From: Salinivirgaceae bacterium
GTDB lineage: Bacteria > Bacteroidota > Bacteroidia > Bacteroidales > SZUA-534
Reading direction: 5' to 3'
Length of the DNA: 64,000 bases
Assembly (NCBI GenBank): GCA_017650325.1
Contig: JAGCFC010000229.1
Span: 5,637 to 69,636 of the forward strand
In this document: positions 1-64,000 of the stretch, in pieces
Layout of the letters: every line of letters starts with the position of its first letter
Position numbering within the stretch: the stretch's first letter is position 1
Notes under the pieces: generated by a model
The model's database searches: none
What the model was told of the DNA's origin: nothing
The model's input: the letters and a program-made list of their open reading frames with translations, nothing else
Made by a program: the position numbers and the translations under genes

Positions 1-417
1 CCAGAGCATTGTGTCGGTGCGATATGGCGGCAGATAATGGATTTTGCGCCCCTTTCCCATCAATTCCGACAGCAATTTGGCCAAACCAGCCATCGGCTCG
101 CTGTGAGCCACGCCGCACGTTGCGGCAAAATCGGCCACCGACGGCAGCGGACCAGTCCACACCACATCGTCAATGTCGGCATCGTCGCCAAAAAGCCACT
201 CATCGCCCGACTCAAAATCGACAACCGCCGCCAGATTCGGTTTGCGCAATCCGAAAAAATAAAGGAAAGTGCTGTCCTGACGGAAGTTATAAGTGTTGTC
301 GGCATAGTTCATCGGAGACTCCGAATTGCCTAAAAATAGTCCCAAGCCTTTACCCATAGCCGTTCTCAACTTTGCTCGGCGGGCAACGTATGTGCCCCTT
401 GCAAATATTTCCTTCAT
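1..417 (-). CDS. Xaa-Pro aminopeptidase (M24B / aminopeptidase P family), N-terminal 139 codons; gene continues beyond window start
   Basis: Edge-truncated, so absent from the ORF track. Manual minus-strand translation from ATG (rc of 415-417): MKEIFARGTYVARRAKLRTAMGKGLGLFLGNSESPMNYADNTYNFRQDSTFLYFFGLRKPN... The NxYxFRQDSxFxY pattern is the hallmark of the aminopeptidase P/creatinase N-terminal domain. The frame stays open to base 1. Confidence 0.6.
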   Translation of the reverse strand, partial: MKEIFARGTYVARRAKLRTAMGKGLGLFLGNSESPMNYADNTYNFRQDSTFLYFFGLRKPNLAAVVDFESGDEWLFGDDADIDDVVWTGPLPSVADFAATCGVAHSEPMAGLAKLLSELMGKGRKIHYLPPYRTDTMLW

Positions 418-463
418 AACCGTATCTAAGTTTTGTTTGGCACGAATGTAGCAAAATATTAAC

Positions 464-490
464 CACGGAAAGCACGAAAAACACGGAAAG
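464..490 (+). repeat. three tandem 9-mers CACGGAAAG-CACGAAAAA-CACGGAAAG followed by AATG
   Basis: Read directly from the sequence. Same 9-mer family as the arrays flanking the GxxExxY gene at 63542-64000. Confidence 0.8.
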
Positions 491-525
491 AATGCAACCT
501 CCCTGCCACTTTGCCAATAATAGCT

Positions 526-533
526 TACTTTTG
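526..533 (+). promoter_or_regulatory. candidate Bacteroidetes -7 promoter box TACTTTTG (TAnnTTTG)
   Basis: Perfect match to the TAnnTTTG consensus, 23 nt upstream of the ATG at 557. Confidence 0.45.
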
Positions 534-556
534 CGGCCGTTTTAAATAAAAACAGA

Positions 557-811
557 ATGGAACCAATAGAAATTGTAGGCTACGCAGCCGCAGTGCTCAC
601 AACAATATCGTTTGTGCCGCAAGCCGCCAAAATCATCAAGACAAAAGACACCCAAAGTATCTCACTCGGAATGTACGCTCTGTTCTCAATCGGAGTGTTG
701 GGCTGGCTCATCTACGGCATTGTAACACGCACATTGCCAGTAGTTTTAGCAAACGGCATAACACTTTGTTTCGCCAGCGTTATCCTTGCCTACAAAATCA
801 AATACAAATGA
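557..811 (+). CDS. SemiSWEET / PQ-loop family sugar transporter (84 aa, 3 TM)
   Basis: Three hydrophobic helices and a PQ motif (SFVPQAAKIIKTK). The size is typical of bacterial SemiSWEETs. Confidence 0.8.
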   Translation: MEPIEIVGYAAAVLTTISFVPQAAKIIKTKDTQSISLGMYALFSIGVLGWLIYGIVTRTLPVVLANGITLCFASVILAYKIKYK

Positions 812-1155
812 ATTACGCATTCGGCTCCTATTATTATATGGTATGCCGATGGACAATCAGCCCTACTGATAAAATCATTCCCGTCAGAGCCAATTATTCC
901 ATCGGAAGAGCATTGCCTAATGCCGCAAACGGCGGTTTCGGAGTCGCATCGACAGGGAAAAAACACTTTTGAGAACATTTTCACAACACAAAATCCGACT
1001 GAATGTCAATCAATAGCCGCACCTCAACGACACAATGTTTTCAATCGTGCTAAATATTTTTTCCACAAAACTTTTTTATTTGCAAAAATTACTACTTTTA
1101 CAAATACGGTCATCGCAAAAAAGATGGTGCTGTGAAGGATTAGAATGAATATTGT

Positions 1156-1998
1156 ATGGTCACAAACGAAGATGCAGCGAGGTTAATTACAGCCATCAAG
1201 ATGTCGTCAACTTACGATTTCACAGACTATTCTGACAAATCGTTTTGCCGAAGGATTGAGAAAATATTGTTAGACAACAATATGGACCTCAATCAACTTA
1301 TAATTAAGATAGGCAAAGACAAGGATTTTCTGGAGCAAATGGTTAAAGACATAACGGTCAACACCACTGAGCTCTTCCGCAATCCCGAAATGTGGCAAAC
1401 ACTTCGTTATCACATACTTCCGAAATTCAGAAAGAACCGCTCGATATTCATTTGGCACGCAGGATGCTCAAGCGGTCAGGAGATTTACTCCATGCTCATT
1501 CTGCTCAACGAGTTGGGGATGTTCGACCAGGCCAAAGTGTTCGCCACCGACATCAACACCGACATGCTCGAAGCCGCCAAAGCCGGACAATACAAATATC
1601 GGTTCAATCTGGGTTATCTCGACAACTTCGACAAGGTGATAAAAGAAAACCCATTCAACTTCGAAGACAAGGTTGAGGTCCCTTACGAGAAGTATTTCGA
1701 TATCGACAAGGTGAAAGACACCATCCAGATGAAGCCGTTCCTGCGCGAAAAGGCTGTTTTCCGCAAGCACGATTTGGTGAAAGACGGCAACGTCTTCTAC
1801 TCAAAGTTCGACCTGATTTTCTGCCGCAACGTGATTATCTACTTCAACAACAAGTTGCAGAGCCGCGTTATCGACATGTTCAACAGCAGTTTGAACCGCG
1901 ACGGATACCTGATACTCGGGTCGCACGAAAGCATTTTGGGAGCCTCGGCCAACAACTTCGAGCGCTCTAAAGGTTTTTACAAGAAAAAACAGATGTAG
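1156..1998 (+). CDS. cheR: CheR-type protein-glutamate O-methyltransferase (canonical motifs)
   Basis: Has the CheR N-terminal helical domain plus SAM-binding signatures IWHAGCSSGQEIYS, VFATDINTDMLEAAKAGQY and FDLIFCRNVIIYF. Confidence 0.9.
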   Translation: MVTNEDAARLITAIKMSSTYDFTDYSDKSFCRRIEKILLDNNMDLNQLIIKIGKDKDFLEQMVKDITVNTTELFRNPEMWQTLRYHILPKFRKNRSIFIWHAGCSSGQEIYSMLILLNELGMFDQAKVFATDINTDMLEAAKAGQYKYRFNLGYLDNFDKVIKENPFNFEDKVEVPYEKYFDIDKVKDTIQMKPFLREKAVFRKHDLVKDGNVFYSKFDLIFCRNVIIYFNNKLQSRVIDMFNSSLNRDGYLILGSHESILGASANNFERSKGFYKKKQM

Positions 1999-2000
1999 TT

Positions 2001-2831
2001 ATGGTTGATAATATAGGCATAGTAGATACTCGGAATATTATCAGTGCTGTAACTGACGCTTACGGCATCGATATGTCGGATTATACATTCACGATACTCA
2101 AACGGAGGCTGATTCATGCCATAAACACCTTTGGCAGCCACTCGGCCGACGATTTCGCCGACAAAATCCGCAAAAAAATCATTACCGCCGACGATTTCCT
2201 TTACACCGTCTCACTCGAAGTGACTGAGTTCTTCCGCGACCCGTCGCTGTGGCGCGAGTTGCGCGACAAGTATATTCCGGAAATCTGCCGCACCACCGAC
2301 AGCCGTATCTGGATGCCATGCGTGACATCGGGCGACGAGCTGTTCTCGCTGGCAATCGTGCTGAACGAGGCCGGGCTGCAGGGCAAGACAAAAATCGATG
2401 CTCTTTGCCCGTCGCAAAAGCATATAGATCTTATCAAGAAAGGCGGCAACTACGACCAGAAGAAAATTGAGGTGAGCGAAGCCAACTATACACGGTACGT
2501 GGGCAAGACACAATTTGCATCGTACTACACACTCACCGACAACCGGGCCGAAATGAAACCGACATTGCTCAACGATGTGTCGATTGATGTGAACAGCGAT
2601 ATTCTGAACACCAGTATTGCCAAGAAATACAAAATGGTGGTTTACCGCAACAAACTGCTGCAATTCAACATTCCACTGTACGACAAGGTTATACGCAAAT
2701 TGATCGACAGCCTTGAAATTGGCGGCTATCTGGTGATTGGCAACATGGAAACACTTGAATATTCAGAGGCAAGCAAGAAATTGCAGATTGTGAACGCGAA
2801 CGAAAAAATTTACAAAAAAAGGGTTGACTGA
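2001..2831 (+). CDS. CheR-like paralogue with degenerate SAM-binding motifs
   Basis: Same length and N-terminal domain layout as the upstream CheR (EFFRDPSLWRELRDKYIP). The motif positions read IWMPCVTSGDELFS, IDALCPS and YKMVVYRNKLLQF. Starts 2 nt after the cheR stop. Confidence 0.75.
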   Translation: MVDNIGIVDTRNIISAVTDAYGIDMSDYTFTILKRRLIHAINTFGSHSADDFADKIRKKIITADDFLYTVSLEVTEFFRDPSLWRELRDKYIPEICRTTDSRIWMPCVTSGDELFSLAIVLNEAGLQGKTKIDALCPSQKHIDLIKKGGNYDQKKIEVSEANYTRYVGKTQFASYYTLTDNRAEMKPTLLNDVSIDVNSDILNTSIAKKYKMVVYRNKLLQFNIPLYDKVIRKLIDSLEIGGYLVIGNMETLEYSEASKKLQIVNANEKIYKKRVD

Positions 2832-3394
2832 TGAATGATTACAAAGCTATAATGATTGGAGGTTCGGCAGGTAGTTTTCAAGTAGTTACCCGAATAATTG
2901 CCGCATTGCCGGCAAACTATCCGCTGCCGATTCTGATGTGCCTGCACCGCTTGAAACACATCCGTTCGGGATTCGTAGAGGCACTTTCGATAAAATCGAA
3001 ACTGCCGATAATAGAACCTCACGACAAAGAGCCGCTCAAAGCCGGACGTATCTATCTTGCACCGGCCAATTACCACATGTACATTGAGTTAGGCAACCGA
3101 TTCTCACTCTCAACCGAAGACGTGGTCAACCATTCACGCCCGTCAATCGACTTGTCGTTCTTCTCGGCATCGTACAATTTCAAGAAGAAACTTGTGGGCA
3201 TCATATTGAGCGGTGCGAACAAAGACGGTGCCCTTGGTCTGAAAAGCGTGACCGACAACGGCGGTCTGACAATCGTTCAGGACCCCAAAGAATGCCAGGT
3301 ACCGACAATGACACAGGCGTCACTGAACGCAACAAAAGTAGATTATGTGTTCAGCACGAAACAGATTATTGATTTTTTACTTAAATTAGCCTGA
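2831..3394 (+). CDS. cheB: CheB-type protein-glutamate methylesterase, catalytic domain only (no receiver domain)
   Basis: 187 aa. Candidate Ser/His/Asp contexts are IMIGGSAGS, MCLHRLKH and SGANKDGALGL. The ATG overlaps the previous stop (TGATG at 2829-2833). Confidence 0.85.
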   Translation: MNDYKAIMIGGSAGSFQVVTRIIAALPANYPLPILMCLHRLKHIRSGFVEALSIKSKLPIIEPHDKEPLKAGRIYLAPANYHMYIELGNRFSLSTEDVVNHSRPSIDLSFFSASYNFKKKLVGIILSGANKDGALGLKSVTDNGGLTIVQDPKECQVPTMTQASLNATKVDYVFSTKQIIDFLLKLA

Positions 3395-3397
3395 TTT

Positions 3398-4153
3398 ATG
3401 GACGAACTTCTAAGATATCGGCAAAAAATAACAGGATGGACGATTCTCCTAATTGTCATCAGCATCGCCGCCATAATTATTATGCTAGCGGCCGCCCCGA
3501 ATTTTGGCAAAAACAGCTACGCCCTCATTCTCTTAGTGATTATTGTGGCGCAAATATTAATTGCTTCTAAAATCGGACTGATGGGGTCTAAAATCACATC
3601 AATCTATATGAAATCGGAAGAAGAGCGCGCCGCAGCCAGCCAAATCAACGATGACCAATACGAAAAGGAAGTCGACCAGAAGATGAAAGAAGCTACCGAT
3701 TCAGGGTTCGATCTGAAAGCCCTGCTCGACAAAACAGGCAAAAACGACGATTGGAAAAGTTTCGGCGATGCATTGCTTTATGCTTTTTCGAAACAAATGG
3801 ACGTTGCTGTCGGAATTGTTTTCAAATGCGATGACGACGAATTTAACGCAGCCGCCACATTCGCCTATTATAATAATGAATCGCCCCGGTCATTCAAACT
3901 GGGTGAAGGGCTCTCCGGACAAGTGGCAAAAGACCAAAAACCAATGTTTTTGAACGATTTACCGAGCAAAAGTTTGATGATTGTCTCGGGTCTTGGGCAA
4001 ATAGAAGTAAACAATTTGGCAATTATTCCAATTTTAAAGGACAACAATGCTGTTGGATTAATAGAAATTGCTACCTTTAAACCCTTTGAAAATGGATTTG
4101 TAAACAAAATAGACGAGATTTCTAATGCAATAGGCGGAATTGCCCCGCTATAA
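3398..4153 (+). CDS. membrane-anchored (2 TM) GAF-domain protein
   Basis: Two N-terminal TM helices (WTILLIVISIAAIIIMLAAA; YALILLVIIVAQILIASKIGLMG). The C-terminal GAF-like region (GEGLSGQVAKDQKPMFLNDLP...AVGLIEIATF) is paralogous to the GAF of the next gene. Confidence 0.7.
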   Translation: MDELLRYRQKITGWTILLIVISIAAIIIMLAAAPNFGKNSYALILLVIIVAQILIASKIGLMGSKITSIYMKSEEERAAASQINDDQYEKEVDQKMKEATDSGFDLKALLDKTGKNDDWKSFGDALLYAFSKQMDVAVGIVFKCDDDEFNAAATFAYYNNESPRSFKLGEGLSGQVAKDQKPMFLNDLPSKSLMIVSGLGQIEVNNLAIIPILKDNNAVGLIEIATFKPFENGFVNKIDEISNAIGGIAPL

Positions 4154-4166
4154 AGAGTGAAGCACA

Positions 4167-6794
4167 ATGGAAACGTTTATCGACAAAATAAAACGGATAT
4201 TTATATATAAGGTGAACAACAGGATAAACTTCACCCCCACCTTGGTTGGTTTGGGCGTGGTGATATTAATTCTGTCGTGGATTTTAGGGTTCATCAAATG
4301 CGACTACGCAGTATCGCTTGACAGCCTTGTACAATTACACAAGACATCACCTGTATACTTCATCATCGATCTTCTGCCTATAGTTTTAGGAATATTGGGG
4401 TATGCATTCACCAAATCGCAGCAAGAAACAATCGATTCACTTGAAACTCAGATTTCGGAAAAAGACCACGTCATCAACATGAACGCCCTCTTTGCCAAGA
4501 AGATTGGTGAAGGCGATCTTGCCGCAAACGACGCCGAAATTGACGACAACGACATCTTAGGCCACTCGCTGAAAAAAATGCGGGAGAACCTTGCTCTGAC
4601 TAACGAAAAAGAGAAAGAACAGAACTGGATTGCTAAAGGAAAAGATATGGTTTCCGACATCCTGCGTTTGCAAAACGACCTCGACAATCTGTCGTATCTC
4701 ACTTTGGTTGAACTCATTAAGTACATCGATGTCATTCAGGGTGCATTCTACATCTACAACGAAGAAGACCAAACACTTGAGAACAAAGCCACTTACGCCT
4801 ACAACCGCAGGAAATATCTCGACACAAAATTCCAAATTGGCGAAGGCCTTGTAGGACAGTGCGCCTATGAGATGGACGTCATCTACCGCCGCGAGATTCC
4901 AGATGAGTTTGTAACCATAACAAGCGGCATTTTGGGCGACAAAAAGCCAAATTCGCTGCTGTTGGTTCCCCTCATCACCGATGAGAAGCTACAAGGTGTG
5001 CTTGAATTTGCATCGCTGAAAGACGATATAAGCGAACTGAAAATCAGATTCTTGAAAGAGTTGAGCGACATTATTGCCCGCACAATCTTCAACCTTAAAG
5101 TAAACACCCGGACAGAAAAACTGCTGAAAGACGCGCAGGAAATGACCGAGGAACTTCAGGAGAACGAAGAAGAGTTGCGCCAGAATGCCGAGGAGATGCG
5201 CGCCACACACGAGGAGCTGGAAAAAACCAACTCGAATCTGCAAACGCAAATCCGCGCTGTCGAAAACGCTCAGAAGCGCCAGCATGCGTTGCTTGAAAAT
5301 GCATCCGAGATTATCTCGATTTATGACGAAGACTTGAAACTTAAATACATAAGTCCGTCAGTAACAAACATCTACGGATACACCATACAAGAAATGATTG
5401 ACGGAAAAGACATCGACCGTCTGACCGCCAAAGGAGTGAAAGAATTCACCGAGACGTTAGCCGAAGTTGTAAAAGATGCCAGTTCAACTGCCACCATCCA
5501 ATACACTTACATGCGTAAAGACGGACAGAAGATTTACATTGAATCGACATGCCGCAACTTGCTCGACGACCCCGCCATCAACGGACTTATTATAAACTCC
5601 CGCGATATCACCGAACGCAAACGCGCCGAGAAAGAGGAGCGTATGAAGAGTAAGATGCAATCGCTATCGGAAAACTCACTCGACTTGATTCTGCGAATCG
5701 GTACCAACGGACAGTTCTTCTACGCCAATCCTATGGTAAAAACATTCACCGGGATTGAAATTTCCGATATCATAAACAAGAATCTCGATGATGTTCAATT
5801 TGAACCGACCATCAAAGAATTCTTCAGCGATGCCGTAAAGACCGTACGAAGCACAAACAACAAACACGAGGCCGAAGTAACCTTCCCGACAAACTTTGGC
5901 GACCGCATTATGCAGGTAAACGCCATCCCTGAGTTCAGCGATGACAACAAAGAGTTGGAGACCATTTTGTTTGTGGCCCACGATATTACCGAGCAGAAGT
6001 TGGTTGAGATTGAAATTCAGGAGAAAAATAAGGCCATCACCGAGAGTATCAACTACGCAAAACGCATTCAAACTGCCATATTGCCGAACACCAAGTTCAT
6101 ACAAGAGTTCCTGCCGAAGTCATTCATCTTCTACCGTCCGAAAGACGTGGTCAGCGGTGACTTCCCATGGTTCTTCAAGAAAGGCGATGACTTGTTTATT
6201 GCAGTTGTCGACTGCACCGGACACGGTGTTCCTGGAGCTTTGCTGTCGTTCATTGGCTACTTCACTCTGAACAATGTGGTTGACCACTACGACAACATTG
6301 ACGCAGGTGTAATTCTCGACAAACTGCATGAAGGCGTCCGCACCACTCTGAAACAAGACCGAATCGACACCGAAGCTCGCGATGGTATGGATGTTGCACT
6401 CTGCAAAATAAACTTGAAGAAAAATATTTTGGAATTCGCAGGTGCCCACAGACCACTTTACTTGCTGAGAGGCAATGAGTTGACCCAATACAAGGGCAGT
6501 CATAAGGCTATTGGTGGCATACCATTAGGTAAAAAACCTGAAGCGGATTTTGAAAATCATTTAATAAATTTGGAGCCCAAAGACAGAGTGTTCTTCTTCT
6601 CCGATGGTTTACCCGACCAAGTGAGCGGCGAGACAGGACGGAAATATCAGGCAAGCCGTATTCGCGATTTGCTTGTGGAACACTATGATGTTGAAATTTA
6701 CGACTATGAAAAAATCATATACGATGATTTCATAGCCTACAAAGGCGACTATAAACAAGTCGATGATATATTGTTAATAGGAATTGAATTTTAA
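4167..6794 (+). CDS. SiaA-like sensor phosphatase: 2TM - GAF - Glu-rich coiled coil - PAS - PAS - PP2C/SpoIIE domain
   Basis: GAF (GEGLVGQCAYEMDVIYRREIP), coiled coil (EELQENEEELRQNAEEMRATHEELEKTNSNLQ), two PAS-like blocks and a SpoIIE signature (AKRIQTAILP...VSGDFPWFF...AVVDCTGHGVPGALLS...DGLPDQ). Confidence 0.85.
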   Translation: METFIDKIKRIFIYKVNNRINFTPTLVGLGVVILILSWILGFIKCDYAVSLDSLVQLHKTSPVYFIIDLLPIVLGILGYAFTKSQQETIDSLETQISEKDHVINMNALFAKKIGEGDLAANDAEIDDNDILGHSLKKMRENLALTNEKEKEQNWIAKGKDMVSDILRLQNDLDNLSYLTLVELIKYIDVIQGAFYIYNEEDQTLENKATYAYNRRKYLDTKFQIGEGLVGQCAYEMDVIYRREIPDEFVTITSGILGDKKPNSLLLVPLITDEKLQGVLEFASLKDDISELKIRFLKELSDIIARTIFNLKVNTRTEKLLKDAQEMTEELQENEEELRQNAEEMRATHEELEKTNSNLQTQIRAVENAQKRQHALLENASEIISIYDEDLKLKYISPSVTNIYGYTIQEMIDGKDIDRLTAKGVKEFTETLAEVVKDASSTATIQYTYMRKDGQKIYIESTCRNLLDDPAINGLIINSRDITERKRAEKEERMKSKMQSLSENSLDLILRIGTNGQFFYANPMVKTFTGIEISDIINKNLDDVQFEPTIKEFFSDAVKTVRSTNNKHEAEVTFPTNFGDRIMQVNAIPEFSDDNKELETILFVAHDITEQKLVEIEIQEKNKAITESINYAKRIQTAILPNTKFIQEFLPKSFIFYRPKDVVSGDFPWFFKKGDDLFIAVVDCTGHGVPGALLSFIGYFTLNNVVDHYDNIDAGVILDKLHEGVRTTLKQDRIDTEARDGMDVALCKINLKKNILEFAGAHRPLYLLRGNELTQYKGSHKAIGGIPLGKKPEADFENHLINLEPKDRVFFFSDGLPDQVSGETGRKYQASRIRDLLVEHYDVEIYDYEKIIYDDFIAYKGDYKQVDDILLIGIEF

Positions 6795-6811
6795 ATTAAA
6801 ACGACATAGCT

Positions 6812-7390
6812 ATGGATGGGAACAAAGACTTTCTAGAATTTGTCTATAGTTTTAACGAGTCGATGGAAAGCAAGGACGTTAAACTTGTTTACAAGGGAGA
6901 AATAACTCACCAAGTAACAAAAGCCTTTACATCGATAACCGAGACCAACATGATGGTTGCGGAAGAATCGAACTCCGTTCAGAAGAAGGTGTTCCATGTG
7001 ATTGTGGAATTTCTTCAGAACATAAGCAAACATGCCGACTACATGACCAACGAAGAAAGTCACGAAGAAGGCAGCGGAGTGTTCTTGCTTTGCAAAGACG
7101 ACGACAACTACGTCATTACAACTGGTAACGTGCTTCTCAAAGAAAAAGAGAATGCCATAGCCAACGTTCTTGACAAGATAAACTCGCTTGACAAAGAGGG
7201 ACTGAAAGCGCTGTACAAACAACAAATAAAAGAAGGTCGACTGTCAGAAAAAGGCGGTGCCGGCCTTGGTTTCATCGATATAGCAAAGAAGACTGGTAAT
7301 TCATTGGATTACAAATTTGTTCCCATCAACAATGAATTCTCATTCTTCATTATATCGTCGACCATTTCGAGAACTCAAAATTTTGATTAA
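6812..7390 (+). CDS. SiaB-family (HATPase-like) protein kinase
   Basis: 192 aa. The ATP-lid-like motif EKGGAGLGFIDIAKKTG and the overall pattern match what I recall of SiaB-family kinases. The position between a PP2C gene and a DUF1987 gene also fits. Confidence 0.75.
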   Translation: MDGNKDFLEFVYSFNESMESKDVKLVYKGEITHQVTKAFTSITETNMMVAEESNSVQKKVFHVIVEFLQNISKHADYMTNEESHEEGSGVFLLCKDDDNYVITTGNVLLKEKENAIANVLDKINSLDKEGLKALYKQQIKEGRLSEKGGAGLGFIDIAKKTGNSLDYKFVPINNEFSFFIISSTISRTQNFD

Positions 7391-7410
7391 CATATAATTA
7401 ATTTATTACT

Positions 7411-7794
7411 ATGGAAGTTATAAAGATTGTTGGAACGGATGATACTCCCAGTGTAACTCTTGATGTTGCAAACGAAATATTCGAAATATCAGGTAGGTCG
7501 TTGCCAGAAGATGTTGCTGTATTCTATGAGCCAATTCTCGACTGGATTGACCGCTATTCAGAAGAAGCATCCGGTAAAACCATTTTCAATTTCAAGTTGG
7601 TGTACTTCAACACAGCATCATCGAAAATGATTCTGGACATACTTCTGAAGTTGGAAGAGATGCACGAAGCAGGCAAAGACGTGCTTGTAAGATGGCATTA
7701 TCCTGAAGATGACGAAGATATGGAAGAGGCTGGCGAAGAGTACGCTGACATTGTTGATGTGCCTTTCGAGCAAATCAGCTATTCACTTGACTAA
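7411..7794 (+). CDS. DUF1987 / SiaC-family regulatory phosphoprotein
   Basis: 127 aa with GTDDTPSV..ISGRSLPEDVAVFYEPILDWI...YFNTASSK...WHYPEDDEDMEEAGEEY, the typical DUF1987 pattern. Thr68 lies in the YFNT motif (codon 7612-7614). Confidence 0.85.
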   Translation: MEVIKIVGTDDTPSVTLDVANEIFEISGRSLPEDVAVFYEPILDWIDRYSEEASGKTIFNFKLVYFNTASSKMILDILLKLEEMHEAGKDVLVRWHYPEDDEDMEEAGEEYADIVDVPFEQISYSLD

Positions 7795-7829
7795 CAAACA
7801 AGAGAACAGTTAAAACAAACAACTTTTAG

Positions 7830-10800
7830 ATGAGTGAAGAGATTCTGAAAGCCTTAATGCAACTGTTTGCAATCATTGCAAAACAGGACGGAGGCGTAAA
7901 AGATAGCGAGATCGACTTTGTCGAGAATTTCCTTACTTCGCAATTGAGTTCCGACTTTGTTGAGGAGTATCTGGCATTATTCTACAAGCACGTAGGCATA
8001 AAGGATCGTAATTCACTTCATGAAAATTCGGAAGAAGAGGTCAAACTCACCTCGGTTAAGGACTCTGTTAAGATTCTTGGTATTTGCAAGAAAATCAACA
8101 AGACCCTTACCCAACAGCAGAAGGTGGTTGTTTTGGTCAGATTGTTCGAATTGGTGGCAGCCGACAGGCAGTTCACCGACCAGCGAATGGCCATTATCAA
8201 CACCGCAGCCGAAGTATTTAACATCTCGCCCGAAGAATTCAAAAGCACTGAAGATTTTTGTCGTAAAGAGACTGTCAAAGAACTTGACATTCCAAACATT
8301 CTTATCATCAACGACAAAGAACTTGAACTTGAACAAGCCAAGCACATCCAGATTGAGGAACTCGACAAAGAACTTGTCATTCTTCAGATTAAGAGCGTCG
8401 ACCTTTACTTTACGAAGTATCTGGGCTCACACGAGCTTGTGCTCAACGGTCTGCCGATAAAAGGCAACAAAATTTATCTGTTCGCCAACGGTAGCGCCAT
8501 CCGTTTCCCGAAAGGCAAACCGGTGTACTACAGCGATGTGGTGTCGAAATATCTGTCGGACATCACGTCGGCAAAAGTCACTTACAACGTCAACGATCTG
8601 GAATTCAAGTTCAAGAATGGTGCTATAGGTCTGAGAAACATCAACTTGTCGGAAGAGCAAGGACGCCTTGTAGGTATCATGGGCGCCAGTGGTGCGGGCA
8701 AAACCACACTGCTCAACGTACTTACCGGCAACGAACGTCCGTCGAAGGGCGAAGTGCTGATAAACGGAATCAATCTGCACACCGAAAAGGAGAAGATGGA
8801 GGGCGTTATCGGCTACATTCCGCAAGACGACCTTCTGATTGAAGAACTCACCGTTTACGAAAACCTTTATTTCAACGCCAAGTTGTGTTTCAAGGACATG
8901 ACGGAGGAAGAGATAAAGGAACGTTGCGAGAAAACACTCGCAAACCTTGGCCTGCTCGACAGGAAAGACCTGAAGGTAGGCTCGCCACTGCACAAGACTA
9001 TCAGTGGTGGTCAGCGCAAACGACTTAACATTGCGCTGGAACTTATCCGAGAACCGCCAATCCTGTTTGTCGATGAGCCGACATCGGGCTTGTCGTCACG
9101 CGACTCTGAGAACGTAATGGACTTACTCCGCGAGCTTGCAATGAAGGGCAAACTCGTATTTGTCGTAATCCACCAGCCATCATCGGAAATCTACAAGATG
9201 TTCGATAAGATGGTTATCCTCGACACTGGCGGATACCTTATATATTATGGTAACCCTGTTGATGCAGTAACCTACTTCAAAAAGATTGACGGCCAACTCA
9301 ACGCTGATGTCGGCGAATGCCCATCGTGCGGTAACGTTAATCCGGAGCTCATCTTTAATATTATTGATGCTCAGGTGGTTGACGAATTCGGTAAATACAC
9401 CAACAAACGAAAAGTCACACCGCCCGAATGGGAAAAGAAACGCGAGCAGAGCATCATCAGTCAAACCGACCCGAAATTTCTTGAGAAATACGCCGAAGAG
9501 CAGGCTCGAATTGCCAAAGGCGATGAAGATGCTCAGGAAAAAGCAAAAGCACTGGAGCGTCTCGACTTAAAATTCCATGAAAAATACATGGAATGCGTTG
9601 AAAAAATCAAACTCAAAGACATTCACGAAACTCCGCCAAAATCACTCGATATTCCAGGGTGGTTCCAGCAAGTTAAGATTTATTTCAAACGCGATTTTCT
9701 GGCAAAAATCAGCAACACTCAATATCTGGTTCTGAATATACTCGAGGCTCCGGCTTTGGGATTAATTCTTTCGTTCCTAATCAGATACATTGCCGACCCC
9801 AACTCGAATGTTTACATATTCCGAGAGAATGCGAACATTCCAATCTACATTTTCATGAGCTTGATTGTGGCAATGTTCCTTGGTTTGATGGTGAGCGGCG
9901 AGGAAATATTCAAAGACCAGAAGATTCTAAATCGCGAGAAATTCTTGAATCTTAGCCGCTCGACATACCTTGTGGCCAAGATTTCGATTTTGTTCATCAT
10001 ATCGGCCATTCAATCGATATTGTTTGTGCTGGTTGCCAATTCAATACTAAGCGTTAGAGGATTATGGTTTGAATACTGGTGGGCAATGTTTACCATAGCC
10101 ACATTCTCGAATCTGGTGGGTCTGATATTGTCATCGACATTCAACTCGGCGGTTACCATCTACATTATGATTCCGCTTGTGATGATTCCGCAGATGGCTT
10201 TGGGCGGCGCCATGTTCAGTTTCGACAAGTTAAACCGCGCTATAGGTAGCATCGAAGGTGTGCCGCCAATTTGCGAATTCATTGCAACCCGCTGGGTATA
10301 TGAAGGTTTGATGGTCCGTCAATTCAAAGACAATGAATACGAGAAGAAATTCTACGATATCGATAAAGAGGTAAGCGTTGGCGATTTCAAGTCGACACAA
10401 TATCTGCCAGAATTGGAAGACCGTGTTGAATATTGCGCTTCGACAAAATTCCAAGAACTTACGTCAAAAGAGGATATTGAAGACTACAAATGGAAACTGG
10501 CGCTGCTCAAAAACGAATTGTCGAAAGAGATGGTTCGCGTGCCGGACATTGAATTCAACTATTTGGAAGACCTTACTCCCGAGAGATTCACTCCAGAAGT
10601 TGGAATTAACACACAGGAGTATATCCAAAAACTGAATAACTACTATTCGGACATGTGTGAGAATGCCAAAAACAAGAAGAACGCCATTATCGACTATTGG
10701 AACGAGAAGAATCCCAACTCACACAACCGCCTCAAACAGGCCTACCAAAACGAGGCTGTTGACGACATTGTTTGGAAATCGCTCGAAAAGACACTTGTCA

Positions 10801-11105
10801 AATCGTACAAAGACCATTTGATTCAAATGACAAAACCGATTTACGAGACTCCGTGGGCAAACAACATTTTCGACTATCGCGCACAATTCTACTCACCAGT
10901 CAAGTTCTTCCTGGGCCACGAGTTCAACACCTTCTGGTTCAACATGTGGGTGGTATGGCTTATGACAGCATTCTGCTACGTGGCATTGTACTACGACTGG
11001 CTGAAACGTGCAATGGACTTCTTCCCTGAACTAATAGGAAATCTGAAGAAACGAATTGCGACTTTGTTCAGTAAAAAGGCGGCAAAACAAGCCGTAGAGA
11101 AATAG
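7830..11105 (+). CDS. ABCG-like fused ATPase-permease with N-terminal TerB-like domain and long C-terminal extension
   Basis: TerB-like helices (LFAIIAKQDGGVKDSEIDFVENFL; LFELVAADRQFTDQRMAII), Walker A GASGAGKTT, signature SGGQRKR, Walker B ILFVDEPTSGL, an ABC-2-type 6-TM region and a terminal TM helix FWFNMWVVWLMTAFCYVALYY. Confidence 0.85.
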   Translation: MSEEILKALMQLFAIIAKQDGGVKDSEIDFVENFLTSQLSSDFVEEYLALFYKHVGIKDRNSLHENSEEEVKLTSVKDSVKILGICKKINKTLTQQQKVVVLVRLFELVAADRQFTDQRMAIINTAAEVFNISPEEFKSTEDFCRKETVKELDIPNILIINDKELELEQAKHIQIEELDKELVILQIKSVDLYFTKYLGSHELVLNGLPIKGNKIYLFANGSAIRFPKGKPVYYSDVVSKYLSDITSAKVTYNVNDLEFKFKNGAIGLRNINLSEEQGRLVGIMGASGAGKTTLLNVLTGNERPSKGEVLINGINLHTEKEKMEGVIGYIPQDDLLIEELTVYENLYFNAKLCFKDMTEEEIKERCEKTLANLGLLDRKDLKVGSPLHKTISGGQRKRLNIALELIREPPILFVDEPTSGLSSRDSENVMDLLRELAMKGKLVFVVIHQPSSEIYKMFDKMVILDTGGYLIYYGNPVDAVTYFKKIDGQLNADVGECPSCGNVNPELIFNIIDAQVVDEFGKYTNKRKVTPPEWEKKREQSIISQTDPKFLEKYAEEQARIAKGDEDAQEKAKALERLDLKFHEKYMECVEKIKLKDIHETPPKSLDIPGWFQQVKIYFKRDFLAKISNTQYLVLNILEAPALGLILSFLIRYIADPNSNVYIFRENANIPIYIFMSLIVAMFLGLMVSGEEIFKDQKILNREKFLNLSRSTYLVAKISILFIISAIQSILFVLVANSILSVRGLWFEYWWAMFTIATFSNLVGLILSSTFNSAVTIYIMIPLVMIPQMALGGAMFSFDKLNRAIGSIEGVPPICEFIATRWVYEGLMVRQFKDNEYEKKFYDIDKEVSVGDFKSTQYLPELEDRVEYCASTKFQELTSKEDIEDYKWKLALLKNELSKEMVRVPDIEFNYLEDLTPERFTPEVGINTQEYIQKLNNYYSDMCENAKNKKNAIIDYWNEKNPNSHNRLKQAYQNEAVDDIVWKSLEKTLVKSYKDHLIQMTKPIYETPWANNIFDYRAQFYSPVKFFLGHEFNTFWFNMWVVWLMTAFCYVALYYDWLKRAMDFFPELIGNLKKRIATLFSKKAAKQAVEK

Positions 11106-11178
11106 AAAAAGATTAACTAAAAATTATATAACAGAATAGCAAAAAAGGATTACTTTTATCGCGTTAAAAATAATTTAC

Positions 11179-12099
11179 ATGAATAGAAGAATTTTTACAG
11201 CAATTGCAATACTTATTGCAAGCGGTTCGCTACTGATGACAAACTGTCAGAGTGATAACAAGGCTAAGAAAAACGACGACTTCACCATTCCTGATTCAAT
11301 CTTCAAAGACAAACCTTTGATGATTTCGAAGGAAGCCATGAATGATATTATTGATAATATGTCATCGCCGGTTGAGATGGCCGCTTTGATTAAATCGACA
11401 GGTGTGCCATTCAATCAGAAATTCCTTGCATCGACAAGTAAGGTCGACAATCTGGACACCGACTTCAAACAAGCTTTGAACCTCGGTATTTATGGCTGCG
11501 ACCTCGGTTACTTGAACATGTATGAGAAGACCGGCTCGATTATCAGCAGCATGCAGGCTATCAAGAAATTGTCGGACCAATTGCGAATCGGGCACTTCTT
11601 CGATTTCAACACAATCAAACGTTTGGCAACCAACAACGAGAACATCGACTCGCTGATGTATATTTCGGTATCGAGCTTCAACAACATGGACGAATATCTG
11701 CGCGAGCACAACCGCAGCGATATCAGCTCGTTGCTTGTGACCGGCATGTGGATTGAGGGCATGTATCTGGCTTGCCAGGTTGTAAAGGAGAAACCAAACG
11801 AGACTCTTCGCGAGCGCATTGGTGACTCAAAAATAGTGTTGAATGACCTTCTCCTGATTCTGAAGAACTACAAATCGAACTCAGCGTTCGCCAATCTGGT
11901 TAAGGAAATTGAGAAAATCAAGAAAGAATATGATAATGTAACCATAATCGTTAAATCAGGCGAACCGGAAATGATAGAGATTGACGGCATGCTGATGTTC
12001 CAATCTCACGACGAACAGATTGTAGACATTTCGGATGAGACATTGGCAAAAATCATTGCATCAATCGAAAACACACGTTCAATGATAATCAACCTGTAA
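11179..12099 (+). CDS. lipoprotein of unknown function (paralogue of 35321-36157)
   Basis: Signal peptide plus Cys (ASGSLLMTNC). Clear similarity to the 35321-36157 product: SPVEMAALIK..VPF..QALNLGIYGCDLGY / SLLVTGMWIEGMYLAC versus SPLEMFIRMK..VPF..QAVNMGVYASDMAY / CLVVAGAWIESLYLCL. Confidence 0.7.
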   Translation: MNRRIFTAIAILIASGSLLMTNCQSDNKAKKNDDFTIPDSIFKDKPLMISKEAMNDIIDNMSSPVEMAALIKSTGVPFNQKFLASTSKVDNLDTDFKQALNLGIYGCDLGYLNMYEKTGSIISSMQAIKKLSDQLRIGHFFDFNTIKRLATNNENIDSLMYISVSSFNNMDEYLREHNRSDISSLLVTGMWIEGMYLACQVVKEKPNETLRERIGDSKIVLNDLLLILKNYKSNSAFANLVKEIEKIKKEYDNVTIIVKSGEPEMIEIDGMLMFQSHDEQIVDISDETLAKIIASIENTRSMIINL

Positions 12100-12100
12100 T

Positions 12101-12523
12101 ATGAAACACGCTCTCATAATAATATCAACACTTCTGCTTTCGTTAACCTGCAATCATGCTCTTGCACAAAGTGATGATTTGGTGAATGTATGTGCATTAG
12201 GTATCGGGAACGCCACATATTTGAAAGACTTCAAAGTGAAGTTGCCGGCCAACACTACTACTCCGCAAAAGCTAAGCGTTATTCTTACCAAAGGCATGAT
12301 ATACAAATTTGTAGTATGCAACGCCGAAGGTTACGAAGGAAAAGCAGTAATACAATTGTCGGATGCTGGAAATACTCTTGTTTCGAACTTGAAAGCTGAC
12401 GGTTCGTTTGTTGAAGCGGTTGGTTTTTCATGCCAGAAAACAGGTATGTACAACATCTTCTGCTCATTCAAGAACAACAAGGAAGGTGCGGCTGTGATAA
12501 TAATGTCGTACATAACAAAATAA
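12101..12523 (+). CDS. small secreted protein of unknown function (distant paralogue of 34691-35308)
   Basis: Signal peptide (LLLSLTCNHALAQ). Starts 2 nt after the previous gene. Shares the LSVILTKGMIYKFVVCNAE pattern with LNVVLYSKQNYRLFVACEQ in 34691-35308. Confidence 0.6.
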   Translation: MKHALIIISTLLLSLTCNHALAQSDDLVNVCALGIGNATYLKDFKVKLPANTTTPQKLSVILTKGMIYKFVVCNAEGYEGKAVIQLSDAGNTLVSNLKADGSFVEAVGFSCQKTGMYNIFCSFKNNKEGAAVIIMSYITK

Positions 12524-12544
12524 GTGCATAAAACACTGACAAAT

Positions 12545-12572
12545 AAAAGGATGTCAAAAGCATCCTTTTTTT
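12545..12572 (+). terminator. rho-independent terminator closing the 1156-12523 operon
   Basis: AAAAGGATG-tcaaaag-CATCCTTTT stem-loop followed by a T-run. Confidence 0.75.
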
Positions 12573-12590
12573 GTTTAATCGAAAAGTAAA

Positions 12591-13178
12591 ATGGACATTA
12601 CCGGAATAAAACGGATTATTGAGGACTCGATTGCCACAAAACAAGCCATTGTTAGCGGACAAACATTGATGCAGACAGCAAGTAAAATTGCCGATGCCAT
12701 AACGCTATGCTACCGTAATGGCGGGAAAGTGCTGTTTTGCGGTAATGGTGGCAGTGCTGCCGATGCGCAACATTTGGCTGCCGAACTGTCCGGCCGGTTC
12801 TATTTCGACCGTCCCCCACTCGATGCCGAAGCGTTGCACGTGAACTCATCGTACGTGACTGCTGTTGCCAACGACTATACATACGATGAAATATACTCGC
12901 GCTATGTAAATGGCGTTGGTAAAAAAGGCGATGTGCTGATAGGCATTTCAACTTCGGGTAACTCCGAAAACATTTTGCGAGCTTTGAAAGTTGCCAAAAG
13001 CAAAGGCTTGGTAACTGTTGCAATGACAGGCGAATCGGGCGGCAAGATGAAAGATGTGGTTGATTATCTGCTTAATGTACCATCGACCGACACGCCGCGC
13101 ATTCAAGAGGCACATATAATGCTGGGGCACATTTTCTGCCAGATTGTTGAAGAAGATTTGTTTGGCAATCACAAGTAA
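12591..13178 (+). CDS. gmhA: D-sedoheptulose-7-phosphate isomerase (SIS domain)
   Basis: FCGNGGSAADAQHLAAEL, GISTSGNS and the overall GmhA length and pattern. Confidence 0.9.
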   Translation: MDITGIKRIIEDSIATKQAIVSGQTLMQTASKIADAITLCYRNGGKVLFCGNGGSAADAQHLAAELSGRFYFDRPPLDAEALHVNSSYVTAVANDYTYDEIYSRYVNGVGKKGDVLIGISTSGNSENILRALKVAKSKGLVTVAMTGESGGKMKDVVDYLLNVPSTDTPRIQEAHIMLGHIFCQIVEEDLFGNHK

Positions 13179-13204
13179 ATCAACACTAAACAACCCATAA
13201 TAGT

Positions 13205-13741
13205 ATGGACGAATTCTGCAAACTGAATCAAGGCTTCGATTCCGAAGCCATTAGAAATGCTATGGAATATGCGGCCGACTGCCACATTGGAACCAACCAG
13301 AAATACGACACCCACTCCTACACCATTCACCTAAAAATGGTGTACGACTTTGGTTGCAAATTTGCCCACCTACTCAACGCCGATGAGATTGACACCGCAC
13401 TTGCCGCCTGCTGGACTCACGACACCATTGAAGACACTCGTCAGACCTACAACGATGTGAAAAACCGTTGCGGTGAGGCTGTGGCCGAAGCTGTTTATGC
13501 CGTAACCAACGAGAAAGGCCGCACCCGCGCAGAGCGTGCCAACGACAAGTATTATAAAGGCATACGCGAAAATGAAGTTGCAACATTTGTGAAACTTTGC
13601 GACCGCTTGGCCAACGCCACCTACTCGCTCAATTGCAACCAAAGAATGCTCGATACCTACCGAAACGAGATGCCGCACTTCTGCCAAATGATTTTCAACG
13701 AGCGGTTTAAGCCGATGTTTGAAGAGTTGGAACGGATATAG
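13205..13741 (+). CDS. HD-domain hydrolase, (p)ppGpp-hydrolase-like (HDxxED)
   Basis: The motif ACWTHDTIEDT resembles the RelA/SpoT-type HD hydrolase motif. Confidence 0.6.
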   Translation: MDEFCKLNQGFDSEAIRNAMEYAADCHIGTNQKYDTHSYTIHLKMVYDFGCKFAHLLNADEIDTALAACWTHDTIEDTRQTYNDVKNRCGEAVAEAVYAVTNEKGRTRAERANDKYYKGIRENEVATFVKLCDRLANATYSLNCNQRMLDTYRNEMPHFCQMIFNERFKPMFEELERI

Positions 13742-13813
13742 CAACTGACTTACGCCAAATTTAGCACACAAAGGTAACGTGCGCCGACATGCGTAAAAAA
13801 CCAAACAATTTAT

Positions 13814-13821
13814 TATATTTG
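13814..13821 (+). promoter_or_regulatory. candidate -7 promoter box TATATTTG
   Basis: Perfect TAnnTTTG, 70 nt upstream of the ATG at 13891. Confidence 0.4.
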
Positions 13822-13890
13822 TACGATAACATTGTCAATAGGGAAATGCAAAATTTCGCCATATAATATTGAATATCAAAATATTACAAT

Positions 13891-13930
13891 ATGACCAAAA
13901 AAAAATCTTCTCAAAACCACAATCGCTGCA
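13891..13930 (+). other. ATG and lipoprotein signal-peptide start, out of frame with the gene body as sequenced
   Basis: ATG ACC then A9. With 8 A the reading becomes MTKKNLLKTTIAALAFIASFNSC-KEDEYEF..., in frame with 13931-15418. As sequenced, this frame stops at TGA 13969-13971. Confidence 0.7.
13897..13905 (+). repeat. homopolymeric A9 tract at codons 3-5 of the lipoprotein gene
   Basis: Counted directly: 13897-13905 are all A. Confidence 0.95.
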
Positions 13931-15418
13931 TTGGCATTTATAGCGTCGTTCAACTCATGCAAGGAAGATGAATATGAATTCAAACTGCCCGAAAAAACCA
14001 TTAAGGCTATAAAAGTAAAAAATGGTGCAGTAATTGAGGACACGTTAATAAAGGACTCATACCAACTTAGAGCTGGGTCTTCCGTTCACGATAACATATT
14101 TATAGGCACGTCCATTGATAATTTGGAGAGTTTGTATGAAAACTACAAGTTAAAGCCATATACAAAGTATTATTGGAAAATTGTTGTGACAGATGGCGAC
14201 AACAGTGCAGAAACAGATATTCTGAAATTTTATTGTGTACCGAAGTTCCCTGTTGAAGTTAAAAATGAGGACGAAGATGATTGGTCAGCAACAGTTAAAT
14301 GGAAGAAATACGAACAATTTGGCGACACGCGGATAACCTTAGTCCCTGACAGCGAATGCGATTACGACAAGGTCCCCCCTATTGCTGTTACCAAAGGAGA
14401 ATCGTTGTGCCGCATTTCAGCTGGACCACTTCAAACTCCCAAATATGCAATCTATCACCAATGGTGGGATGATTCGAAAAGACAGTACTACGAACCTGTT
14501 ATCTACGACTTTACAGTTAATGCCGATTGTGAGTTCGATGACACTGTAATAACCGCACAGTCTACCGCAAAAGGCATTTTTCTCAACAAAAGCGTAGCCG
14601 TGGCCGACAAGCAATACAATGTATATAAAATAGGAAAGATTGGCAACAGAGTGTGGATGCTTGAAGACCTGCGTGGAACATTGGATCTTTCAGGTTATGA
14701 CGATTATAACATATTTGATTTTAGACACCGGCAGTGGTGGGCTCCAGGTACCGGTTGTGCAACAGTAAAAAACAATTATGGTTTTAAAAGTGTTGTTTAC
14801 GCTATAAGTATGGCATTATTTTGTGAAGAGTTTAATGAATTAATACCAGAAGGATTTCATCTGGCCACAGATGACGATTGGAATGACATGGAAGCCAACT
14901 ATGGATTGTATAGGAATACTAAAGAAAGGCACTTGCTCAATGTTTCAAATCTAAGGAGTTATTTTCCTGATTATAATTTGGTGACAAAGTATGGTCCAAC
15001 AGAATTACGTGATTACCGATATTCTGAAGACACTACAATTTTTAAAGGCAAAGACTTGGATTTGCTAACCAAACTTATATCAAAGGAGGAATGGAAAAGC
15101 GCATATACCGGTGAAACAATAGCGGGTGCAGGTGTTTTTAATGCAAGACCTTTCGGGCTGTACAAGGCTTATATAGAAGAAAACTATGTTACCATAGGAG
15201 ACGAATTCAATACTAAAAACTTTGAAGAAGGCGGAATTGCCAAAAGCGAAGTGGCTGTATATTTAACTGCCGACACGGAACCAATATTGCGCGTATTGTG
15301 GTCAGGAAACAAAGGTATTGGCAGAGCAGAATATAATTATGACTATTGGGGCAACGAAATAAAAAACTCGAATATTTGGTCTTCAGAATATGTTCAAATT
15401 CGGTGTGTAAAAGATTGA
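13931..15418 (+). CDS. FISUMP-domain (Fibrobacter succinogenes major paralogous domain) lipoprotein body; native ATG and signal peptide frameshifted at the A9 tract
   Basis: NVYKIGKIGNRVWMLEDLRG, IPEGFHLATDDDWNDME and the C-terminal YVQIRCVKD are typical FISUMP signatures. The ORF-track start is a TTG inside the lipobox region. Confidence 0.75.
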   Translation: MAFIASFNSCKEDEYEFKLPEKTIKAIKVKNGAVIEDTLIKDSYQLRAGSSVHDNIFIGTSIDNLESLYENYKLKPYTKYYWKIVVTDGDNSAETDILKFYCVPKFPVEVKNEDEDDWSATVKWKKYEQFGDTRITLVPDSECDYDKVPPIAVTKGESLCRISAGPLQTPKYAIYHQWWDDSKRQYYEPVIYDFTVNADCEFDDTVITAQSTAKGIFLNKSVAVADKQYNVYKIGKIGNRVWMLEDLRGTLDLSGYDDYNIFDFRHRQWWAPGTGCATVKNNYGFKSVVYAISMALFCEEFNELIPEGFHLATDDDWNDMEANYGLYRNTKERHLLNVSNLRSYFPDYNLVTKYGPTELRDYRYSEDTTIFKGKDLDLLTKLISKEEWKSAYTGETIAGAGVFNARPFGLYKAYIEENYVTIGDEFNTKNFEEGGIAKSEVAVYLTADTEPILRVLWSGNKGIGRAEYNYDYWGNEIKNSNIWSSEYVQIRCVKD

Positions 15419-15549
15419 AATATATGGTCATGAAAAGATGATTTGTGTCTGAAAAACACAAATAAAACCGTAGCGGATTTTACGTCTTGCGATAACAAAA
15501 AATATGTATCTTCAATGCTTTAATGTACCATTGTGTTCATTGGCGCACT

Positions 15550-18500
15550 ATGAAGATAAACACACGGAAAATATTGACTACTATTGGCTTGCTGATTGCG
15601 ATTGCAGTTGGGCCTTTGTATGTGTTTGGGCAAAGCACCTACACTCTTGTAACATCGGAAAGCGACCTTGTTGCTGGCGAGGCTTACATAATTGTTGGTG
15701 AAAAAAATGGTGACTACAAAGCAATGGGCAACCAAAAGACCAACAACAGAAATGCTGTGACCGTGACTGTATCGAACAACAAAATATCTACAACTACTGC
15801 GACAGAAGAATCAGATGGAAACAATGTATTCGAGTTCATTTTAGGTGGCACAACTGACAATTGGACAATACAGGATAAAATAAGTTCTAATTATTTATAC
15901 ACGCCTGGAAAATCGAACAACAACTATTTAAAATCAACAAACAAAACCGATAACGATAACGCTATTTGGAGCATTAAAATAGGTTCAAATGGCATTGATA
16001 CCATTACCTCCAAAGATGCAAGCACAAATAACAGTTTAAGGTATAATAGTTCATCATCAATTTTTTCTGGCTATGCTTCCACTTCATCAATGGCCTACGT
16101 TTATCTATACAAGAAAAGCAACGAACCAACAACTGACGAGACTCCTCCAAAATTTTCTACAGATTACCCCAAAACTGAAAACATCACAAAGAACAGTTTC
16201 GATCTAAAGGTGAAAACCGATGAGCCTTGCACAGTTTTCTATAAGGTTGTGGCAGATGGCGGAACGACACCAACGATGGTTGAATTACTGGCTTCGGACA
16301 AAACAATATCGGTTGAAACCAAAAACACTGAATATTCGATAACCGTATCTGAACTTGCATCGGAAGCCACATATAATGTCTATATGATTGCCAAAGATGC
16401 GGCCAACAATGTGCAAGACGACATTACATCAGTCTCTGTCACAACACTTTCAGCATTCGTAAAAACCATCGCTTTAGGCGACATCGAAACTAAATATTAT
16501 TGGGGCGAAACAGCCACAATCAATTGGACTACAAATATTGAAACCGCAACCGACTTAGACAGCATAATCATCTATAAAGGCAACCAAAAGATTCTCAAGT
16601 ACCCAATCGACATAACAAGCCGTGAAGCCGACATTCGGATTGGCAACAGCATCGCACCCGATGGTGACACATACGGCACAGATTATCGGCTGAAAATTAT
16701 AAGCGGCAGTGTTGAGAGCGAATTGTCGGCGAAATTTACAATCGTTCCAACAATCACCATCAACCGATTACTGACAGACATAAACACCGGCCAATCGGAC
16801 TTCATTAATGACAATGTGAGAATGAAAGGACTGGTAACAGGAGTCAAATCGAAAGCCCTTACTATTCAGGATGGTATGGGCGATTTCTGCGCCACATACA
16901 TAACTAACAATACCAACACCAGTGTTGAAATATACGACAGCGTTTATTGGGAAGTGGCTGTAAGTCAATCGGGGGGGTCAATAAAAGCCACAACAAAACA
17001 AGTAACAGTCATCAACAATAACAACCTACCGCAAACTCCCCGAATTACAGAATTGGGCGAAATTGATGTAAACAACGGCCTTAAATACCTTGTTGTGACA
17101 ATTGAAGGTGTTATATGTCAAAACAAAGTCTTCTATAAAGACAACGATGCCATATACTATGTAAACACCTTATTTATAGGCAATAACGGCTATTTTAAAG
17201 AAAACCGGAAATACAACATTTCAGGCGTGCTGAACATAGGCGCAGAAAACAAGAAGGAAATCTGGCCACGCTCACAGGTACCCGAAGATTTTTATCTCTA
17301 TAGCAACGACCCAACTTTAGCCGGACTCACAATTGGCGGGCGCAATGCCATGAGCACCGACACTGTAGTATTTACCGACCTGAATATCAGCGGTATTGCC
17401 GCAACTGCCAACGATGCAAAAGCTTCATTGTCAATAAGAGTCAACAACACAATTATTGCCACTTCCGAATGGGAGGGCTACAACTTCTCCCCGCTCGACT
17501 CGGTTTTTGTGACTGTGACAGCCGAAGACGGCTCAACGAAAACATACAAAAAGGTTATCGATTGCAAAACATTGAAATTCAACACACTTACAAACAACTC
17601 ATTCGAAACTGGTGATGTAATAAATTTATCGTGGACAAGTCACAACATCTCACAAATTAAATTGATACTCGAAATTCAGAACTGCACATTTTCGCTGACC
17701 GAATCGGCCATAAGCGCCGATTTGAGCGGATGGCAATACACCATTCCTAACTCGATATTCGGCGAAGGTACGATAAAAGCCATCGGCAACGAAACTGTCC
17801 TCGACTGTCTCACCATAAACATTGCCGACACAAAAGCACCAACGGTAATACGGCAAAATCCCGAAAACGGCTGTTTCAACGTTAGCAATCAACTGTATAT
17901 CAGCATGGTATACAACGAGCCTATTGTGGTTGCAGATGGCACGAAACTGATAATTAATGACCGTGAAATTCCAATTATTGCTGTCGGCGACACTGCCATA
18001 AAAGCACTGGCCAACGAATTAACATACAATACGTTATACACAATCAGCCTACCAAACAATGCGATATGCGACTTGGCTGGGAATGCTGCCTCGATTGGCA
18101 ATTGGACCTTCACAACCCGGCAAGCCCCACTACCCGACCTCTATTTCAGCGAGTATGGCGAAGGCACAAGCTACAACAAATACTACGAAATCTACAATCC
18201 CTGCGACACGGCAGTCGATTTGAGCCGGTATATGGTGAAACTGGACGCATTCAGCTCAAACGGTACTCGCACTATGAACTTGCTGAAACTTTCGGGTTGG
18301 CTATTGCCAGACGATGTGCTTGTTGTGGTAAACGGCAGCGCCTCTGCCGAAATCAAACAACATGCTGATGTAATAAACTCAAATACAACAAAATTCACAG
18401 GCGATGACCTGCTCGGTCTGTTCCGAAAAGATGGTGACGACACGGTGATGATTGACGTTGTCGCTCCATTTGGCAATTGTGACGTATCAGCGAAATGGGC

Positions 18501-20127
18501 AGTGGCAGGTGTCGAAAACGCATTGGAAGACCATACCATTGTACGCAACATGGTTGTTTGTGGTACAACCAATTGGACAGAATCGGCCGGTACCGACTCT
18601 TTCGATAGCCAATGGACTGTGCTTAACATAGACAACTGGAGCGACTTCGGGCGGCACGGCATTGGGCACGGCACTGAGATAGTTAGAATGAGCATCGAAG
18701 ATGTTGCCGCAACAATCGATAGAGAAAACGCGACCGTTTCCGCCGAAATGCCATACGGCACCGACCTGACGGAATTAAACGCGACTTTTAGACTTTCGCA
18801 AGGCGCACAAATATTTATAAACGAAACACTTGCTACAGAAACAATCGATTTCTCGCAGCCGGTTGTGGCCACAATTGTCGCAGGCGATGGCATTGGACGA
18901 AAAGACTGGACAATAAATGTTACAACAGCGCCAAAACCGAGTTCGGACAATAACATTCTGACATTCAATATTATAGAAACAACACCCGTCAGCGTTGAAA
19001 TTGACACGACGAGCGCCACAATTGATGCCGTAGTTGCTTACAACCTCGACAGTCTGGAACTGACGCCTGTCATTACAATCGCCGAATTTGCCTCTGTTTC
19101 AACCACTTTGTTCAAATCGAGCAAGGGTATATTCACAGCCAAAGCAAGATGGAATTTCGACGAGCCTCAATCATTCGTTGTTACAGCGCAAGATTTAACG
19201 CAAAAGGTTTGGAATGTGAGAGTTAGCCGTGAAACAACTCAAGCGCTGACAATTAAAGAAATTGCCAAACTTGATGGTAACAAAATTGCAGCCGCAGGCA
19301 AACCCATAATCACTGAAGGCGTTGTGAGTCATATTGTTACAACGAAAAAAGGTTTCGATTTTTACATTCAAGACAGTACCGGAATGTGGTCGGGCACATT
19401 GGTGACCAACGTTGACAGTCTGCTTGCCTCAACATTGGCTGTTGGCGACAAAATCAAGGTTTCGGGCATTTTGAAAGAATATTACGGCATGACACGAATC
19501 GAAGAAATTGAGGAGATAACCGTCTTAAACTCAGACAATAAGATATTGACAGACACCATAATTGTTGAAGATGCGCGCTCGAGTGCCTACCAGAATTCCA
19601 TTGTCACGATTGACAGCGTAATTTGCACCGGAGGGTTCGATAACATGTACGCAGTGCGCGACTCGACAAATGGCATTTTCATTTATAACAAATACAGAAT
19701 CAGCGGTTTTGCACTTGAAGTGGATTCGATGTACCGCATCACAGGAATTGTTTACTACACATCGGCCGACGACAGTTACCGAATTGTTCCCCGCTCAGCC
19801 GACGATATCGTGAAACTTAACCGACTGGCCAAACCGAAACCAGAGGAACAACAACCAGTTGAGCCGCAACCCATCGAGCCTCAGCCGCAAGAGCCCGACA
19901 CCACCACGGTTAGCATCGCCGATCAGACCAGCATCGGCTTGACCGCATATGCCATTGGGCACACCATTATTATTGAAAATGCCGATGCAACTGTCACAGT
20001 GTTCGACATTGCCGGAAGTCTTATTGCAACCGCCAATCCAGCGCAACGCATTGTGATAAACGTACCCAAAAACGGCATTTACATTGTCGGCACACGGCAC
20101 GACTCACTGAAAGTTATGGTAAAATAG
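15550..20127 (+). CDS. giant T9SS-sorted surface protein with Ig-like repeats, a lamin-tail-like (LTD) segment and OB-like modules
   Basis: Signal peptide MKINTRKILTTIGLLIAIAVGPLYVFGQ. LTD-like LYFSEYGEGTSYNKYYEIYNPCDTAVDLSRYMV. Linker KPKPEEQQPVEPQPIEPQPQEPD. The C-terminal ~75 aa end in ...GIYIVGTRHDSLKVMVK, like a T9SS type A sorting domain. Confidence 0.8.
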   Translation: MKINTRKILTTIGLLIAIAVGPLYVFGQSTYTLVTSESDLVAGEAYIIVGEKNGDYKAMGNQKTNNRNAVTVTVSNNKISTTTATEESDGNNVFEFILGGTTDNWTIQDKISSNYLYTPGKSNNNYLKSTNKTDNDNAIWSIKIGSNGIDTITSKDASTNNSLRYNSSSSIFSGYASTSSMAYVYLYKKSNEPTTDETPPKFSTDYPKTENITKNSFDLKVKTDEPCTVFYKVVADGGTTPTMVELLASDKTISVETKNTEYSITVSELASEATYNVYMIAKDAANNVQDDITSVSVTTLSAFVKTIALGDIETKYYWGETATINWTTNIETATDLDSIIIYKGNQKILKYPIDITSREADIRIGNSIAPDGDTYGTDYRLKIISGSVESELSAKFTIVPTITINRLLTDINTGQSDFINDNVRMKGLVTGVKSKALTIQDGMGDFCATYITNNTNTSVEIYDSVYWEVAVSQSGGSIKATTKQVTVINNNNLPQTPRITELGEIDVNNGLKYLVVTIEGVICQNKVFYKDNDAIYYVNTLFIGNNGYFKENRKYNISGVLNIGAENKKEIWPRSQVPEDFYLYSNDPTLAGLTIGGRNAMSTDTVVFTDLNISGIAATANDAKASLSIRVNNTIIATSEWEGYNFSPLDSVFVTVTAEDGSTKTYKKVIDCKTLKFNTLTNNSFETGDVINLSWTSHNISQIKLILEIQNCTFSLTESAISADLSGWQYTIPNSIFGEGTIKAIGNETVLDCLTINIADTKAPTVIRQNPENGCFNVSNQLYISMVYNEPIVVADGTKLIINDREIPIIAVGDTAIKALANELTYNTLYTISLPNNAICDLAGNAASIGNWTFTTRQAPLPDLYFSEYGEGTSYNKYYEIYNPCDTAVDLSRYMVKLDAFSSNGTRTMNLLKLSGWLLPDDVLVVVNGSASAEIKQHADVINSNTTKFTGDDLLGLFRKDGDDTVMIDVVAPFGNCDVSAKWAVAGVENALEDHTIVRNMVVCGTTNWTESAGTDSFDSQWTVLNIDNWSDFGRHGIGHGTEIVRMSIEDVAATIDRENATVSAEMPYGTDLTELNATFRLSQGAQIFINETLATETIDFSQPVVATIVAGDGIGRKDWTINVTTAPKPSSDNNILTFNIIETTPVSVEIDTTSATIDAVVAYNLDSLELTPVITIAEFASVSTTLFKSSKGIFTAKARWNFDEPQSFVVTAQDLTQKVWNVRVSRETTQALTIKEIAKLDGNKIAAAGKPIITEGVVSHIVTTKKGFDFYIQDSTGMWSGTLVTNVDSLLASTLAVGDKIKVSGILKEYYGMTRIEEIEEITVLNSDNKILTDTIIVEDARSSAYQNSIVTIDSVICTGGFDNMYAVRDSTNGIFIYNKYRISGFALEVDSMYRITGIVYYTSADDSYRIVPRSADDIVKLNRLAKPKPEEQQPVEPQPIEPQPQEPDTTTVSIADQTSIGLTAYAIGHTIIIENADATVTVFDIAGSLIATANPAQRIVINVPKNGIYIVGTRHDSLKVMVK

Positions 20128-20183
20128 CACCCACAGACGCATTATTTTGTGAATTATCGGCGTAATGATTTGATACAAAATGA

Positions 20184-20191
20184 TACTTTTG
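20184..20191 (+). promoter_or_regulatory. candidate -7 promoter box TACTTTTG
   Basis: Perfect TAnnTTTG, 24 nt upstream of the ATG at 20216. Confidence 0.45.
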
Positions 20192-20215
20192 TGAGCGATT
20201 CAAAAAAAAGAGACA

Positions 20216-20635
20216 ATGAAAAACAGAAGTAAATTTTCGATATTGATTGCCGCAATGGCAATTCTGATTGGCGCATCAAGCGCGCAAGCTCAAGAATGGC
20301 ATCCTGTTAAAGGCATGAATGTCAGCTTGAACGAACTGAATCACGACTTCGGGACACACCCGCAATACACCAAAACCGAATTCGAGTTCCTTATCAGAAA
20401 CGACAGCACGGAAACATTTGTGATTAAGAACATTACAACATCGTGCGGCTGCACAACGCCCACATATTCGAAGCGCCCTGTGAAAAGCGGCAAAACAGCT
20501 ACTGTGAAAGTGGCTTACGATGCATCGCGCATAGGCATCTTCAGCAAGACAATATACGTTTACACCAACTTCAGTACCGAGCCTATTGAATTGAATATCA
20601 ACGGCACGATGGAAGAAACTGACAAAAAAGAATAG
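20216..20635 (+). CDS. DUF1573-domain secreted protein
   Basis: Signal peptide plus ITTSCGCTTPTYSKRPVKSGKTATVKVAYDA, the typical DUF1573 pattern. Confidence 0.8.
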   Translation: MKNRSKFSILIAAMAILIGASSAQAQEWHPVKGMNVSLNELNHDFGTHPQYTKTEFEFLIRNDSTETFVIKNITTSCGCTTPTYSKRPVKSGKTATVKVAYDASRIGIFSKTIYVYTNFSTEPIELNINGTMEETDKKE

Positions 20636-20637
20636 CA

Positions 20638-21837
20638 ATGCCAAAAATATCAGAACGCGGTATAATTATGCCGTCGTCGCCAATCCGCCGATTGGTGCCG
20701 CTTGCAAACGCTGCAAAAAAGAAGGGAATCAAAGTCTATCACCTGAACATCGGCCAGCCCGACCTTCCGACACCGGAAGTGGGTTTGGAGGCGATGAAGA
20801 AAATCGACCGTAAAGTATTGGAATACACCCCCAGCGAAGGTCTTTTGAGCCTGCGGGCAAAGTTAGTGTCTTACTACGCCAAGTTCAACATCAACGCCAA
20901 CGTTGAGGACATCATTATCACCACGGGCGGTTCGGAAGCGGTGCTGTTCTCGTTTATGTCGTGTCTCGACCCTGGCGACGAAATCATTGTGCCGGAGCCG
21001 GCTTACGCCAACTATATGGCTTTCGCAATTTCGGCCGGCGCGGTCATCAAGACCATTCCGTCGAGCATCGACGACGGTTTCGCACTTCCGTCGATGGACA
21101 AATTCGAGGCGCTGATTACCGAACGCACAAAGGGCATCCTAATCTGCAACCCCAACAACCCGACGGGCTACCTTTATACCCGCAAGGAAATGAACCAGTT
21201 GCGCGATATTGTGAAGAAGTACAACCTATTCCTTTTCTCTGACGAGGTTTACCGTGAGTTCTGCTACACGGGTGCGCCCTACATTTCGGCGTTCAACCTT
21301 GAGGGAATTGAGCAGAATGTAATTTTAATCGACTCTGTTTCAAAACGATACAGCGAGTGCGGTATCCGCATTGGCGCACTCATCACAAAGAACGAAGAGG
21401 TCCGCGCGTGCGTAATGAAATTCTGCCAGGCGAGGTTGTGTCCGCCGCTCATCGGACAGATAATTGCCGAAGCGTCAATCGACACGCCTGAAGATTATAT
21501 GCTCAACACCTACGACGAGTTTGTTGAGCGCCGTAAGTTCCTGATTGACGGGCTGAACAAGATTCCAGGCTGCTACACGCCGATACCAATGGGCGCGTTC
21601 TACACGGTGGCCAAACTGCCCGTGGACGACATCGACAAGTTCTGCGAGTGGCTTCTGCGCGACTTTGAATATGAAGGTCAGACAGTTATGTTGGCCCCCG
21701 CAAGCGGATTCTACACCACACCCGAACTGGGCCGCAACGAGGCGCGCATCGCTTACGTGCTAAAGAAAGAGGATTTGGCGCAGGCTCTCAACGTGCTGGC
21801 CGTTGCGCTTGAGCAGTATCCGGGAAGGACGATTTGA
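20638..21837 (+). CDS. PLP-dependent class I/II aminotransferase (aspartate aminotransferase-like)
   Basis: NIGQPDLPTP, NPNNPTG and SVSKRYSECGIRIGAL (PLP lysine context). Confidence 0.9.
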   Translation: MPKISERGIIMPSSPIRRLVPLANAAKKKGIKVYHLNIGQPDLPTPEVGLEAMKKIDRKVLEYTPSEGLLSLRAKLVSYYAKFNINANVEDIIITTGGSEAVLFSFMSCLDPGDEIIVPEPAYANYMAFAISAGAVIKTIPSSIDDGFALPSMDKFEALITERTKGILICNPNNPTGYLYTRKEMNQLRDIVKKYNLFLFSDEVYREFCYTGAPYISAFNLEGIEQNVILIDSVSKRYSECGIRIGALITKNEEVRACVMKFCQARLCPPLIGQIIAEASIDTPEDYMLNTYDEFVERRKFLIDGLNKIPGCYTPIPMGAFYTVAKLPVDDIDKFCEWLLRDFEYEGQTVMLAPASGFYTTPELGRNEARIAYVLKKEDLAQALNVLAVALEQYPGRTI

Positions 21838-21838
21838 G

Positions 21839-21856
21839 TTAGGATTTAGGATTTAG
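21839..21856. repeat. short tandem repeat TTAGGAT x2.6
   Basis: Read directly, immediately after the stop codon at 21835-21837. Confidence 0.7.
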
Positions 21857-21871
21857 TAATTAGAATAAAAT

Positions 21872-21902
21872 ACGGGCGGCGCATTGCGTTGGCCCGTTTT
21901 TT
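21872..21902 (+). terminator. rho-independent terminator
   Basis: ACGGGC...GCCCGT stem followed by TTTTTTAT. Confidence 0.75.
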
Positions 21903-21929
21903 ATTTGGCAAAAACGTGTTGAGATTAGG

Positions 21930-21958
21930 TTTGGGTAAATGATATTCGATTACTTTTG
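21930..21958 (+). promoter_or_regulatory. candidate Bacteroidetes promoter: TTTG (21930-21933), 17 nt spacer, TACTTTTG (21951-21958)
   Basis: Both consensus elements are present. The -7 box lies 20 nt upstream of the ATG at 21979. Confidence 0.5.
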
Positions 21959-21978
21959 AGATAAAAAAACGCACAATT

Positions 21979-22824
21979 ATGGATTTTTCAACACCACAAG
22001 AATTGTTCATGTCGCTGCCATTTTCACAGGCAATGAAAAAATGCATTGTCGAAACCAATTGGCGTTTTTCCGACTTCGACATTGCAAGTCTGATTTACAA
22101 TTTCCCATTTCGAATGTTGCATTCGGAAACCATGAAACTAATTGAAACTATTGCTTCGCTTACAACAGACGAAAACTTGAAAAAACAGATTCTGCAACGT
22201 ATTGCATATGATAAACGAACGATTGAGGAGATAAAACGGACTGATGCTAATTGCGTTTTTTTGTTGAAATATGATGACGATTCGCTTGACGGCGTTTACG
22301 ATGAGTTTGAAACTGCATTTGAAAGATTCGATGTAAAATACGGTGGATTTTCTATTGAAAAATATCAGATATTATCCAAATACACAAAGCCTTTAGTGGA
22401 TAAGCACCATACAGAAAGTCGTAATATGGACGCAGAACATCAGACCAATTTTGATGTTACCGACAAAGTACCAGAGACATTGGGTGGAATTAAGTTCACA
22501 CAAAATAGAGAAATATCCTCTTTTTGGGGAGGAATCACTAATGATGAATTGACACGGGAAGTGGAAAACCTTGATTCCACGCGGTTCGAGAATGCATTTA
22601 TTGAGTTGCCAACGCCATTTAAATTTGGTGACAAGGTTAGGAGTATTTCTCGCAATTGGGCTGCGGTATATTCGGTAAAAGAAGATGATTATTTGAAAAC
22701 TATTGAACGAGCAAAGCACGATAAATTACTTGATGTTACAGATATGGATGTAACCGTCACATTTCCCGAAAAAGGCGAAGGTGCTCACGCGCATATAAGC
22801 CTTTTTGATTTGGAATTTGAATAA
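21979..22824 (+). CDS. hypothetical protein (281 aa), no recognisable domain
   Basis: Clean ORF with its own promoter-like elements. I recognise no motif in it. Confidence 0.6.
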   Translation: MDFSTPQELFMSLPFSQAMKKCIVETNWRFSDFDIASLIYNFPFRMLHSETMKLIETIASLTTDENLKKQILQRIAYDKRTIEEIKRTDANCVFLLKYDDDSLDGVYDEFETAFERFDVKYGGFSIEKYQILSKYTKPLVDKHHTESRNMDAEHQTNFDVTDKVPETLGGIKFTQNREISSFWGGITNDELTREVENLDSTRFENAFIELPTPFKFGDKVRSISRNWAAVYSVKEDDYLKTIERAKHDKLLDVTDMDVTVTFPEKGEGAHAHISLFDLEFE

Positions 22825-22856
22825 ATACAATTCTATTTTACTCATTATTTGTCCCA

Positions 22857-24143
22857 ATGGATGCGCGAATGTTAGACAAACTCAAGATTCTGGCCGAGTC
22901 GGCAAAGTACGATGTGTCGTGCTCGTCGAGCGGGACAGTGCGCCGCAACAACGGCAAGGGCGTGGGCAACACCGTTGGCGGCGTGGGCATCTGCCATAGT
23001 TTTGCCGAAGACGGGCGCTGCATATCGCTGCTGAAAGTGATGCTCACCAACTACTGCATTTTCGACTGCGCCTACTGCGTCAACCGCCGCACCAACGATG
23101 TTCCGCGAGCCACATTCACACCCGCCGAGGTGGTTGAGATAACAATGGAGTTCTACCGCCGCAACTACATCGAGGGACTGTTTCTGAGTTCGGGTGTGAT
23201 GCAAAACGCCGACTACACAATGGAGCGGCTTGTGCGAGTGGTGAAAGACCTACGCGCGCAGCGGTTCAACGGCTACATCCACCTGAAAAGCATACCTGGA
23301 GCCAGCCAGCAACTGATAACCGAGGCGGGGCTGTATGCCGACCGAATGAGCGTCAACATTGAGATTCCGACCGAGAGCAACCTAAAAATGCTTGCGCCCG
23401 AGAAGAGTTACGAGAGCATATTCCAACCGATGAAAATCATTCATAAAGGTGTGCTCGAGAGTCACGAGGAACGCAGCCGATTCCGCTCGGCGCCACGTTT
23501 TGTGCCAGCCGGACAAAGCACTCAGATAATTGTCGGCGCCACCAACGACACCGACAAAGACATTCTGCGCCTGTCGTCGGCATTCTACCAGCGGCCGTCA
23601 ATCAGACGCGTCTATTATTCTGGATATGTGGCCGTTAACACCTACGACACTCGTCTGCCTGCCTTGAAGCAACCGCCGCTTGTGCGCGAAAACCGCCTCT
23701 ATCAGGCCGACTGGCTGATGCGGTTCTACAAATTCAAAGTGAACGAAATTGTCGATGACGCCAATCCGAACCTCGACCTCGATGTTGACCCCAAACTGGC
23801 TTGGGCGCTGCGCCACCCCGAGTTTTTTCCGGTCGATGTGAACACGGCTTGCTACGAGCACATTCTGCGCGTGCCGGGCATTGGTGTGAAATCGGCGATG
23901 CAGATTGTGGCCTCGAGGCGATACGGTGCACTTACTTTTCTACAACTCAAGAAGATAGGCGTGGTTCTGAAGAAAGCGAAATACTTCATCAACTGCCGCG
24001 AACTGCCCATAATGGGCACCATCAACGAGTTGAAACCCGAAAACGTGCGTTCACTGCTGGTGGCCAAACCCGCCAAAAAAGAAGCGGTTGGCCAACTAGA
24101 ACTGAACTTCGACCAGCCCGTTCAACTTGTAACACCTTATTGA
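22857..24143 (+). CDS. putative DNA modification/repair radical SAM protein (TIGR03916-type as I recall)
   Basis: Radical SAM cluster motif MLTNYCIFDCAYCVNR, a C-terminal helix-hairpin-helix-like ILRVPGIGVKSA, and adjacency to its usual partner gene. Confidence 0.85.
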   Translation: MDARMLDKLKILAESAKYDVSCSSSGTVRRNNGKGVGNTVGGVGICHSFAEDGRCISLLKVMLTNYCIFDCAYCVNRRTNDVPRATFTPAEVVEITMEFYRRNYIEGLFLSSGVMQNADYTMERLVRVVKDLRAQRFNGYIHLKSIPGASQQLITEAGLYADRMSVNIEIPTESNLKMLAPEKSYESIFQPMKIIHKGVLESHEERSRFRSAPRFVPAGQSTQIIVGATNDTDKDILRLSSAFYQRPSIRRVYYSGYVAVNTYDTRLPALKQPPLVRENRLYQADWLMRFYKFKVNEIVDDANPNLDLDVDPKLAWALRHPEFFPVDVNTACYEHILRVPGIGVKSAMQIVASRRYGALTFLQLKKIGVVLKKAKYFINCRELPIMGTINELKPENVRSLLVAKPAKKEAVGQLELNFDQPVQLVTPY

Positions 24144-24925
24144 TGAGCGAGTTCGCAGATACGGCCTTTGTCTACGACCAGACATTCGACGGCTTGCTGA
24201 CGTGCGTTTTCGATGCCTATCAGCTGAAAACATTTCCCACTCATCTGCTTGCCGCCAACGAGCCTGCTCCGTTGTTTTGCACTGTGGCTCATACAGTTAC
24301 AACCGACGAACAAAAATCAGTCCGTGTGTGGACCGCACTTGAGAAAAAACTATCGAAATCGGCTCTGCACAGCCTCACTGTAAGTTGGCTCGCAGATGGC
24401 ATTAGCGATGTAGACGAACTGATTTTCAGATATATCCGCAAAACGACCGATGCAAAAACAACCATCGAGACTAATTTTGGCGACCCCGATGTGCTGCGTC
24501 TGGCACAAGTGTATAAGCAGGTCAGCTATGAAGCGCACCGCATGCTGCAATTCGTGCGTTTTCAAAAGACCGCCGACGGCATTTATTTTGCCGCCTTCGA
24601 GCCGCGCCACAACGTGCTTCCGCTCACTCTCGACCATTTCAGCGACCGATTTTCCGACCAACAATGGATAATCTACGACCTTCAGCGCCAATACGGATAT
24701 ATGTATGATTTACACGATGTTAACCGCGTAACCTTTGCCAACAACACCAAATTCGGACGCGACGGGCGCCTCGACGCAAGCATTATGGACGCCGACGAGC
24801 AACTTTTTCAGTCGTTGTGGCGCACCTACTACAAGTCGATCGCCATCGAATCGCGCCGCAACCCGCGCAAAATGCGGCAGGACATGCCCGTGCGCTATTG
24901 GAAGCACCTGACGGAGAGACAATAA
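24143..24925 (+). CDS. TIGR03915-family putative DNA repair/metabolism protein (DUF4130, UDG-like partner of the radical SAM protein)
   Basis: Start MSEFADTAFVYDQTFDGLLTCVFDAY overlaps the previous stop (TGATG). The C-terminus reads LWRTYYKSIAIESRRNPRKMRQDMPVRYWKHLTE. The ORF-track 5' extension to 23801 overlaps the radical SAM gene. Confidence 0.8.
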   Translation: MSEFADTAFVYDQTFDGLLTCVFDAYQLKTFPTHLLAANEPAPLFCTVAHTVTTDEQKSVRVWTALEKKLSKSALHSLTVSWLADGISDVDELIFRYIRKTTDAKTTIETNFGDPDVLRLAQVYKQVSYEAHRMLQFVRFQKTADGIYFAAFEPRHNVLPLTLDHFSDRFSDQQWIIYDLQRQYGYMYDLHDVNRVTFANNTKFGRDGRLDASIMDADEQLFQSLWRTYYKSIAIESRRNPRKMRQDMPVRYWKHLTERQ

Positions 24926-24951
24926 TTGAAGGATTGAAGGATTGAAGGATT
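24923..24951. repeat. tandem 8-mer ATTGAAGG x3.6 between convergent genes
   Basis: Read directly: attgaaggattgaaggattgaaggattga. Confidence 0.8.
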
Positions 24952-24958
24952 GATTTTT

Positions 24959-25543
24959 TCAGTTTCCGTTTTTGTCTTCAGTCTTCATTTTCAAAAAACA
25001 GCTGCGGCAAAGCGGCTCGTAGCTGTCGGTTTCGCCAAGAAGGACAAGTTTGTCGGTTTTGGCAAGACGATGCGAAAACTGCGCCAGCGCACCGCAGCGA
25101 ACGCATACGGCGTGAACTTTAGTCACATCGTCAGCAATGGCCATAAGTTTGGGAATCGGGCCGAAAGGCTTACCCGTATAATCCATATCGAGTCCAGCCA
25201 CAATAACACGCACGCCGCTGTTGGCCAACTGGTTGCATACATCAACAAGGCCATCGTCGAAGAATTGAGCCTCATCGATACCCACAACCTGCACACCACT
25301 TGCCAAAAGCAGAATGTTTTGTGCGCTATCCACCGGTGTGGACGAAATAGAATTGTCGTCGTGCGACACCACATTCACTGCCGAATAACGGACATCGACA
25401 GTGGGCTTGAAAATTTCGACACTCTGCCGAGCAAATTTTGCACGTCGTAAACGGCGAATCAGTTCTTCGGTTTTGCCCGAAAACATTGAGCCACAAATAA
25501 CTTCGATTCTTCCGCCGTCGGCATTGCCACTTTCCAAAAACAT
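24959..25543 (-). CDS. tdk: thymidine kinase
   Basis: [19 protein letters not shown]-loop and C-terminal Cys pairs (AVCVRCG...CRSC). Confidence 0.95.
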
Positions 25544-25592
25544 ATCAGTACAAAAAATTAGGTGTGCGACAATTCTTATTTTAAGTTATCGT

Positions 25593-25600
25593 TATTTTTG
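25593..25600 (+). promoter_or_regulatory. candidate -7 promoter box TATTTTTG
   Basis: Perfect TAnnTTTG, 25 nt upstream of the ATG at 25626. Confidence 0.45.
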
Positions 25601-25625
25601 GCAAAATAAATCTTTATCGAAAGCG

Positions 25626-26642
25626 ATGCAAACAAAAAATCTAATCAAAATAATCAAGGCCGAGGCGACGGTTCTTGTGTCATTGATAGAGAACCTGCCC
25701 GATGATGGCAATGTTCAGAGCTATGAAGTTGATATGCTGATAAATAAAATTCAGGCATTGAATAATATTGCCGTTCATCTATCGTCCGACAATGCCGATA
25801 TTGAGTCTGATAACGCTTCCGCGATAGCCGCCGAAGAAGCAGCCCGAAAGGCCGCTGAAGAGGAAGAAGCACGGCTCTTTGCCGAAGCCGAAGCGGCAAA
25901 ACGAGCAGAAGAACTCGAAGCCGAACGAAAAGCCGCTGAAGAGTTGGCTCGCAAGGCTGCCGAAGAGGAAGAACGCAGAATTGCCGCTGAAGAAGCCGCG
26001 CGTAAAGCTGCCGCAGAAGAGGAAGCTCGTAAGATTGCAGCCGCCGAGGCTGCAAAACGGGCCGAGGAACTTGAAAAAGTCCGTCGGATTGCCATTGAGG
26101 AAGCCGAGCGAAAGGCCGCCGCTGCCGAAGAAGCACGCAAAGCCGCCGAGGAAGCTGCACGAAAGGCCGAAGAAGAGACCAAAAAAGCCCAATCGTTGGC
26201 CGATATGTTCGCCGACAACACAGCCGATGTTGAGCAGACATACAACGCTGAAAATGAACAGCAAGCGGAATCTTCCGCAACAACCGAGACTGCTAAAACC
26301 GAGGCAAAACCAAGCACTCTTGCCGACAAGTTCCAACAGAACACGCCGTCGGTGAACGATGTTTTGGCCGGACTTGAGAAAAAGGCAAATCTGGCATCAA
26401 AATTCAACAGCCGGCCCATCACCAACCTGCGAAAAGCCATCAAAATCAACGACCGCATACGGTTCATAAACGAACTGTTCGACCATGACAGCCAGCAGTA
26501 CGAACTTACCATCGACGATATTGAAAATTCGAAAGACATTAACGAGGCATTAGACAAACTTTTCAGTAGCCGTAGATGGAATCAGGAAGACGAGACCACA
26601 GTCGATTTTCTTGAGCTTGTTTATCAACGCTTTAAGGCATAA
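25626..26642 (+). CDS. hypothetical protein with ~135-aa Ala/Glu/Arg/Lys-rich helical repeat region
   Basis: Start chosen at MQTKNLIKIIK because the track's 5' extension overlaps tdk. The central region reads AAEEAARKAAEEEEARLFAEAEAAKRAEELEAERKAAEELARKAAEEEERRIAAEEAARK... Confidence 0.65.
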   Translation: MQTKNLIKIIKAEATVLVSLIENLPDDGNVQSYEVDMLINKIQALNNIAVHLSSDNADIESDNASAIAAEEAARKAAEEEEARLFAEAEAAKRAEELEAERKAAEELARKAAEEEERRIAAEEAARKAAAEEEARKIAAAEAAKRAEELEKVRRIAIEEAERKAAAAEEARKAAEEAARKAEEETKKAQSLADMFADNTADVEQTYNAENEQQAESSATTETAKTEAKPSTLADKFQQNTPSVNDVLAGLEKKANLASKFNSRPITNLRKAIKINDRIRFINELFDHDSQQYELTIDDIENSKDINEALDKLFSSRRWNQEDETTVDFLELVYQRFKA

Positions 26643-26647
26643 TAGCA

Positions 26648-27349
26648 ATGGGCAAACTCTATTTGATTCCAACGCCGGTCGGCAATTTGGAAGACATTAC
26701 TCTTCGGGCGCTAAAACTGCTAAAAGAGGCCGACTTTATTATGGCCGAAGACACGCGCACATCGGGTATATTACTGAATCACTACGAGATAAAAAACAGA
26801 CTTATCCCCTACCACAAATTCAACGAGCACCAGCAAGTGGCGCATTATGCGGAAATGATTGCGGCTGCAAAATCGGCTGCGCTAATCAGCGATGCTGGCA
26901 CACCAGGCATTTCCGACCCCGGATATCTGCTTGTCAAACAGTGTATTCTGAACGACATTGAAGTTGAATGTCTGCCTGGCGCCACAGCTTTCGTACCGGC
27001 ACTCATCAACAGCGGTTTCGCCAACGACCGCTTTTGCTTCGAAGGTTTTTTGCCGCAGAAAAAAGGCCGCCAGAAACGCATTGAGGCCGTGAAAAACGAA
27101 GAGCGCACAATGATTTTCTACGAGTCGCCCTATCGTCTGCTTAAAGCGCTCGAACAGTTTGCCGAAGCCTTCGGCAGCGACCGGATGGTTTGCGTATCGC
27201 GCGAACTGTCGAAAATCCATGAGGAAAATTTCCGAGGAACCATTGGCGAGGCCATCGCGCACTTCACCGAGACCGGCGTGAAAGGCGAGATTGTAATAGT
27301 GGTCGAAGGAAATAAAACGGGCGAAAAAGGCGCGGATGAAGAAAAATAA
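26648..27349 (+). CDS. rsmI: 16S rRNA (cytidine1402-2'-O)-methyltransferase
   Basis: GKLYLIPTPVGNLEDITLRALKLLKEADFIMAEDTR and DAGTPGISDPG. Confidence 0.92.
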   Translation: MGKLYLIPTPVGNLEDITLRALKLLKEADFIMAEDTRTSGILLNHYEIKNRLIPYHKFNEHQQVAHYAEMIAAAKSAALISDAGTPGISDPGYLLVKQCILNDIEVECLPGATAFVPALINSGFANDRFCFEGFLPQKKGRQKRIEAVKNEERTMIFYESPYRLLKALEQFAEAFGSDRMVCVSRELSKIHEENFRGTIGEAIAHFTETGVKGEIVIVVEGNKTGEKGADEEK

Positions 27350-27377
27350 TTTATATTTAACCACTTTTTAGGGGAAA

Positions 27378-28145
27378 ATGAAAACGGATATCAAAGTTGT
27401 GATTATTGACGATGAGGCTCATGGTGTTGAGTCCATCGAATCATTTATTACTGACAAATATCCGTCGTTCAATATTTTAGGCACCGCCAATTCTGTAAAA
27501 ACAGCTGTCGAATTGCTATCGAAAGCTGAAGCCGACCTTGTGTTTTTAGACATTGAGTTGCCCGATGGCAGCGGATTCGACATACTCGAAAAACTATCGA
27601 AACGCGATTTCGATGTTATTTTTGTCACAGCGTTCAACCAATATGCCATTAAAGCGTTCAAATACAGTGCGATAGACTATCTTTTAAAGCCTTTCGACTA
27701 TAATGATATGGATGCCGCTATCAAAAAAATAGTAAACCGCAGCAAATCGAACAGCAAGCATGAGGAGCAGCTAAACGCTCTGTTGCAGAACACAAAACAC
27801 GACAAACCCGAAAAAATAGTTCTAGCCACAGCCGAATCGATTGAATTTGTGAATGTTAAGGATATAATCCACATTCAGTCGGATGGCAACTACAGCACAC
27901 TGCACATAAAAGGCCGCAACGATTTGTTGGTATCGAAGAATTTGGGCGAGTTTGAAAATATGCTCGAAGACTTTCCATTTTTCCGCACCCACCAGTCTCA
28001 CTTGGTCAACTTGAATTTTGTGCAGAAAGTGTCGCGGTTCGATGGCGATGTGATAATGGAAGGCGGCTCTGTGGCCATTCTGTCGCGCCGCAAACGCAAC
28101 CAGTTCCTTGAGGAAATGGCATCTAACATTCAACGAAAAAATTGA
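27378..28145 (+). CDS. LytTR-family response regulator (REC + LytTR DNA-binding domain), no adjacent kinase
   Basis: REC (VVIIDDE...DLVFLDIELPDGSGF...IFVTAF) and LytTR (IHIQSDGNYSTLHIKG...FFRTHQSHLVNL). Confidence 0.9.
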   Translation: MKTDIKVVIIDDEAHGVESIESFITDKYPSFNILGTANSVKTAVELLSKAEADLVFLDIELPDGSGFDILEKLSKRDFDVIFVTAFNQYAIKAFKYSAIDYLLKPFDYNDMDAAIKKIVNRSKSNSKHEEQLNALLQNTKHDKPEKIVLATAESIEFVNVKDIIHIQSDGNYSTLHIKGRNDLLVSKNLGEFENMLEDFPFFRTHQSHLVNLNFVQKVSRFDGDVIMEGGSVAILSRRKRNQFLEEMASNIQRKN

Positions 28146-28232
28146 GCGCCACAGGTTCTACGGATTAAGAGCAACATCCACCTCCGTGCATTTGTCTGAT
28201 TATATATATTTTACCACCACCGATGAAAGATT

Positions 28233-28252
28233 ATGCAACTTGTTGCATTTTT
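28233..28252 (+). terminator. rho-independent terminator
   Basis: ATGCAA-cttg-TTGCAT followed by TTTT. Confidence 0.6.
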
Positions 28253-28260
28253 ACGAGTTC

Positions 28261-28268
28261 TACGTTTG
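28261..28268 (+). promoter_or_regulatory. candidate -7 promoter box TACGTTTG
   Basis: Perfect TAnnTTTG, 47 nt upstream of the ATG at 28316. Confidence 0.4.
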
Positions 28269-28315
28269 TCATTTAATTGAAAAATACTGACATTTGCCGC
28301 AAAACAATATCGAAA

Positions 28316-29053
28316 ATGTTAAACAACAAGATATTCAGGCTAATCGCCATCTTTGGGCTAACTCTCACACTCGCACCAATCGCCACAAATGCCCAAAATA
28401 TCAAAGGAAACGGCAAAGTTAAAACTGATGTTAGACAAGTTAGCGGGTTCAACCGCGTGGTTGTACAAGGTTTGGTCGAATTGTATTTGTCGCAAGAATC
28501 GACCGAAAGTGTGAAGATTGAATCTGAGGAGAACCTGATTTCACTTTTCAAGACCTCAGTATCCGACAGCACTTTGTATGTGTTTGTACCCTCTGCGAAG
28601 AAAGCACTAAAACTCAATGTTACAGTAGCATACAAGGATCTGAAACAGATTATACTTCTCAATGAGGTTACACTTCAATCGGAAAAAGTCGCTAATTTCG
28701 ACGATATTGAAATTATCTGTGGCGGTGCATCACGACTTAATTTCGAGTTCAAAGCCACAAAAAGCACAATAAAGGTTCTCGACAATAGCTCTGTTTCGTT
28801 GCGCGGTTACACCGAATATTTGACTGTTGAAGCACATGACGAAACCGAAATTAACGCATTCGATTTACAGTCAGACAATTGTACTGTTATTGGTTCGGGG
28901 TACGCTGAAATATCAATCAACGTGAAAAAGAAACTCGGCATAACAATGTCAGGTAACTGCAACCTTTACTATATAGGCGAGGCCAACATTTGGCAACGCA
29001 ACTTCACCAGTAGCGGTCTGATTACCAAACGCAAAACTGCAGGAACGAAATAA
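28316..29053 (+). CDS. DUF2807 / head-GIN-domain secreted protein
   Basis: Signal peptide MLNNKIFRLIAIFGLTLTLAPIATNAQ, then GNGKVKTDVRQVSGFNRVVVQGLVELYLSQ. The internal ATG was chosen because the promoter box lies inside the longer ORF. Confidence 0.75.
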   Translation: MLNNKIFRLIAIFGLTLTLAPIATNAQNIKGNGKVKTDVRQVSGFNRVVVQGLVELYLSQESTESVKIESEENLISLFKTSVSDSTLYVFVPSAKKALKLNVTVAYKDLKQIILLNEVTLQSEKVANFDDIEIICGGASRLNFEFKATKSTIKVLDNSSVSLRGYTEYLTVEAHDETEINAFDLQSDNCTVIGSGYAEISINVKKKLGITMSGNCNLYYIGEANIWQRNFTSSGLITKRKTAGTK

Positions 29054-29209
29054 GGGGCTTCTTCCCAAAATGTTTTTGTAATACGCATTCATCGGTTTTA
29101 CAGCCGGATATATTTCGTCCAGGGAACAACCATCTAAAAGTTTTTGTAGGTTGGCATGTGTTGACCTTCAACAAAATCCGTTATATTTACATGACTTAAT
29201 GCAAAAACA

Positions 29210-29482
29210 ATGTATCACGAAAAAACTGACGGACAGACCGATGAACTTACCGAAAAACAAGATCGATTGAATCTTGTTCTCTACAATGATGACTTCAACA
29301 CATTCGAACATGTGATTGAAAGTCTTGTTGACGTGTGTCATCACACTCCGGAACAAGCCGAGCAATGCGCAATAATAGTGCACCATAGAGGTCGGTACGA
29401 AGTGAAATCAGGCAGCTACAAGCGGCTGCTTCCGATGAAAAACGGTCTGATCGACAGAGATCTAACTGTTTCAATCGAATAA
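29210..29482 (+). CDS. clpS: ATP-dependent Clp protease adaptor ClpS
   Basis: LVLYNDDFNTFEHVIESLVDVCHHTPEQAEQCAIIVHHRGRYEV. Confidence 0.92.
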   Translation: MYHEKTDGQTDELTEKQDRLNLVLYNDDFNTFEHVIESLVDVCHHTPEQAEQCAIIVHHRGRYEVKSGSYKRLLPMKNGLIDRDLTVSIE

Positions 29483-29483
29483 G

Positions 29484-29948
29484 ATGTCACTAACTGGTAT
29501 TATCATTTTACTGCTTATTGCCCTACTGCTGATATTTCTCGAAATATTCGTGCTGCCAGGCATCAATGTGGCAGGAATACTAGGCCTGCTAATGATGATT
29601 GCGGGCATATATTTGAGCTACACACAAATAGGTACGCCAACGGCGCACTACGTCTTGGCAGCCACACTTTTCCTGGGCACACTGATTTTATTATTCGGAT
29701 TGCGCTCATCGACATGGCGAAAAGTATCGCTCGACACCTCCATTGACAGCAAGGTTAACGATGATGTATCACTCAATGTGAAAGTAGGCGACCACGGAAC
29801 AACCACTACCCGACTTGGCCCCATTGGAACAGTGCTCATCAACGGAATAGCTTTCGAGGCAAAATCGGCCAACATTATCGACGCGAAAACAGAGATTGAA
29901 GTAACGGAAATAGATGGTAACGAAATAATTGTCAAACCTTTAAAATAA
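29484..29948 (+). CDS. NfeD-family membrane protein
   Basis: Three N-terminal TM helices plus a C-terminal OB-like soluble domain. Located immediately upstream of floA, the classic pairing. Confidence 0.8.
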   Translation: MSLTGIIILLLIALLLIFLEIFVLPGINVAGILGLLMMIAGIYLSYTQIGTPTAHYVLAATLFLGTLILLFGLRSSTWRKVSLDTSIDSKVNDDVSLNVKVGDHGTTTTRLGPIGTVLINGIAFEAKSANIIDAKTEIEVTEIDGNEIIVKPLK

Positions 29949-29954
29949 GAACTA

Positions 29955-30953
29955 ATGTTAATTTCAGGAACAACAACTTTAGTAATCTGCATTGTGGCCG
30001 GTTTTATCGGCTTGTGGATACTGTTCTATTTTATCCCAGTGGGACTATGGTTTACGGCGCTCATATCGGGTGTGCACATCTCGCTGCTGCAACTGATTCT
30101 GATGCGCTGGCGAAAAGTTCCGCCACAGACCATTGTCCGTGCAATGATTGAGGCGCACAAGGCCGGCCTGCAAGGCATCAAACGCGACGACCTCGAGGCT
30201 CACTATCTGGCCGGTGGACACGTTGAGGCGGTTGTCCACGCTTTGGTTTCTGCCGAAAAAGCCAACATCGACCTCAACTTCAAAATGGCCACTGCCATCG
30301 ACCTTGCCGGCCGCGATGTGTTTGAAGCCGTTCAAATGTCGGTTAACCCTAAAGTTATTGACACACCACCTGTTACAGCTGTTGCAAAAGATGGTATCCA
30401 GTTGATAGCCAAAGCCCGCGTGACGGTGCGCGCCAACATTAAGCAATTGGTAGGCGGTGCCGGAGAAGAAACTGTTCTGGCCCGCGTCGGTGAAGGTATT
30501 GTGTCATCAATCGGCTCATCGGCCAATCACAAAAGCGTGCTCGAAAACCCCGACAGCATATCGCGCGTGGTGCTTGAAAAAGGCCTTGATGCCGGTACAG
30601 CCTTCGAGATTCTATCAATCGACATAGCCGACATAGACATAGGCAAGAACATTGGCGCAGTACTGCAAATGGACCAAGCCGAAGCCGATAAGAACATCGC
30701 ACAGGCAAAAGCCGAGGAACGCCGCGCAATGGCTGTAGCTCAAGAGCAGGAAATGAAAGCTCTGGCACAAGAAATGCGCGCAAAGGTGATTGAGGCAGAA
30801 GCTGAAGTGCCTCGTGCAATGGCCGAAGCCTTCCGTGCCGGTAATCTGGGAATTATGGATTACTACAAAATGAAAAACATCGAGGCTGACACGGCCATGC
30901 GTGAAAGCATTGCCACACCACCAACCACAAGCAAGCCAAAGCAAAGCAAATAA
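29955..30953 (+). CDS. floA: flotillin-like protein FloA (SPFH domain)
   Basis: [26 protein letters not shown] and the Ala/Glu-rich C-terminal helix are typical of FloA/YqfA. Confidence 0.9.
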
Positions 30954-30971
30954 ATTGCAATACAGCTAAAT

Positions 30972-31006
30972 AAAAATGGCGCATTCCGATGGATGCGCCA
31001 TTTTTA
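30972..31006. terminator. bidirectional rho-independent terminator between convergent genes
   Basis: AAAAATGGCGCAT...ATGCGCCATTTTT, with an A-run before and a T-run after. Confidence 0.8.
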
Positions 31007-31023
31007 TTATTCCTTAAATGATA

Positions 31024-31698
31024 TCAATCACCAGCTTTCTTAAGTGTAATAATTACAGCCCCATTGCCACCACGGCTACCATAAATAGCTGCGCCTCCAT
31101 CTTTTATCACAGAAATGTCCTTCACATCGCACGGTGTAACAAAATCGAGAGAGGAAACTTCCTGACCATCAACAATTAGCAACGCACACTGCGGACCATT
31201 GAATGTCTCATTACCGCGAATCGACACACAACCTCCACTCACCGAAAGACTCGTGAAATTCTCACTCAACAAATCCATCATATTGGTATAGCGGCAGTAG
31301 TCCTTTCCTTTGGGAAGGCGGGAAACAGCTGTAGTACGGTCTTTTTCAGCAATATAACCATAACCGATAGCCACGTCGATGTTGGCTTCGGTCATCGGGA
31401 AAGTCATTTCGGCAATAACACTGTCGGTATTGTTTGGCTTAATCTTTTTCTTGACTGGTTTGAACAACTCACCTTCAAAAATGACAACATCCTTCTCAGC
31501 GCAAACAAGTGTGAAACAACCGGTTGAATCGGTATGAGTCTTACTGCCCAACGTCTTCGACGAAACTGACAAACCGCGCACCGGCATATCGCCCATGGTT
31601 ACGGCCTTACCATATATGGCCTGTGTTTTTTCCTGCGAATTGGCAAATGCCGCATTCAGCACCACCGCCAACAGAATAACTATCTTTTTCATATTCAA
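31024..31698 (-). CDS. secreted carboxypeptidase-regulatory-like + TonB-plug-like protein lacking a beta-barrel
   Basis: Signal peptide; GKAVTMGDMPVRGLSVSS...TDSTGCFTL; plug-like end DISVIKDGGAAIYGSRGGNGAVIITLKK. Only 224 aa. Confidence 0.6.
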   Translation of the reverse strand: MNMKKIVILLAVVLNAAFANSQEKTQAIYGKAVTMGDMPVRGLSVSSKTLGSKTHTDSTGCFTLVCAEKDVVIFEGELFKPVKKKIKPNNTDSVIAEMTFPMTEANIDVAIGYGYIAEKDRTTAVSRLPKGKDYCRYTNMMDLLSENFTSLSVSGGCVSIRGNETFNGPQCALLIVDGQEVSSLDFVTPCDVKDISVIKDGGAAIYGSRGGNGAVIITLKKAGD

Positions 31699-31802
31699 TA
31701 AAATTTTATGTTCCGAATATAGTCGATTCCTAAATAGGAACGTCTTTTTTTTCTATAAAGCCCCAAAGATTGACAACCGCACGGCCAATTTTATCGCTGA
31801 CA

Positions 31803-32837
31803 TCAGCCTACATTTCCGCAAAAACGCATCACAATATCGTCGAAACGTTCTTGACCGCCAATAAATTCCACTTGAATCGGCTGATAATACACCTGAATGC
31901 CACCGAACCTGTCAACCAAATCGGGAGTCAACCGCATAATGTCCTTCTCTGTCATAACCACAATCTTATGTTCTTGTTTCACAGATTGATACAAACTCAC
32001 AATTTTATCAATGTCGGCAAAAGTAAAGAAATGGTGGTCGGGGAAATTTAGGCTGATAACCTTTGCTCCTGAATCGGTGAGATGAGCGCAGAGCCGCTCT
32101 GGACGAGCAATTCCGGTTGCCACAATCACCGTTGCGCCCTCTAATTGCGGAGTTTGAGACGTTCCAACCAACGGAACAAGTTGCCCGTACCCAAAACGAG
32201 TGAAGAACACAGGCGTTTCCTCGACAAGCCGTAATTTTGCCGTAAAATTGCGCTGCTCATCGTCCGTCAATTGGTCGGGACATTTTGTAACCAACACAAT
32301 GTTGGCACGATTGATTCCCGAACGCGGTTCGCGCAAACGGCCGGCCGGGAGCATCAAATCGCTGAAAATTGGGCGATTATAGTCCACAAGGGCAATGTTC
32401 AGTCCTGCCTTGACATGACGGTGCTGAAAAGCGTCATCGAGAATAAAGGTGTCAGCTGCTCTCTCGGCCAAAAGGCGGTCGATGGCATGAGTCCTCACCT
32501 CATCCACCGCCACGCAAACATCAGTAAATTTACGCTTTATCTGCAACGGTTCATCGCCAACACTTTTGGCATCGGATTCGGGACTGACAGCAACAAATCC
32601 GCTTGTTGAGCGTCCATAACCACGACTCACAACTGCAACCCTGCGCTTACGCGAGAGCAATTTCACAAGATACTCGACATGCGGTGTTTTGCCTGTGCCG
32701 CCAACCGTAATGTTTCCCACCACAATAACGGGCACGCCGTAGGCTTTCGATTTGAGCACACCACAATCGAACAGCCAGTTACGCACAACGGCCACGCATC
32801 TGTAAATGAGCGCAAAAGGCAGCAGCAACCATTTCAT
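31803..32837 (-). CDS. lpxK: tetraacyldisaccharide 4'-kinase
   Basis: VGNITVGGTGKTPHVEYL P-loop. ATG at 32837 (MKWLLLPFALIY) chosen; the track start at 32879 would overlap sppA by 41 nt. Confidence 0.9.
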   Translation of the reverse strand: MKWLLLPFALIYRCVAVVRNWLFDCGVLKSKAYGVPVIVVGNITVGGTGKTPHVEYLVKLLSRKRRVAVVSRGYGRSTSGFVAVSPESDAKSVGDEPLQIKRKFTDVCVAVDEVRTHAIDRLLAERAADTFILDDAFQHRHVKAGLNIALVDYNRPIFSDLMLPAGRLREPRSGINRANIVLVTKCPDQLTDDEQRNFTAKLRLVEETPVFFTRFGYGQLVPLVGTSQTPQLEGATVIVATGIARPERLCAHLTDSGAKVISLNFPDHHFFTFADIDKIVSLYQSVKQEHKIVVMTEKDIMRLTPDLVDRFGGIQVYYQPIQVEFIGGQERFDDIVMRFCGNVG

Positions 32838-32838
32838 G

Positions 32839-34599
32839 TCAATAAATTTCGATAGTGTTCTCCAAACGAGCCTGAACACCTTGCGACCCGATAAGGCTCT
32901 TTATGAATTTTGCTGATTCGGCAAACTCACCCAACTCATTAACAATTTTGCGAGTGCTGACCTCATCGGTCAGCATTTTCATCATTGCCTCAAAACCATC
33001 CTCCTGCTTCGGATAATCGACAACCGTATATTTCTCGGTTCCCGACATCTCGGCAGCCTTTGCAATGGCATCTGTCAAACCGCCATAAGCGTCAATCAAG
33101 TGCAAACGTAAAGCATCGACACCGCACCAAACACGCCCCTGCCCTATGCTGTCAACCAATTCGGTAGAAAGGTTACGGCCATTGCTGACACGGCTAACGA
33201 ATGTTGAGTAGATTTTCTCGACCTCGCCCTGCATAATCTCTCGCTCAGCGGTTGTCATCGGACGATAGGCACTACCTATGTCGGACATTTTGTTGGTTTT
33301 CACCGTTTCAACATTGAGCCCCAAACGGTTATTCATCAGTTTCTGCAAGTTAAGCCCCAACCCGAAAACTCCAATCGAACCGGTCAGAGTGTACTCGCCG
33401 GCCATGATGTAACTTGCCGGGCAAGAGATATAGTAACCGCCCGATGCGGCATAATCGCCCATTGAAACCACTACCGGCTTCACTTGTTTGGTCAGTTCAA
33501 CCTCATGCCATATGTTGTCGCTCACCTGTGCGGAGCCACCGGGCGAGTTGACACGCAGCACTACGGCTTTGATTGACGAATCGGCGCGCACTTCACGCAA
33601 AACCTTGACATATGGTTTTTCTGTTATTTCCTGTTCACCGTAACCGCTTGATTCAGTGTTAATTTCACCCGATGCGTAAATTACAGCTATCTTCTTGTCA
33701 GCCTGCATCATAAATGGTTTCGCCTTGGCGTACTTGCCCACCGACACAAGGTTCAATTTGTCAATAGCCTCAACACCAGTCATTTCCACAAGTTCGTTAA
33801 GCATTTCGTCGCGATAGGCAACCGCATCGATAAGGCCTTCTTTTTTAGCAGCTTGCGGATCGTAAGCCAAACCATTGTCAGCTATTTGGAAGAGCCTTTC
33901 GGCACTGATATTACGTGCAGCGCCAACATTCTGCAAATAAGCGCCCCACATTGCGTCAAGCATAGCTTGATATTGAAGACGATTTTCGGCACTCATGCCA
34001 CTCAGGATGTATGGTTCAACCGCACTTTTGAACTTCCCGTGACGGAACACCTGCACTTCGACACCCAATTTGTCGAGCGCACCCTTATAGAACATTACCT
34101 GCGCCTGCAGGCCACGAAGCAACATGTTGCCCGTCGGGTTCAGTCCGATTTTGTCGGCAACGCTGGCCAGATAATAAACGCCTTGCGACATATTGTCGGC
34201 ATAAGCGTAAATAGGTTTTCCACTCTCTTTGAAATCAACCAGAGCTTTGCGAATTTCGTCAATGGTTGCCAAATTAGCCGGAATATCGCTGTTATCGATA
34301 AATATACATTTGATGTTATCATCGGTTTTGGCACGGCCTATGCACTCCAGAATATCGTTCAGGCCAACGCCCTGCTGCAATCCACTTGTCAGCGATGTCA
34401 AACTGAAACCATCATTGGCACGGTCGGTGATTTCGGACTTGAAACTCAAATGAAGTACAGAGTTGGGCTTCACAGGCTCGCTTTTGTCGCCAAATGCGGC
34501 AACCACACCGGCAATGCCAGCGAAAAGAATAAAGAACACAAACGAATAGAGAATCAGCGCCACCAAATTCGCAAGCACGCTCTTAAAAAAATCTTTCAT
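32839..34599 (-). CDS. sppA: signal peptide peptidase SppA, 67K type
   Basis: Two tandem S49 peptidase halves (YASGEINTES...; GDYAASGGYYISCPA...GSIGVFG). Confidence 0.9.
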   Translation of the reverse strand: MKDFFKSVLANLVALILYSFVFFILFAGIAGVVAAFGDKSEPVKPNSVLHLSFKSEITDRANDGFSLTSLTSGLQQGVGLNDILECIGRAKTDDNIKCIFIDNSDIPANLATIDEIRKALVDFKESGKPIYAYADNMSQGVYYLASVADKIGLNPTGNMLLRGLQAQVMFYKGALDKLGVEVQVFRHGKFKSAVEPYILSGMSAENRLQYQAMLDAMWGAYLQNVGAARNISAERLFQIADNGLAYDPQAAKKEGLIDAVAYRDEMLNELVEMTGVEAIDKLNLVSVGKYAKAKPFMMQADKKIAVIYASGEINTESSGYGEQEITEKPYVKVLREVRADSSIKAVVLRVNSPGGSAQVSDNIWHEVELTKQVKPVVVSMGDYAASGGYYISCPASYIMAGEYTLTGSIGVFGLGLNLQKLMNNRLGLNVETVKTNKMSDIGSAYRPMTTAEREIMQGEVEKIYSTFVSRVSNGRNLSTELVDSIGQGRVWCGVDALRLHLIDAYGGLTDAIAKAAEMSGTEKYTVVDYPKQEDGFEAMMKMLTDEVSTRKIVNELGEFAESAKFIKSLIGSQGVQARLENTIEIY

Positions 34600-34623
34600 T
34601 TCTTTCTGTTTTAATGACTTTTA

Positions 34624-34667
34624 TAAAAAAGTGTGCCAAACCTGCAGTGAAAGCACGATTTGGCACA
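34624..34667 (-). terminator. rho-independent terminator (minus strand) after 34691-35308
   Basis: On the minus strand: TGTGCCAAA...TTTGGCACA followed by TTTTTTAT. Confidence 0.75.
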
Positions 34668-34690
34668 TCATACGCTAAACTAGTGAAAAA

Positions 34691-35308
34691 CTAACGGATA
34701 AACTGCGATGCGTTCGAATATTCGCAGCCAACATAAACACCTATGCAGCCATCGACTTTTTTAGGAGTTTTTTCGACAGCAACTTTTATGGTTATATTTT
34801 GAGTTTTTCCAGGTGTCGCCTCCCAATAAGGTTGTTCTGAATTACGGCTATCGAAAACCAAATCGTTGATAGACGTTGTTTCGCGCATCCAAATAGTATC
34901 CTGCACTACTTCATGTCCATCAGGTATTTTCTCACCATTACTATCATACAGGTAGAATCCCATAGGGTCCTTTTTGTACACCTGAACCGTCTTTTGTTTT
35001 ACACTCTTGATTACGCGGGTGAACTTTTTACGAGGAACGTAAATCTGATAGTTAACATTACCTAGTTTTTGTTCACATGCCACAAACAATCTATAGTTCT
35101 GCTTCGAATAAAGAACGACATTCAATGTAGCCGAATCACCACTTGCCATCTCCTTGAACATTGACTGGCCGCGATAGTCATATTTACCTTTTAAATCGTT
35201 ACTTGCCAGTTTCTTCTTCGAGCAATTCTGACCAAATGTCACACCGCACGACAGCAGCGAGAACAACGCAACCATCAACGGTATGGATAACTTACTTACA
35301 GTTTTCAT
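34691..35308 (-). CDS. lipoprotein of unknown function (distant paralogue of 12101-12523)
   Basis: Signal peptide plus Cys (ALFSLLSCG). Motif similarity to 12101-12523, with an insertion. Confidence 0.6.
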   Translation of the reverse strand: MKTVSKLSIPLMVALFSLLSCGVTFGQNCSKKKLASNDLKGKYDYRGQSMFKEMASGDSATLNVVLYSKQNYRLFVACEQKLGNVNYQIYVPRKKFTRVIKSVKQKTVQVYKKDPMGFYLYDSNGEKIPDGHEVVQDTIWMRETTSINDLVFDSRNSEQPYWEATPGKTQNITIKVAVEKTPKKVDGCIGVYVGCEYSNASQFIR

Positions 35309-35320
35309 TCAATTAGCATT

Positions 35321-36157
35321 TTACATTATTAATCTTGCGCGCACATCACCAACCGTATTCACTATATTAATGAATTGCTGTTTCGAAACTTTTTCGTCTT
35401 TGTTCTGATATGTCACATCATATACAGACTGTATAAGTTTTAGCTCTTCAAGCAATTTGGCAACATTACCCGATTGCTTGTTCTGATCGAGCAATTCGAT
35501 CAAGTTCTCAAGAAGAACCTGATGGTCACGAATAAGTTCGTATGTCTCGTCGTTAAGTTCCTGCTGTTTCATTGGCTCAAGACAGAGATAGAGACTCTCG
35601 ATCCAGGCACCAGCCACCACCAGGCATTGGATATCGACCAAGCCCTGCTCCTCAATGTAGGTCACAACATCATGATAAGAATCGGACGTTACGCTTAACA
35701 AAGTATCTGTTTCTGACAAATTGTTAAGGACTCTGTCTGCCAAATTCTTATCAATTCCCTCATACAAACCGATTTCAATCGAAAGATTCTTCACCAGATT
35801 GAAATACTCAAGAGTGTTTTGTGAGTTGCCCAAAATACAGCAGTAAGCCATATCAGAAGCATACACACCCATATTCACAGCTTGCTGATATTGAGTAACA
35901 TACCGCACGCCATTTGCCACTTTGTTCGGCAATTCGGGACTGAACGGCACATTGCGGTTCTTCATGCGGATAAACATTTCCAACGGTGACGGGATCTTGT
36001 AACTGATGGTTTGCGACTCATCGTCAAAGATAACGTCCTCTACACTTAGTTCCTCAATACTCTTTCGGGGTGATGACTTCTTGCCGTCACTGGAGCATGA
36101 TGCAAAAATGCCAACAATAAGTATGGCAGATGCCAATGTCATAAATGTCGTTTTCAT
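35321..36157 (-). CDS. lipoprotein of unknown function (paralogue of 11179-12099)
   Basis: Start at MKTTFMTLASAILIVGIFASC (ATG rc at 36155-36157). A -7 box at 36212-36219 lies inside the longer track ORF. Confidence 0.7.
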   Translation of the reverse strand: MKTTFMTLASAILIVGIFASCSSDGKKSSPRKSIEELSVEDVIFDDESQTISYKIPSPLEMFIRMKNRNVPFSPELPNKVANGVRYVTQYQQAVNMGVYASDMAYCCILGNSQNTLEYFNLVKNLSIEIGLYEGIDKNLADRVLNNLSETDTLLSVTSDSYHDVVTYIEEQGLVDIQCLVVAGAWIESLYLCLEPMKQQELNDETYELIRDHQVLLENLIELLDQNKQSGNVAKLLEELKLIQSVYDVTYQNKDEKVSKQQFINIVNTVGDVRARLIM

Positions 36158-36211
36158 ATACCTGTTTTTAATTAAATAAATACTATCAAGTTTTTTTCTA
36201 ATCGCTATGTG

Positions 36212-36219
36212 CAAATGTA
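36212..36219 (-). promoter_or_regulatory. candidate -7 promoter box TACATTTG (minus strand)
   Basis: rc of caaatgta; 54 nt upstream of the ATG at 36157. Confidence 0.45.
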
Positions 36220-36441
36220 CTCTATATGTTTCAAAATTCGCTATTGAAAATACAAATTATCGTTTTAATAAGATAGTAGCACGGATATTTTTTTTGTTTT
36301 TTCCATTCAACTGAAAACTAACTGTTTATTTGCCAATAGAATAAAAAACATAGTTCCTACAATTCAGAACAGGCTTTGGAAACAATAAACACTATTGGTA
36401 TAGACACTACTGCTGAACTGAAGATGCTTGGAACATTAGCA

Positions 36442-37224
36442 TCAGGAATGGGATGGCAGTCCTGCACTTAACAGCGTTTTATCAACACCCGTAACAATCT
36501 TGAAATCATGTCCATCGAAAACAGCATACGAGAAGTTTGTGAGCCAATCGCCAAGTACAACCATTCTTGTGTTTTCCGCTATCTGCTTATCGACAACAAG
36601 ATGACGATGCCCATATACCATATAATCGTATTTCTGTGTTTTCAGCAACTCATTTGAATGAAGGACTATTTTTTCTTTATCGTCCCCAAGATAACCAAGA
36701 GGCTCTATCCCTTTTTTGCCTCGACTTGAGTTCGACCACTTGTGTCCGAACCAGACTCCCAAATCGGGATGCAGCAGATTAGTGAACATAAATCTCACCA
36801 CACGATTGTGAAACAACCATTTGATGAACTTATAAGAAAAGTCGCCGGGGCCGACTCCATCACCATGCGAGATATAGAATTTTTTCCCCATGATCTCCGT
36901 TTCGAAAGCATCATCGTGAACAATAAGCCCCAATTCATCGCGAAGGTAACCGAAAGTCCATGTATCGTGGTTGCCTGCAAAAAAATGAATTTTTATGCCG
37001 TTCTCGACCATCTGCGCCAACTTACCTAAAGTGCGCACAAAACCTTTCGGCACGACATTATGGTACTCGAACCAAAAATCGAAAACATCTCCGACAAGAT
37101 ATAGTTCCTCGGCATCGGCACTGATTGCATCCAACCATCTGACAAACAATCGCTCACGCCACTCACCCTGTTTTAAATCGGGGTAACCCAGGTGCATATC
37201 CGATGCAAAATAGACCTTGCCCAC
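36442..37224 (-). CDS. lpxH: UDP-2,3-diacylglucosamine diphosphatase (LpxH family metallophosphoesterase)
   Basis: YFASDMHLG, GDVFDFWFEY, GNHDTW and HGDG motifs. Confidence 0.85.
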   Translation of the reverse strand: MGKVYFASDMHLGYPDLKQGEWRERLFVRWLDAISADAEELYLVGDVFDFWFEYHNVVPKGFVRTLGKLAQMVENGIKIHFFAGNHDTWTFGYLRDELGLIVHDDAFETEIMGKKFYISHGDGVGPGDFSYKFIKWLFHNRVVRFMFTNLLHPDLGVWFGHKWSNSSRGKKGIEPLGYLGDDKEKIVLHSNELLKTQKYDYMVYGHRHLVVDKQIAENTRMVVLGDWLTNFSYAVFDGHDFKIVTGVDKTLLSAGLPSHS

Positions 37225-37231
37225 CTTGCCG

Positions 37232-38413
37232 CTATTTTAACAGTTCGGCCAATTTTGCTTCGAGCTGCGCCGGCGTCAGGTTTTCGGCCACCACCACACG
37301 GTCAGCATCGACAAGAGCATTGAACGGCACGGCCTCAACGCCAATCTGCTTTGCAACCTTGCTGTCCATATAACTGAGCTCGCTCACATGGTTTATCCAA
37401 ATAAGCCGGTCCTCGCGAATTGTATTTTTCCAGTCGTCCAGACTGCGTTCAAGAGCAACTGAGTAGATATCGAAACCACGGTAACGATAGGTTCGGAACA
37501 CCCTGCGCAGTTCGGGGTGAGCCTCGCGGCACGGGCGGCACCATGTGCCCCACAGATTGACCAACACATATTTAGCCTTGAGATTCGACAATCGGATTGT
37601 GTCGCCATAAGGATTCGGCAATGCTATATCGGGCATTGTATCTCCCACAGCAATCTGTCCGCCGCGTTTGGGTTGCAGTTCAATAGCCGCACGGGCTTGC
37701 GACACATAGCGGTTGAGCATCATTGTAATGGCAATTGTGTCGTAACGATGCATCAATGCGGTGTCAACCATCTCGAAATATTTGAAATCGTCAACAACAT
37801 TAAACATGTTGGTGCGCAACCCCACCTTCGACGAAAGCGCCACATAGCTTGCCAGCGAACCGGGCTGCGCGGTTATGAACTGCTCGTGAAATTGGCGGTC
37901 AGCATTGTAAACCGAATCGGATTTGGCACGTACATCTGCAACAATTTTGGTTATGTTGTTATCGAGTTGATGCTCCATGTAGAATCGGTTGAGAGTGTCC
38001 AGCACATAATTTGACTGATGATGCTTGCGCAACAGCTCTGCCAACCGTTCCGACTCAGGTGAACCCGACACAGTAAATGTTGCTGCCATATCTGGATAAG
38101 ATGCCGTTACCACCACATTCTCATCGGGACAAGGCAGAACCCTAACGTTACTACCAGGCTCAACGTAAATCACAAAATCTTTTGGTTCAACACTTTTTTG
38201 ACGGAAAGCGAACCTTCCCGAATCATCAATCATTATCGAATCCGGCATAAAGCCAGGCTGAGTCATATCAATGATTTTCAACCACTTTCCTTCGCCGCCA
38301 GTTATCACACCAGAAACTGACAATTGAGGCTCATGCACCTTGGCTTCATGGCATGCCATCAAGCAAAGCGATAATACCGATATATACGATATATATATAA
38401 TACCCTTGCGCAT
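37232..38413 (-). CDS. TlpA-family thiol:disulfide oxidoreductase lipoprotein (thioredoxin fold)
   Basis: LVNLWGTWCRPCREAHPEL (WCxxC). Start at ATG 38413 (MRKGIIYISYISVLSLCLMAC); the track start at 38434 is a TTG and overlaps a -7 box. Confidence 0.85.
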   Translation of the reverse strand: MRKGIIYISYISVLSLCLMACHEAKVHEPQLSVSGVITGGEGKWLKIIDMTQPGFMPDSIMIDDSGRFAFRQKSVEPKDFVIYVEPGSNVRVLPCPDENVVVTASYPDMAATFTVSGSPESERLAELLRKHHQSNYVLDTLNRFYMEHQLDNNITKIVADVRAKSDSVYNADRQFHEQFITAQPGSLASYVALSSKVGLRTNMFNVVDDFKYFEMVDTALMHRYDTIAITMMLNRYVSQARAAIELQPKRGGQIAVGDTMPDIALPNPYGDTIRLSNLKAKYVLVNLWGTWCRPCREAHPELRRVFRTYRYRGFDIYSVALERSLDDWKNTIREDRLIWINHVSELSYMDSKVAKQIGVEAVPFNALVDADRVVVAENLTPAQLEAKLAELLK

Positions 38414-38431
38414 AACGTCTGCTATTTTCGG

Positions 38432-38439
38432 CAAATATA
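38432..38439 (-). promoter_or_regulatory. candidate -7 promoter box TATATTTG (minus strand)
   Basis: rc of caaatata; 18 nt upstream of the ATG at 38413. Confidence 0.45.
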
Positions 38440-38525
38440 GTTTAAGTTCTATGTTTTTAAGCCAATGAAGGCTGAGTTTTGTGGTTTGTTATTCAACTTA
38501 ACCCTCAAAAAAGGCTTTAACCTTT

Positions 38526-38567
38526 CGTTAACTGTTTTTAACCCAACGTTAACCATCTGCAATACAG
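38526..38567 (+). repeat. two tandem 21-bp units, each TTTAACC-N3-CGTTAAC (15/21 identical)
   Basis: TTTAACCTTTCGTTAACTGTT / TTTAACCCAACGTTAACCATC. A further CTTAACC lies at 38507-38513. Confidence 0.85.
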
Positions 38568-38761
38568 GCATGTTGTACTTTTACATCGTCGAAAAACAAA
38601 CATCGATACAAAAGTTTCTTCATAAATGGATTATAGTTGCTAAAGCGGTCTCACCAACCGCAAAACGAGCCGGACACTGAAAAGTGAGCCGGCTTGTTTG
38701 CTTTTAGTCAGGCGTCGATGACCCGATTTTTGCATTATCCACAAAAAAAATTGCAAAAAAG

Positions 38762-38788
38762 CTGCAACCTTTTCCGATTTCCACATCA
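38762..38788 (+). promoter_or_regulatory. shared promoter-like motif copy 1: CTGCAACCTTTTC-N9-CATCA
   Basis: CTGCAACCTTTTCCGATTTCCACATCA, 32 nt before the ATG at 38821, preceded by an A-run. Confidence 0.5.
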
Positions 38789-38820
38789 AAGGGGTGTAAT
38801 AACTCTAAAAACTTTACAAT

Positions 38821-39540
38821 ATGAAAAAGATTTGTTTCCTGAGCGCAATGCTCATCGCAGCGTACAACTTCGCAAGTGCGCAAACTTTGTACAACTTTAA
38901 TGCTGGTTCCGGCATTTGGATTGTTAATTGCGACCCTAAAAGCTATGACGGCCAAACCATCACCAACGCTGGTATGTCACCCACATTGTTTGTGGGGGCA
39001 TCGATGAGCAAGGTTTTTGAATCGAACCTTGTGGCAAGTATCGGCGCCGACCTGCATTTTATGAAAAACAATTACACCTTCAAAACATCGCTCGACAGCC
39101 ATTGGGATGGGAACCAAACAGCTACTAATTATTGGTGGGATGATAGGGATGATGGATATTTAGGCGATGAAGAAGGCGCATCTCACCACTTTCTGATTGC
39201 CTTGCCAGTGCGTATCGGCTATCAGATTGGCAAATTCACGCCAAATGTGGGGTTTGAATATGGCTACAGCATAAACACCAACCGAGTGGACAACTATAAT
39301 ACCATGTGCGTTACGGCAGGTCTGGAATACCGCCTGTCGCCGAAACTCGCCCTCACTCTAAATTACGCAAGCCATTTGGTCAGCGATATGAATCATACCA
39401 TTAAAAAAGTTAAAGAAACCTGCGCAGAAACAGAAAATGGTTGGGAAAGAAATTTCGAAACTCTAGCCGAGAAAAAAGTTAGCTGGCACTCGCAAAGGGT
39501 TGAAGTTGGCATAAGTTACCGTTTGGGGAATGCCGAATAA
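38821..39540 (+). CDS. small outer-membrane beta-barrel protein (porin-family/OmpA-like barrel)
   Basis: Signal peptide (AAYNFASAQ), alternating beta-strand pattern, and a C-terminal ...RVEVGISYRLGN. Confidence 0.7.
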   Translation: MKKICFLSAMLIAAYNFASAQTLYNFNAGSGIWIVNCDPKSYDGQTITNAGMSPTLFVGASMSKVFESNLVASIGADLHFMKNNYTFKTSLDSHWDGNQTATNYWWDDRDDGYLGDEEGASHHFLIALPVRIGYQIGKFTPNVGFEYGYSINTNRVDNYNTMCVTAGLEYRLSPKLALTLNYASHLVSDMNHTIKKVKETCAETENGWERNFETLAEKKVSWHSQRVEVGISYRLGNAE

Positions 39541-39557
39541 ATTTTTTTCCGAAAAAA

Positions 39558-39584
39558 CTGCAACCTTTTCCGAAACCCGCATCA
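39558..39584 (+). promoter_or_regulatory. shared promoter-like motif copy 2
   Basis: CTGCAACCTTTTCCGAAACCCGCATCA, 38 nt before the ATG at 39623. Confidence 0.5.
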
Positions 39585-39622
39585 TATAAGCGAAACATTT
39601 AAAAATTTAAAACTCAAATAAT

Positions 39623-40363
39623 ATGAAAAAGATTGGATTTCTGGGCATTATGCTCATTGCGGCACAAAACCTTACAATTGCACAAACATCGTTCGATGTT
39701 AACATCGGTAGTGGTGTTTGGACAACATTCTGCCAACCGTTTATTGTTGAGAATCATTTTGTTGGCAATCCTAGCGTGTCAGCCACAAACCATCTCGGTT
39801 TCGGCATAAAAAGTGTTTTAAGCAGCAACCTTACACTGAGCGTTGGTGTCAGAGGACACTACATGAACCAGAACAGCAGTTTCCGCGCAAGCCTGAAATG
39901 CAAATATCCCGACTGCGACATTTGCGAAGATTTTGACGATAACGGATTCTTTATCAACTGGGACGAAGAGTACGGCATCGGAGAGAAAACTGTCGGTCGC
40001 AAAGAATCATCAACCGACTACGCCATGGTTTCTGTTCCAGTGAAAATTGGTTACCAGATTGGCAAGTTCAACCCGAACTTTGGTGTTGAGTACAACTACC
40101 GTGTGGGCATTGACAAGAACGTGGGCGAGCTGCACTCAGTTGGCTTAACCACAGGTCTGAGATTCGACCTTAACAACCACTTCGCCTTCTCGACCGACTT
40201 CTACAGCGGCGTCACCAAAGACATGACGCACAAAGGCACCGTGTACAGCGGAAAACGTGGCGAGGACGACGCTGAGAAAATCGAAATCCGCGATTTCAAC
40301 TGGCGTACCTACCGCGTTGAATTGAGCGTTCACTACAAATTCGGTGGCAACAGCGCGAATTAA
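39623..40363 (+). CDS. small outer-membrane beta-barrel protein (paralogue of 38821-39540)
   Basis: Similar N-terminus (MKKIGFLGIMLIAAQNLTIAQ), a shared PVKIGYQIGKFNPNFGVEY block, and C-terminal RVELSVHYKFG. Confidence 0.7.
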   Translation: MKKIGFLGIMLIAAQNLTIAQTSFDVNIGSGVWTTFCQPFIVENHFVGNPSVSATNHLGFGIKSVLSSNLTLSVGVRGHYMNQNSSFRASLKCKYPDCDICEDFDDNGFFINWDEEYGIGEKTVGRKESSTDYAMVSVPVKIGYQIGKFNPNFGVEYNYRVGIDKNVGELHSVGLTTGLRFDLNNHFAFSTDFYSGVTKDMTHKGTVYSGKRGEDDAEKIEIRDFNWRTYRVELSVHYKFGGNSAN

Positions 40364-40403
40364 ATCACACGGCGCTATCCGAAAAAGCGCCAACAAAACT
40401 CAA

Positions 40404-40442
40404 GGACCGAAATGCAGGCAAGTGCGTTTTGGTCTTTTTTTG
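40404..40442 (+). terminator. rho-independent terminator
   Basis: GGACCGAAA...TTTTGGTC stem followed by TTTTTTTG. Confidence 0.7.
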
Positions 40443-40530
40443 TTTATCGAAACTACCACAAATAACATTTCAAAATACTAATTGCGCGAAAGAAGCGTTT
40501 ATTTAATGTACCAACTAAAAAAACGCAATT

Positions 40531-41274
40531 ATGAAAAGACCTATTTTTCTGGCGGTCATGCTGTTATGCATGATGCCAAGAAGTTTTGCCATCGAGCCGG
40601 TTTGGGCGATAAACGTATCAGCCGGTTTCGATTTTGTGGGCGCCACGCAGCGCAATTTTGACTTCATAAGAGCCTTCCGCTCGAACGAAACAATTAGCGG
40701 TGCCCGGGATAAAACAATCGGCACCTACCATTTGAGTATTATGCCCGAATGCTATCTGACAGACAAATTCAGTCTGTCAACAGGCTTGCGTGTGACAAGT
40801 GCGGGAAGCCATTTCAACTCCGACTACAGTTTCTTCTATTTCAAAGCCAAAGAAGAAGGCCTCAACACTTACTATTTCCGCATTAATTCAATCCAACAAG
40901 AAAATGTGTATGTCGGTGTTCCGCTCGAATTCAGGTTCACATTGCGTGGCGACGGCCGTCCATCGCCGTATTTCCGCTGCGGTACCACATTCAACTTCCG
41001 ATGCACCACAAAATCAACTATCAATTATACTAAGCGTTACCACGACCCAACCGCCAGCATAGATTCGAAGGACATTCCCACGGCCGACAATTTCACCCTG
41101 CCTGTCTACTGTGCGGCAGGCTGCCAGTTCGGTCACCACAATTCTTTCAGCGTCGAGATTACATTTCCATATCTTGTATTGGCCGGTTCAATGTCGGGCA
41201 TGCATTTCAGCGACGGCTTAGGTGGCGGATTACGAATGACTTACCAATTTCTAAAAACCAAATCGGAGAATTGA
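40531..41274 (+). CDS. outer-membrane beta-barrel protein (third, more divergent)
   Basis: Signal peptide (MPRSFAIEP), beta-strand periodicity, and a C-terminal LRMTYQF. Confidence 0.6.
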   Translation: MKRPIFLAVMLLCMMPRSFAIEPVWAINVSAGFDFVGATQRNFDFIRAFRSNETISGARDKTIGTYHLSIMPECYLTDKFSLSTGLRVTSAGSHFNSDYSFFYFKAKEEGLNTYYFRINSIQQENVYVGVPLEFRFTLRGDGRPSPYFRCGTTFNFRCTTKSTINYTKRYHDPTASIDSKDIPTADNFTLPVYCAAGCQFGHHNSFSVEITFPYLVLAGSMSGMHFSDGLGGGLRMTYQFLKTKSEN

Positions 41275-41276
41275 TT

Positions 41277-41906
41277 ATGAAAAAGACACTTATATTATGC
41301 ATGGCCGCCTGTCTGTTTGCCGCCTGCGAAGACAACCTTGAAAGGTCGATATGGATTAGTGACCCCGATGACTTTAACCTGCCGAAATACACCGAATGGG
41401 GATACAACACTTTCGGCGCCAAAATGGATGGCAGCTATTTTTTGTCGTGCTGGCGCGAGAACCCTTGCTCAATGGAGTGGCACGCCAACGATTCAACTCT
41501 GGAATTCACCATGAATGGCTGCCAGACACTCAACGACTATATGGTATTTGACGGATACATAACCAAAAAAGACTATATGTCGCTGACGATAATCTTCCCA
41601 TGCGACTCGGTAATCGACAATTACAAGAAACTTTATCTGCTCGACGGAAAAACAATCGATTTGACCGACACCACCGTTAAGGTTCTTGTAACGCTTGAAT
41701 CGCACAACTACTGGACCGAACCCATCACCGACATCCGCAGCGGCGAACTTTGCTTCAAGCGAATACAGAATCTATATGTTGACGGGAAATTCGAAGAATC
41801 AATTGTTTCCGGAACTTTCGATATCCGTTATGTGAAAGACGGAGAAAAGACCAGAATGTCCGATGGACGCTTCGACATAGGTATAAATCAGTCTTTCTTC
41901 TGGTAA
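41277..41906 (+). CDS. lipoprotein of unknown function
   Basis: MKKTLILCMAACLFAAC lipobox. ATG 41277 lies 2 nt after the previous stop; the track start at 41271 is a TTG. Confidence 0.65.
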   Translation: MKKTLILCMAACLFAACEDNLERSIWISDPDDFNLPKYTEWGYNTFGAKMDGSYFLSCWRENPCSMEWHANDSTLEFTMNGCQTLNDYMVFDGYITKKDYMSLTIIFPCDSVIDNYKKLYLLDGKTIDLTDTTVKVLVTLESHNYWTEPITDIRSGELCFKRIQNLYVDGKFEESIVSGTFDIRYVKDGEKTRMSDGRFDIGINQSFFW

Positions 41907-41935
41907 ATCGTCGAACGTTATCGGCTATCAAACAA

Positions 41936-41964
41936 AAAAAAGCGGCCTTGTGAGCCGCTTTTTG
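41936..41964. terminator. bidirectional rho-independent terminator between convergent genes
   Basis: AAAAAGCGGC-cttgtga-GCCGCTTTTT. Confidence 0.8.
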
Positions 41965-41982
41965 TATTTATATGCAATTGGT

Positions 41983-43095
41983 TTAGAACGAGAATTGCAG
42001 ACGAGTCTGAACCATGCTGTAGTTCTCACCGTCTTTCACTGCCGCATAAATGGCATTTACTTTCAGGTTCAGGTTTTTGCTGAAGAAATAGTTCGCGCCA
42101 ATGGTGAAATCGGTTTGTTTTCCTGCTTTTACATGGTCTGCATCAAGATTGAGGTGGCTCACACGTGCCAGTACCTCAAGGCTTTTTGGCGATGCGTTGG
42201 CTGCCAAACCTGTCTTTTTGTTATAGTTCTGTTGGTCGCCCTTGATTAGGAAGCTGGTCTGAACATAGAAACCATCGAGATAGGCGTTGTTATCGGCAGT
42301 ATCCATCTTCTGCAACGATGCCGCCATGTAGTGGCCCTCAACATAGAGTTTTCCGGCAATGAAGATGGCCTCAGCCTCCATGCGCAAGTAGTTGTCGGGG
42401 TTGAAATTGGCCGTGCCGATAAGTTTATTGGTAACAACAGTTGTCGGAATTGAGCCTGTAAACGACACTGCATTAGGCGATTGCACAAACATTGGAGCGA
42501 CACCAATGTGCAGCACCGTCGATTCGTCGATGATTGGGCGGAAGATTGCTTTTGCGGCGAGCGACCAGCCTTTATCGATGTTCTTGCCATTGTCGACATT
42601 GCCATCGCTGAACAAACCGGCTGTCAAGTTGAACGGGTCGGAAGTATAAGCATACGACAAACCAATTTTACGTGCCGGGCAGAATGCAAGGTCGGCCGAG
42701 GCATCCTCGACAAACTTATACGACAAGCCGAGAGGTTTGGCTCCATAAGGTTGGAAATGGTTGCCCACGGTGAGCGAGCTGTTGTCGTTCAGTTTGTAAC
42801 CAATCCACAAGTCGCGGAACGAGATTGCTTTCGAAGCATAGCAGACCTCGATTTTGGCGCTCCACTTCTCGTCGAAATTGCCCAAAACACCCAAACGGGT
42901 ATCGTTCATGGCCACACCGTTGTGCTCTTTAAGATTGGTGTCGGAAGAAGCGATGAATGTGCCGGCGTCGAAATTTGTACGGCCCATAAAACGAACACTC
43001 ATGTCGCCCGATTCGGTTTTAACCTTGATTTGAGCAAACGAACCAGCCGAAACTGTAAGTGCGATTGCCGAAAGAATAATTGCTTTAAATTTCAT
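41983..43095 (-). CDS. phosphate-selective porin O/P family outer-membrane protein
   Basis: Start MKFKAIILSAIALTVSAGSFAQ. The barrel pattern with RFMGRTNFD... and C-terminal TRLQFSF matches my memory of OprO/P-like Bacteroidetes porins. Confidence 0.6.
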   Translation of the reverse strand: MKFKAIILSAIALTVSAGSFAQIKVKTESGDMSVRFMGRTNFDAGTFIASSDTNLKEHNGVAMNDTRLGVLGNFDEKWSAKIEVCYASKAISFRDLWIGYKLNDNSSLTVGNHFQPYGAKPLGLSYKFVEDASADLAFCPARKIGLSYAYTSDPFNLTAGLFSDGNVDNGKNIDKGWSLAAKAIFRPIIDESTVLHIGVAPMFVQSPNAVSFTGSIPTTVVTNKLIGTANFNPDNYLRMEAEAIFIAGKLYVEGHYMAASLQKMDTADNNAYLDGFYVQTSFLIKGDQQNYNKKTGLAANASPKSLEVLARVSHLNLDADHVKAGKQTDFTIGANYFFSKNLNLKVNAIYAAVKDGENYSMVQTRLQFSF

Positions 43096-43203
43096 AATCA
43101 ATATTTTAACGATTAAACTTACTTCTCGGAAAAAACGGTGCAAATATGGGCAAAAGGCTGTTACCCACAACAATTACGACAAAATAAATACGCAGTTTGC
43201 TTA

Positions 43204-45504
43204 TCACTTGATTCTCAAACCAATAAGCAGCATATCATCCACTTGTGCGCTTTGTTTGCCAATTTTTGCAGGCGGTTTACGCCAGTCGTCAATTGTCTTG
43301 GCTATCAGGAGTTTCTGCTGCTCGAAAGGCTTTTGGTGAACCTCAACAAGCATTTCCTTCATGCGGCGGATTGTGAACTTACGCAAATCGGGACCGCCGC
43401 TGAACTGGTCGGCAATACCGTCAGAATACATATAAAGCACATCGCCCGACTGCAAATCGACAATGTTGTTGGTGAACCGTGGCGACTCGTTGATATAAAC
43501 ACCACAAGGCATTTTATCAGCCTTATATTCAATAATTTCGCCATTACGAACAATAATAAGAGGACGGAAGGCGCCGGCATACTGCATCTGCATCGATTTA
43601 GTGTTGAAAATGCAGAAAGCCAAATCGATACCATCAGCGGCCTCGCCCGGACGGCCTGTCTGACGCAGAGCCTCTTTCAGTTTGGCACGCAGACTGTCGA
43701 GCACACGGGAGGCGGTGAGTTTCGCAACATTCTCATGCATTACAATGTCGTTGAGCAGCGTTATGCCGAGCATACTCATAAACGCGCCAGGAACGCCGTG
43801 ACCCGTGCAGTCGGCCACTGCCAAAAATTTGTAATTGCCCACTTGCACTGCCCAGTAAAAATCGCCCGACACAATGTTAAGCGGTCTCCAAAATACCAAA
43901 CAGTCGCCAAAGAAACCGTTCATCATATCTTGCGACGGAACGGCGGCTTCCTGTATCTTTTTGGCGTACAAAATACTATCGGTGATTTGTCGGTTGGCAT
44001 TGCTGATTATTTTGTTCTGGCTCGACAAGTAATTGCGCTGACCCTCAATCTCATCGCGCTGAGCCTGAATCTCTTCGGTTTTCTGATTCAGCAGTTTGTT
44101 CTGTTCCAGAATCTCTGACTGCTGGCGTTCAAGTTGTTGGTTCTGCTCGTTCAGCAGGCGGTTGTTGTTTCGGCGGCGAACACTGCTCCGGAAAACCACC
44201 AGCACCAACAAAATGAGAATTACTATCAACAATGCCGAAATAACAATTATTGTCACCAACTGCTCGGAGCGTGTTTTGAAAATCAACTCGCGCTCACGTT
44301 CCGACAAATCGCGCAGACGCATCTCCTCGTCGAATTCAGTCTGGATTTTAGTTTGTGTTGAGTTGACCAGATAGCCGTCGTTGTTCTTACGACGGTTTAT
44401 CTCCCCTATTTTCCTTGCATAGATGCTTGTTTTCTGGAAATTGCCTGTCATCCCGTAATATTCGGCAATGGCACCATACAACTCTTCACGGGGCAAGGCT
44501 GTAAGAGTGTCGTTTTCATCGGCGGTTTCGAGTTGTTTTAAAATCCGCACTGCCGACTTGTAGTTTCCTTTCTCCATCTGATAACGCGACATCCGCAAGT
44601 CGAAAGCGTTATGGTAACCCGTAGGCCCGATGTGCGACAAATAGTTGAGAGCTTTTTTAATGACGAACAGACTGCTGTCGAGCAAATTATCGCTGTTCTT
44701 TTTGTCGATTTTGGTCTGCTCAAGATAGGCATCGGCTACGGCCTTATAAATATTGATTACAACATGCTGATTATTAGCGTATTTTAAACCATTATACGCT
44801 GTCATGAGATCTTGCTTCGCCCTCAGCAACTGGTTCAGACTGCCCTGCTCGTCGAGGCATTGATACAACTGACCCTGACCTAAGCAATACATGTCCTCAA
44901 TCTCACCCGAACGGCTTCCAATCCGCTTGTCGATACTTTGAGCCTGGCCGAAATACTCATAGGCACGGTCATATACCTTATAATCAAGACATTGCAAACC
45001 CATTTGGCGATATATGGCCGCCATCCGCTCCTCGCTTCCAAACTGCTTGTAAAGTTCAAGGCTTCGGTTCAGAAAACCGACGGCATTGGCGTTCGCGCCC
45101 TTCATCGACAAAATCCGGCCAATCCACTCACAGCAGAGTGCTTCATTCAAAGTGTCGTTGAGCGACGAGTAGAGTTCAAGCGCATGCGATATTTGCTCGT
45201 AAGCCTTATCAAGATCCCACTTGTAACTGTAGGCCACTCCAATGCAGCGGTAAGCATCGGCGCGCTTGTCAGGGCGGTTAAGTTTCTGAGCCAGTTCCGA
45301 CTCACGTAACGCATATTTAATTGTTGTATCGGCATTGTAATGTTTTTCCGCAATTTCCCCGTATAGCTCCAGAAGTTCGGAATTATCGGAGGTCACGCCA
45401 ACCTGAGCCAAAAGGCTATCGCCTTGCCTATATCTTTCTGAATTTCCATAAGATACACAGCAAGTCGAGATAAAGATTAGCGCTGTTACTAAAAACCGAT
45501 TCAT
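43204..45504 (-). CDS. TPR-repeat sensor - TM - coiled coil - PP2C/SpoIIE phosphatase
   Basis: Signal peptide, ~380 aa of TPR-like repeats, TM helix LVTIIVISALLIVILILLVLVVF, coiled coil, then AKKIQEAAVP...VSGDFYWAV...AVADCTGHGVPGAFMS...DGIADQ. Confidence 0.85.
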   Translation of the reverse strand: MNRFLVTALIFISTCCVSYGNSERYRQGDSLLAQVGVTSDNSELLELYGEIAEKHYNADTTIKYALRESELAQKLNRPDKRADAYRCIGVAYSYKWDLDKAYEQISHALELYSSLNDTLNEALCCEWIGRILSMKGANANAVGFLNRSLELYKQFGSEERMAAIYRQMGLQCLDYKVYDRAYEYFGQAQSIDKRIGSRSGEIEDMYCLGQGQLYQCLDEQGSLNQLLRAKQDLMTAYNGLKYANNQHVVINIYKAVADAYLEQTKIDKKNSDNLLDSSLFVIKKALNYLSHIGPTGYHNAFDLRMSRYQMEKGNYKSAVRILKQLETADENDTLTALPREELYGAIAEYYGMTGNFQKTSIYARKIGEINRRKNNDGYLVNSTQTKIQTEFDEEMRLRDLSERERELIFKTRSEQLVTIIVISALLIVILILLVLVVFRSSVRRRNNNRLLNEQNQQLERQQSEILEQNKLLNQKTEEIQAQRDEIEGQRNYLSSQNKIISNANRQITDSILYAKKIQEAAVPSQDMMNGFFGDCLVFWRPLNIVSGDFYWAVQVGNYKFLAVADCTGHGVPGAFMSMLGITLLNDIVMHENVAKLTASRVLDSLRAKLKEALRQTGRPGEAADGIDLAFCIFNTKSMQMQYAGAFRPLIIVRNGEIIEYKADKMPCGVYINESPRFTNNIVDLQSGDVLYMYSDGIADQFSGGPDLRKFTIRRMKEMLVEVHQKPFEQQKLLIAKTIDDWRKPPAKIGKQSAQVDDMLLIGLRIK

Positions 45505-45671
45505 ACATTAGATTTAGCGTGCAAATGTCGCTTATTTTTCGTTTCTGCCGACATCAAAAACGCAAAATCATTTACGATGAATAAGTAAAACCGGATTTGC
45601 AATGAGTTACGGAACGGAGATCAAACATTATCAGCTAAAAAGCCACTCCGAACTTTTAAACTTTCTTTGTC

Positions 45672-47786
45672 CTAATCGTAGAACGACCACCTGATTCCGT
45701 AGCTGAAAGTAGCCTTTGTTGTCGGATAGTTGGGCGCAAGCACAAAGTCGCGCATTCCGAAAAGATTGTAGTTGATGTGGTGTCCGCAAACAAAGAACCG
45801 CACTTGCTTGATTCTGACATTGAGGAACGCCCCCACAAACGGATAATTGCCGGTTTCGCTCTCGTTCTGATTGTGGAACAACGCCACCGCCGGACTGTAG
45901 GCCTGAGCGTGATAACTTGTCCAGAAAGTCATATCAACACCCAACTGGAACAGCAAATGGCCGTTCGTGTTTTTGAAAAAGAGGTCGCGCTCATAGTAGA
46001 GAGCCTCATAAGCCGTAACTTTAGGAAGTGGCAACACATCCTCGTCGCCCGAATACTGATAATTGATACGGCTGACAAGGTTGAAACCCGCACCCGACAA
46101 GTGGTTGCGCAACTGCACATCGTAAACCATGAACGAATTGTCGGCCTGCGTAGGCTGGCAGTCGGTGTCGAGATAGATATAATTGGTGTGCAGAGCATAG
46201 TGTCCGCCTATGCTGGTACGGAAACGTGGCGCATCGACAACACCCGACAACATAGCCGTCAACGGGCGGTTGCTGAAACTATGCTGCCACTTCAAATGGT
46301 TCGACTGGTAATCGGTCATGAAATAGTCAGGCTTACTGCGCTCGAACAGCGCCTCAACCGTCACCGACAAAGGCTTTTCCGACTTTGAGAACAACTGCCG
46401 CACCTGACCGCTCATTTTGAAATCGCCCAATTTATAGCCAGCCAAATATTGCCGATAACATCCTGAGAATGTTAACAATCCCGGACGTGTACGATGCAAT
46501 CCAGCCTCGACATAAGCGCTGCTTTTTTCGGTTGTCCGAATGTTGGCAAAGAGCGTATCGACATTAAAATAATAGTAGCGCGACTTCTGCACACCAAGCG
46601 CTCCGTAAAGGCCGAACGGCGCATACGGATTCTTTATCTCCTCCAAGTTCAGCCTGATTTGGTGGAACTGGTCGGAATAGGCACACGAATCGTGTGTGGA
46701 ACGATTAGAGAAGTTGTGCCTATAAACCGGCAATGAATCTTTTAGAATCGGATTGTAATATTGCGACAACTTGTCGCGATAATATTTTGTACTGGCTTGA
46801 CGGCTGAATGTGTACTGAAGGCTGAACCAATAGCCGCCCGTGTCGGAAGTATCTGATTCTTTGGCGCGTATAAAACCAACCTTTTGATCGAAGAACCATT
46901 GGCGGTCTTTGATAAAAGTGCGCGCATCTACCAGGCGGGTAGGAACCTCTTTTGCCGACAATATGCTGTCGCGAACAAGATACTCATCAACAATACCGCC
47001 GTTCTCCTGCACATCGATGCGGTTGAACGTCCATGCCAAATGTGTTGCATATCGGCCATTTACGAAAGATCCGCCCAAACTTCCAGAACGATTTTTTGTT
47101 TTCTGTCCAACATACTCACCATCACCGCCATACGAATTGAATTTGAAAAATATGTTCAATCCTTTGGTAATATTCTGTGTGTGAATAACATCAACCGTTT
47201 GCTCATCTTTCTGACCGCCGTCGTAGCCAAAAAGCGTGAACGGCTTGACAACATTATAAAACTCCTCAGTTTCAGCTTGATGCATATACGGAGTGAACGA
47301 TTTCAGGAACAAGAATCGCGTTGGCTCGTTCGGCTCAAAATACTCGTGACTCTGAATGGCCGTTCCCAACTGGTTCAAGTGTGCAGTGACTCGTCCGTAG
47401 CGGTTGGCAGGCCGATGCAAATGGAGCATGTCGAGCGTTGAGTCGTAGGTATGGATGTCGAAATCGAAAACATTTGGATTGTATCGCCACTTGTGAACCT
47501 TCAACGTATCAGGCTCAACGTAGATGCGGCGGTAAAGGGCATATTTCGATGTGTCGCGAAGCACCTTCGGCAGCAGACTGTCGATGGTTGGCGCCGAATC
47601 GCGCATGGTTGAGTCGCGAAGAGTGGAGTCGGCAACCACGCCCAATGTGTTGATGAGCGTATCCTTTGCCGCACCATCGGTTATACCGCTAACAAACAAA
47701 CTGTCAGCCGTCTGCGCGCACAAGTTCTGCATTGCCAGCAAACTGACAACAACTGCAAAAACTGACTTTATGCGGCATTTTAACAT
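45672..47786 (-). CDS. large putative outer-membrane porin-like protein (704 aa)
   Basis: Signal peptide (LLAMQNLCAQ), Tyr/Gly/Asn-rich beta pattern, C-terminal FSYGIRWSFYD. The family assignment is from memory only. Confidence 0.5.
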   Translation of the reverse strand: MLKCRIKSVFAVVVSLLAMQNLCAQTADSLFVSGITDGAAKDTLINTLGVVADSTLRDSTMRDSAPTIDSLLPKVLRDTSKYALYRRIYVEPDTLKVHKWRYNPNVFDFDIHTYDSTLDMLHLHRPANRYGRVTAHLNQLGTAIQSHEYFEPNEPTRFLFLKSFTPYMHQAETEEFYNVVKPFTLFGYDGGQKDEQTVDVIHTQNITKGLNIFFKFNSYGGDGEYVGQKTKNRSGSLGGSFVNGRYATHLAWTFNRIDVQENGGIVDEYLVRDSILSAKEVPTRLVDARTFIKDRQWFFDQKVGFIRAKESDTSDTGGYWFSLQYTFSRQASTKYYRDKLSQYYNPILKDSLPVYRHNFSNRSTHDSCAYSDQFHQIRLNLEEIKNPYAPFGLYGALGVQKSRYYYFNVDTLFANIRTTEKSSAYVEAGLHRTRPGLLTFSGCYRQYLAGYKLGDFKMSGQVRQLFSKSEKPLSVTVEALFERSKPDYFMTDYQSNHLKWQHSFSNRPLTAMLSGVVDAPRFRTSIGGHYALHTNYIYLDTDCQPTQADNSFMVYDVQLRNHLSGAGFNLVSRINYQYSGDEDVLPLPKVTAYEALYYERDLFFKNTNGHLLFQLGVDMTFWTSYHAQAYSPAVALFHNQNESETGNYPFVGAFLNVRIKQVRFFVCGHHINYNLFGMRDFVLAPNYPTTKATFSYGIRWSFYD

Positions 47787-47791
47787 GTCGG

Positions 47792-47799
47792 CAAAGATA
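47792..47799 (-). promoter_or_regulatory. -7-like box TATCTTTG (minus strand) only 5 nt from the ATG at 47786
   Basis: rc of caaagata. If functional, the spacing would imply a near-leaderless mRNA, so confidence is low. Confidence 0.25.
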
Positions 47800-48005
47800 A
47801 TTATAGAGCAGAAAGTTTCGACTTTTTATTCAAAAACAAACCCGACTGTCCACCCTATTTTTAAGGAAGTCTCAAAATTAGATAATAACATAATGATAAT
47901 AAGCTAATTAATAGAATAAATCTCTTTTTCATGGCACTAGCGGACAAATACCACTCTCAAAGTATTTTCAGTGTCGCTCATACTTCCTCCGACACTATTT
48001 TCAAC

Positions 48006-48013
48006 TATTTTTG
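48006..48013 (+). promoter_or_regulatory. candidate -7 promoter box TATTTTTG
   Basis: Perfect TAnnTTTG, 22 nt upstream of the ATG at 48036. Confidence 0.45.
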
Positions 48014-48035
48014 GCTGACTTTTCGAAAGCAAAAA

Positions 48036-49007
48036 ATGAATAACGCAAGAGACGGGAAAATCGATTTTTTCAAAGGCTGCCTGATGCTTAGTGTGATATT
48101 CGGCCACACCATAAATTCGCTGTTCCACCAGACGGGCATTCATATCGGGCTGCACACTCTATTACGCACGTTCGACATGCCAATGTTCATGCTTATTTCG
48201 GGTTTTCTGCTCAGAACCAGTCTGTCGAAACACGGCGCTTGGCGCACCATAGCCAACCGCACTAGCGGAATTGTTGTTCCAACAATCATTTTCATGGCTC
48301 TTGCCTTCGCAATTGGGCACAACAACACTTTTTATTTTCTATGGGCCGTTTTCGGATGCACGGCAATAGTCGCCATAATCAACAACGCGCTAAAAAACAA
48401 ATATTTACAAATAACCGCACTTGTTTTGGTTGTGTTGCTTTTCCATCTTACCGACTCCCGCTGCATGAACATGGCCTACCTGATGCCGTTTTTTGTAATA
48501 GGATTTTATCTTAATTCGTTGGAAATAAGCGTTAAACAAGGTTTGATTGGCATTGCGGCATTTGTGGTTGCTTTTGTTTTCTGGCGCACCGACTACACAT
48601 TCTGGAACTACGGCGCGAACCTGCTTCACAACACTCTCGAAACATCACTTGTGGTTTGTTTTCGTCTGATAATAGGCATTTTAGGAATAATTACCGGCGG
48701 TTTTTGCATGAGTCTTATCTATCAGAAATTTGCCGGCAAAAAAATTACGACCACCATTACCGGCTTCGGCAAAGAGACTCTTGCCATCTATCTGATGCAG
48801 TATTTCATTGTCGAAATAGGGCTTAAACAGCTTGCCTCAGCAAATAACTGCCTGATACGAAACACAGTCGCACAACATCCCTTGATTGCGGGCTATATTG
48901 CCGCACCACTATTGGCTTTCGGTATTACACTGATTATCTATTTAATAGCTGTTTTGATTAAGAAATATAAAGCCACCCGTTGGATATTCGGCTTTAAAAT
49001 TCTTTAA
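48036..49007 (+). CDS. acyltransferase family 3 membrane protein
   Basis: MNNARDGKIDFFKGCLMLSVIFGH start typical of acyltransferase_3, and about 10 TM helices. The internal ATG is supported by the promoter box. Confidence 0.75.
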   Translation: MNNARDGKIDFFKGCLMLSVIFGHTINSLFHQTGIHIGLHTLLRTFDMPMFMLISGFLLRTSLSKHGAWRTIANRTSGIVVPTIIFMALAFAIGHNNTFYFLWAVFGCTAIVAIINNALKNKYLQITALVLVVLLFHLTDSRCMNMAYLMPFFVIGFYLNSLEISVKQGLIGIAAFVVAFVFWRTDYTFWNYGANLLHNTLETSLVVCFRLIIGILGIITGGFCMSLIYQKFAGKKITTTITGFGKETLAIYLMQYFIVEIGLKQLASANNCLIRNTVAQHPLIAGYIAAPLLAFGITLIIYLIAVLIKKYKATRWIFGFKIL

Positions 49008-49021
49008 TTGACAACAGTCTG

Positions 49022-49564
49022 TCAATCAATATTTTCGAATCTGAATTTTGTAAACACCTCCCACAAGGTTATTCCGGCACTCACCGAGATATTGAACGAG
49101 TGCTTGGTGCCCACCTGTGGAATTTCGATGCAACCGTCGCTGGCATCAACAACTTCCTGAGCCACACCGTTCACCTCGTGCCCAAAGATTAGCGCATACT
49201 TCCGCCCTACTACTGGTGAAAAATCTTGCAAAGCAATGCTGCCCTCGGCCTGCTCAATCGACAATATGGTGTAGCCTTCGGCACGAAGCTCCGCCACAGC
49301 ATCCAATGTTGTTGCAAAATGCTTCCAATCAACCGATTCGGTTGCACCAAGCGCCGTTTTGTTGATGTCTTTGTTGGGCGGTATGGCCGTAATGCCGCAC
49401 AAGCAGATTTTTTCAGCACCCAGACAATCGGCAGTGCGGAACACCGACCCCACATTGTTGGCACTGCGCACATTGTCGAGCACAATGGCAACCGGCATTT
49501 TTTCGGCCTTGCGGTATTCGTCAACCGAGAGACGGTTGAGTTCGTCATTTGTGAGTTTTCGCAT
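49022..49564 (-). CDS. SpoU/TrmH-family RNA 2'-O-methyltransferase
   Basis: LDNVRSANNVGSVFRTAD, LIFGHEVNGV and IEIPQVGTKHSFNISVSAGITLWE. Confidence 0.85.
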   Translation of the reverse strand: MRKLTNDELNRLSVDEYRKAEKMPVAIVLDNVRSANNVGSVFRTADCLGAEKICLCGITAIPPNKDINKTALGATESVDWKHFATTLDAVAELRAEGYTILSIEQAEGSIALQDFSPVVGRKYALIFGHEVNGVAQEVVDASDGCIEIPQVGTKHSFNISVSAGITLWEVFTKFRFENID

Positions 49565-49664
49565 CGTTTACATTTATTGATTTATAGATTAATTGATTGT
49601 CTGACTGATAGAATGGCTTAAAAGTGAAATGTCACATATCACTTTTAATCTATTATTCAATTAA

Positions 49665-50063
49665 TCAGTTACTCAACATTTGCCTAATCGCCATTGGCGC
49701 AAAAGCGCACAAAAATAACAAAGTTGAGATTATTGCGTCGACAAGAATCAACCGGCGGCGCTTGTCGGCATGAAAAACGAAAATCGCACCAAACGAAACT
49801 CGCATAACCAATTGCACAACAATAAACAAAAAAATGCCAACCGAGTAATTGTTAAATTGCAGAGCTTCAGCCACATTTCCACGCATCAGTTCCGACAACG
49901 CGCGTTGAAGTCCGGTGCTTGTGAGCTGGCCTTGCATAACGGCATGAACAGGATAACCGGTGACCGATGAAAAAATGCCGAAGTACACCAGCATAGCAGC
50001 CAGCACTCCGGCAAAAAACGTATTGCAAACAATGTAAGGCTCGCGCCAGACAGGTTTCATCAC
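49665..50063 (-). CDS. small integral membrane protein (possibly DUF2752-like, Cys motifs absent)
   Basis: Four hydrophobic helices and weak resemblance only. Its start overlaps the stop of the upstream gene (ATGA). Confidence 0.4.
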   Translation of the reverse strand: MMKPVWREPYIVCNTFFAGVLAAMLVYFGIFSSVTGYPVHAVMQGQLTSTGLQRALSELMRGNVAEALQFNNYSVGIFLFIVVQLVMRVSFGAIFVFHADKRRRLILVDAIISTLLFLCAFAPMAIRQMLSN

Positions 50064-50611
50064 TTTTTCTTTCGCGCGTCGATATTCATATTCACTTTTT
50101 TACCGTTCTCGTCGGTAATCGACATCTGAACAACCGAATCGCTCAAATTCATATCGAAATGCACGTTTTCGGCATTGTTCATGCTGTCGAGAATAGCACT
50201 CAAGCGGACCATGGTACTGTCGGTGCTCTCGAAACTTGCATCGTCAAGTTCGTAGGTCATGTTCCAATTCATGCTGTTTGTGATATCGCGGAAGAAATCG
50301 CTGTCTTTCAGATTTTTATTAATACCACGACCTATCACCACAATCCATGCAATGCTCAAAATGAGCGCCACAATGGCTGTTATCATACCTGCCACTGCCA
50401 TTCCCATTGACGATTTGACCTCAATGGCTCTCACCACCGACAGCACTCCGAACACTATTGCAACAGCCTCGAGCGGAATTGCCGAAACTCCCACGCACGG
50501 AACAAACGCTAACAACAAGGCTAAAATTCCGCAAATCAATGATACTACGCCAGCTGTGCTTCCGTTTTTAATTTCTTTCGTTTCCATATCTGATGTTTTT
50601 TCGTTCAACAT
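50060..50611 (-). CDS. membrane protein of unknown function (DUF4190-like N-terminal TM hairpins)
   Basis: GVVSLICGILALLLAFVPCVG and AGMITAIVALILSIAWIVVI helices, plus a soluble C-terminal ~85 aa. Confidence 0.5.
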   Translation of the reverse strand: MLNEKTSDMETKEIKNGSTAGVVSLICGILALLLAFVPCVGVSAIPLEAVAIVFGVLSVVRAIEVKSSMGMAVAGMITAIVALILSIAWIVVIGRGINKNLKDSDFFRDITNSMNWNMTYELDDASFESTDSTMVRLSAILDSMNNAENVHFDMNLSDSVVQMSITDENGKKVNMNIDARKKK

Positions 50612-50669
50612 TCAGACTAAAGACGAATCTTATTACAAAGTGTTACAAAAAAATCAAAATTTCGTCATC

Positions 50670-51308
50670 CTACTTCCACTCTTCGGGTGCGTGACGCCAT
50701 TTTTTTAATGCTTCCAATTGGTCATCAGCAATATAGCCGATTTGCAAAGCGTGTTCCAGAAGAGCGTCGTAGTTACTTAAGGTGTCGAGATTGCAGTTTG
50801 CACCGGCAAAAGCATCAGTAGCACGTTTGAAACCATAGGTGAAAATGGCGTAAAGACCTAAAACATCAGCGCCAGCGGCACGCAAGGCCTCAACAGCAGC
50901 CAGACTGCTTCCGCCTGTCGATACCAAATCCTCAACAACCACAACCTTTTGACCTGCTTGCAGATTGCCCTCAACGCGGTTGCACATTCCGTGAGTTTTA
51001 GCATCGGAGCGAACGTACACAAACGGCAGCCCCATAGCCTCGGCAACCAATACTCCGTGAGCGATTGCGCCTGTAGCAACACCTGCAATCACCTCAACAT
51101 CAGGATATTTCTGACGGATAAGAGTGGCAAACGAGTCACGGATATAGCCGCGTACCTCAGGATACGACAGCGTTGCGCGGTTGTCGCAGTAGATTGGCGA
51201 TTTCAGTCCCGAAGCCCATGTGAACGGTGTTGACGGAGACAGTTTAATTGCTTTAATTTGCAATAAATAAGAAGCAACTTTTTGTTGAATTTGATTTATC
51301 GATTCCAT
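50670..51308 (-). CDS. pyrE: orotate phosphoribosyltransferase
   Basis: Start MESINQIQQKVASYLLQIKAIKLS. PRPP motif KVVVVEDLVSTGGSS. The track 5' extension to 51458 overlaps the NUDIX gene. Confidence 0.9.
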   Translation of the reverse strand: MESINQIQQKVASYLLQIKAIKLSPSTPFTWASGLKSPIYCDNRATLSYPEVRGYIRDSFATLIRQKYPDVEVIAGVATGAIAHGVLVAEAMGLPFVYVRSDAKTHGMCNRVEGNLQAGQKVVVVEDLVSTGGSSLAAVEALRAAGADVLGLYAIFTYGFKRATDAFAGANCNLDTLSNYDALLEHALQIGYIADDQLEALKKWRHAPEEWK

Positions 51309-51309
51309 A

Positions 51310-51930
51310 ATGTCAAAATTAAAAGTTTTCTTTTTCGGAAATGTGCTGGTTTTCACCGACAGCCCCGAAATGCATCGCAAAACTACAATAATATACAAAT
51401 ATTCGGGAGCCGAAGCGTTTAAGGATTTTCTTTTTGGATATATTGAAAAGTGCAACAATCACCATATCAGAATTTTATGCGATAATAAAGAACAATGTTG
51501 GAAGGATTTTTGCTCGTTGTTCGAAGTGCGTCGCGCTGCAGGAGGTCTGGTTGTAAACGGTAAAGGCAACTATCTGTTTATCAGACGACAAGGTAAATGG
51601 GACATTCCGAAAGGCCACATTGAGCCAGGCGAGCAGAGCCGCGAGTGCGCTGTGCGCGAAGTGACGGAAGAGTGCGGCATTGGCGGTCTTGAGATTGAAA
51701 AAACCATCTGTACCACCTTCCACACCTACCGCCTCGACGGACGGCCGATTCTGAAATCAACCGACTGGTACTTAATGCGTTGCCATGGTAACGAAAAGTT
51801 GACACCGCAAACCGAAGAAGACATTACCGAAGCCGTTTGGGTCGCTCCATCCGACGTTGATAACCGATTGAAAGACAGTTTTTCGTCGATACCGGAAGTG
51901 TTTGAAATGGCATTAGGTAAAAGGCATTAG
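51310..51930 (+). CDS. NUDIX hydrolase with ~70-aa N-terminal extension
   Basis: NUDIX box GKWDIPKGHIEPGEQSRECAVREVTEECGI. The start is uncertain (51310 or the internal Met at 51370). Confidence 0.8.
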   Translation: MSKLKVFFFGNVLVFTDSPEMHRKTTIIYKYSGAEAFKDFLFGYIEKCNNHHIRILCDNKEQCWKDFCSLFEVRRAAGGLVVNGKGNYLFIRRQGKWDIPKGHIEPGEQSRECAVREVTEECGIGGLEIEKTICTTFHTYRLDGRPILKSTDWYLMRCHGNEKLTPQTEEDITEAVWVAPSDVDNRLKDSFSSIPEVFEMALGKRH

Positions 51931-51953
51931 TATCATCAATTACGAGTGGTCAC

Positions 51954-52013
51954 TAAACAGCGAAGCGCTTAACTTTCTCAACCTTAAACATGTTAAACAG
52001 CGAAGCGATTAAA
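51954..52013 (+). repeat. 20-bp direct repeat TAAACAGCGAAGCG(C/A)TTAAC, two copies with 40-bp period
   Basis: Copy 1 at 51954-51973, copy 2 at 51994-52013, 19/20 identical. Each is followed by AACCTT(T)AAACA. Confidence 0.85.
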
Positions 52014-52033
52014 CCTTTAAACAATTAACAACA

Positions 52034-53188
52034 ATGAAAAAGATATTAATAATAAGCCTTGTAGCAACATTGTTCACCTCTATCGCGGCAGCGCAACCCG
52101 TGCAATTGAGCGAGCGGTCGTACATTGAGGTTTACACCTGTGCGCCAGGCAACCAACTCTACTCGCAGTTCGGGCACACTGCAATCGGCGTTATCGACCC
52201 TCGGCAGAACTTGCATGAAGTGTTCAACTACGGCACTTTCAGTTTCAACACGCCGCATTTCTACCTCAAATTCTGCGCCGGGAAATTGCTCTACCAACTC
52301 ACCACCGAAGCCTTCAACCAGTTTACCTACACATACGAACGTCGCGGTCGGCAAGTGGTGGCGCAACGGCTGAATCTGACGTTGGCACAACGGCAACACC
52401 TCTACGAAATGCTCGAGGAGAACAGCCTACCCGAAAATTGTGATTACCAATACGATTTCTTTTTCGACAACTGCGCTACACGGGTTCTCGATATGCTCTA
52501 TCGCGCGTTTGGCGACTCACTCTGCTATATTGGCACCGACACCGTTCAACTGCCGACCATGCGCGACTGCATCCACCCCTATCTCGACCGCAGTCTGTGG
52601 ACAAAAGCCGGCATCGACCTTGTGCTAGGCTCCATCACCGACCGCCGTGCATCGAACCGCCAGCAGTCGTTCATTCCCGACAAATTGCACGATTATCTTG
52701 CTGAATGTCAGATAGACACTCTGCCGCTTGTGAGCGATTCTCGATTGTTAGTTGAATCGACAATCGAGTATGACAAAACGCCTTGGTTTCTGTCGCCAAT
52801 GCTGATTTTCAGTTTGTTGTTGATTGTCGTTGTTGTTTTGACATTCCGATTGTCGGCCACGGCGCTTGTGATTTTCGACCGCATTTATTTCAGCATCATT
52901 GGTCTGCTGGGTATACTAATAACACTCCTTTGGTTTGCCACCGACCATGGCGCCACCGTTGGTAATCTCAATATGCTATGGGCTTCACCACTGTTTCTGG
53001 TCTATGTTTTCACCATCGGAAACACCGAAAAGCAATGGCATAAATGGCTGCGTATCATTTTGATAGCAGGAAACGGCATAATGATTTTTGGATTTCTGCT
53101 TCCGCAGAGTTTCAATTTATGCTTCTACCCGCTAATAGTAGCCTCGCTAGTGAGATTGGTTGTGACAAATAAAACTCAACTGCGCTGA
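52034..53188 (+). CDS. DUF4105-domain protein (Lnb-like N-terminal periplasmic domain + C-terminal TM region)
   Basis: IEVYTCAPGNQLYSQFGHTAIGV and YDFFFDNCATRV are typical DUF4105 motifs. Four to five C-terminal TM helices. Confidence 0.75.
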   Translation: MKKILIISLVATLFTSIAAAQPVQLSERSYIEVYTCAPGNQLYSQFGHTAIGVIDPRQNLHEVFNYGTFSFNTPHFYLKFCAGKLLYQLTTEAFNQFTYTYERRGRQVVAQRLNLTLAQRQHLYEMLEENSLPENCDYQYDFFFDNCATRVLDMLYRAFGDSLCYIGTDTVQLPTMRDCIHPYLDRSLWTKAGIDLVLGSITDRRASNRQQSFIPDKLHDYLAECQIDTLPLVSDSRLLVESTIEYDKTPWFLSPMLIFSLLLIVVVVLTFRLSATALVIFDRIYFSIIGLLGILITLLWFATDHGATVGNLNMLWASPLFLVYVFTIGNTEKQWHKWLRIILIAGNGIMIFGFLLPQSFNLCFYPLIVASLVRLVVTNKTQLR

Positions 53189-53928
53189 CGCACAACCTCA
53201 TACATTAAAACGGCAGCGGCGGCCGACACGTTTAGCGACTCAATGCTGCCCAAAATCGGGATTTTGACTAGAGGTTCGCAAATGCGCATCACCTCATCGC
53301 TGAGACCGGTATCCTCAGCGCCCATAACAAGACAGAGAGGCCCCGTAAGATTCTGATTATAATATAGATTATCAGTCTTTTCGGTTGCGCCGCAGATGGT
53401 CAAGCCTGAATCCATAAGCGTTTGCAAAGCCTTCTTCATCGACGATGTACGGCAAACAGGAACCTTATGTAACGCGCCTGCCGATGTTTTAACTGCATCT
53501 GGACCAATACGCGACGCGCCCTTTTCGGGAACCACAATGGCATCGACACCGGCACACTCCGCCGAACGCACAATGGCGCCAAAATTTCGGACATCAGTAA
53601 CACCGTCAAGCGCAACTATAAAAGGCATACGACCTTCATCAAACACCTGAGCAACAACATCTTCGACCTGGCAAAAAGCAATCGGCGACATAAGGGCGAT
53701 AACACCCTGATGATTTTTGCGAGTGATGCGGTCGAGGCGCTCAACTGGTACGCGCTGAACAGGAATGTGATTTTCGCGGATAAGTTCCGTAAGTTCCTGT
53801 GTCAGTTCGTTGTTCTGACCCATTTTCATCAATATTTTGTCGACCTGCTTGCCAAATCTGATGGCCTCGATTATGGCTCGAATACCGAATATGTAATCAT
53901 CGGTGTGGCGGTTCTGATTGTTATCCAT
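53176..53928 (-). CDS. rlmB: 23S rRNA (guanosine2251-2'-O)-methyltransferase
   Basis: SpoU substrate-binding N-domain (IFGIRAIIEAI), plus LDGVTDVRNFGAIVRSAE and LVMGAEDTGLS...IPILGSIESLNVSAAAAVLMYE. Confidence 0.9.
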   Translation of the reverse strand: MDNNQNRHTDDYIFGIRAIIEAIRFGKQVDKILMKMGQNNELTQELTELIRENHIPVQRVPVERLDRITRKNHQGVIALMSPIAFCQVEDVVAQVFDEGRMPFIVALDGVTDVRNFGAIVRSAECAGVDAIVVPEKGASRIGPDAVKTSAGALHKVPVCRTSSMKKALQTLMDSGLTICGATEKTDNLYYNQNLTGPLCLVMGAEDTGLSDEVMRICEPLVKIPILGSIESLNVSAAAAVLMYEVVRQRS

Positions 53929-53950
53929 TGCTTTACATTTTTATGCGTCG

Positions 53951-53958
53951 CAAAGATA
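53951..53958 (-). promoter_or_regulatory. candidate -7 promoter box TATCTTTG (minus strand)
   Basis: rc of caaagata; 22 nt upstream of the rlmB ATG at 53928. Confidence 0.45.
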
Positions 53959-53966
53959 GGGAATTA

Positions 53967-54812
53967 TCATTCCAATTTTATTCGATATGGTTCGGTGGTT
54001 GATTTGGCGCTGAAGAAACCGAGCGCCCCGTTGCTAACATTTGTGTAAATGTTTGCCGGCGGTCCTTGCAAGATTGTGCTGTTGCCAAAAGTCTCATCGC
54101 TCATATCTTTAATAAACTGGCGGTATTCGGGGCTGATTGAAAACAAATCGAAACGGGCTTCGGGCTTCTTGGGGATTGAATCCTCATTAGCATCGCATAT
54201 CTGAATATTCTCGAAAACACCACATCCGTCATAAATGCTGCCTGCGTACGCCCATTTAACATCCTCGAAATTAGAGTTATAGCACGAGTCATTGAAGTAA
54301 ACGTAAAACTGGTAGCAGTCATCCACGCCCTTCTGCTCGGTGAACGAGGCGTAGAAGAAATAGTGGTACTCGGGCAACGTCAGGCCGTACTCGACATTTG
54401 TGTACTCATAATAAATTGTGTCGAATCGGTTCGGGATTGGCATATGGTCAACGGCCTCATGCTCTTCTCCATTCGACAATTTGATGTTGAGAGTGTAGGT
54501 TCGGCCCGGAATGCCGCGAGCCACAGAATCGGTCCAGTAAGTACCATCGTTGTCGTCATCCAACAGTATAAAGGTCTGCTCTCCGTCGGAAATGGTAACT
54601 ATAGCGCCCAACTCGGCCGGCGCGGGCTGGTTGTAGAAATACGAAGTTGACCGCGTAAGCCGCACACTATAAGGGCCAGGCTCGTTTGTTATTTCACCGG
54701 CAACCACAAGACGGTTGTTTTCGCCTTCGTTCAAATCGACATCGAGCGACTCAGTGCAAGCCGTTCCAAAAAACGCACTCAAAACTCCGATTATCAATAT
54801 ATTATATTTCAT
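53967..54812 (-). CDS. DUF4249-domain lipoprotein (copy 2)
   Basis: MKYNILIIGVLSAFFGTACTESLDVDLNEGENNRLVVAGEI; the N-terminus is nearly identical to the upstream paralogue. Confidence 0.8.
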   Translation of the reverse strand: MKYNILIIGVLSAFFGTACTESLDVDLNEGENNRLVVAGEITNEPGPYSVRLTRSTSYFYNQPAPAELGAIVTISDGEQTFILLDDDNDGTYWTDSVARGIPGRTYTLNIKLSNGEEHEAVDHMPIPNRFDTIYYEYTNVEYGLTLPEYHYFFYASFTEQKGVDDCYQFYVYFNDSCYNSNFEDVKWAYAGSIYDGCGVFENIQICDANEDSIPKKPEARFDLFSISPEYRQFIKDMSDETFGNSTILQGPPANIYTNVSNGALGFFSAKSTTEPYRIKLE

Positions 54813-54879
54813 TATTTTTAAAAGGTTAGAGTTGAAATGTAAGGGGTAACGAGTTAATTGTATCGCATTTTAACAGGTT

Positions 54880-54911
54880 TCAAAAATAGCAAAGCCGCAG
54901 TTAACTACGGC
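54880..54911 (-). terminator. rho-independent terminator (minus strand) between the two DUF4249 genes
   Basis: On the minus strand: GCCGTAG-ttaa-CTGCGGC followed by TTTGCTATTTTT. Confidence 0.6.
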
Positions 54912-54945
54912 CTTGCACGTTCAAATTTTATCACCAATTATTTTA

Positions 54946-55866
54946 TCAATTCTTCAAATCGTTTTTCTGCCAGTCTTTCATTGGCTTGCCATCCTTCATA
55001 TCGTTCTTAATATCAAACTCATACTTATCGTACGAACGAGCCGAGAAGTAGCCCAATCCGTTCGGTTTTTCCTTGTCCTTGTTGATGATATTGGTGCAAA
55101 TATTGGCCGGTGGGCCAGCGAAAAGACCAGTTTGGGTAACCGTTTCGCTGTAAAGCTGGGTCACAAAATTATAATAGCCAGTGCTTATTGTTACTAAATC
55201 ACAACGTACGTGCGGGTTGTGCGGGATTGAATCCTCGTGTTCGGCGCTAAAAAGCACATCCTCGAAGTGTCCGCAACCATCCATATAACTAGCGGTGCTG
55301 GCATACAGAACATCGTCGAACGTCGGGTTCCAGAGTGAATCGTTGAAATAGTAGTAAATCAGATACTTATCATCAAAAAACTCCTTTTCAGTGAATGTTG
55401 TGTAGAACCAATAATAGTACGCGCCTATATCGACACCATATTGCAGATTGGTATACTCGTAATAAACTGTGTCGAAGAAATTTGGCTCAATCAGTTCATC
55501 AACAGCCTCATACTCACTGCCATCTTTCAACTTGATATTCAGCGTGTAGGTGTGACCTGGAACTCCAAACACATCGGGAGATGTCAAGTAGTTGCCGGTT
55601 TTTCCATCGTAGGTCAGCGGGAAATGATTACCCTCATTGTCGCTGATGGTGACAATGGCGCCTTCTTCGGGTGCTGAAGGCTGATTGTAGAAGTACGATG
55701 TGGAGCGCGTCAAGCGAACGCTGTGCTGCATTGTGTCGGTAGAAATGTAGCCCTCAACCACAAGGCGGTTGTTCTCGCCTTCGTTCAGGTCGATATCGAT
55801 TTTCTCAGTGCAGGCTGTTCCCAGCACAGCGCTCAAAATTCCGATTGTCAATATATTGTTTTTCAT
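54946..55866 (-). CDS. DUF4249-domain lipoprotein (copy 1, co-operonic with the TonB-dependent receptor)
   Basis: MKNNILTIGILSAVLGTACTEKIDIDLNEGENNRLVVEGYI. Starts 4 nt after the receptor stop. Confidence 0.8.
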   Translation of the reverse strand: MKNNILTIGILSAVLGTACTEKIDIDLNEGENNRLVVEGYISTDTMQHSVRLTRSTSYFYNQPSAPEEGAIVTISDNEGNHFPLTYDGKTGNYLTSPDVFGVPGHTYTLNIKLKDGSEYEAVDELIEPNFFDTVYYEYTNLQYGVDIGAYYYWFYTTFTEKEFFDDKYLIYYYFNDSLWNPTFDDVLYASTASYMDGCGHFEDVLFSAEHEDSIPHNPHVRCDLVTISTGYYNFVTQLYSETVTQTGLFAGPPANICTNIINKDKEKPNGLGYFSARSYDKYEFDIKNDMKDGKPMKDWQKNDLKN

Positions 55867-55870
55867 TGTT

Positions 55871-58219
55871 TTAGAATTTAAAGTTGTAGGTTACCGATGG
55901 GAAGATGCTGAACATATAGAGTTTTTCGGCAGTCATAACCGAAGGGTCGTGCTCATCCTGCTCAAACATAATGCTGGCCGCGTTGTGGCGGTTATATACA
56001 TTGTATATCGACAGGTTCAGATTCTGCTCGAGCCAAGGTTTGCCTTTGCGCTCGATTGTTTTCAGGTCGAAGGTGGCCGAAAGGTCCAGGCGATGGAAAT
56101 CGGGCAACCGCAAGGCATTGCGCTCAGCATAAACTGGAGCAATAACTCCATTGTACTCGAAACGTCCGGTTGGCAGAGTGCGCGGCGCACCGGTTGAATA
56201 AACCCAGTTGAGCGACAAATGCAGACGCGGCAACACATCGTAGGTGGCCACAACCGACAGGTCGTGCGGTTTGTCGTAGTTCGACGGATAATACTCTTCG
56301 TTGTTGATGGTTGCGACCTTTGTGTAGGTGCGCGAGTATGTATAGCTAATCCATCCCGTAAAACGCCCCTCCTGTTTTTTCAGCATCAACTCAAGACCGT
56401 AAGAATAACCTTGACCGGTACGGATTTGCGAGGCAATGTCGTCGCTTACAAACATATCGGCATGGTCCTTGAAATCGACAATGTCATACATTTTTTTGTA
56501 GTATGTCTCGGCCGAAAAAGCGTACATATCTTGTTGGAAATTATGGAAATATCCCAAAGACACCATCCGGCAACGCTCAGGTTTCACATTGGGGTTGCTG
56601 GCAAACCACGAATCGATTGGCAGCGGCGACATGGTGTTGCTGGCCAGATGCACATACTGATAAGTCTGCTGGAAGTTGGCTTTGATGCTGTTGTGATCGG
56701 TCAAGCGGATGTTGAGCGAAAAGCGAGGCTCAATTCCTTTGTACGTATTGAAAACACCTTTACCATAGTGAGTTGTGTCCACAATATTGTAATTTTCATC
56801 GAGGTTCACCACATCGGCTTTGCCAATATTCTGCAACATCGACAGACGAATACCGTAATCGACATCGATAAGACCGCCAATTTTCGCCTCGTTCGACAGG
56901 TAAACGGCGTGCTCGAGCGACTTGTTGAATTCCGATACGTTCTTCATATAGTTGGGGCTGTTGGCGCCAGCCTTCACAATGAACGGTGTGAATTTGTGGT
57001 AGGTCGATTGGAAACCACCCTTGATGGTGCTCTTGGGGTTGGCGAAGAATGTCAAGTCGCCCTTGAGGTTCCAGTCGCGGATTGACGATTCCCAGCGTGT
57101 GTCGCTCTCCTCAAGTCCGTACATAAAGTGCGAGTAGATAACCGACAAGTTCGAGAACAGACGGTCGCTGAACAAGTGATTGTAACGTGTTGTGAGAGTA
57201 CGGTTTCCGTAGTCGATCTGCATTGCGCCGGCATAGTTCATCACATCGCGTCCAAAATATCCCGATGCAAACAGACGGTTGTTGTCATTGATCTTGAAAT
57301 TCACCTTCGCGTTCATATCGTAGAAGTATAGCTTGGTGTCGTCGGGAATCTGGTCGCGGTAGAGCGGGAAAAAGATGTCCATATACGAGCGGCGTCCCGA
57401 TACGATGAATGAGCAGCGGTCTTTAATAATAGGTCCATCCACAGTCAACCGGCTCGAAAGCAGACCAATGCCGCCATTAACTCCAAACTTCTGTGGGCTG
57501 CCTTCCTTCATTCTCACGTCAAGCAGCGATGACAAGCGACCGCCATACTCCGCCGGCATTCCGCCTTTGTAGAATTTGACGTCTTTAAGCGCATCGTTGT
57601 TGAACACAGAGAAGATGCCGAACAAGTGTGCGGCGTTGTAAACAGTGGCCTCATCGAGCAGCATCATATTCTGTCCCGTACCACCTCCGCGCACATTGTA
57701 GCCGATAAATCCCTCACCCGAAGTGCCAACGCCTGGCAGAAACTGGATGCTCTTAATAACATCTGTCTCACCGAACAGCGCCGGAATGCTCTTGATGGTG
57801 GCAATCTGCAACTTTTCCATTCCCATGTCAGGCTTCACCAGATTGCGGTTCAACTTCTCACCTGTCACATCAACCTGAGCTATTTGAGTTGATTCCGCCT
57901 CAAGGCTGAAATTCAGTTTGAGATTGTGGTCGAGCGTCACGTTTTTCGATTGAGGCGCATAGCCCAAAAAGTTTGCCATGACGCTGTATTTGCCCTCTGG
58001 AAGCGTGATACTGTAAAATCCGTAAGCGTTGGTGATGGTTCCGGCGCCTGTTTCAACCACATAAACGGTTGCGCCAATCATTTCCTCACCCGTCGAGGCA
58101 TCAGTAACCGTGCCGCTGATTGTGTACTTGCCCTGTGGAGTGACGTTGCTTGCTATCATCTGCGGCAGTGCGATTTTTGTTGCTAACCCAATGGCCAGCA
58201 AACAGATAATTCTTTTCAT
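55871..58219 (-). CDS. TonB-dependent receptor with N-terminal carboxypeptidase-regulatory-like domain
   Basis: Start MKRIICLLAIGLATKIALPQ. YTISGTVTDASTGEEMIGATVYV; plug (IKSIQFLPGV). C-terminal FSIFPSVTYNFKF. Confidence 0.9.
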   Translation of the reverse strand: MKRIICLLAIGLATKIALPQMIASNVTPQGKYTISGTVTDASTGEEMIGATVYVVETGAGTITNAYGFYSITLPEGKYSVMANFLGYAPQSKNVTLDHNLKLNFSLEAESTQIAQVDVTGEKLNRNLVKPDMGMEKLQIATIKSIPALFGETDVIKSIQFLPGVGTSGEGFIGYNVRGGGTGQNMMLLDEATVYNAAHLFGIFSVFNNDALKDVKFYKGGMPAEYGGRLSSLLDVRMKEGSPQKFGVNGGIGLLSSRLTVDGPIIKDRCSFIVSGRRSYMDIFFPLYRDQIPDDTKLYFYDMNAKVNFKINDNNRLFASGYFGRDVMNYAGAMQIDYGNRTLTTRYNHLFSDRLFSNLSVIYSHFMYGLEESDTRWESSIRDWNLKGDLTFFANPKSTIKGGFQSTYHKFTPFIVKAGANSPNYMKNVSEFNKSLEHAVYLSNEAKIGGLIDVDYGIRLSMLQNIGKADVVNLDENYNIVDTTHYGKGVFNTYKGIEPRFSLNIRLTDHNSIKANFQQTYQYVHLASNTMSPLPIDSWFASNPNVKPERCRMVSLGYFHNFQQDMYAFSAETYYKKMYDIVDFKDHADMFVSDDIASQIRTGQGYSYGLELMLKKQEGRFTGWISYTYSRTYTKVATINNEEYYPSNYDKPHDLSVVATYDVLPRLHLSLNWVYSTGAPRTLPTGRFEYNGVIAPVYAERNALRLPDFHRLDLSATFDLKTIERKGKPWLEQNLNLSIYNVYNRHNAASIMFEQDEHDPSVMTAEKLYMFSIFPSVTYNFKF

Positions 58220-58261
58220 CTTGTTTGTTTTAGTTAAAATTTTAATTCTTTCACGCCCTAT

Positions 58262-58289
58262 TGATGCCAAAAAGCGAAAAAGGTTGCAG
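58262..58289 (-). promoter_or_regulatory. shared promoter-like motif copy 3 (minus strand)
   Basis: rc reads CTGCAACCTTTTTCGCTTTTTGGCATCA, 42 nt before the ATG at 58219. One extra T relative to copies 1 and 2. Confidence 0.45.
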
Positions 58290-58368
58290 CATTTTTTTCA
58301 TTTTTTTAATAAAAAATTGCAAAACACTGTATGTCATACAATTATTCAGCATTATTTTTTTCGGGCGG

Positions 58369-58376
58369 CAAAGATA
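58369..58376 (-). promoter_or_regulatory. candidate -7 promoter box TATCTTTG (minus strand) upstream of the receptor operon
   Basis: rc of caaagata; about 150 nt upstream of the ATG at 58219. Confidence 0.35.
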
Positions 58377-58455
58377 GTAAAGTTGGCGGCAGGTTGATTC
58401 GACAAATTGCAGACTTATAGTTGGCGATTTAAGCAAAACTTGAGCTAATAGCCTA

Positions 58456-61400
58456 ATGCCTGACACCCATCCCCGAAAAAAACTATTTTTGCCACTGCAA
58501 AATCGCAGCATTTTGGAACCAACACAATTAATATCGGTATGGGAAGGGCACCGCGGTGTCAAATCGATGGTGCAAGCGCTGGCTGGCAAGCAAGCCGTGG
58601 TGTCGCTCAAGGGACTGAAAGGCTCGTCGGTGGCCATGGTGCTTGGAGCAGCCTTCAGCCAACAAAAGCGGCCTTTTGTGATTGTGGAAAAAGATATGGA
58701 ATCGGCTGCCTACCTCTACAACGACCTACAAACAGTTTTAGGCAGCGCCGATGTTGAGTTCCTGCCGTCGTCATACCAACGCTCGATGGACCACGAGCGC
58801 ACCGACAGCAGCAACATTCTGCTCCGCACCGATGTGCTTGGCAAAGTGGCCTCGGCCCAAAGTCCAATGATTGTTGTGACCTATCCCGAAGCCATAATGG
58901 AGAAGGTTGTTTCGCCCGAAAAACTTGCATCGAATACTTTTGTTGTGAGCAAAGGCGACACACTGTCGCACGATTTTCTAGTTGAGTTGCTCCACGACTA
59001 TGGTTTCGAACGCGTCGATTTCGTCTACGAGCCAGGCCAGTACTCAGTTCGCGGAAGTATTATCGACATTTTTTCATTCGCCGACGAGATGCCGTTCCGA
59101 CTCGACTTTTTCGGTGATGAAATTGACAGCATCCGCACCTTCGACATTGAAAGTCAGCTAACTAAAGACACGCCAAACAAGGTCACCATCAGTCCAAACA
59201 TTCACGACCGCACCGATGACGATGTGCGCATTCCGATAACCGACTTCTTCACTGCCGATACAGCTTTCTTTTTCAACGATTTGGCAATGGTTGTCGAACG
59301 GATAAACACTGTTTATTCAAATTCAGCAGAGAGAGCCGGAGACGACACCACCGCACAAATGGCGCTTAACGGCGACCAGCTCTATAAACTGGTGGCAACG
59401 CACACACACGGCGAATGGAGCGGCAAAATGCTCGACAAGCGAGGTGTGCCAATCAAATTCGACACAACGGCACAACCGATCTTCCACAAGAATTTCGACT
59501 TGCTGATGAAATCGCTTTCCGATTACATTGAGCAAGGCTACAAAATATTCATTCTGTCTGACAATCAAGCGCAAAACGACCGTCTGACATCAATCTTCAA
59601 AGACCGCGGCATTAAGTCGGCTTTTACTCCGGTACTGAAAACCGTGAACGAGGGATTTGTCGATAACGAGCTGAAAATATGCTATTTCACCGACCATCAG
59701 ATTTTTGAGCGCTTTCATCGATACAATGTCAAAACCGGATTCAACAAACGCGAATCAATCACGCTTGCCGAACTTAACAATCTGCACATTGGCGACTACG
59801 TGGTACATATCGATCATGGTATAGGCCGCTTCGGAGGTTTGCAGAAAGTTGAAATCAACGGGCGGTATCAAGAATCCATCAAGTTGATTTACAGAGACAA
59901 CGATGTGCTTTTTGTCAGTATTCACTCGCTCCACCGCATATCGAAATACAAAGGGAAAGACGCCGAAGTGCCCACAGTTCACAAACTGGGCTCAGGGGCA
60001 TGGCAGCGGCTCAAGGCCACCACAAAGAGCAAGGTTAAGGACATTGCCAAAGACCTAATCAAACTATACGCGCAACGCAAGGCGCAGAAAGGATTCGCCT
60101 TCTCTCCCGACACGTTCTTGAACCAGCAGCTCGAGGCATCGTTCATGTACGAGGACACACCCGACCAAATGAAGGCCACGCAAGCTGTCAAGGCCGATAT
60201 GGAGAGTACAATGCCAATGGACCGCCTTGTGTGCGGCGATGTGGGCTTCGGCAAAACCGAAATAGCCATCCGGGCCGCGTTCAAAGCCGTTGCCGACAAC
60301 AAGCAGGTGGCCGTGCTGGTGCCCACAACCATTCTGGCCATGCAGCACTACAAGACGTTCAAATCGCGTTTGGCCGACATGCCTTGCACTGTCGATTATC
60401 TGAGCCGACTGCGCACCGCCAAAGAGCAAAAAGACATTCTTGCCCGACTTGCAAGCGGCGAACTGAATATCGTTATCGGCACTCACAAACTGATTGGCAA
60501 AAACGTCAAATTCAACGATTTAGGACTGCTGATTGTCGATGAGGAGCAAAAATTCGGCGTTGGTGTGAAAGAGAAACTTAAACAGCTGAAAGTGAATGTC
60601 GATACGCTGACGCTCACAGCCACTCCTATTCCGCGCACACTGCAATTCTCGCTTATGGGCGCACGCGACCTGTCGGTCATCAGCACTCCGCCACCAAACC
60701 GCCAACCTATCTTGACCGAAGTCCACACCTTCGACGAGGGCATTGTGAAGGAAGCCATCAATTATGAGCTGAACCGCGGCGGACAGGTGTTCTTCATCAA
60801 CAACCGAATTGAGCAACTGCCGAAAATAGCCGGAATGCTGAACCGTCTTGTACCGCAGGCCCGCGTGATAACGGCTCACGGGCAAATGGACGGAACTGTG
60901 CTGGAGCAGATAATGCTCGATTTTATGGAAGGGAAATACGATGTTTTGGTATCGACAACCATCATCGAGTCGGGGCTTGACATTCCGAACGCTAACACCA
61001 TAATAATCAACGACGGACAACATTACGGATTGAGCGACATGCACCAGTTGCGAGGCCGCGTCGGACGCTCGAACCGCAAGGCTTTCTGCTACATTTTCGC
61101 TCCACCGCCAGAGACGCTTACCGATGAGGCTCGTCGCCGACTGAAAGCTATTGAGGATTTCAGCGAGCTGGGCAGCGGTCTCAACCTATCGCTCCAAGAC
61201 CTCGACATCCGTGGCGCCGGCAATCTGTTAGGCGCCGAACAGAGCGGATTCATAGGCGATTTGGGATTCGAGACTTATCAGAAAATTCTCGATGAAGCGC
61301 TTGTAGAGCTTAAGGAATCGGAACTTGAAGATGAAGTTCAGGCAAACAAATCAGGCGGCACTCCTACCGACAACTCCATGTTCGACAACATGCGATTTGT

Positions 61401-61860
61401 GTCTGATTGTCATGTCGATACCGATATGGAGCTGCTCATTCCCGACAGTTATGTCGAAAATGTATCGGAACGAATCAATCTCTACCGCCGTATCGACTCG
61501 CTCCAAGACGAGGCTGCCATTGACACCTTTGTTGCGGAACTAACCGACCGCTTCGGTCCTGTTCCCGATTCTGTTAACGAACTACTCCAGGTAGTGCGCC
61601 TCCGTTGGATTGCCGTCGAGTTGGGAATGGAGCGTATAATGCTGAAAAACGGCAAGATGTCTATCAGTTTTGTCGGCGACCAAAAATCTGTTTTCTACCA
61701 ATCGCCACAATTCAGCACCATAATCGGCAACGTACAGCGCTATCGCAGCACCTGCCAAATGCAAGAGAAAAACGGAAAACTCGTTTTGTCTTTCGAAAGC
61801 GTGAAAACTGTAGAGAAGGCACTGCAGATTTTGCAGAGGTTGGGCGAGAAACAAAGATAA
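58456..61860 (+). CDS. mfd: transcription-repair coupling factor
   Basis: UvrB-homology N-terminus, CarD-like HIGDYVVHIDHGIGRF, helicase motifs CGDVGFGKTE, DEEQKFG and TATPIPRT, and a TRG/C-terminal domain. The exact start is uncertain. Confidence 0.93.
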   Translation: MPDTHPRKKLFLPLQNRSILEPTQLISVWEGHRGVKSMVQALAGKQAVVSLKGLKGSSVAMVLGAAFSQQKRPFVIVEKDMESAAYLYNDLQTVLGSADVEFLPSSYQRSMDHERTDSSNILLRTDVLGKVASAQSPMIVVTYPEAIMEKVVSPEKLASNTFVVSKGDTLSHDFLVELLHDYGFERVDFVYEPGQYSVRGSIIDIFSFADEMPFRLDFFGDEIDSIRTFDIESQLTKDTPNKVTISPNIHDRTDDDVRIPITDFFTADTAFFFNDLAMVVERINTVYSNSAERAGDDTTAQMALNGDQLYKLVATHTHGEWSGKMLDKRGVPIKFDTTAQPIFHKNFDLLMKSLSDYIEQGYKIFILSDNQAQNDRLTSIFKDRGIKSAFTPVLKTVNEGFVDNELKICYFTDHQIFERFHRYNVKTGFNKRESITLAELNNLHIGDYVVHIDHGIGRFGGLQKVEINGRYQESIKLIYRDNDVLFVSIHSLHRISKYKGKDAEVPTVHKLGSGAWQRLKATTKSKVKDIAKDLIKLYAQRKAQKGFAFSPDTFLNQQLEASFMYEDTPDQMKATQAVKADMESTMPMDRLVCGDVGFGKTEIAIRAAFKAVADNKQVAVLVPTTILAMQHYKTFKSRLADMPCTVDYLSRLRTAKEQKDILARLASGELNIVIGTHKLIGKNVKFNDLGLLIVDEEQKFGVGVKEKLKQLKVNVDTLTLTATPIPRTLQFSLMGARDLSVISTPPPNRQPILTEVHTFDEGIVKEAINYELNRGGQVFFINNRIEQLPKIAGMLNRLVPQARVITAHGQMDGTVLEQIMLDFMEGKYDVLVSTTIIESGLDIPNANTIIINDGQHYGLSDMHQLRGRVGRSNRKAFCYIFAPPPETLTDEARRRLKAIEDFSELGSGLNLSLQDLDIRGAGNLLGAEQSGFIGDLGFETYQKILDEALVELKESELEDEVQANKSGGTPTDNSMFDNMRFVSDCHVDTDMELLIPDSYVENVSERINLYRRIDSLQDEAAIDTFVAELTDRFGPVPDSVNELLQVVRLRWIAVELGMERIMLKNGKMSISFVGDQKSVFYQSPQFSTIIGNVQRYRSTCQMQEKNGKLVLSFESVKTVEKALQILQRLGEKQR

Positions 61861-61879
61861 TATTGGTAATCATACAACA

Positions 61880-61913
61880 AAAAAAGCAACCCCGTCGCCG
61901 AGGTTGCTCTTTC
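61880..61913. terminator. bidirectional rho-independent terminator between convergent genes
   Basis: AAAAAGCAACC-ccgtcgccga-GGTTGCTCTTT. Confidence 0.75.
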
Positions 61914-61931
61914 TGTATCAGTGTTTTAAAA

Positions 61932-63524
61932 TCACTTCTTAGCTTCGACAGCAGCCTTTTCGATAGCCAAACCTGCCTTGTAGTTTTCAATGTAACGATT
62001 GAATCCTGCAACATCTTCGGCAGTCGGGGCAATCTCAACACCGGTGTTTCCGGCAAAGACTTTAGCATCGAGCCAATCGGCCAGAGTTTGCTTTTGAGCG
62101 TTGTTGACCAAGTATGAAGCCAACAGAGCGATACCCCAAGCACCACCTTCGCCAGCAGTTTCCATAACAGAGATTGGCGAGTTGATGGCTGCGGCAAGCA
62201 CACGCTGTCCAACACCTTTGGTCTTGAACAAACCACCGTGGCCAGTGATGCGGTCAACCTTCACGTTCTCTTGCTTGAACAAGATATCGTTGCCCAATTT
62301 GAGCACGCCGACAGAACCGTAGAGGTGCGCGCGCATAAAGTTGGCAAGGGTGAACTTGTCGTTTGCCGAACGCACAAACAACGGACGTCCTTCGGCAAGT
62401 CCGGTAACAGGCTCGCCCGAAATGTAGTTGTATGAGAGCAGACCGCCACAATCGGCATCGCCAGTGAGAGCATTGTTGTAGAGTTTGCCGAAAAGTTCGT
62501 TCATATCAACTTTAATACCCATCAGCTCTTCGAACTCGCGGAAGATTCCAACCCAGGCGTTAAGGTCGCTTGTGCAGTTGTTGCAGTGCACCATAGCTAC
62601 CAGACTGCCGTCGGGAGTTGTCACCATATCAATCATCTCGTACGGTTTCGAGAGTTCCTTCTCAAGCACAATCATCGAGAACGATGATGTTCCTGCCGAG
62701 ACGTTGCCTGTGCGCTGTTTTACGGCATTGGTAGCCACCATACCCGTTCCAGCGTCGCCTTCAGGCGGACAGAGCGGAATACCTGCTTTCAAATGTCCCG
62801 ATGGGTCGAGACGTTTGGCACCTTCGGCGGTGAGAACACCTGCGTTGTCACCAGCATTGAGCGATTTCGGCAGAATGTCGAGCAACTTCCAACCCAGTTT
62901 CTTAGGCGCAATCAGCTTGTCGAACTTCTCAACCATTGTAGCGTCGTAGGTTTTGGTCTTCGGGTCGACAGGAATCATACCCGATGCATCACCCACGCCA
63001 AGTACCTTCTCGCCTGTGAGCTGCCAGTGAATGTCTCCGGCAAGTGTAGTCAGGAAGTCGATGTCGGCAACGTGCTTGTCACCGTTCAAAATGCACTGAT
63101 AGAGGTGCGAAATCGACCAGCGAAGCGGAATGTTGTAGTTGAAGAGTTTCGACAGTTCGGCTGCAGCCTGACCAGTGTTGGTGTTACGCCAAGTGCGGAA
63201 CGGCACCAGAATCTGCTGTTTGCTGTCGAAAGCCATATAGCCGTGCATCATTGCGCTGATGCCAATGGCTGCAAGGTTCTCAATTTCAACACCGTACTGT
63301 TTCTTAACGTCGGCGCGAAGGTCGGCGTAGCAATCCTGAAGGCCTTTCCAGATAATATCAATTGAATATGTCCAAAGACCGTCAACCAATTGATTTTCCC
63401 ATTCGAAGCTGCCTTGTGCGATAGGTTTATTGTCGCCGTCAATCAGAACGGCCTTTATACGGGTCGAGCCAAACTCTATACCGAGAATGGCCTTGCCCGA
63501 TTGAATGGTTTCTTTAGCGTTCAT
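61932..63524 (-). CDS. FGGY-family carbohydrate kinase (ribulokinase/xylulokinase-like)
   Basis: [18 protein letters not shown]-terminal ATPase motif and [19 protein letters not shown]-terminal motif. Substrate not assignable by eye. Confidence 0.8.
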
Positions 63525-63541
63525 ATTACTTCATATTTATG

Positions 63542-63577
63542 CGCAGAGTTCGCAGAGAAGACAAAGGACACAGAGGT
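63542..63577 (+). repeat. array of four tandem 9-mers (CGCAGAGTT CGCAGAGAA GACAAAGGA CACAGAGGT) abutting the GxxExxY stop codon
   Basis: Read directly. It is inverted relative to the array at 63973-63998. Confidence 0.8.
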
Positions 63578-63972
63578 TATCCGTTGATTTTTCGTACAAT
63601 GCCGTCGACCAAACGTGGTACGTTGAAATTGATGAGCAAGCCCAAATTCTTCTTTGTCAGTTTGAGATATGTCATAAGTTGATGCTCACAAACGACAGGC
63701 ATCCAATTTAATGACTTTAATTCCAATACTATCTCATCTTCTACCAATAGGTCGATGACAAAGAACTTTTTTGTAGGATGACCTTTGTAATACAAAGGCA
63801 AACGCACTTGTTGTTTAACTTTCAATCCCCTTTGCTCAAGTTCTTCAATAAGGCATATTTCATAGACAGATTCGAGCAGGCCCAGCCCTAAAAATTTGTG
63901 AACTTCTATCGCCGCACCAATGATACCTTCCGATATCTTGTTCAAATAATCTAATCTATCTTTTTCAACCAT
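63577..63972 (-). CDS. GxxExxY-family protein (PD-(D/E)XK nuclease-like fold)
   Basis: IIGAAIEVHKFLGLGLLESVYEICLIEEL contains the G-x-x-E-x-x-Y signature. 131 aa is the typical size. Confidence 0.85.
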   Translation of the reverse strand: MVEKDRLDYLNKISEGIIGAAIEVHKFLGLGLLESVYEICLIEELEQRGLKVKQQVRLPLYYKGHPTKKFFVIDLLVEDEIVLELKSLNWMPVVCEHQLMTYLKLTKKNLGLLINFNVPRLVDGIVRKING

Positions 63973-63998
63973 TCTCCGTGTTCTCTGTCTTCACAGTG
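63973..63998 (-). repeat. array of tandem 9-mers on the minus strand (CACTGTGAA GACAGAGAA CACGGAGA+A of ATG) abutting the GxxExxY start codon
   Basis: rc of 63973-63998. 16/20 identity with the innermost 20 nt of the left array, in inverted orientation. Confidence 0.8.
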
Positions 63999-64000
63999 TT

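Follow-up and report, generated by a model that had tools for sequence, protein, structure and literature searches.

What brings a CheR/CheB methylation pair, the adaptation enzymes of chemotaxis, into one gene cluster with a membrane phosphatase and relatives of SiaB and SiaC? In the stretch of DNA analysed here (the window, 64 kb), the initial annotation proposed that a methylation module had been placed on a phosphatase switch. We read the locus as a ten-gene operon for signalling and transport, conserved in Bacteroidia, which, on a modest balance of probability, works as a methylation-tuned partner switch.

The genes lie on the + strand in the order CheR, degenerate CheR, receiver-less CheB, 2TM-GAF protein, phosphatase, SiaB-family kinase, SiaC, TerB-ABC exporter, lipoprotein and small secreted protein, and ORF reading, domain search and synteny together place the whole cluster at 1156–12523. 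The first seven ORFs, whose coordinates (given with each gene below) and strand agree with those annotated initially, are separated by 2, −1, 3, 13, 17 and 20 nt; a TGATG at 2829–2833, read directly from the sequence, forms the overlap of the CheR2 stop and the CheB start, and the domains claimed for all seven proteins were matched in Pfam and NCBIfam profile searches. The unit had been thought to end at 7794, but it continues after a further 35 nt into an eighth gene and runs through the TerB-ABC transporter, the lipoprotein and the secreted protein. A terminator-like hairpin with a 10-bp stem and a T-rich tail (12545–12579, + strand) starts 22 nt past the last stop codon, and the other + strand terminator-like sites in the cluster are all weaker and all within coding sequence. 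Bacteroidetes promoters have the consensus TTTG at −33 and TAnnTTTG at −7; a candidate of this type (TTTG ... TAcTTTTA; 1070–1105, + strand), picked out by eye and of low confidence, precedes the first gene by ∼55 nt, and a sigma-70 scan gave no score above those of shuffled sequences.

The first gene (CheR1; 1156–1998) encodes a CheR-type protein-glutamate methyltransferase (Pfam CheR, 2.4e-41), which aligns with the CheR structures of B. subtilis and P. aeruginosa and is predicted to be active, the AGCSSGQE, ATD132IN, D206, D219 and CRNVIIYF motifs and residues being invariant in 78 orthologs. The second (CheR2; 2001–2831), initially described as a divergent CheR, does match the family (Pfam CheR, 2.4e-18; CheR_N, 2.6e-5), but as an enzyme it is doubtful: because the motif-II Asp, which binds the ribose of SAM, is replaced by Cys, Ser, Tyr or Thr in 79 of 79 orthologs, this degenerate paralog is probably an inactive pseudo-enzyme or adaptor. 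The equivalent of D219 is Lys, Arg or His, TE[ML]FRDPxxW is kept, and CheR2 has the lowest conservation (0.55) among the enzymes of the cluster. The third gene (2831–3394) encodes a CheB methylesterase/deamidase of 187 aa, matched over its full length by Pfam CheB_methylest (1.5e-47) and with no receiver domain matched in Pfam; alignment with the catalytic triad of 1chd and 3sft picks out its Ser (GGSAGS), His (CLHRL) and Asp (NKDG), and its orthologs are 70–97% identical.

Both GAF proteins of the cluster had been put forward as substrates of these enzymes. The sensor phosphatase (4167–6794) has the arrangement 2TM-HAMP-like-GAF-coiled coil-PAS-PAS-PP2C (Pfam GAF_2, PAS twice, and SpoIIE at 2.7e-18) and a SiaA-like output domain; the NCBIfam SiaA model covers its C-terminal 260 aa only, at 177 bits against a cutoff of 700, and the metal-binding Asp residues of the PP2C domain are invariant in a four-way alignment. 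As the initial annotation had anticipated, no MCPsignal domain was matched in 3398–6794 at E ≤ 0.1. Sequence comparison identified a candidate methyl-accepting helix in the phosphatase at residues 327–355 (TEELQEN EEELRQN AEEMRAT HEELEKT N; 5145–5231, + strand), near-invariant among 71 species, with four Glu pairs at heptad spacing whose second residues are Glu329, Glu336, Glu343 and Glu350. A scan of 11 protein families for [EQ][EQ]xx[ASTG][ASTG] found the only conserved site, of the EExxA[ST] type, in this helix. E336 toggles between Glu and Gln about 11 times, compared with 0–3 changes at neighbouring residues, and within the Bacteroidales is always one or the other, but such E/Q-only toggling occurs in five of 4199 columns and so is not unique to this position. 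Of each Glu pair, distant orthologs retain the second, as happens for methylated residues in MCPs, and a paralogous sensor gene, found in many species and encoding a large periplasmic domain, shares the helix core EQEEEMRQNMEE[LM]xATQEE. The helix of the phosphatase lies where RsbK of B. cereus carries its methylated S-helix (PMC4574943). We infer that this helix, between GAF and PAS, is the methylation substrate.

The helix motif is also found in 428 protein-cluster representatives, including many GAF-[helix-PAS]n proteins with 3–9 copies. There was no fusion of CheR or CheB to helix-motif proteins in the top 150 and no CheR or CheB neighbour beside the three helix-motif genes examined, and E343 is also retained in a standalone HAMP-GAF-PAS-PP2C homolog that lacks CheR/CheB. 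Because the motif thus exists without CheR/CheB, its conservation may be purely structural. The similarity of the helix to the methylation helix of Tsr is not statistically significant, and most of its Glu pairs lack the small flanking residues that the MCP consensus has.

The small 2TM-GAF membrane protein (3398–4153; GAF_2, 1.3e-10; two hydrophobic segments joined by a loop of ∼6 aa) is possibly an accessory sensor or partner. It is the fastest-evolving product of the cluster (0.41), yet its gene always lies between those for CheB and the phosphatase and, when the cluster splits, goes with CheR/CheB, the TerB-ABC gene going with those for the phosphatase, SiaB and SiaC. Its constant place after CheB and its Glu-rich TM2–GAF linker would suit a substrate, and SiaC has conserved acidic pairs. 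We nevertheless consider it unlikely that methylation falls on this protein, or on SiaC, SiaB or the transporter's TerB domain, rather than on the phosphatase helix: the sequence of the linker is not conserved, the other cluster proteins have no conserved EExx[small][small] site, and RsbK is methylated on its post-GAF helix (PMC4574943). Of the two substrates proposed, it is thus the phosphatase that has a conserved candidate site.

Downstream of the phosphatase, the SiaB-family protein kinase (6812–7390; NCBIfam SiaB_fam_kinase, 163.5 bits against a cutoff of 85; Pfam DUF6272, 6e-41) aligns with P. aeruginosa SiaB (6kko_A, 3e-16). The SiaC-family phosphoprotein (DUF1987; 7411–7794; Pfam SiaC PF09345, 1.6e-41), the most conserved product of the cluster (0.83), has Thr68 (7612–7614) as its predicted phospho-acceptor, with YFNT68 opposite the YLNT of P. 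aeruginosa SiaC (6kko_C, 1e-18). There follows a TerB-domain/ABC ATPase/ABC-2 permease fusion resembling an ABCG half transporter (7830–11105; TerB, 5.8e-9; ABC_tran, 4.5e-35; ABC2_membrane, 8.8e-20). The last two genes encode a conserved lipoprotein of 306 aa (11179–12099), which has a signal peptide with an LMTNC lipobox and is syntenic in 65 loci, and a conserved small secreted protein of 140 aa (12101–12523), which has an N-terminal signal peptide and is syntenic in 63. Neither matched a Pfam family; all 1786 homologs of the lipoprotein are annotated as hypothetical, and its AF2 model (pLDDT 78), a helical bundle with a small beta domain, matched no PDB fold.

The gene adjacency of SiaC and the transporter makes it likely that the output of the switch is the ABC exporter rather than a diguanylate cyclase, and SiaC proteins have been proposed to regulate the products of adjacent genes (PMC8457831). 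The initial suggestion of a methylation module on a phosphatase switch is partly supported, synteny (see below) favouring the tie to CheR/CheB and the transporter module being the likely output in place of a SiaD-like cyclase. Alternatively, methylation may fall on the phosphatase as proposed but the target of SiaC may be unlinked (a diguanylate cyclase or a transcription factor, for example), with the transporter genes as simply co-transcribed cargo. We give this a low probability. The only characterised SiaC does act on a cyclase (PMC8457831), and the transporter has no recognisable phospho-Thr-binding (FHA) domain; however, wherever the flank suffices, Flammeovirga and the distant representative L096 included, the TerB-ABC gene comes directly after SiaC, GGDEF was absent, as were MCP and CheW, from about 95 fetched loci, and the extra N-terminal cytoplasmic domain of the transporter fits a regulated protein.

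The cluster was found in 80 of 80 species-representative Bacteroidia genomes, sampled from a CheB-anchored scan, its gene order being unchanged to the limits of each contig and all ten genes being kept where there was enough flank; the order proposed initially is thus kept in relatives. In two loci (L049 and L071) one half of the cluster is inverted and the halves are still adjacent. Loci L007, L009 and L011 (Flammeovirga) have the matching ten-gene order, Flammeovirga with a single CheR, and the distant L096 and L097 retain CheB-GAF-phosphatase, L096 with a single CheR and with SiaB missing at its usual position. The arrangement is far beyond chance. Of the ∼50 window ORFs searched with Pfam (the cluster genes and 40 others), none matched an MCPsignal, CheA, CheW, GGDEF, flagellar or pilus family, in agreement with the initial annotation. 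Elsewhere in the window lie a REC-LytTR regulator (27378–28145) and a second SpoIIE protein (43204–45504, − strand).

CheR1 and CheB might still be ordinary chemotaxis enzymes acting on MCPs encoded elsewhere, their adjacency to the partner switch being incidental or co-regulatory. Both have canonical active sites, and chemoreceptors exist in some Bacteroidetes (PMC7390727), so that the description of the module as 'chemotaxis-free' applies to the window and the neighbourhoods searched. We regard this explanation as very improbable, since the ten-gene order is kept in 80 species and the adjacency outlasts inversion, a CheB with no receiver domain for CheA to phosphorylate could not be wired to CheA, searches of the 64-kb window and of 10 kb on either side in the 80 genomes yielded neither MCP nor CheW, and MCPs were missing from the sequenced Bacteroidetes in early genome censuses (PMC1183210). 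Apart from the censuses, the same evidence, with the order in Flammeovirga, supports a functional link of the CheR/CheB genes with the PP2C/SiaB/SiaC switch rather than with a chemotaxis core. That they are evolutionary relics serving only as scaffolds, without an enzymatic role, is hardly credible: the loss of SAM-binding residues is clear in CheR2, but CheR1 and CheB rank with the most conserved products, all their catalytic residues being invariant in about 80 species.

In the methylation-tuned switch that we favour, the membrane phosphatase would use its GAF and PAS domains to sense cues from the cytoplasm or the membrane, possibly with the small 2TM-GAF protein as a partner; in many species the paralogous sensor is present as well. 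CheR1 would methylate Glu/Gln residues on one face of the dimeric GAF-PAS helix (candidates E343, E350, E336 and E329), and the receiver-less CheB, constitutively active, would demethylate or deamidate the same residues, in analogy with the adaptation helices of MCPs and the S-helix of RsbK; non-catalytic CheR2 would probably dock on the substrate or on CheB. As CheR1 and CheB would each prefer particular helix conformations, once a stimulus had acted, methylation would reset the activity of the phosphatase, so that the switch could adapt or keep a memory with no CheA. Whether SiaC is phosphorylated at Thr68 would then be set by the PP2C domain together with the SiaB-family kinase, and one form of SiaC would bind and regulate the adjacent TerB-ABC exporter, partnered by the lipoprotein and secreted protein; in P. 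aeruginosa, the unphosphorylated SiaC is the target-binding form. Such a system would suggest that methylation-based sensory adaptation can serve a purpose other than swimming.

The cluster shares with MCP-based chemotaxis its intact CheR and CheB active sites and, downstream of a HAMP-like element, a candidate coiled coil bearing Glu pairs at heptad spacing, of which one site is E/Q polymorphic. In contrast, it has no MCP signalling domain, CheA, CheW or CheY, its CheB is receiver-less and its output is a Ser/Thr phosphatase; MCPs form an antiparallel four-helix bundle, whereas the helix here would be a parallel GAF-PAS linker. The exporter recalls M. tuberculosis Rv1747, an ABCG-type exporter under Ser/Thr phosphorylation control through N-terminal FHA domains: both fuse an ABC ATPase to an ABC-2 permease, have an extra N-terminal cytoplasmic region and are coupled, here putatively, to Ser/Thr phospho-signalling, but the N-terminus here is TerB-like, with no FHA detected, and control would run through a SiaC adaptor. 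With P. aeruginosa SiaABCD, the cluster has in common a PP2C membrane phosphatase, a SiaB-family kinase and a DUF1987 protein with Thr68, in the same order (PMC8457831). However, SiaD and GGDEF are absent here, none of the three proteins reaches its NCBIfam equivalog cutoff, SiaA has a periplasmic domain and HAMP in place of GAF, helix and two PAS, and the Pseudomonas operon has neither CheR/CheB nor the ABC module.

The initial annotation knew of no characterised case of the combination, but CheR-type methylation upstream of a PP2C partner switch has a precedent in B. cereus, where CheR-type RsbM methylates the S-helix after HAMP-GAF in RsbK and so controls a PP2C/partner-switch cascade (PMC4574943, PMC12848376). 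In the RsbK-RsbM-RsbY-RsbV/RsbW system, as here, a CheR-type gene lies beside that of a non-MCP membrane sensor in which a signalling helix follows HAMP-GAF. RsbK, however, is a hybrid histidine kinase acting on a separate REC-PP2C protein, whereas the present sensor carries PP2C directly on the same chain, after two PAS domains; RsbM, an orphan, has no esterase, whereas here there are a dedicated receiver-less CheB and a degenerate second CheR. In place of RsbW, RsbV (STAS) and sigma-B, SiaB and SiaC are found here, a sigma factor is absent and an ABC exporter comes next, and the RsbK module belongs to the Bacillota, the present cluster to the Bacteroidota.

The seven genes that the initial annotation had grouped into one operon all lie on the + strand, and their coordinates were recovered exactly: CheR1 (1156-1998), a second CheR (CheR2; 2001-2831), CheB (2831-3394), a small protein with two transmembrane segments and a GAF domain (3398-4153), a sensor phosphatase (4167-6794), SiaB (6812-7390) and SiaC (7411-7794), with intergenic gaps of 2, -1, 3, 13, 17 and 20 nt. 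Direct reading confirmed that the stop codon of CheR2 and the start codon of CheB share TGATG at 2829-2833, and profile searches against Pfam and NCBIfam bore out every one of the domain calls. The cluster continues, on the same strand, with a TerB/ABC/ABC-2 transporter (7830-11105), a lipoprotein of approximately 300 residues (11179-12099) and a secreted protein of approximately 140 residues (12101-12523). Because all ten genes are conserved, and because a hairpin with a 10-bp stem and a T tail follows the tenth gene 22 nt on its 3' side, we moved the right-hand boundary from 7794 to about 12580. An Rfam search of 1-13000 gave no match at E ≤ 0.1, and a scan for sigma-70 promoters, a model unsuited to Bacteroidota, found 25 sites, not above the 22.6 expected from shuffled sequences.

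Neighbourhoods of ever more distant homologues of the small GAF protein showed one ten-gene order throughout, in a Salinivirgaceae genome at 44% identity, in one further genome and in Flammeovirga kamogawensis (Cytophagales), in which the cluster has a single CheR and the phosphatase carries a periplasmic dCache domain. A scan anchored on CheB, with one genome per species, returned 545 encoded relatives, and in the best 80 of these 545, each from another species, the cluster was present in 80 of 80, with all ten genes wherever the flanking sequence sufficed. The survey of gene order in Bacteroidota that had been proposed with the initial annotation thus finds synteny kept, in these 80 and in Flammeovirga. 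Salinivirgaceae, Marinilabiliales, Bacteroidales and Rikenellaceae are represented among the 80, from rumen, sediment and groundwater; the cluster occurs in at least 80 Bacteroidia species and probably in several hundred. At two loci of related genomes (L049 and L071) the block from the phosphatase through SiaB, SiaC, the ABC transporter and the lipoprotein to the secreted protein is inverted relative to the block of the two CheR genes, CheB and the small GAF gene, yet still adjoins it, which argues that the two sub-modules are kept together by selection. Two variants were also seen: a distant version with a single CheR, and without SiaB between phosphatase and SiaC (L096:9211-9361), and a groundwater Bacteroidia metagenome-assembled genome with an extra pair of a SiaB-like protein (374 aa) and SiaC directly upstream of CheR1 (L078:1-5000).

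Both methyltransferase genes encode recognizable CheR proteins, with Pfam CheR scores of 141.7 bits (2.4e-41) for CheR1 and 66.7 bits (2.4e-18; CheR_N 2.6e-5) for CheR2 against a gathering cutoff of 27. CheR1 retains all the motifs of the S-adenosylmethionine (SAM) pocket, with little or no variation at Asp132, Asp206 and Asp219 among 78 orthologues. In class I methyltransferases the acidic residue of motif II binds the ribose of SAM. The CheR2 equivalent of Asp132 is Cys, Ser, Tyr or Thr in 79 of 79 orthologues and never acidic, the equivalent of Asp219 is Lys, Arg or His, and the ortholog alignment shows a generally relaxed SAM pocket; for these reasons CheR2 is predicted from its sequence to be, probably, a non-catalytic paralogue. 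The TE[ML]FRDPxxW segment persists in it, as does its N-terminal domain.

CheB, which ranks high in conservation within the cluster, consists of 187 residues that form a methylesterase domain from end to end and nothing else (Pfam score 162 bits, cutoff 24; 1.5e-47). Its Ser-His-Asp residues align with the catalytic triad of the solved structures 1chd and 3sft and are invariant in 26 homologues. No receiver domain was found in the protein from the window, and the 120 top homologue clusters listed are 181-214 residues long, mostly approximately 186. The isolated catalytic domain of CheB is active without its receiver domain, and the present CheB is therefore expected to be constitutively active.

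As the initial annotation had noted, the window lacks the usual partners of these enzymes: Pfam detected no MCP, CheA, CheW, GGDEF, flagellar or pilus protein among approximately 50 ORFs (40 of them beyond the cluster), and neither GAF protein encoded at 3398-6794 has an MCPsignal match at E ≤ 0.1. A paralogous sensor encoded in some related genomes likewise has no Pfam match to MCPsignal at that threshold. In approximately 95 loci, phmmer searches with approximate Tsr and CheW query sequences found neither MCP nor CheW; for CheA, Pfam covered the window, whereas in the loci the relevant probes were limited to the CheW-like domain and a general consensus of HATPases. The local screen of the loci for receiver domains was insensitive, an approximate CheY query having missed a REC-LytTR protein that Pfam detected. 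The absence of the chemosensory core (MCP, CheW and CheA) applies to the window and, with these probes, to approximately 95 loci.

The second half of the cluster encodes a partner switch. The PP2C domain of the phosphatase scores 67 bits with SpoIIE and, over the C-terminal 260 residues only, 177 bits with the NCBIfam SiaA equivalog against a cutoff of 700. SiaB scores 163.5 bits with family NF038262 (cutoff 85) and 90 with equivalog NF038264 (cutoff 225), and aligns with SiaB of Pseudomonas aeruginosa. SiaC, which is better conserved than any other protein of the cluster, scores 141 bits with PF09345 (cutoff 24.5; 1.6e-41) and 90.9 with the SiaC equivalog (cutoff 150), and aligns over its full length with P. 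aeruginosa SiaC, its YFNT68 lying opposite YLNT of 6kko_C, with Thr68 conserved. All three proteins fall below the equivalog cutoffs, and no SiaD is present; we regard SiaB and SiaC as members of their families, the phosphatase as a possible SiaA-type protein, and none of the three as an orthologue from the Pseudomonas pathway. Neither SiaD nor any other GGDEF protein was found in the window by Pfam or in any locus examined. A second SpoIIE/PP2C protein (766 aa; SpoIIE 3.8e-18) is encoded far from the cluster at 43204-45504 on the - strand, flanked by porin genes at 41983-43173 (Porin_O_P) and 45672-47786 (Porin_10), with no SiaB, SiaC or STAS protein evident nearby.

SiaC is always followed by a TerB-ABC-ABC2 protein of 1000-1100 residues, then by the lipoprotein and then by the secreted protein. 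In P. aeruginosa it is the form of SiaC without phosphate that binds SiaD and activates it, and DUF1987 proteins have been suggested to regulate the products of adjacent genes (PMC8457831). In line with that suggestion, we propose from its constant place next to SiaC that the transporter is the putative output of the switch. An FHA-like reader of phosphothreonine in transporter residues 141-262 found no support in a PDB profile search or in Pfam, and the AF2 model of the lipoprotein (306 aa; pLDDT 78) had no Foldseek match in the PDB with E below 0.4.

We have good confidence that CheR and CheB act on a product of this cluster, and the sensor phosphatase offers the best candidate. This protein of 875 residues comprises two transmembrane segments with a short loop, a HAMP-like region, a GAF domain, a helix of approximately 75 residues, two PAS domains and the SpoIIE/PP2C domain. 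The post-GAF helix is its most conserved non-catalytic part; residues 327-355 (5145-5231), TEELQEN-EEELRQN-AEEMRAT-HEELEKT-N, are nearly invariant in 71 species and place one pair of glutamates every seven residues. AEEMRAT matches the methylation consensus of enteric MCPs, E-E-x-x-A-S/T, and across all 11 protein families of the cluster a conserved [EQ][EQ]xx[ASTG][ASTG] occurred only here and at the equivalent place of the paralogous sensor. In MCPs, the methylated residue is the second Glu of a pair; in distant orthologues of the phosphatase the first Glu of the pairs is lost while the second is mostly kept, Glu343 always, position 350 as Glu or Gln, and Glu329 mostly as Glu. Position 336 has undergone approximately 11 flips between Glu and Gln on the tree within Bacteroidales, against 0-3 changes in neighbouring columns, a pattern that deamidation by CheB would be expected to leave. 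The post-GAF helix is moderately likely to be the methylation site.

The helix is the best substrate candidate, yet its conservation may be structural. The motif is common, and neither its 150 best representatives nor three neighbourhoods, described below, contain CheR or CheB. The flipping at position 336 proved not to be a unique mark, because a control over 4199 columns found five of this kind, that is, four others in the cluster; Glu343 is also kept in a standalone HAMP-GAF-PAS-PP2C homologue without CheR or CheB. Homology to the methylation helix of Tsr was not supported by a significant alignment, and Tsr matched only the TM2-HAMP region of the paralogue. The small GAF protein, which the initial annotation had put forward as a second substrate, is unlikely to be one, because its Glu-rich juxtamembrane linker is not conserved, the candidate site KSEEERAAAS being kept among close relatives only.

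In approximately 32 genomes (L051, L053-L064, L066-L069, L073-L077, L080 and L083-L091) an additional gene, for the paralogous sensor, separates CheR1 from CheR2. The sensor has a large periplasmic region, a transmembrane segment, HAMP, GAF, the helix and either one PAS domain or two, with no output domain (e.g. L088:6933-9158), and retains the helix core EQEEEMRQNMEE[LM]xATQEE. The HAMP assignment draws on its match to Tsr and on a Pfam HAMP hit (E = 0.001) in the paralogue of L090. Its architecture resembles that of an MCP without the kinase-control tip.

An HMMER scan with the 77-residue helix retrieved 428 protein-cluster representatives, among them many Cytophagales GAF-[helix-PAS]n proteins with 3-9 copies; others were PAS-rich kinases and phosphatases. 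The thought that an EEE[LM]RQN[AM]EE[LM]xATQEE helix before a PAS domain is a general, portable methyl-accepting module is one that we consider doubtful. Against the expectation that CheB/CheR fusion kinases share the helix, a CheR or CheB domain was found in 0 of the 150 best representatives; no gene for a multi-motif GAF-[helix-PAS]n protein lay beside CheR or CheB in the three neighbourhoods examined. Were the helix such a module, adaptation of the CheR/CheB type would be widespread in non-chemotactic sensors, and stand-alone or fused CheR and CheB would serve many of them in trans. Four long Cytophagales proteins (P0157, P0158, P0164 and P0174, from loci L093-L095) have a GAF domain and 4-9 repeats of an EEELRQNMEELxATQEE helix plus PAS, without an output domain, and such proteins often adjoin sensor-less histidine kinases; the repeats could be methyl-accepting scaffolds or structural repeats only.

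Elsewhere in the window, a REC-LytTR response regulator is encoded at 27378-28145, and two genes upstream a 413-residue ORF (25401-26642) with no Pfam match at 1e-6 might be its kinase. The listed frames of a radical-SAM ORF and a DUF4130 ORF within 22857-24925 overlap by approximately 340 nt, and the true start of the second is probably further downstream. An NfeD/flotillin-like FloA gene pair lies at 29484-30953 (FloA 7.6e-165), and within 1-360 several ORFs overlap on the two strands, their translations odd and rich in Arg and Pro, with no obvious gene and no Rfam match.

The analysis shows which genes are present, that they are conserved and in what state their active sites are; from this we infer each functional step of the following scheme. 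The phosphatase would receive signals at its GAF and PAS domains, and possibly also from the small GAF protein or from the periplasmic paralogue. CheR1 would methylate, and a constitutively active CheB demethylate, one face of the post-GAF helix in a conformation-dependent manner, resetting PP2C activity, with CheR2 as a docking or regulatory subunit. PP2C and SiaB would then fix the level of phosphorylation of SiaC at Thr68, and SiaC would gate the ABC exporter. We put the whole chain, from helix methylation to exporter, only slightly above even. The initial reading, a methylation module rewired onto a phosphatase sensor, is partly supported: it has to be extended to ten genes and an ABC output, its second CheR is probably inactive, one of its two proposed substrates is unlikely, and the RsbK/RsbM precedent discussed below tempers it.

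Methylation by CheR and CheB is textbook sensory adaptation, almost always discussed within chemotaxis. To our knowledge, the one studied exception is RsbM/RsbK of Bacillus cereus, in which the methyltransferase lacks an esterase. The present cluster offers a complete, reversible CheR/CheB pair that is predicted to be dedicated to a non-MCP sensor, and would be the first such pair to be so assigned. The predicted signal path is short, from helix methylation through PP2C activity and SiaC-Thr68 phosphorylation to the ABC exporter. Confirmation would show that adaptation or memory through glutamate methylation can be coupled to a partner switch of the Ser/Thr kind, would add a second type of target for SiaC proteins and would assign dead CheR paralogues a definite function. 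The cluster would further permit a direct test of whether methylation that follows conformation, with no CheA involved, is enough for adaptation.

A search of the literature turned up no account of SiaABC together with CheR/CheB, none of DUF6272 and none of SiaC systems in Bacteroidota. The combination appears uncharacterized, as first supposed; the principle, however, is known. B. cereus RsbK has the domain order CHASE3-HAMP-GAF-S-helix-kinase-REC, and the CheR-type RsbM, which has no cognate esterase, methylates its S-helix and so controls the PP2C phosphatase RsbY and the RsbV/RsbW partner switch of the sigma-B module (PMC4574943; PMC12848376). The latter paper also cites an association, in genomes, between CheR and kinases of the RsbK type (PMC12848376). 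The RsbK/RsbM precedent lowers the novelty of the methylation principle, and makes it more likely a priori that the helix is the substrate, because the methylated helix of RsbK sits at the same position. Like RsbK/RsbM, the present system has a membrane sensor with a HAMP or HAMP-like region and a GAF domain, directly followed by a signalling helix, and has CheR-type genes adjacent. Unlike RsbK, the sensor has no HisKA/HATPase, and its PP2C domain is fused to it in place of a REC-PP2C partner. Compared with chemotaxis, CheB has no N-terminal receiver for phosphorylation by CheA, and neither the GAF proteins nor the paralogous sensor have the kinase-control domain of an MCP. Compared with SiaABCD of P. 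aeruginosa, the diguanylate cyclase SiaD is absent, and the gene that follows SiaC is instead that of the TerB-ABC transporter.

Follow-up and report, generated by a model that had tools for sequence, protein, structure and literature searches.

The window, ie the whole 64-kb stretch of DNA analysed, carries on its forward strand an operon in which two cheR genes, a cheB gene and a gene for a small GAF protein lie upstream of a sensor phosphatase, and genes for a SiaB-family kinase and a SiaC phosphoprotein lie downstream of it. The genes and the domains of the sensor are as follows.

1156-1998, + strand: CheRa (CheR1 in the earlier note on this DNA), a CheR methyltransferase, 280 aa; Pfam CheR, 2.4e-41
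2001-2831, + strand: CheRb, a second, more diverged CheR, 276 aa; Pfam CheR, 2.4e-18, and CheR_N
2831-3394, + strand: CheB, catalytic domain only, receiver-less, 187 aa; Pfam CheB_methylest, 1.5e-47
3398-4153, + strand: small protein with two TM helices and a GAF domain; Pfam GAF_2
3617-3640, + strand: near-match EEERAAAS within the small GAF protein; lacks conservation, probably chance
4167-6794, + strand: sensor phosphatase, 875 aa, with TM, HAMP-like linker, GAF, acidic helix, PAS, PAS and PP2C (SiaA-like); Pfam, NCBIfam
4677-5087, + strand: GAF domain of the sensor, aa 171-307; Pfam GAF_2, 8.1e-11
5277-5999, + strand: two PAS domains of the sensor, aa 371-490 and 497-611; Pfam PAS_8, PAS_3, PAS_9 and PAS
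6183-6788, + strand: SpoIIE/PP2C phosphatase domain of the sensor, aa 673-874; Pfam SpoIIE, 2.7e-18
6812-7390, + strand: SiaB-family protein kinase (Pfam DUF6272); NCBIfam SiaB_fam_kinase, 163.5 bits, cut-off 85
7411-7794, + strand: SiaC (DUF1987) phosphoprotein; Pfam SiaC, 1.6e-41

The SAM-binding motifs of CheRa are intact and align with those of B. subtilis CheR (5FTW, E 2e-27); CheRb matches the same PDB entry with E 2.5e-15. The Ser-His-Asp triad of CheB is also intact, ie the Ser of GGSAG, the His and the Asp of DG are all kept in an alignment to 3SFT. The SiaB-family kinase and SiaC match PDB 6KKO_A (E 3e-16) and 6KKO_C (E 1e-18), respectively, and the sensor matches the NCBIfam SiaA-like PP2C model with E 5e-52. 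The operon encodes the SiaABC set together, with the NCBIfam SiaA and SiaC equivalog models matched below their cut-offs. SiaC is presumed to be the substrate of both the PP2C domain and the SiaB-like kinase. A TerB-ABC transporter fusion follows here and there is no SiaD diguanylate cyclase. No MCP, CheA or CheW is encoded in the 64-kb window.

A Pfam scan of the sensor gave no MCPsignal, CHASE3, HisKA, HATPase, REC, CheB or CheR domain. A C-terminal pentapeptide for tethering CheR is not evident either, as the protein ends inside its PP2C domain (...LLIGIEF). There are 120 sensor orthologues among the matches listed. One relative, P0083, has an N-terminus near-identical to that of the window sensor but an HATPase_c output. 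The small GAF protein always adjoins the sensor, and is present in the CheR-CheB operons of related loci. The earlier note had drawn attention to a near-match to the methylation consensus in this protein, E74-EERAAA-S81; it does lie at nt 3617-3640, but is lost in orthologues of 26-28% identity, and in an alignment of five orthologues EEERAAAS was seen only in close relatives. The small protein was rejected as an alternative methyl acceptor on the grounds that this stretch is not conserved.

The acidic segment

The segment of interest, TEKLLKDAQEMTEELQENEEELRQNAEEMRATHEELEKTNSNLQTQIRAVENAQKRQ, corresponds to aa 316-372 of the 875-aa reading frame at 4167-6794 (+ strand), and to nt 5112-5282. 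The range 5107-5310 proposed previously holds to that extent, the remainder being short out-of-frame flanks. Its position between the GAF domain (aa 171-307) and the first PAS domain (from aa 371), also proposed previously, agrees with Pfam, which places the PP2C/SpoIIE domain (aa 673-874) downstream. The coil itself is not covered by any Pfam or NCBIfam model. A precomputed PF28175 match is present in three orthologues and was not reproduced in a Pfam scan of one.

5034-5297, + strand: predicted continuous alpha-helix, spanning the C-terminal helix of GAF and the coil up to the PAS N-cap; AlphaFold2
5112-5282, + strand: Glu-rich heptad segment, aa 316-372; matches the family module consensus
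5148-5216, + strand: core with four EE pairs, aa 328-350 (23 residues), at heptad positions f and g; shuffles, 94 coils
5169-5174, + strand: E335-E336; Glu/Gln alternation at E336
5190-5207, + strand: E342-E343-M-R-A-T, match to EExxA[ST]; orthologue conservation, family EE[LM]xAT

The coordinates of E342-E343-M-R-A-T, nt 5190-5207, are exactly those of the earlier note, and its caution that a lone motif match could be chance was justified: EExxA[ST] occurs once in the window reading frames (about 20,150 aa) against 0.67 expected, which is not significant alone, and it appears in 3% of shuffles of the segment. The additional EE pairs mentioned there make a regular series. There are four pairs, E328/329, E335/336, E342/343 and E349/350, at an exact spacing of seven residues, an arrangement found in only 7.5e-5 of segment shuffles. 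Just one of the four, E342-E343-M-R-A-T347, fits the EExxA[ST] consensus. The stretch is strongly acidic: 12 of 30 residues are Glu, and each chain has a net charge of about -9. No tandem repeat was found at the DNA level across the segment, and a recent DNA tandem repeat was rejected as the origin of the heptads for that reason. Antisense reading frames run over the segment inside the conserved sensor gene, eg 4989-5285 (- strand), and were treated as by-products of the GAA/GAG-rich codons.

Ninety-four unique coils, taken from orthologues with overall identities as low as 60%, served to assess conservation, and the EE pairs are near-invariant in them. E342 and T347 are present in all 94, E343, E335 and E329 in 93 each, and A346 in 82; the R-Q-N and A-T residues are also near-invariant. 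At E336 there is Glu in 72 coils, Gln in 20 and another residue in two. At MCP sites the modified residue is the second of a pair, for which the gene often specifies Gln. Here the MCP-like alternation of Glu and Gln falls on E336, the second residue of the second pair, and not on E343, and because of it E336 is a candidate amidated or methylated site. In a larger set of 379 modules, the second positions of the outer pairs are Gln in 15% and 8%, and the first residues of those pairs vary mainly to Asp. The coil of one relative (P0056, locus L004) is much diverged, with only an EQ and an EE pair remaining, and CheR-CheR-CheB is retained there.

AlphaFold2, applied to aa 150-500, predicts one continuous helix over aa 290-377 (model residues 141-228), with a pLDDT of 80-91 in the helix block. 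Neither an MCP-like hairpin nor a four-helix bundle is present in the prediction. The heptad register, assigned by hand from the sequence, puts L or M at position a and N/N/T/T at position d, with the Glu pairs at f and g. When the module profile was run against the PDB, all the matches were designed coiled coils, and neither an MCP nor a sensor structure was among them. The coil is probably of the parallel coiled-coil type and not a segment of an MCP four-helix bundle. Full-text literature searches for the motif strings gave no match.

Relatives of the module and their gene neighbourhoods

The coil is a single instance of a module that recurs throughout Bacteroidota; the consensus is QxEELxAQEEELRQNMEELxATQEEMxR, and 239 representative proteins were found to have the module. 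In the best 150 of these 239 relatives the same GAF module precedes it in 126. Multi-module proteins have up to nine copies, one ahead of each PAS domain. CheR and CheB matches lie within 10 kb at 57-59 of 84 module-bearing loci, and in nearly all the SpoIIE-type orthologues a CheR(-CheR)-CheB-small GAF array is directly upstream. A gene is placed between two cheR genes at 23 loci, and at 22 of them it encodes a HAMP-GAF-coil-PAS receptor with a canonical module and no output domain. GAF-coil-PAS proteins also occur inside Che clusters at six loci (L031, L032, L057, L064, L065 and L072), together with CheW, CheR, CheD and CheB-REC, and CheA in some. An MCP signalling domain is absent from the range searched at 83 of the 84 related loci, the exception being L064.

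The closest plasmid homologues of the window CheB are receiver-less CheBs in operons of the form CHASE3-GAF-coil-HisKA / CheR / CheB, and these CHASE3-GAF-coil-kinase operons are alphaproteobacterial. In an Agrobacterium kinase of this kind the GAF domain and coil align colinearly with those of the window sensor (27% identity over 244 aa, E 2e-19), the GAF domains being homologous, and hhalign of the two coils gave a probability of 65%. The GAF-coil module is the sole element common to four kinds of CheR/CheB-linked neighbourhood, with outputs that are PP2C, histidine kinase or none; SiaB, SiaC, TerB-ABC and the small GAF protein are missing from the other CheR/CheB-linked contexts. About 20 module loci in Cytophagales show neither CheR nor CheB within 10 kb on either side, and the coil persists at two SpoIIE-type loci, L039 and L040, that have no CheR/CheB upstream. 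At these loci, therefore, conservation of the coil is independent of cis-encoded enzymes.

A proposed methyl-accepting helix and its alternatives

CheR/CheB methylation is textbook knowledge for chemoreceptors, and Bacteroidota are mostly without flagella and canonical chemoreceptors. We infer that the Glu-rich helix is probably a methyl-accepting signalling helix and the target of the adjoining CheR and CheB, and put the probability at roughly 0.6. This reading draws on the proximity of GAF-coil proteins to CheR/CheB in several independent genomic contexts, on the near-invariance of the EE pairs and the alternation of E336 with Gln, on the intact CheB triad and CheRa SAM motifs, and on the absence from the window of any MCP, CheA or CheW that could be a substrate of the two kinds of enzyme. 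It also draws on a precedent, as RsbM methylates the signalling helix of RsbK (PMC4574943). The candidate methyl-accepting site of the earlier note is supported in part: it lies in a conserved heptad helix adjoined by two CheRs and a receiver-less CheB with an intact triad, with no MCP nearby. The match to EExxA[ST] is confined to one of four pairs. In MCPs, CheR and CheB act on an antiparallel four-helix bundle. The predicted continuous helix here is unlike that and counts against the methyl-acceptor reading, as do the fit of only one of the four pairs to the consensus, the failure of the module profile to match any MCP in the PDB, the persistence of the coil at the Cytophagales loci and at L039 and L040 with no CheR/CheB close by, the divergence of the P0056 coil while CheR-CheR-CheB is retained, and the possibility that a helix with a polar core is strongly conserved for structural reasons alone.

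If the helix is a methyl acceptor, the segment would form the middle of a long helix, probably a parallel dimer, that carries the input from the membrane and GAF domain to the PAS-PAS-PP2C output. The Glu pairs at f and g, beside a weak polar core, would be the substrates of the operon CheRs and of the receiver-less CheB, and E336, which is Gln-polymorphic, and E343, which is within EEMRAT, would be the likeliest sites. Methylation of a Glu at position g would remove a charge from the helix-helix seam, and the resulting change in helix packing or rotation could bias PP2C towards its active or its inactive state. PP2C would act on SiaC and the SiaB-family kinase would re-phosphorylate it, so that methylation would set the gain or the adaptation level of the partner switch.

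The helix may instead be a structural element, an S-helix-like parallel coiled coil between GAF and PAS/PP2C in which the Glu pairs and polar core tune stability and are never methylated, the substrate of CheR and CheB being a different protein, encoded in the operon or elsewhere. We regard this as rather unlikely, although it would explain the module at the Cytophagales loci and at L039 and L040 with no CheR/CheB nearby, the diverged P0056 coil beside retained enzymes, and the lack of detected sequence similarity to MCP adaptation regions. A purely structural role gives no reason to expect Gln in place of Glu at E336. The GAF-coil module is what the four CheR/CheB-linked neighbourhoods share, the remaining operon proteins (SiaB, SiaC, TerB-ABC and small GAF) drop out in other contexts, conservation is lacking in the linker of the small GAF protein, and there is no MCP in range in the window or at 83 of 84 related loci. 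The helix of RsbK, moreover, is methylated (PMC4574943).

The acidity of the segment, 12 Glu in 30 residues and about -9 per chain, would also suit a docking or ion-binding surface, to which CheR and CheB may bind without modifying it; its ligand might be a divalent cation, the SiaB-like kinase or the small TM-GAF protein. The constant company of the small GAF protein is in keeping with this, as is the intramolecular interaction of the RsbK helix with a receiver domain (PMC4574943). However, the module has no partner that varies along with it from one context to another, and up to nine copies, one per PAS, are better suited to a generic linker or modification site; we consider such a surface improbable. 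That the motif is a chance match in a low-complexity Glu-rich stretch with no specific function agrees with the count of one against 0.67 expected, but the residues are near-invariant even where orthologues share 60% identity overall, hundreds of copies show the module consensus, the four-pair pattern is very rare in shuffles (7.5e-5) and there is no DNA tandem repeat. The conservation data effectively refute it, and we give it hardly any credence.

To return to the methyl-acceptor reading, in the literature found, CheR/CheB-type methylation outside chemoreceptors is demonstrated only for B. cereus RsbK. The present locus is a compact case, with two CheRs, one receiver-less CheB, a core of 23 residues, and SiaC phosphorylation as an easily measured output. 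If the reading is correct, reversible Glu methylation tunes a PP2C partner switch directly, chemotaxis-style tuning acts on a switch that is not chemotactic, and the orphan cheR and cheB genes of non-motile gut and rumen Bacteroidales are explained. The string QEEELRQNMEELxATQEEM would then be an annotation signature for hundreds of multi-PAS proteins of unknown role. A wider proposal is more tentative, and we think the odds are somewhat against it: a distinct Bacteroidota class of methyl-accepting receptors, with a GAF domain and one to nine acidic helices, each before a PAS domain, which CheR, CheB and CheD would mark at several sites so that methylation serves as a memory. The memory would be read through the fused PP2C and SiaB/SiaC and not through CheA, here possibly controlling the TerB-ABC transporter, and output-less relatives would act via partners. 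Such a class would amount to sensory adaptation grafted onto a Ser/Thr phospho-switch.

Comparison with known systems

The likeness to MCP adaptation helices comprises the EE pairs at a spacing of seven residues, the match of E342-E343-M-R-A-T347 to the MCP consensus Glu-Glu-X-X-Ala-Ser/Thr, the presence of Gln instead of the second Glu of a pair in some orthologues, and the genes for CheR and CheB alongside the sensor, with CheD in relatives. In contrast to MCPs, the sensor is without the signalling domain, hairpin, four-helix bundle and tethering pentapeptide, and no sequence relationship between the coil and MCPs is detectable. The output side resembles SiaABCD of P. aeruginosa in having a PP2C sensor, a SiaB-family kinase and a SiaC homologue, with the TerB-ABC transporter fusion instead of SiaD. 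Neither the GAF-coil module nor CheR/CheB is known from the siaABCD operon of P. aeruginosa.

Like the coil here, which joins GAF to PAS, the S-helix is a stretch of roughly 40-60 helical residues that links two signalling domains, and the two have in common the heptad periodicity and a predicted continuous helix. The central heptad of an S-helix bears the ERT signature that defines it (Anantharaman, Balaji & Aravind 2006, PMC1592074). That signature is missing from the window coil and from the family consensus, which has EE[LM]xATQEE there.

The MAC proteins, which were stated in 2022 to be experimentally uncharacterised, are comparable in that a methyl-accepting coiled coil associated with CheB/CheR has been proposed for them outside MCPs. 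The earlier note had mentioned an EELxxxNEEL type of linker in CheB-CheR fusions, and it was verified on three plasmid-borne proteins: the MAC1-type CheB-CheR-coil-PAS-kinase proteins have heptad NEEL repeats just ahead of the PAS domain. CheB-CheR fusions exist in Cytophagales, on a Spirosoma plasmid. The profiles of the window coil and the MAC NEEL coil align in hhalign with a probability of 70% and E 4e-5, but the Asn is at position 6 of the heptad in the former and position 7 in the latter. MAC proteins occur in organisms possibly lacking other chemotaxis genes, and are described with receptor and kinase functions, whereas the window sensor has a phosphatase output. CheB and CheR are not fused to the sensor as they are in MAC1, and since no CheB or CheR domain was fused to a coil relative in the best 150 of the 239, these are not of MAC1 type. 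The operon does have the MAC2 trait of a coil-bearing sensor with separate CheB and CheR.

The methylatable signalling helix of RsbK, with RsbM, is reportedly the subject of work by Chen et al. in 2012. B. cereus RsbK (CHASE3-HAMP-GAF-S-helix-kinase), whose helix is methylated by the CheR-like RsbM, feeds a PP2C partner switch (PMC4574943). The window sensor is without the CHASE3, kinase and receiver domains of RsbK, and its PP2C is fused to it via two PAS domains, whereas in the RsbK system a separate REC-PP2C protein, RsbY, is used. The partner switch is SiaB/SiaC in place of RsbW/RsbV/sigma-B, and there are two CheRs and a dedicated CheB where RsbM is described as an orphan without an esterase. 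Both systems have a helical linker after a GAF domain, through which the signal passes to the output, and a gene for a CheR-like methyltransferase (here two) beside that of the sensor. At the end of both pathways is a PP2C with a partner-switch phosphoprotein as its substrate, here presumably SiaC. RsbK is a homodimer. Taken together, the window sensor is probably a new variant of the RsbK/MAC kind with a PP2C/SiaBC output. Its likeness to RsbK appears to be one of shared architecture with a proteobacterial intermediary, the Agrobacterium protein, which is the only one of the two with demonstrated sequence homology to the window sensor and which has the RsbK domain order, ie CHASE3, GAF, coil, HisKA, HATPase and REC.

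The sensor and its Glu-rich helix

An earlier note had read an EEXXAT match in the Glu-rich segment between the GAF domain and the first PAS domain of the sensor as a candidate methyl-accepting site. Its sequence facts (segment, EEMRAT, and EEERAAAS at nt 3617-3640, a near-match within the small 2-TM GAF protein) are all correct as stated, and the segment does lie within its bounds of 5107-5310, the edges of which are slightly out of frame. The features concerned, all on the + strand, are:

557-811, small PQ-loop/SWEET-like membrane protein, 84 aa, upstream of the operon
4167-6794, sensor ORF (from translation), 875 aa; Pfam domains GAF (aa 171-307), PAS regions (aa 371-490 and 497-611), SpoIIE/PP2C (aa 673-874)
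5112-5282, Glu-rich segment TEKLL...AQKRQ, aa 316-372
5190-5207, EEMRAT match
7830-11105, TerB domain-ABC ATPase-ABC-2 membrane domain fusion, 1091 aa, directly after SiaC
11179-12099 and 12101-12523, proteins of 306 and 140 aa, no Pfam/NCBIfam match

A lone EExxA[ST] match is not beyond expectation, as the note itself had cautioned: the window's ORFs (~20,150 aa) contain one where 0.67 would be expected, and shuffling the segment produces one in 3% of cases. Unlike that motif, the arrangement of the four Glu-Glu pairs (328/329, 335/336, 342/343 and 349/350), spaced by exactly seven residues, is beyond chance, occurring in 7.5e-5 of segment shuffles. No DNA tandem repeat was found beneath the heptads.

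An AlphaFold2 model of aa 150-500 (40 aligned sequences, mean pLDDT 83.7) has aa 290-377 as one uninterrupted predicted helix, which starts as the last GAF helix, continues as the coil and reaches into the PAS N-cap. A register assigned by hand would give the a positions to L330, L337, M344, L351 and L358 and the d positions to N333, N340, T347 and T354, probably a weak polar core, with the Glu pairs at f and g; in a parallel dimer the second Glu of each pair would then flank the seam. Neither a Pfam or NCBIfam model covering the coil nor a solved structure resembling it was found.

Conservation and the module family

Conservation of the Glu pairs, a check proposed in the note, was examined in 94 non-identical coil sequences, taken from orthologues with an overall identity of 60% or more. 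It holds for E342 and E350, which are invariant together with T347, and for E329, E335 and E343 (93/94 each); E328 is variable, and E336 is Glu in 72 and Gln in 20. R338, Q339 and N340 are kept in 90-94 and A346 in 82.

With the 64-aa coil as query, phmmer gave 239 matches at E <= 1e-3 among 1.8 billion representative proteins, most of them bearing 2-9 copies of the module. The consensus of 379 copies is Q-[ATN]-E-E-L-[RKQ]-A-Q-E-E-E-[LM]-R-Q-N-[ML]-E-E-[LM]-x-A-T-Q-E-E-[ML]-x-R, and EE[LM]xAT is therefore a feature of the family. The same GAF module lies upstream of the coil in 126 of the best 150 matches, and none of the 150 has a CheB or CheR domain. The 47 relatives sampled are built as (Cache or TM)-HAMP-GAF-(coil-PAS)n, mostly without a recognisable output domain, and the module-bearing genomic loci recovered, 80 in number, all belong to Bacteroidota. 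One relative, P0122 (1989 aa), has nine matched stretches, its copies about 150-170 aa apart among PAS domains. In another, P0123, copies recur at 70-aa intervals, which leave no room for PAS domains in between, suggesting that the module can form arrays alone. The precomputed annotation of orthologues P0098, P0102 and P0116 includes PF28175, which a scan of P0098 against Pfam did not return.

Gene neighbourhoods

Upstream of the sensor lie, in order, two CheR genes, a receiver-less CheB and the small TM-GAF protein (Pfam). The Ser-His-Asp triad of CheB and the SAM motifs of CheRa are intact; CheRb is more diverged than CheRa. Downstream, one gene encodes a kinase of the SiaB family, which scores above the NCBIfam cut-off and matches 6KKO_A at E 3e-16, and another a homologue of SiaC (6KKO_C, E 1e-18); the PP2C domain of the sensor is SiaA-like. 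The 64-kb window was found to have neither an MCP signalling domain nor CheA, CheW or CheD. The TerB-ABC fusion, kept after SiaC in 52/84 loci, may be what SiaC acts on here, replacing the Pseudomonas SiaD cyclase. Genes the size of the 306- and 140-aa pair follow the transporter in L001, L002 and L004 also, and the 84-aa gene has the same place in L003.

Almost every SpoIIE-type orthologue is directly preceded by CheR(-CheR)-CheB-smallGAF. The cheR genes are adjacent in the window and 18 other loci; 23 loci have an extra gene between them (eg L013, 4462-6840), in 22 a HAMP-GAF-coil-PAS receptor with a canonical module and no output domain (620-900 aa, Cache/HAMP-GAF-coil-PAS-coil-PAS). At L031, L032, L065 and L072 a second Che-type cluster (about 1-6000), CheW-CheR-kinase-CheD-CheB(REC)-[GAF-coil-PAS], immediately precedes the CheR-CheR-CheB-sensor operon; its kinase-like protein has 299 aa and its GAF-coil-PAS-PAS protein 590-625 aa. 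These four loci have three CheR and two CheB each, and no MCP in range. L057 and L064 have similar clusters with CheA; an MCP is in range at L064 alone of all six. Among plasmid proteins, the nearest homologues of the window's CheB are receiver-less CheBs of alphaproteobacterial operons, ordered [CHASE3-GAF-coil-HisKA-HATPase-REC3]-CheR-CheB-[REC-kinase]. The coil of these CHASE3 proteins reads TQRQTEELQVQGEELRVSNEELEEQ; their GAF and coil are colinear with those of the sensor (27% identity over 244 aa, E 2e-19), and hhalign of the two coil profiles gave a probability of 65%. No element other than the GAF-coil module is found in all these CheR/CheB-linked neighbourhoods.

One further relative, P0083 (L003, 10001-12676), is 89% identical to the sensor over the first 71% (TM-GAF-coil-PAS-PAS), in the same CheR-CheR-CheB-smallGAF setting, and ends in a HATPase_c kinase domain, not PP2C. 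Its gene is at a contig end, so this ending may be either a domain swap or an assembly chimera.

A probable methyl-accepting helix and its known counterparts

That the Glu-rich helix serves in signalling and accepts methyl groups has, in our estimate, a probability of about 0.6. CheR would neutralise, and CheB restore, the charge on the g-position Glu; this change would bias the PP2C domain, which with the SiaB-like kinase would set the phosphorylation state of SiaC. The Glu/Gln alternation at E336 is what a site deamidated by CheB or CheD would show, and E343, all but invariant, lies within the sole EExxA[ST] match. The proposed site is borne out in part: for it are a conserved segment and a recurrent CheR/CheB association; against it are a predicted non-MCP geometry and coils kept without nearby enzymes. 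In about 20 Cytophagales loci the module is conserved with neither CheR nor CheB nearby. L039 and L040 (9059-11689; Draconibacterium-like MAGs) keep the coil, sensor, SiaB, SiaC and transporter, and CheR and CheB are absent from the preceding 9 kb. Conversely, L004 retains the enzymes while its sensor, P0056 (8606-11233; 71% identical overall), has a coil far more diverged than the remainder, KELKESEIALLQEKEQLQETREEVEK, suggesting that the coil was replaced locally or came under weaker constraint. The EEERAAAS near-match, not being conserved, also counts against this reading, as does the absence of the S-helix ERT signature from the coil; the predicted continuous helix would likewise be unlike the MCP bundle.

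The linker EELxxxNEEL, given in the note for CheB-CheR fusions, was confirmed on three plasmid-borne CheB-CheR-coil-PAS_10-kinase proteins (Nostoc, Spirosoma, Ketogulonicigenium), in heptad runs such as NEELQSTNEELETAKEEIQATNEEL. Against the window coil family these gave an hhalign probability of 70%, with a different Asn register. The MAC proteins of Wuichet & Zhulin, to which CheB and CheR are either fused (MAC1) or adjacent (MAC2), are termed experimentally uncharacterised (10.1101/2022.05.07.491037; PMC6943060). In B. cereus, the CheR-like RsbM methylates the signalling helix of RsbK (CHASE3-HAMP-GAF-S-helix-kinase-REC), as established with 14C-SAM in vitro and by genetics; RsbK acts through the REC-PP2C protein RsbY on a partner switch (PMC4574943; PMC12848376). 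Our literature search found no published link of CheR or CheB with SiaABC-type systems. The sensor coil is a candidate methylatable helix of the RsbK/MAC kind, and what is new is its PP2C/SiaBC output.

Follow-up and report, generated by a model that had tools for sequence, protein, structure and literature searches.

The question raised by this locus is whether a run of nine adenines near the 5′ end of a lipoprotein gene is a switch, a lesion or a sequencing error. The gene lies in a window of 64 kb, by which we mean the whole stretch of DNA that was analysed, from a ruminant-gut member of the Bacteroidales ("Salinivirgaceae"). Re-reading of the sequence confirmed the arrangement on which the original prediction was built. 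The ATG at 13891 is followed by ACC (13894-13896) and by nine A occupying codons 3 to 5, and in this A9 state frame 0 from the ATG reads MTKKKSSQNHNRCIGIYSVVQLMQGR before terminating (Table 1). The +1 frame, which runs through KKNLLKTTIAALAFIASFNSCKEDEYEF, is open up to the stop at 15416-15418. With eight A, as predicted, the frame logic gives MTKKNLLKTTIAALAFIASFNSC followed by KEDE, joined in frame to a 495-codon ORF, and the A8 tracts found in relatives are indeed in frame. We consider it fairly probable (about 0.6), judging from sequence comparison, that the A-tract is a slippage-prone homopolymer frameshift ON/OFF switch, or contingency locus, for a surface lipoprotein.

The A9 tract is the longest homopolymer within the window. 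Runs of 4, 5, 6, 7, 8 and 9 A were counted 347, 115, 51, 14, 3 and 1 times respectively, and given this decay with length a single A9 in 64 kb is about what is predicted. What is noteworthy about the tract is its position and its polymorphism, not its mere existence. At nine nucleotides it exceeds the length of about 7 from which such a tract can slip, and it is placed in the 5′ coding region. In the other MKK signal peptides of the window the run is interrupted by AAG, in 5 cases out of 5.

Table 1. Positions of the features of the lipoprotein locus in the window
Feature	Position	Strand	Evidence or remark
Candidate Bacteroidetes-type -7 element TATATTTG (TAnnTTTG)	13814..13821	+	Sequence match; putative function
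ATG start codon of the lipoprotein gene	13891..13893	+	L006, L008 and L009 start here (MTKK..); M1 invariant in family alignment A1
Out-of-frame 26-codon reading MTKKKSSQNHNRCIGIYSVVQLMQGR* of the A9 state	13891..13971	+	TGA at 13969-13971
A9 homopolymer tract (OFF length)	13897..13905	+	A8 is in frame; A7, A9 and A15 in relatives
SpII signal peptide, remaining part as read in the body frame: NLLKTTIAALAFIASFNSC	13904..13960	+	Lipobox F-N-S-C at 13949-13960; Cys codon for predicted lipidation at 13958-13960
495-codon ORF as sequenced, TTG start, no export signal	13931..15418	+	Identical to NCBI MBO7497368.1
K-E-D-E right after the Cys, matching the Bacteroidetes lipoprotein export signal K-(D/E)2	13961..13972	+	Sequence
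Two tandem FN3/Ig-like beta-sandwich domains	14000..14575	+	AlphaFold model, residues ~24-215 of the 495-aa ORF
Probable FISUMP (Fib_succ_major, PF09603/TIGR02145) domain region	14636..15205	+	E values 1×10−7 and 2×10−8, just below curated cut-offs

Read in the A8 frame, MTKKNLLKTTIAALAFIASFNS-C has the charged n-region, the hydrophobic h-region and the lipobox cysteine of an SpII signal peptide. Among the 20 family members aligned, Cys23 and Asn21 are invariant, and A15, L16, F20 and S22 nearly so. The family pattern from the lipobox onwards is FNSCK[EK][DKE][DE], and C-K-E-D-E agrees with the export signal defined for Bacteroidetes lipoproteins, K-(D/E)2 directly after the Cys (PMC5080379). 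The protein is presumably lipidated and surface exposed. As had been stated originally, and in agreement with the ORF list, the 495-codon ORF has an internal TTG as its only start. We rejected functional initiation at this TTG (13931): a product begun there would carry just MAFIASFNSC up to the Cys, with 6 hydrophobic residues and no charged n-region, and is unlikely to be exported. In NCBI the ORF is annotated as a 495-aa "hypothetical protein [Salinivirgaceae bacterium]", an entry from which neither the signal peptide nor the frameshift is apparent.

The structure model, which was built on the 495-aa ORF of the window and not on the A8-repaired protein, has a pLDDT of 76.7 and a pTM of 0.76. 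Foldseek matched it to tandem FN3 domains in the PDB with E values of 5×10−6 to 1×10−3; by sequence, no PDB relative was found. The candidate FISUMP region scored 32.7 bits with Pfam PF09603 (cut-off 33.9) and 35.0 bits with NCBIfam TIGR02145 (cut-off 41.65), and most homologues have a precomputed PF09603 match.

Upstream of the gene, a perfect -7 box had been pointed out. The motif is present, on the correct strand and inside the 149-nt intergenic gap, but the window has 48 copies of TAnnTTTG where 49.9 are expected, which makes the match by itself weak. The motif is retained as TAAATTTG in alleles L006 and L008 of lineage 1, and TAAATTTG is also found upstream in lineage 2 (both lineages are described below). 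A scan for sigma-70 promoters and intrinsic terminators stayed at the level of shuffled sequence and was uninformative, sigma-70 being the wrong promoter type for Bacteroidetes. No pair of inverted repeats was detected between 13500 and 14200, so that an inverton at this promoter was rejected and the usual Bacteroides mechanism is not in play.

Tract length was then compared in 21 sequences, namely the window and 20 contigs of the same gene pool. The relatives were gathered via protein look-ups; exact-pattern scans with the tract and its flanks, using patterns specific to lineage-1 flanks, gave no match in GTDB genomes or JGI metagenomes. Lineage 1 (ATGACC-An-TCTTCTC) comprises eleven A9 sequences, two A8 in frame, one A8 with an inserted T, and one A7. 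Lineage 2 (ATGAC-An-CACTCTTC) comprises one A8 in frame (L009), two A7 (from two JGI metagenomes), two A9 and one A15. The tract is therefore not fixed at A9, and at least 5 independent length changes are needed to account for the census. Lengths differ among closely related haplotypes: L009 (A8) and L031 (A7) have 0 mismatches out of 63 upstream and 4 out of 300 downstream, L033 (A9) and L035 (A15) have 1 out of 63 and 8 out of 300, that is about 1-2.5% flank divergence for both pairs. Length changes toggle the gene between the full-length frame (505-515 aa with A8) and early termination (16 aa with A7, 26 aa with A9 and 28 aa with A15). The in-frame A8 is kept in the two lineages with unlike codons, ACC AAA AAA AAT versus ACA AAA AAA ACA. 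Distant orthologues have no tract. In lineage 1, tract length co-segregates with haplotype, and A9 was found in all 11 sequences having the 5′ haplotype of the window, a uniformity that fits one inherited mutation. The 10 lineage-1 A9 contigs other than the window (L001-L005 and L025-L029, five per body haplotype) come from several ruminant-gut metagenome assemblies and samples, some of these "independent" contigs being possibly re-assemblies of one sample.

The mechanism that we propose is the following. With 8 A's, translation from the ATG would read through the complete SpII signal peptide and yield a mature protein made of two FN3-like domains, then a putative FISUMP domain. Slippage of the strands during replication would add A's to the tract or remove them. 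In the A9, A7 and A15 states, only a peptide of 16-28 residues would be made, and the gene would be OFF since nothing in its body could serve as a start or direct export. A slip the other way would return the gene to ON, and such back-slippage would explain why OFF alleles retain an intact, selectively constrained body. Reversibility and the rate of switching, as well as any leak due to RNA polymerase slippage on A9 or longer, are what we infer.

The state of the gene body was examined in ON and OFF alleles. In all OFF alleles that are fully covered, the body runs for 486-489 codons without interruption. Its dN/dS was 0.12-0.30 whichever pair was compared, also where both alleles were OFF and their OFF states differed. 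Five distinct OFF bodies together have 201 segregating sites and 0 stop codons; a random substitution would introduce a stop in 5.9% of cases, and the probability of finding none if divergence was neutral is about 5×10−6. Apart from the tract, then, OFF alleles are intact and under purifying selection, the exception being the allele of L006 and L037, which lacks a T at 14962. A decaying pseudogene would have several lesions and a dN/dS near 1; the window allele has a single lesion. Together with the comparative lengths, these intact and constrained OFF bodies lend support to the slipped-strand reading of the original prediction.

The same alleles also bear on a rival, a recurrent and effectively one-way knockout of a dispensable or disadvantageous lipoprotein, in which the tract is simply the most mutable site and the A9 of the window a young pseudogene. 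The lipoprotein could be, for example, the target of phage, protozoa or antibody in the rumen. We regard this as somewhat unlikely. In its favour, L009 (515 aa, intact) is the sole fully ON allele among about 8 allele states. The second frameshift of the lineage-1 A8 allele (delta-T at 14962) is independent of the tract and was seen in two assemblies, and it keeps recurrent inactivation alive as a rival. L007 is OFF because of a T insertion that adjoins the tract, outside the homopolymer. The uniform A9 on the window haplotype goes in the same direction, as does the absence of any exact match, in a 15-billion-protein collection, to the A8-repaired proteins of 508 aa (window-type) and 505 aa (P0001-type). 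Against it, the intact and constrained OFF bodies imply that every inactivation would need to be very recent. The four tract lengths, some of them on near-identical flanks, imply changes frequent enough for slippage back to be expected on mechanistic grounds, and in all OFF alleles the stretch coding for the signal peptide has stayed open, with conservative substitutions. As for a fixed pseudogene, which had been envisaged at the outset, the fixed A9 is refuted and the body is constrained, but the second frameshift in one in-frame allele means that plain gene inactivation may play a part. One-way inactivation and switching differ mainly in reversibility. A-tract indel rates measured in other, MMR-proficient bacteria can be low (about 5×10−7 for inlA A6 to A7), which resembles a mutational hot spot more than it does classical high-frequency phase variation. 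Two further apparent disruptions, the fusion of L008 to an Fe-ADH gene and the divergent end of L007, were discounted, as both probably reflect chimeric assembly at the block that varies most between strains; the same sample also gives a separate contig, L037, which continues the gene.

Length might also act at the level of expression. In one form of this idea, which appears quite unlikely to us, the tract would be a rheostat and not a binary switch: A9 to A15 alleles would be frame-restored in a length-dependent fraction of messages, and the "OFF" alleles that prevail in natural rumen populations would give low, tunable lipoprotein levels. If true, this would be a homopolymer-based control of a surface protein, a mode not described in Bacteroidales, for which DNA inversions alone are known. 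More generally, some in-frame product might arise from RNA polymerase slipping on A9 or longer, or from ribosomes sliding over consecutive AAA codons, so that "OFF" would be a low-level ON whose amount is tuned by length; we judge this very unlikely. RNA polymerase is known to slip on runs of 9 or more A, as in Thermus dnaX, in IS elements and in endosymbionts, and the A9 of Thermus thermophilus dnaX is a site of programmed transcriptional slippage. The rumen tract resembles it in having an A9 at which the polymerase may gain or lose an A in the transcript and shift the frame, and a +1 shift inside this A9 gives exactly the A8 protein, MTKKNLLK... The predominance of A9 and A15 alleles with constrained bodies also speaks for slippage during expression. 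However, programmed sites have a fixed length and two needed products, whereas no out-of-frame length is conserved among the orthologues here (7, 8, 9 and 15), in-frame A8 alleles exist, and the tract of the intact A7 alleles (L030, L031 and L032) is too short for efficient transcriptional slippage.

Finally, that the true tract is A8 and was misread is hardly credible: homopolymers are error-prone, and some single-contig states come from short contigs (A7 in L030, A15 in L035, A8+T in L007), but A9 is repeated in the 10 further contigs, from different assemblers and samples, A7 is repeated in two JGI metagenomes, the same platforms also return A8, and when about 90 kb of flanks are aligned, net frame-breaking indels are confined to the lipoprotein gene. 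Where ORFs seem to overlap elsewhere in the window, they are ordinary neighbouring genes: as a check of assembly quality, presumed frameshifts at 22857-24143/23801-24925 and at 24950-25450/25401-26642 were rejected, the first being a radical-SAM and DUF4130 gene pair and the second a minus-strand thymidine kinase.

On our best reading, the homopolymer contingency switch is a known type of mechanism, to which a Bacteroidales surface lipoprotein would add a case. It is mildly notable since the phase variation described in Bacteroidales is inversion-based. If the switch is real, the locus would illustrate clearly that a surface lipoprotein can phase-vary by strand slippage in an order where the textbook mechanism is promoter inversion, and loci like this poly-A would be missed by tools that search for invertons. 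It would also mean that, across natural populations, a surface protein of uncultured rumen bacteria is mostly kept OFF, a state that would point to strong counter-selection on FISUMP-family lipoproteins by some agent such as phage, protozoa or antibody.

Several known systems can be compared with this locus. Bacteroides invertons belong to the same order-level taxon and also produce stochastic ON/OFF states of surface molecules, invertible promoters phase-varying capsules and SusC/D-like surface proteins (PMC11868660). Here, in contrast, the switch would be a frameshift in the coding region, and the promoter has no flanking inverted repeats. SSR-type switching in Bacteroidales is present in the searchable literature only as speculation (PMC3090145). 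The SSR loci of Campylobacter, Haemophilus, Neisseria and Helicobacter share with the rumen gene the toggling of the frame of a surface-structure gene by intragenic mononucleotide slippage, with intact OFF alleles. They differ in being mostly poly-G/C or tetranucleotide, with many loci per genome and often no MMR, whereas one locus was examined here.

Among surface proteins with a 5′ poly(A), inlA of Listeria monocytogenes is in frame with A7 and truncated to 8 aa with A6, and shows a natural in-frame/out-of-frame polymorphism with multiple independent origins, as does the rumen gene (PMC2831843). Its A6 to A7 change occurs at about 5×10−7 in an MMR-proficient background, and it is usually discussed as an inactivation with possible reversion (PMC2831843). 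The rumen tract is longer (8-15) and is thus expected to be more mutable. The closest parallel is vaa, the variable adherence-associated lipoprotein adhesin of Mycoplasma hominis. According to PMC524362, which cites Zhang & Wise 1997, its 5′ poly-A is ON with A8 and OFF with A7 or A9, and switches at 1×10−3 to 1×10−4. As in the rumen, this is a lipoprotein gene with a poly-A in its 5′ coding region, A8 being ON and A7 or A9 leading to early termination; the body is mosaic and recombining in both genes. The two differ by taxon (Mollicutes versus Bacteroidales), protein family, the rumen commensal ecology and the A15 allele of the present gene, and the switching frequency given for vaa is a measured one. 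Our best reading is that the tract of the rumen lipoprotein would be mechanistically the same as that of vaa.

The original prediction was a slipped-strand phase switch at the A9 tract (nine A's; An, a tract of n A's) following the start codon of a lipoprotein gene. The reading frames on which it rested were confirmed (Table): ATG, ACC and A9 are present, the start frame gives MTKKKSSQNHNRCIGIYSVVQLMQGR before its TGA, and the +1 frame, ..KKNLLKTTIAALAFIASFNSCKEDEYEF.., is open to the end of the long ORF, hereafter the body. As sequenced, the body can start only at a TTG, and the MAFIASFNSC then left ahead of the Cys seems too short for an export signal. Its 495-aa product is identical to NCBI MBO7497368.1, labelled 'hypothetical protein [Salinivirgaceae bacterium]'. 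A9 is the longest homopolymer of the window, where A-runs of length 4 to 9 number 347, 115, 51, 14, 3 and 1; with this roughly threefold drop per extra base, a single A9 in 64 kb would not be unusual.

Restoring A8 gives a protein matching the FISUMP profiles near threshold (PF09603, E 1×10−7; TIGR02145, E 2×10−8). About 50 homologues were found, mostly assigned by annotation to ruminant-gut MAGs of Salinivirgaceae or other Bacteroidales, and most carry PF09603. When 20 sequences are aligned, the repaired N-terminus lines up with the others from Met1 onwards; Cys23 never varies, and the lipobox residues hardly do. The K-E-D-E after the Cys (family pattern FNSCK[EK][DKE][DE]) matches K-(D/E)2, the Bacteroidetes lipoprotein export signal (PMC5080379). 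An AlphaFold model (pLDDT 76.7, pTM 0.76) contains two FN3/Ig-like sandwiches, matched by Foldseek to tandem FN3 domains in the PDB, then the FISUMP domain, for which no solved structure related by sequence was found. Given this signal peptide, export motif and domain content, the predicted product is most likely a surface-exposed lipoprotein.

Tract length was compared in 21 sequences, the window and 20 contigs. In lineage 1 (ATGACC-An-TCTTCTC), 11 sequences, the window among them, have A9, two have A8, in frame (L006, L008), one has A8 with an inserted T (TCTTCTTC; L007) and one A7 (L030). Lineage 2 (ATGAC-An-CACTCTTC), with the same locus and synteny, comprises one A8 allele, in frame with 515 aa intact (L009, a GTDB MAG), two A7 (L031 and L032, from two JGI metagenomes), two A9 (L033, L034) and one A15 (L035). 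To give this distribution, the tract must have changed length independently no fewer than five times. Tract length varies between near-identical local haplotypes: L009 (A8) and L031 (A7) differ at 0/63 positions upstream and 4/300 downstream, L033 (A9) and L035 (A15) at 1/63 and 8/300. More distant orthologues and paralogues (MNTNLFK.., MKRK..) lack the tract. The window's remaining five MKK signal peptides all use ATG AAA AAG, the A-run stopping at 5, despite AAA being the commoner Lys codon (826:406 over AAG), which suggests that ordinary secreted-protein genes of this genome avoid long 5′ A-runs.

In the proposed mechanism, the poly(A)/poly(T) run slips during replication and its length changes by one base or more. 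At A8 (ON) the start codon and TKK n-region would be joined to the remaining signal peptide, so that the protein could be exported, lipidated at Cys23 and displayed on the surface; at other lengths (OFF) only a peptide of 16-28 residues would be made, and the protein would not be exported. In every OFF allele with full coverage the body is open over 486-489 codons. Body dN/dS is 0.12-0.30 for every pair, including OFF pairs in different OFF states (flanking genes, 0-0.27). Among five distinct OFF bodies there are 201 segregating sites, and stop codons are absent; as 5.9% of random substitutions create stops, the probability of this is ~5×10−6 for neutral divergence and ~0.3 when just a tenth of the divergence is neutral. 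The signal-peptide segment, untranslated when OFF, is also open, with conservative substitutions. Such constrained, stop-free bodies indicate that nearly all divergence arose while the ORF was read and that today's OFF states are young relative to it, as a reversible switch would predict. Length polymorphism and maintained OFF bodies thus lend comparative support to slipped-strand phase variation.

Recombination among strains has also made the gene a mosaic, with dS of ~0.15 versus 0.01-0.07 in upstream flanking genes. The divergent ends of L008, which runs on into an Fe-alcohol-dehydrogenase gene, and of L007 are probably strain-mixture assembly chimeras; L037, a separate contig from the L008 sample, continues the lipoprotein gene.

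Alternatively, the gene may have suffered repeated, effectively irreversible knockout at its most mutable site, the main difference from phase variation being reversibility. The window's 5′ haplotype is uniformly A9 and lineage 1 tract length co-segregates with haplotype; a collection of 15 billion proteins lacks the A8-repaired forms; L009 alone of the 21 sequences is fully ON. The lineage 1 A8 allele carries a second frameshift, a T deletion (L006, L037), and in L007 the break lies next to the tract instead of within it. On these grounds this reading keeps substantial weight, unlikely as we consider it.

A +1 slip of RNA polymerase or ribosome within A9 would also give the exact ON protein, and some leak from tracts of at least nine is plausible. 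As the main mode of expression this is quite improbable, since A7 alleles are intact and the out-of-frame length is not conserved.

A sequencing or assembly artefact is barely credible: A9 recurs on all five metagenome contigs encoding P0001 (96% identical, likewise called from the internal TTG, upstream region identical) and on all five contigs listed among eight more that encode the exact 495-aa protein, some contigs possibly being re-assemblies of the same samples, and over ~90 kb of aligned sequence (matches to the window extend up to 11 kb, at ~97-99.98% identity) net frame-breaking indels occur in this gene only. ORF overlaps elsewhere in the window were considered as frameshifts and rejected, being ordinary adjacent genes.

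The predicted -7 box is present; TAnnTTTG, however, occurs 48 times in the window against 49.9 expected, so only its position, and the TAnnTTTG retained in other alleles, give it weight. No inverted repeats were found around the promoter, and the usual Bacteroides inverton mechanism is thus not involved. L034 has a single copy of the promoter segment duplicated in L033 and encodes the same protein; the duplication may mark a further variable element, at the promoter level, or reflect a difference in assembly. No clear terminator was found between the lipoprotein gene and the next gene downstream.

Features of the lipoprotein locus and its surroundings (window positions unless a contig is named)
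Feature	Position	Detail
L030 deletion	13775-13795	15 nt, just upstream of the intergenic A-run
Intergenic A-run	13791-13796	~20 nt upstream of -7 box; A6 in A9 haplotype, A5 in L006, L007, L008
-7 box	13814-13821	TATATTTG
Start codon	13891	ATG
A9 tract	13897-13905	
Start-frame stop	13969-13971	TGA
Body	13931-15418	495 codons; TTG 13931, stop 15416-15418
Mosaic region	13968-14800	in-frame indels: 6 nt at 13968, 3 nt in C6 run at 14373
Hypervariable block	14705-14790	
Collinearity lost	~14705-14793	L008:5467-6430, L007:1103-1240
T deletion	14962	in T4 run
L033 promoter duplication	L033 ~470-620	~36 nt AATTGATTAAATTTGCAAAAATAACATTATAAAT, tandem x2; two TAAATTTG -7 boxes preceding its A9 (ATG at 618)
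Downstream gene	15523-20127	1534 aa; Big_5, lamin-tail; weak ExeM/NucH-like nuclease and OB-fold matches; dN/dS between strains 0.22-0.27, highest of neighbourhood
413-codon ORF	25401-26642 (+)	extreme AT skew (0.43 at 26000-26499); zero Pfam matches; overlapped by several long ORFs, both strands
Other MKK genes	38821, 39623, 41277, 52034 (+); 31692 (-)	

The mechanism itself is well known, and the case is of moderate interest for its taxon and for an OFF state dominating natural populations. For Bacteroides, phase variation of the invertase-based kind alone is listed in a recent review (PMC11868660); demonstrated SSR phase variation in the order was not found in the literature searched, the sole SSR mention being speculation on a B. 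fragilis C-run (PMC3090145). The closest precedent is vaa of M. hominis, a lipoprotein adhesin gene with a 5′ poly-A that is ON at A8 and OFF at A7 or A9, switching at 10−3 to 10−4 (PMC524362). A second is inlA of L. monocytogenes (A7/A6), with reversion at ~5×10−7 (PMC2831843).
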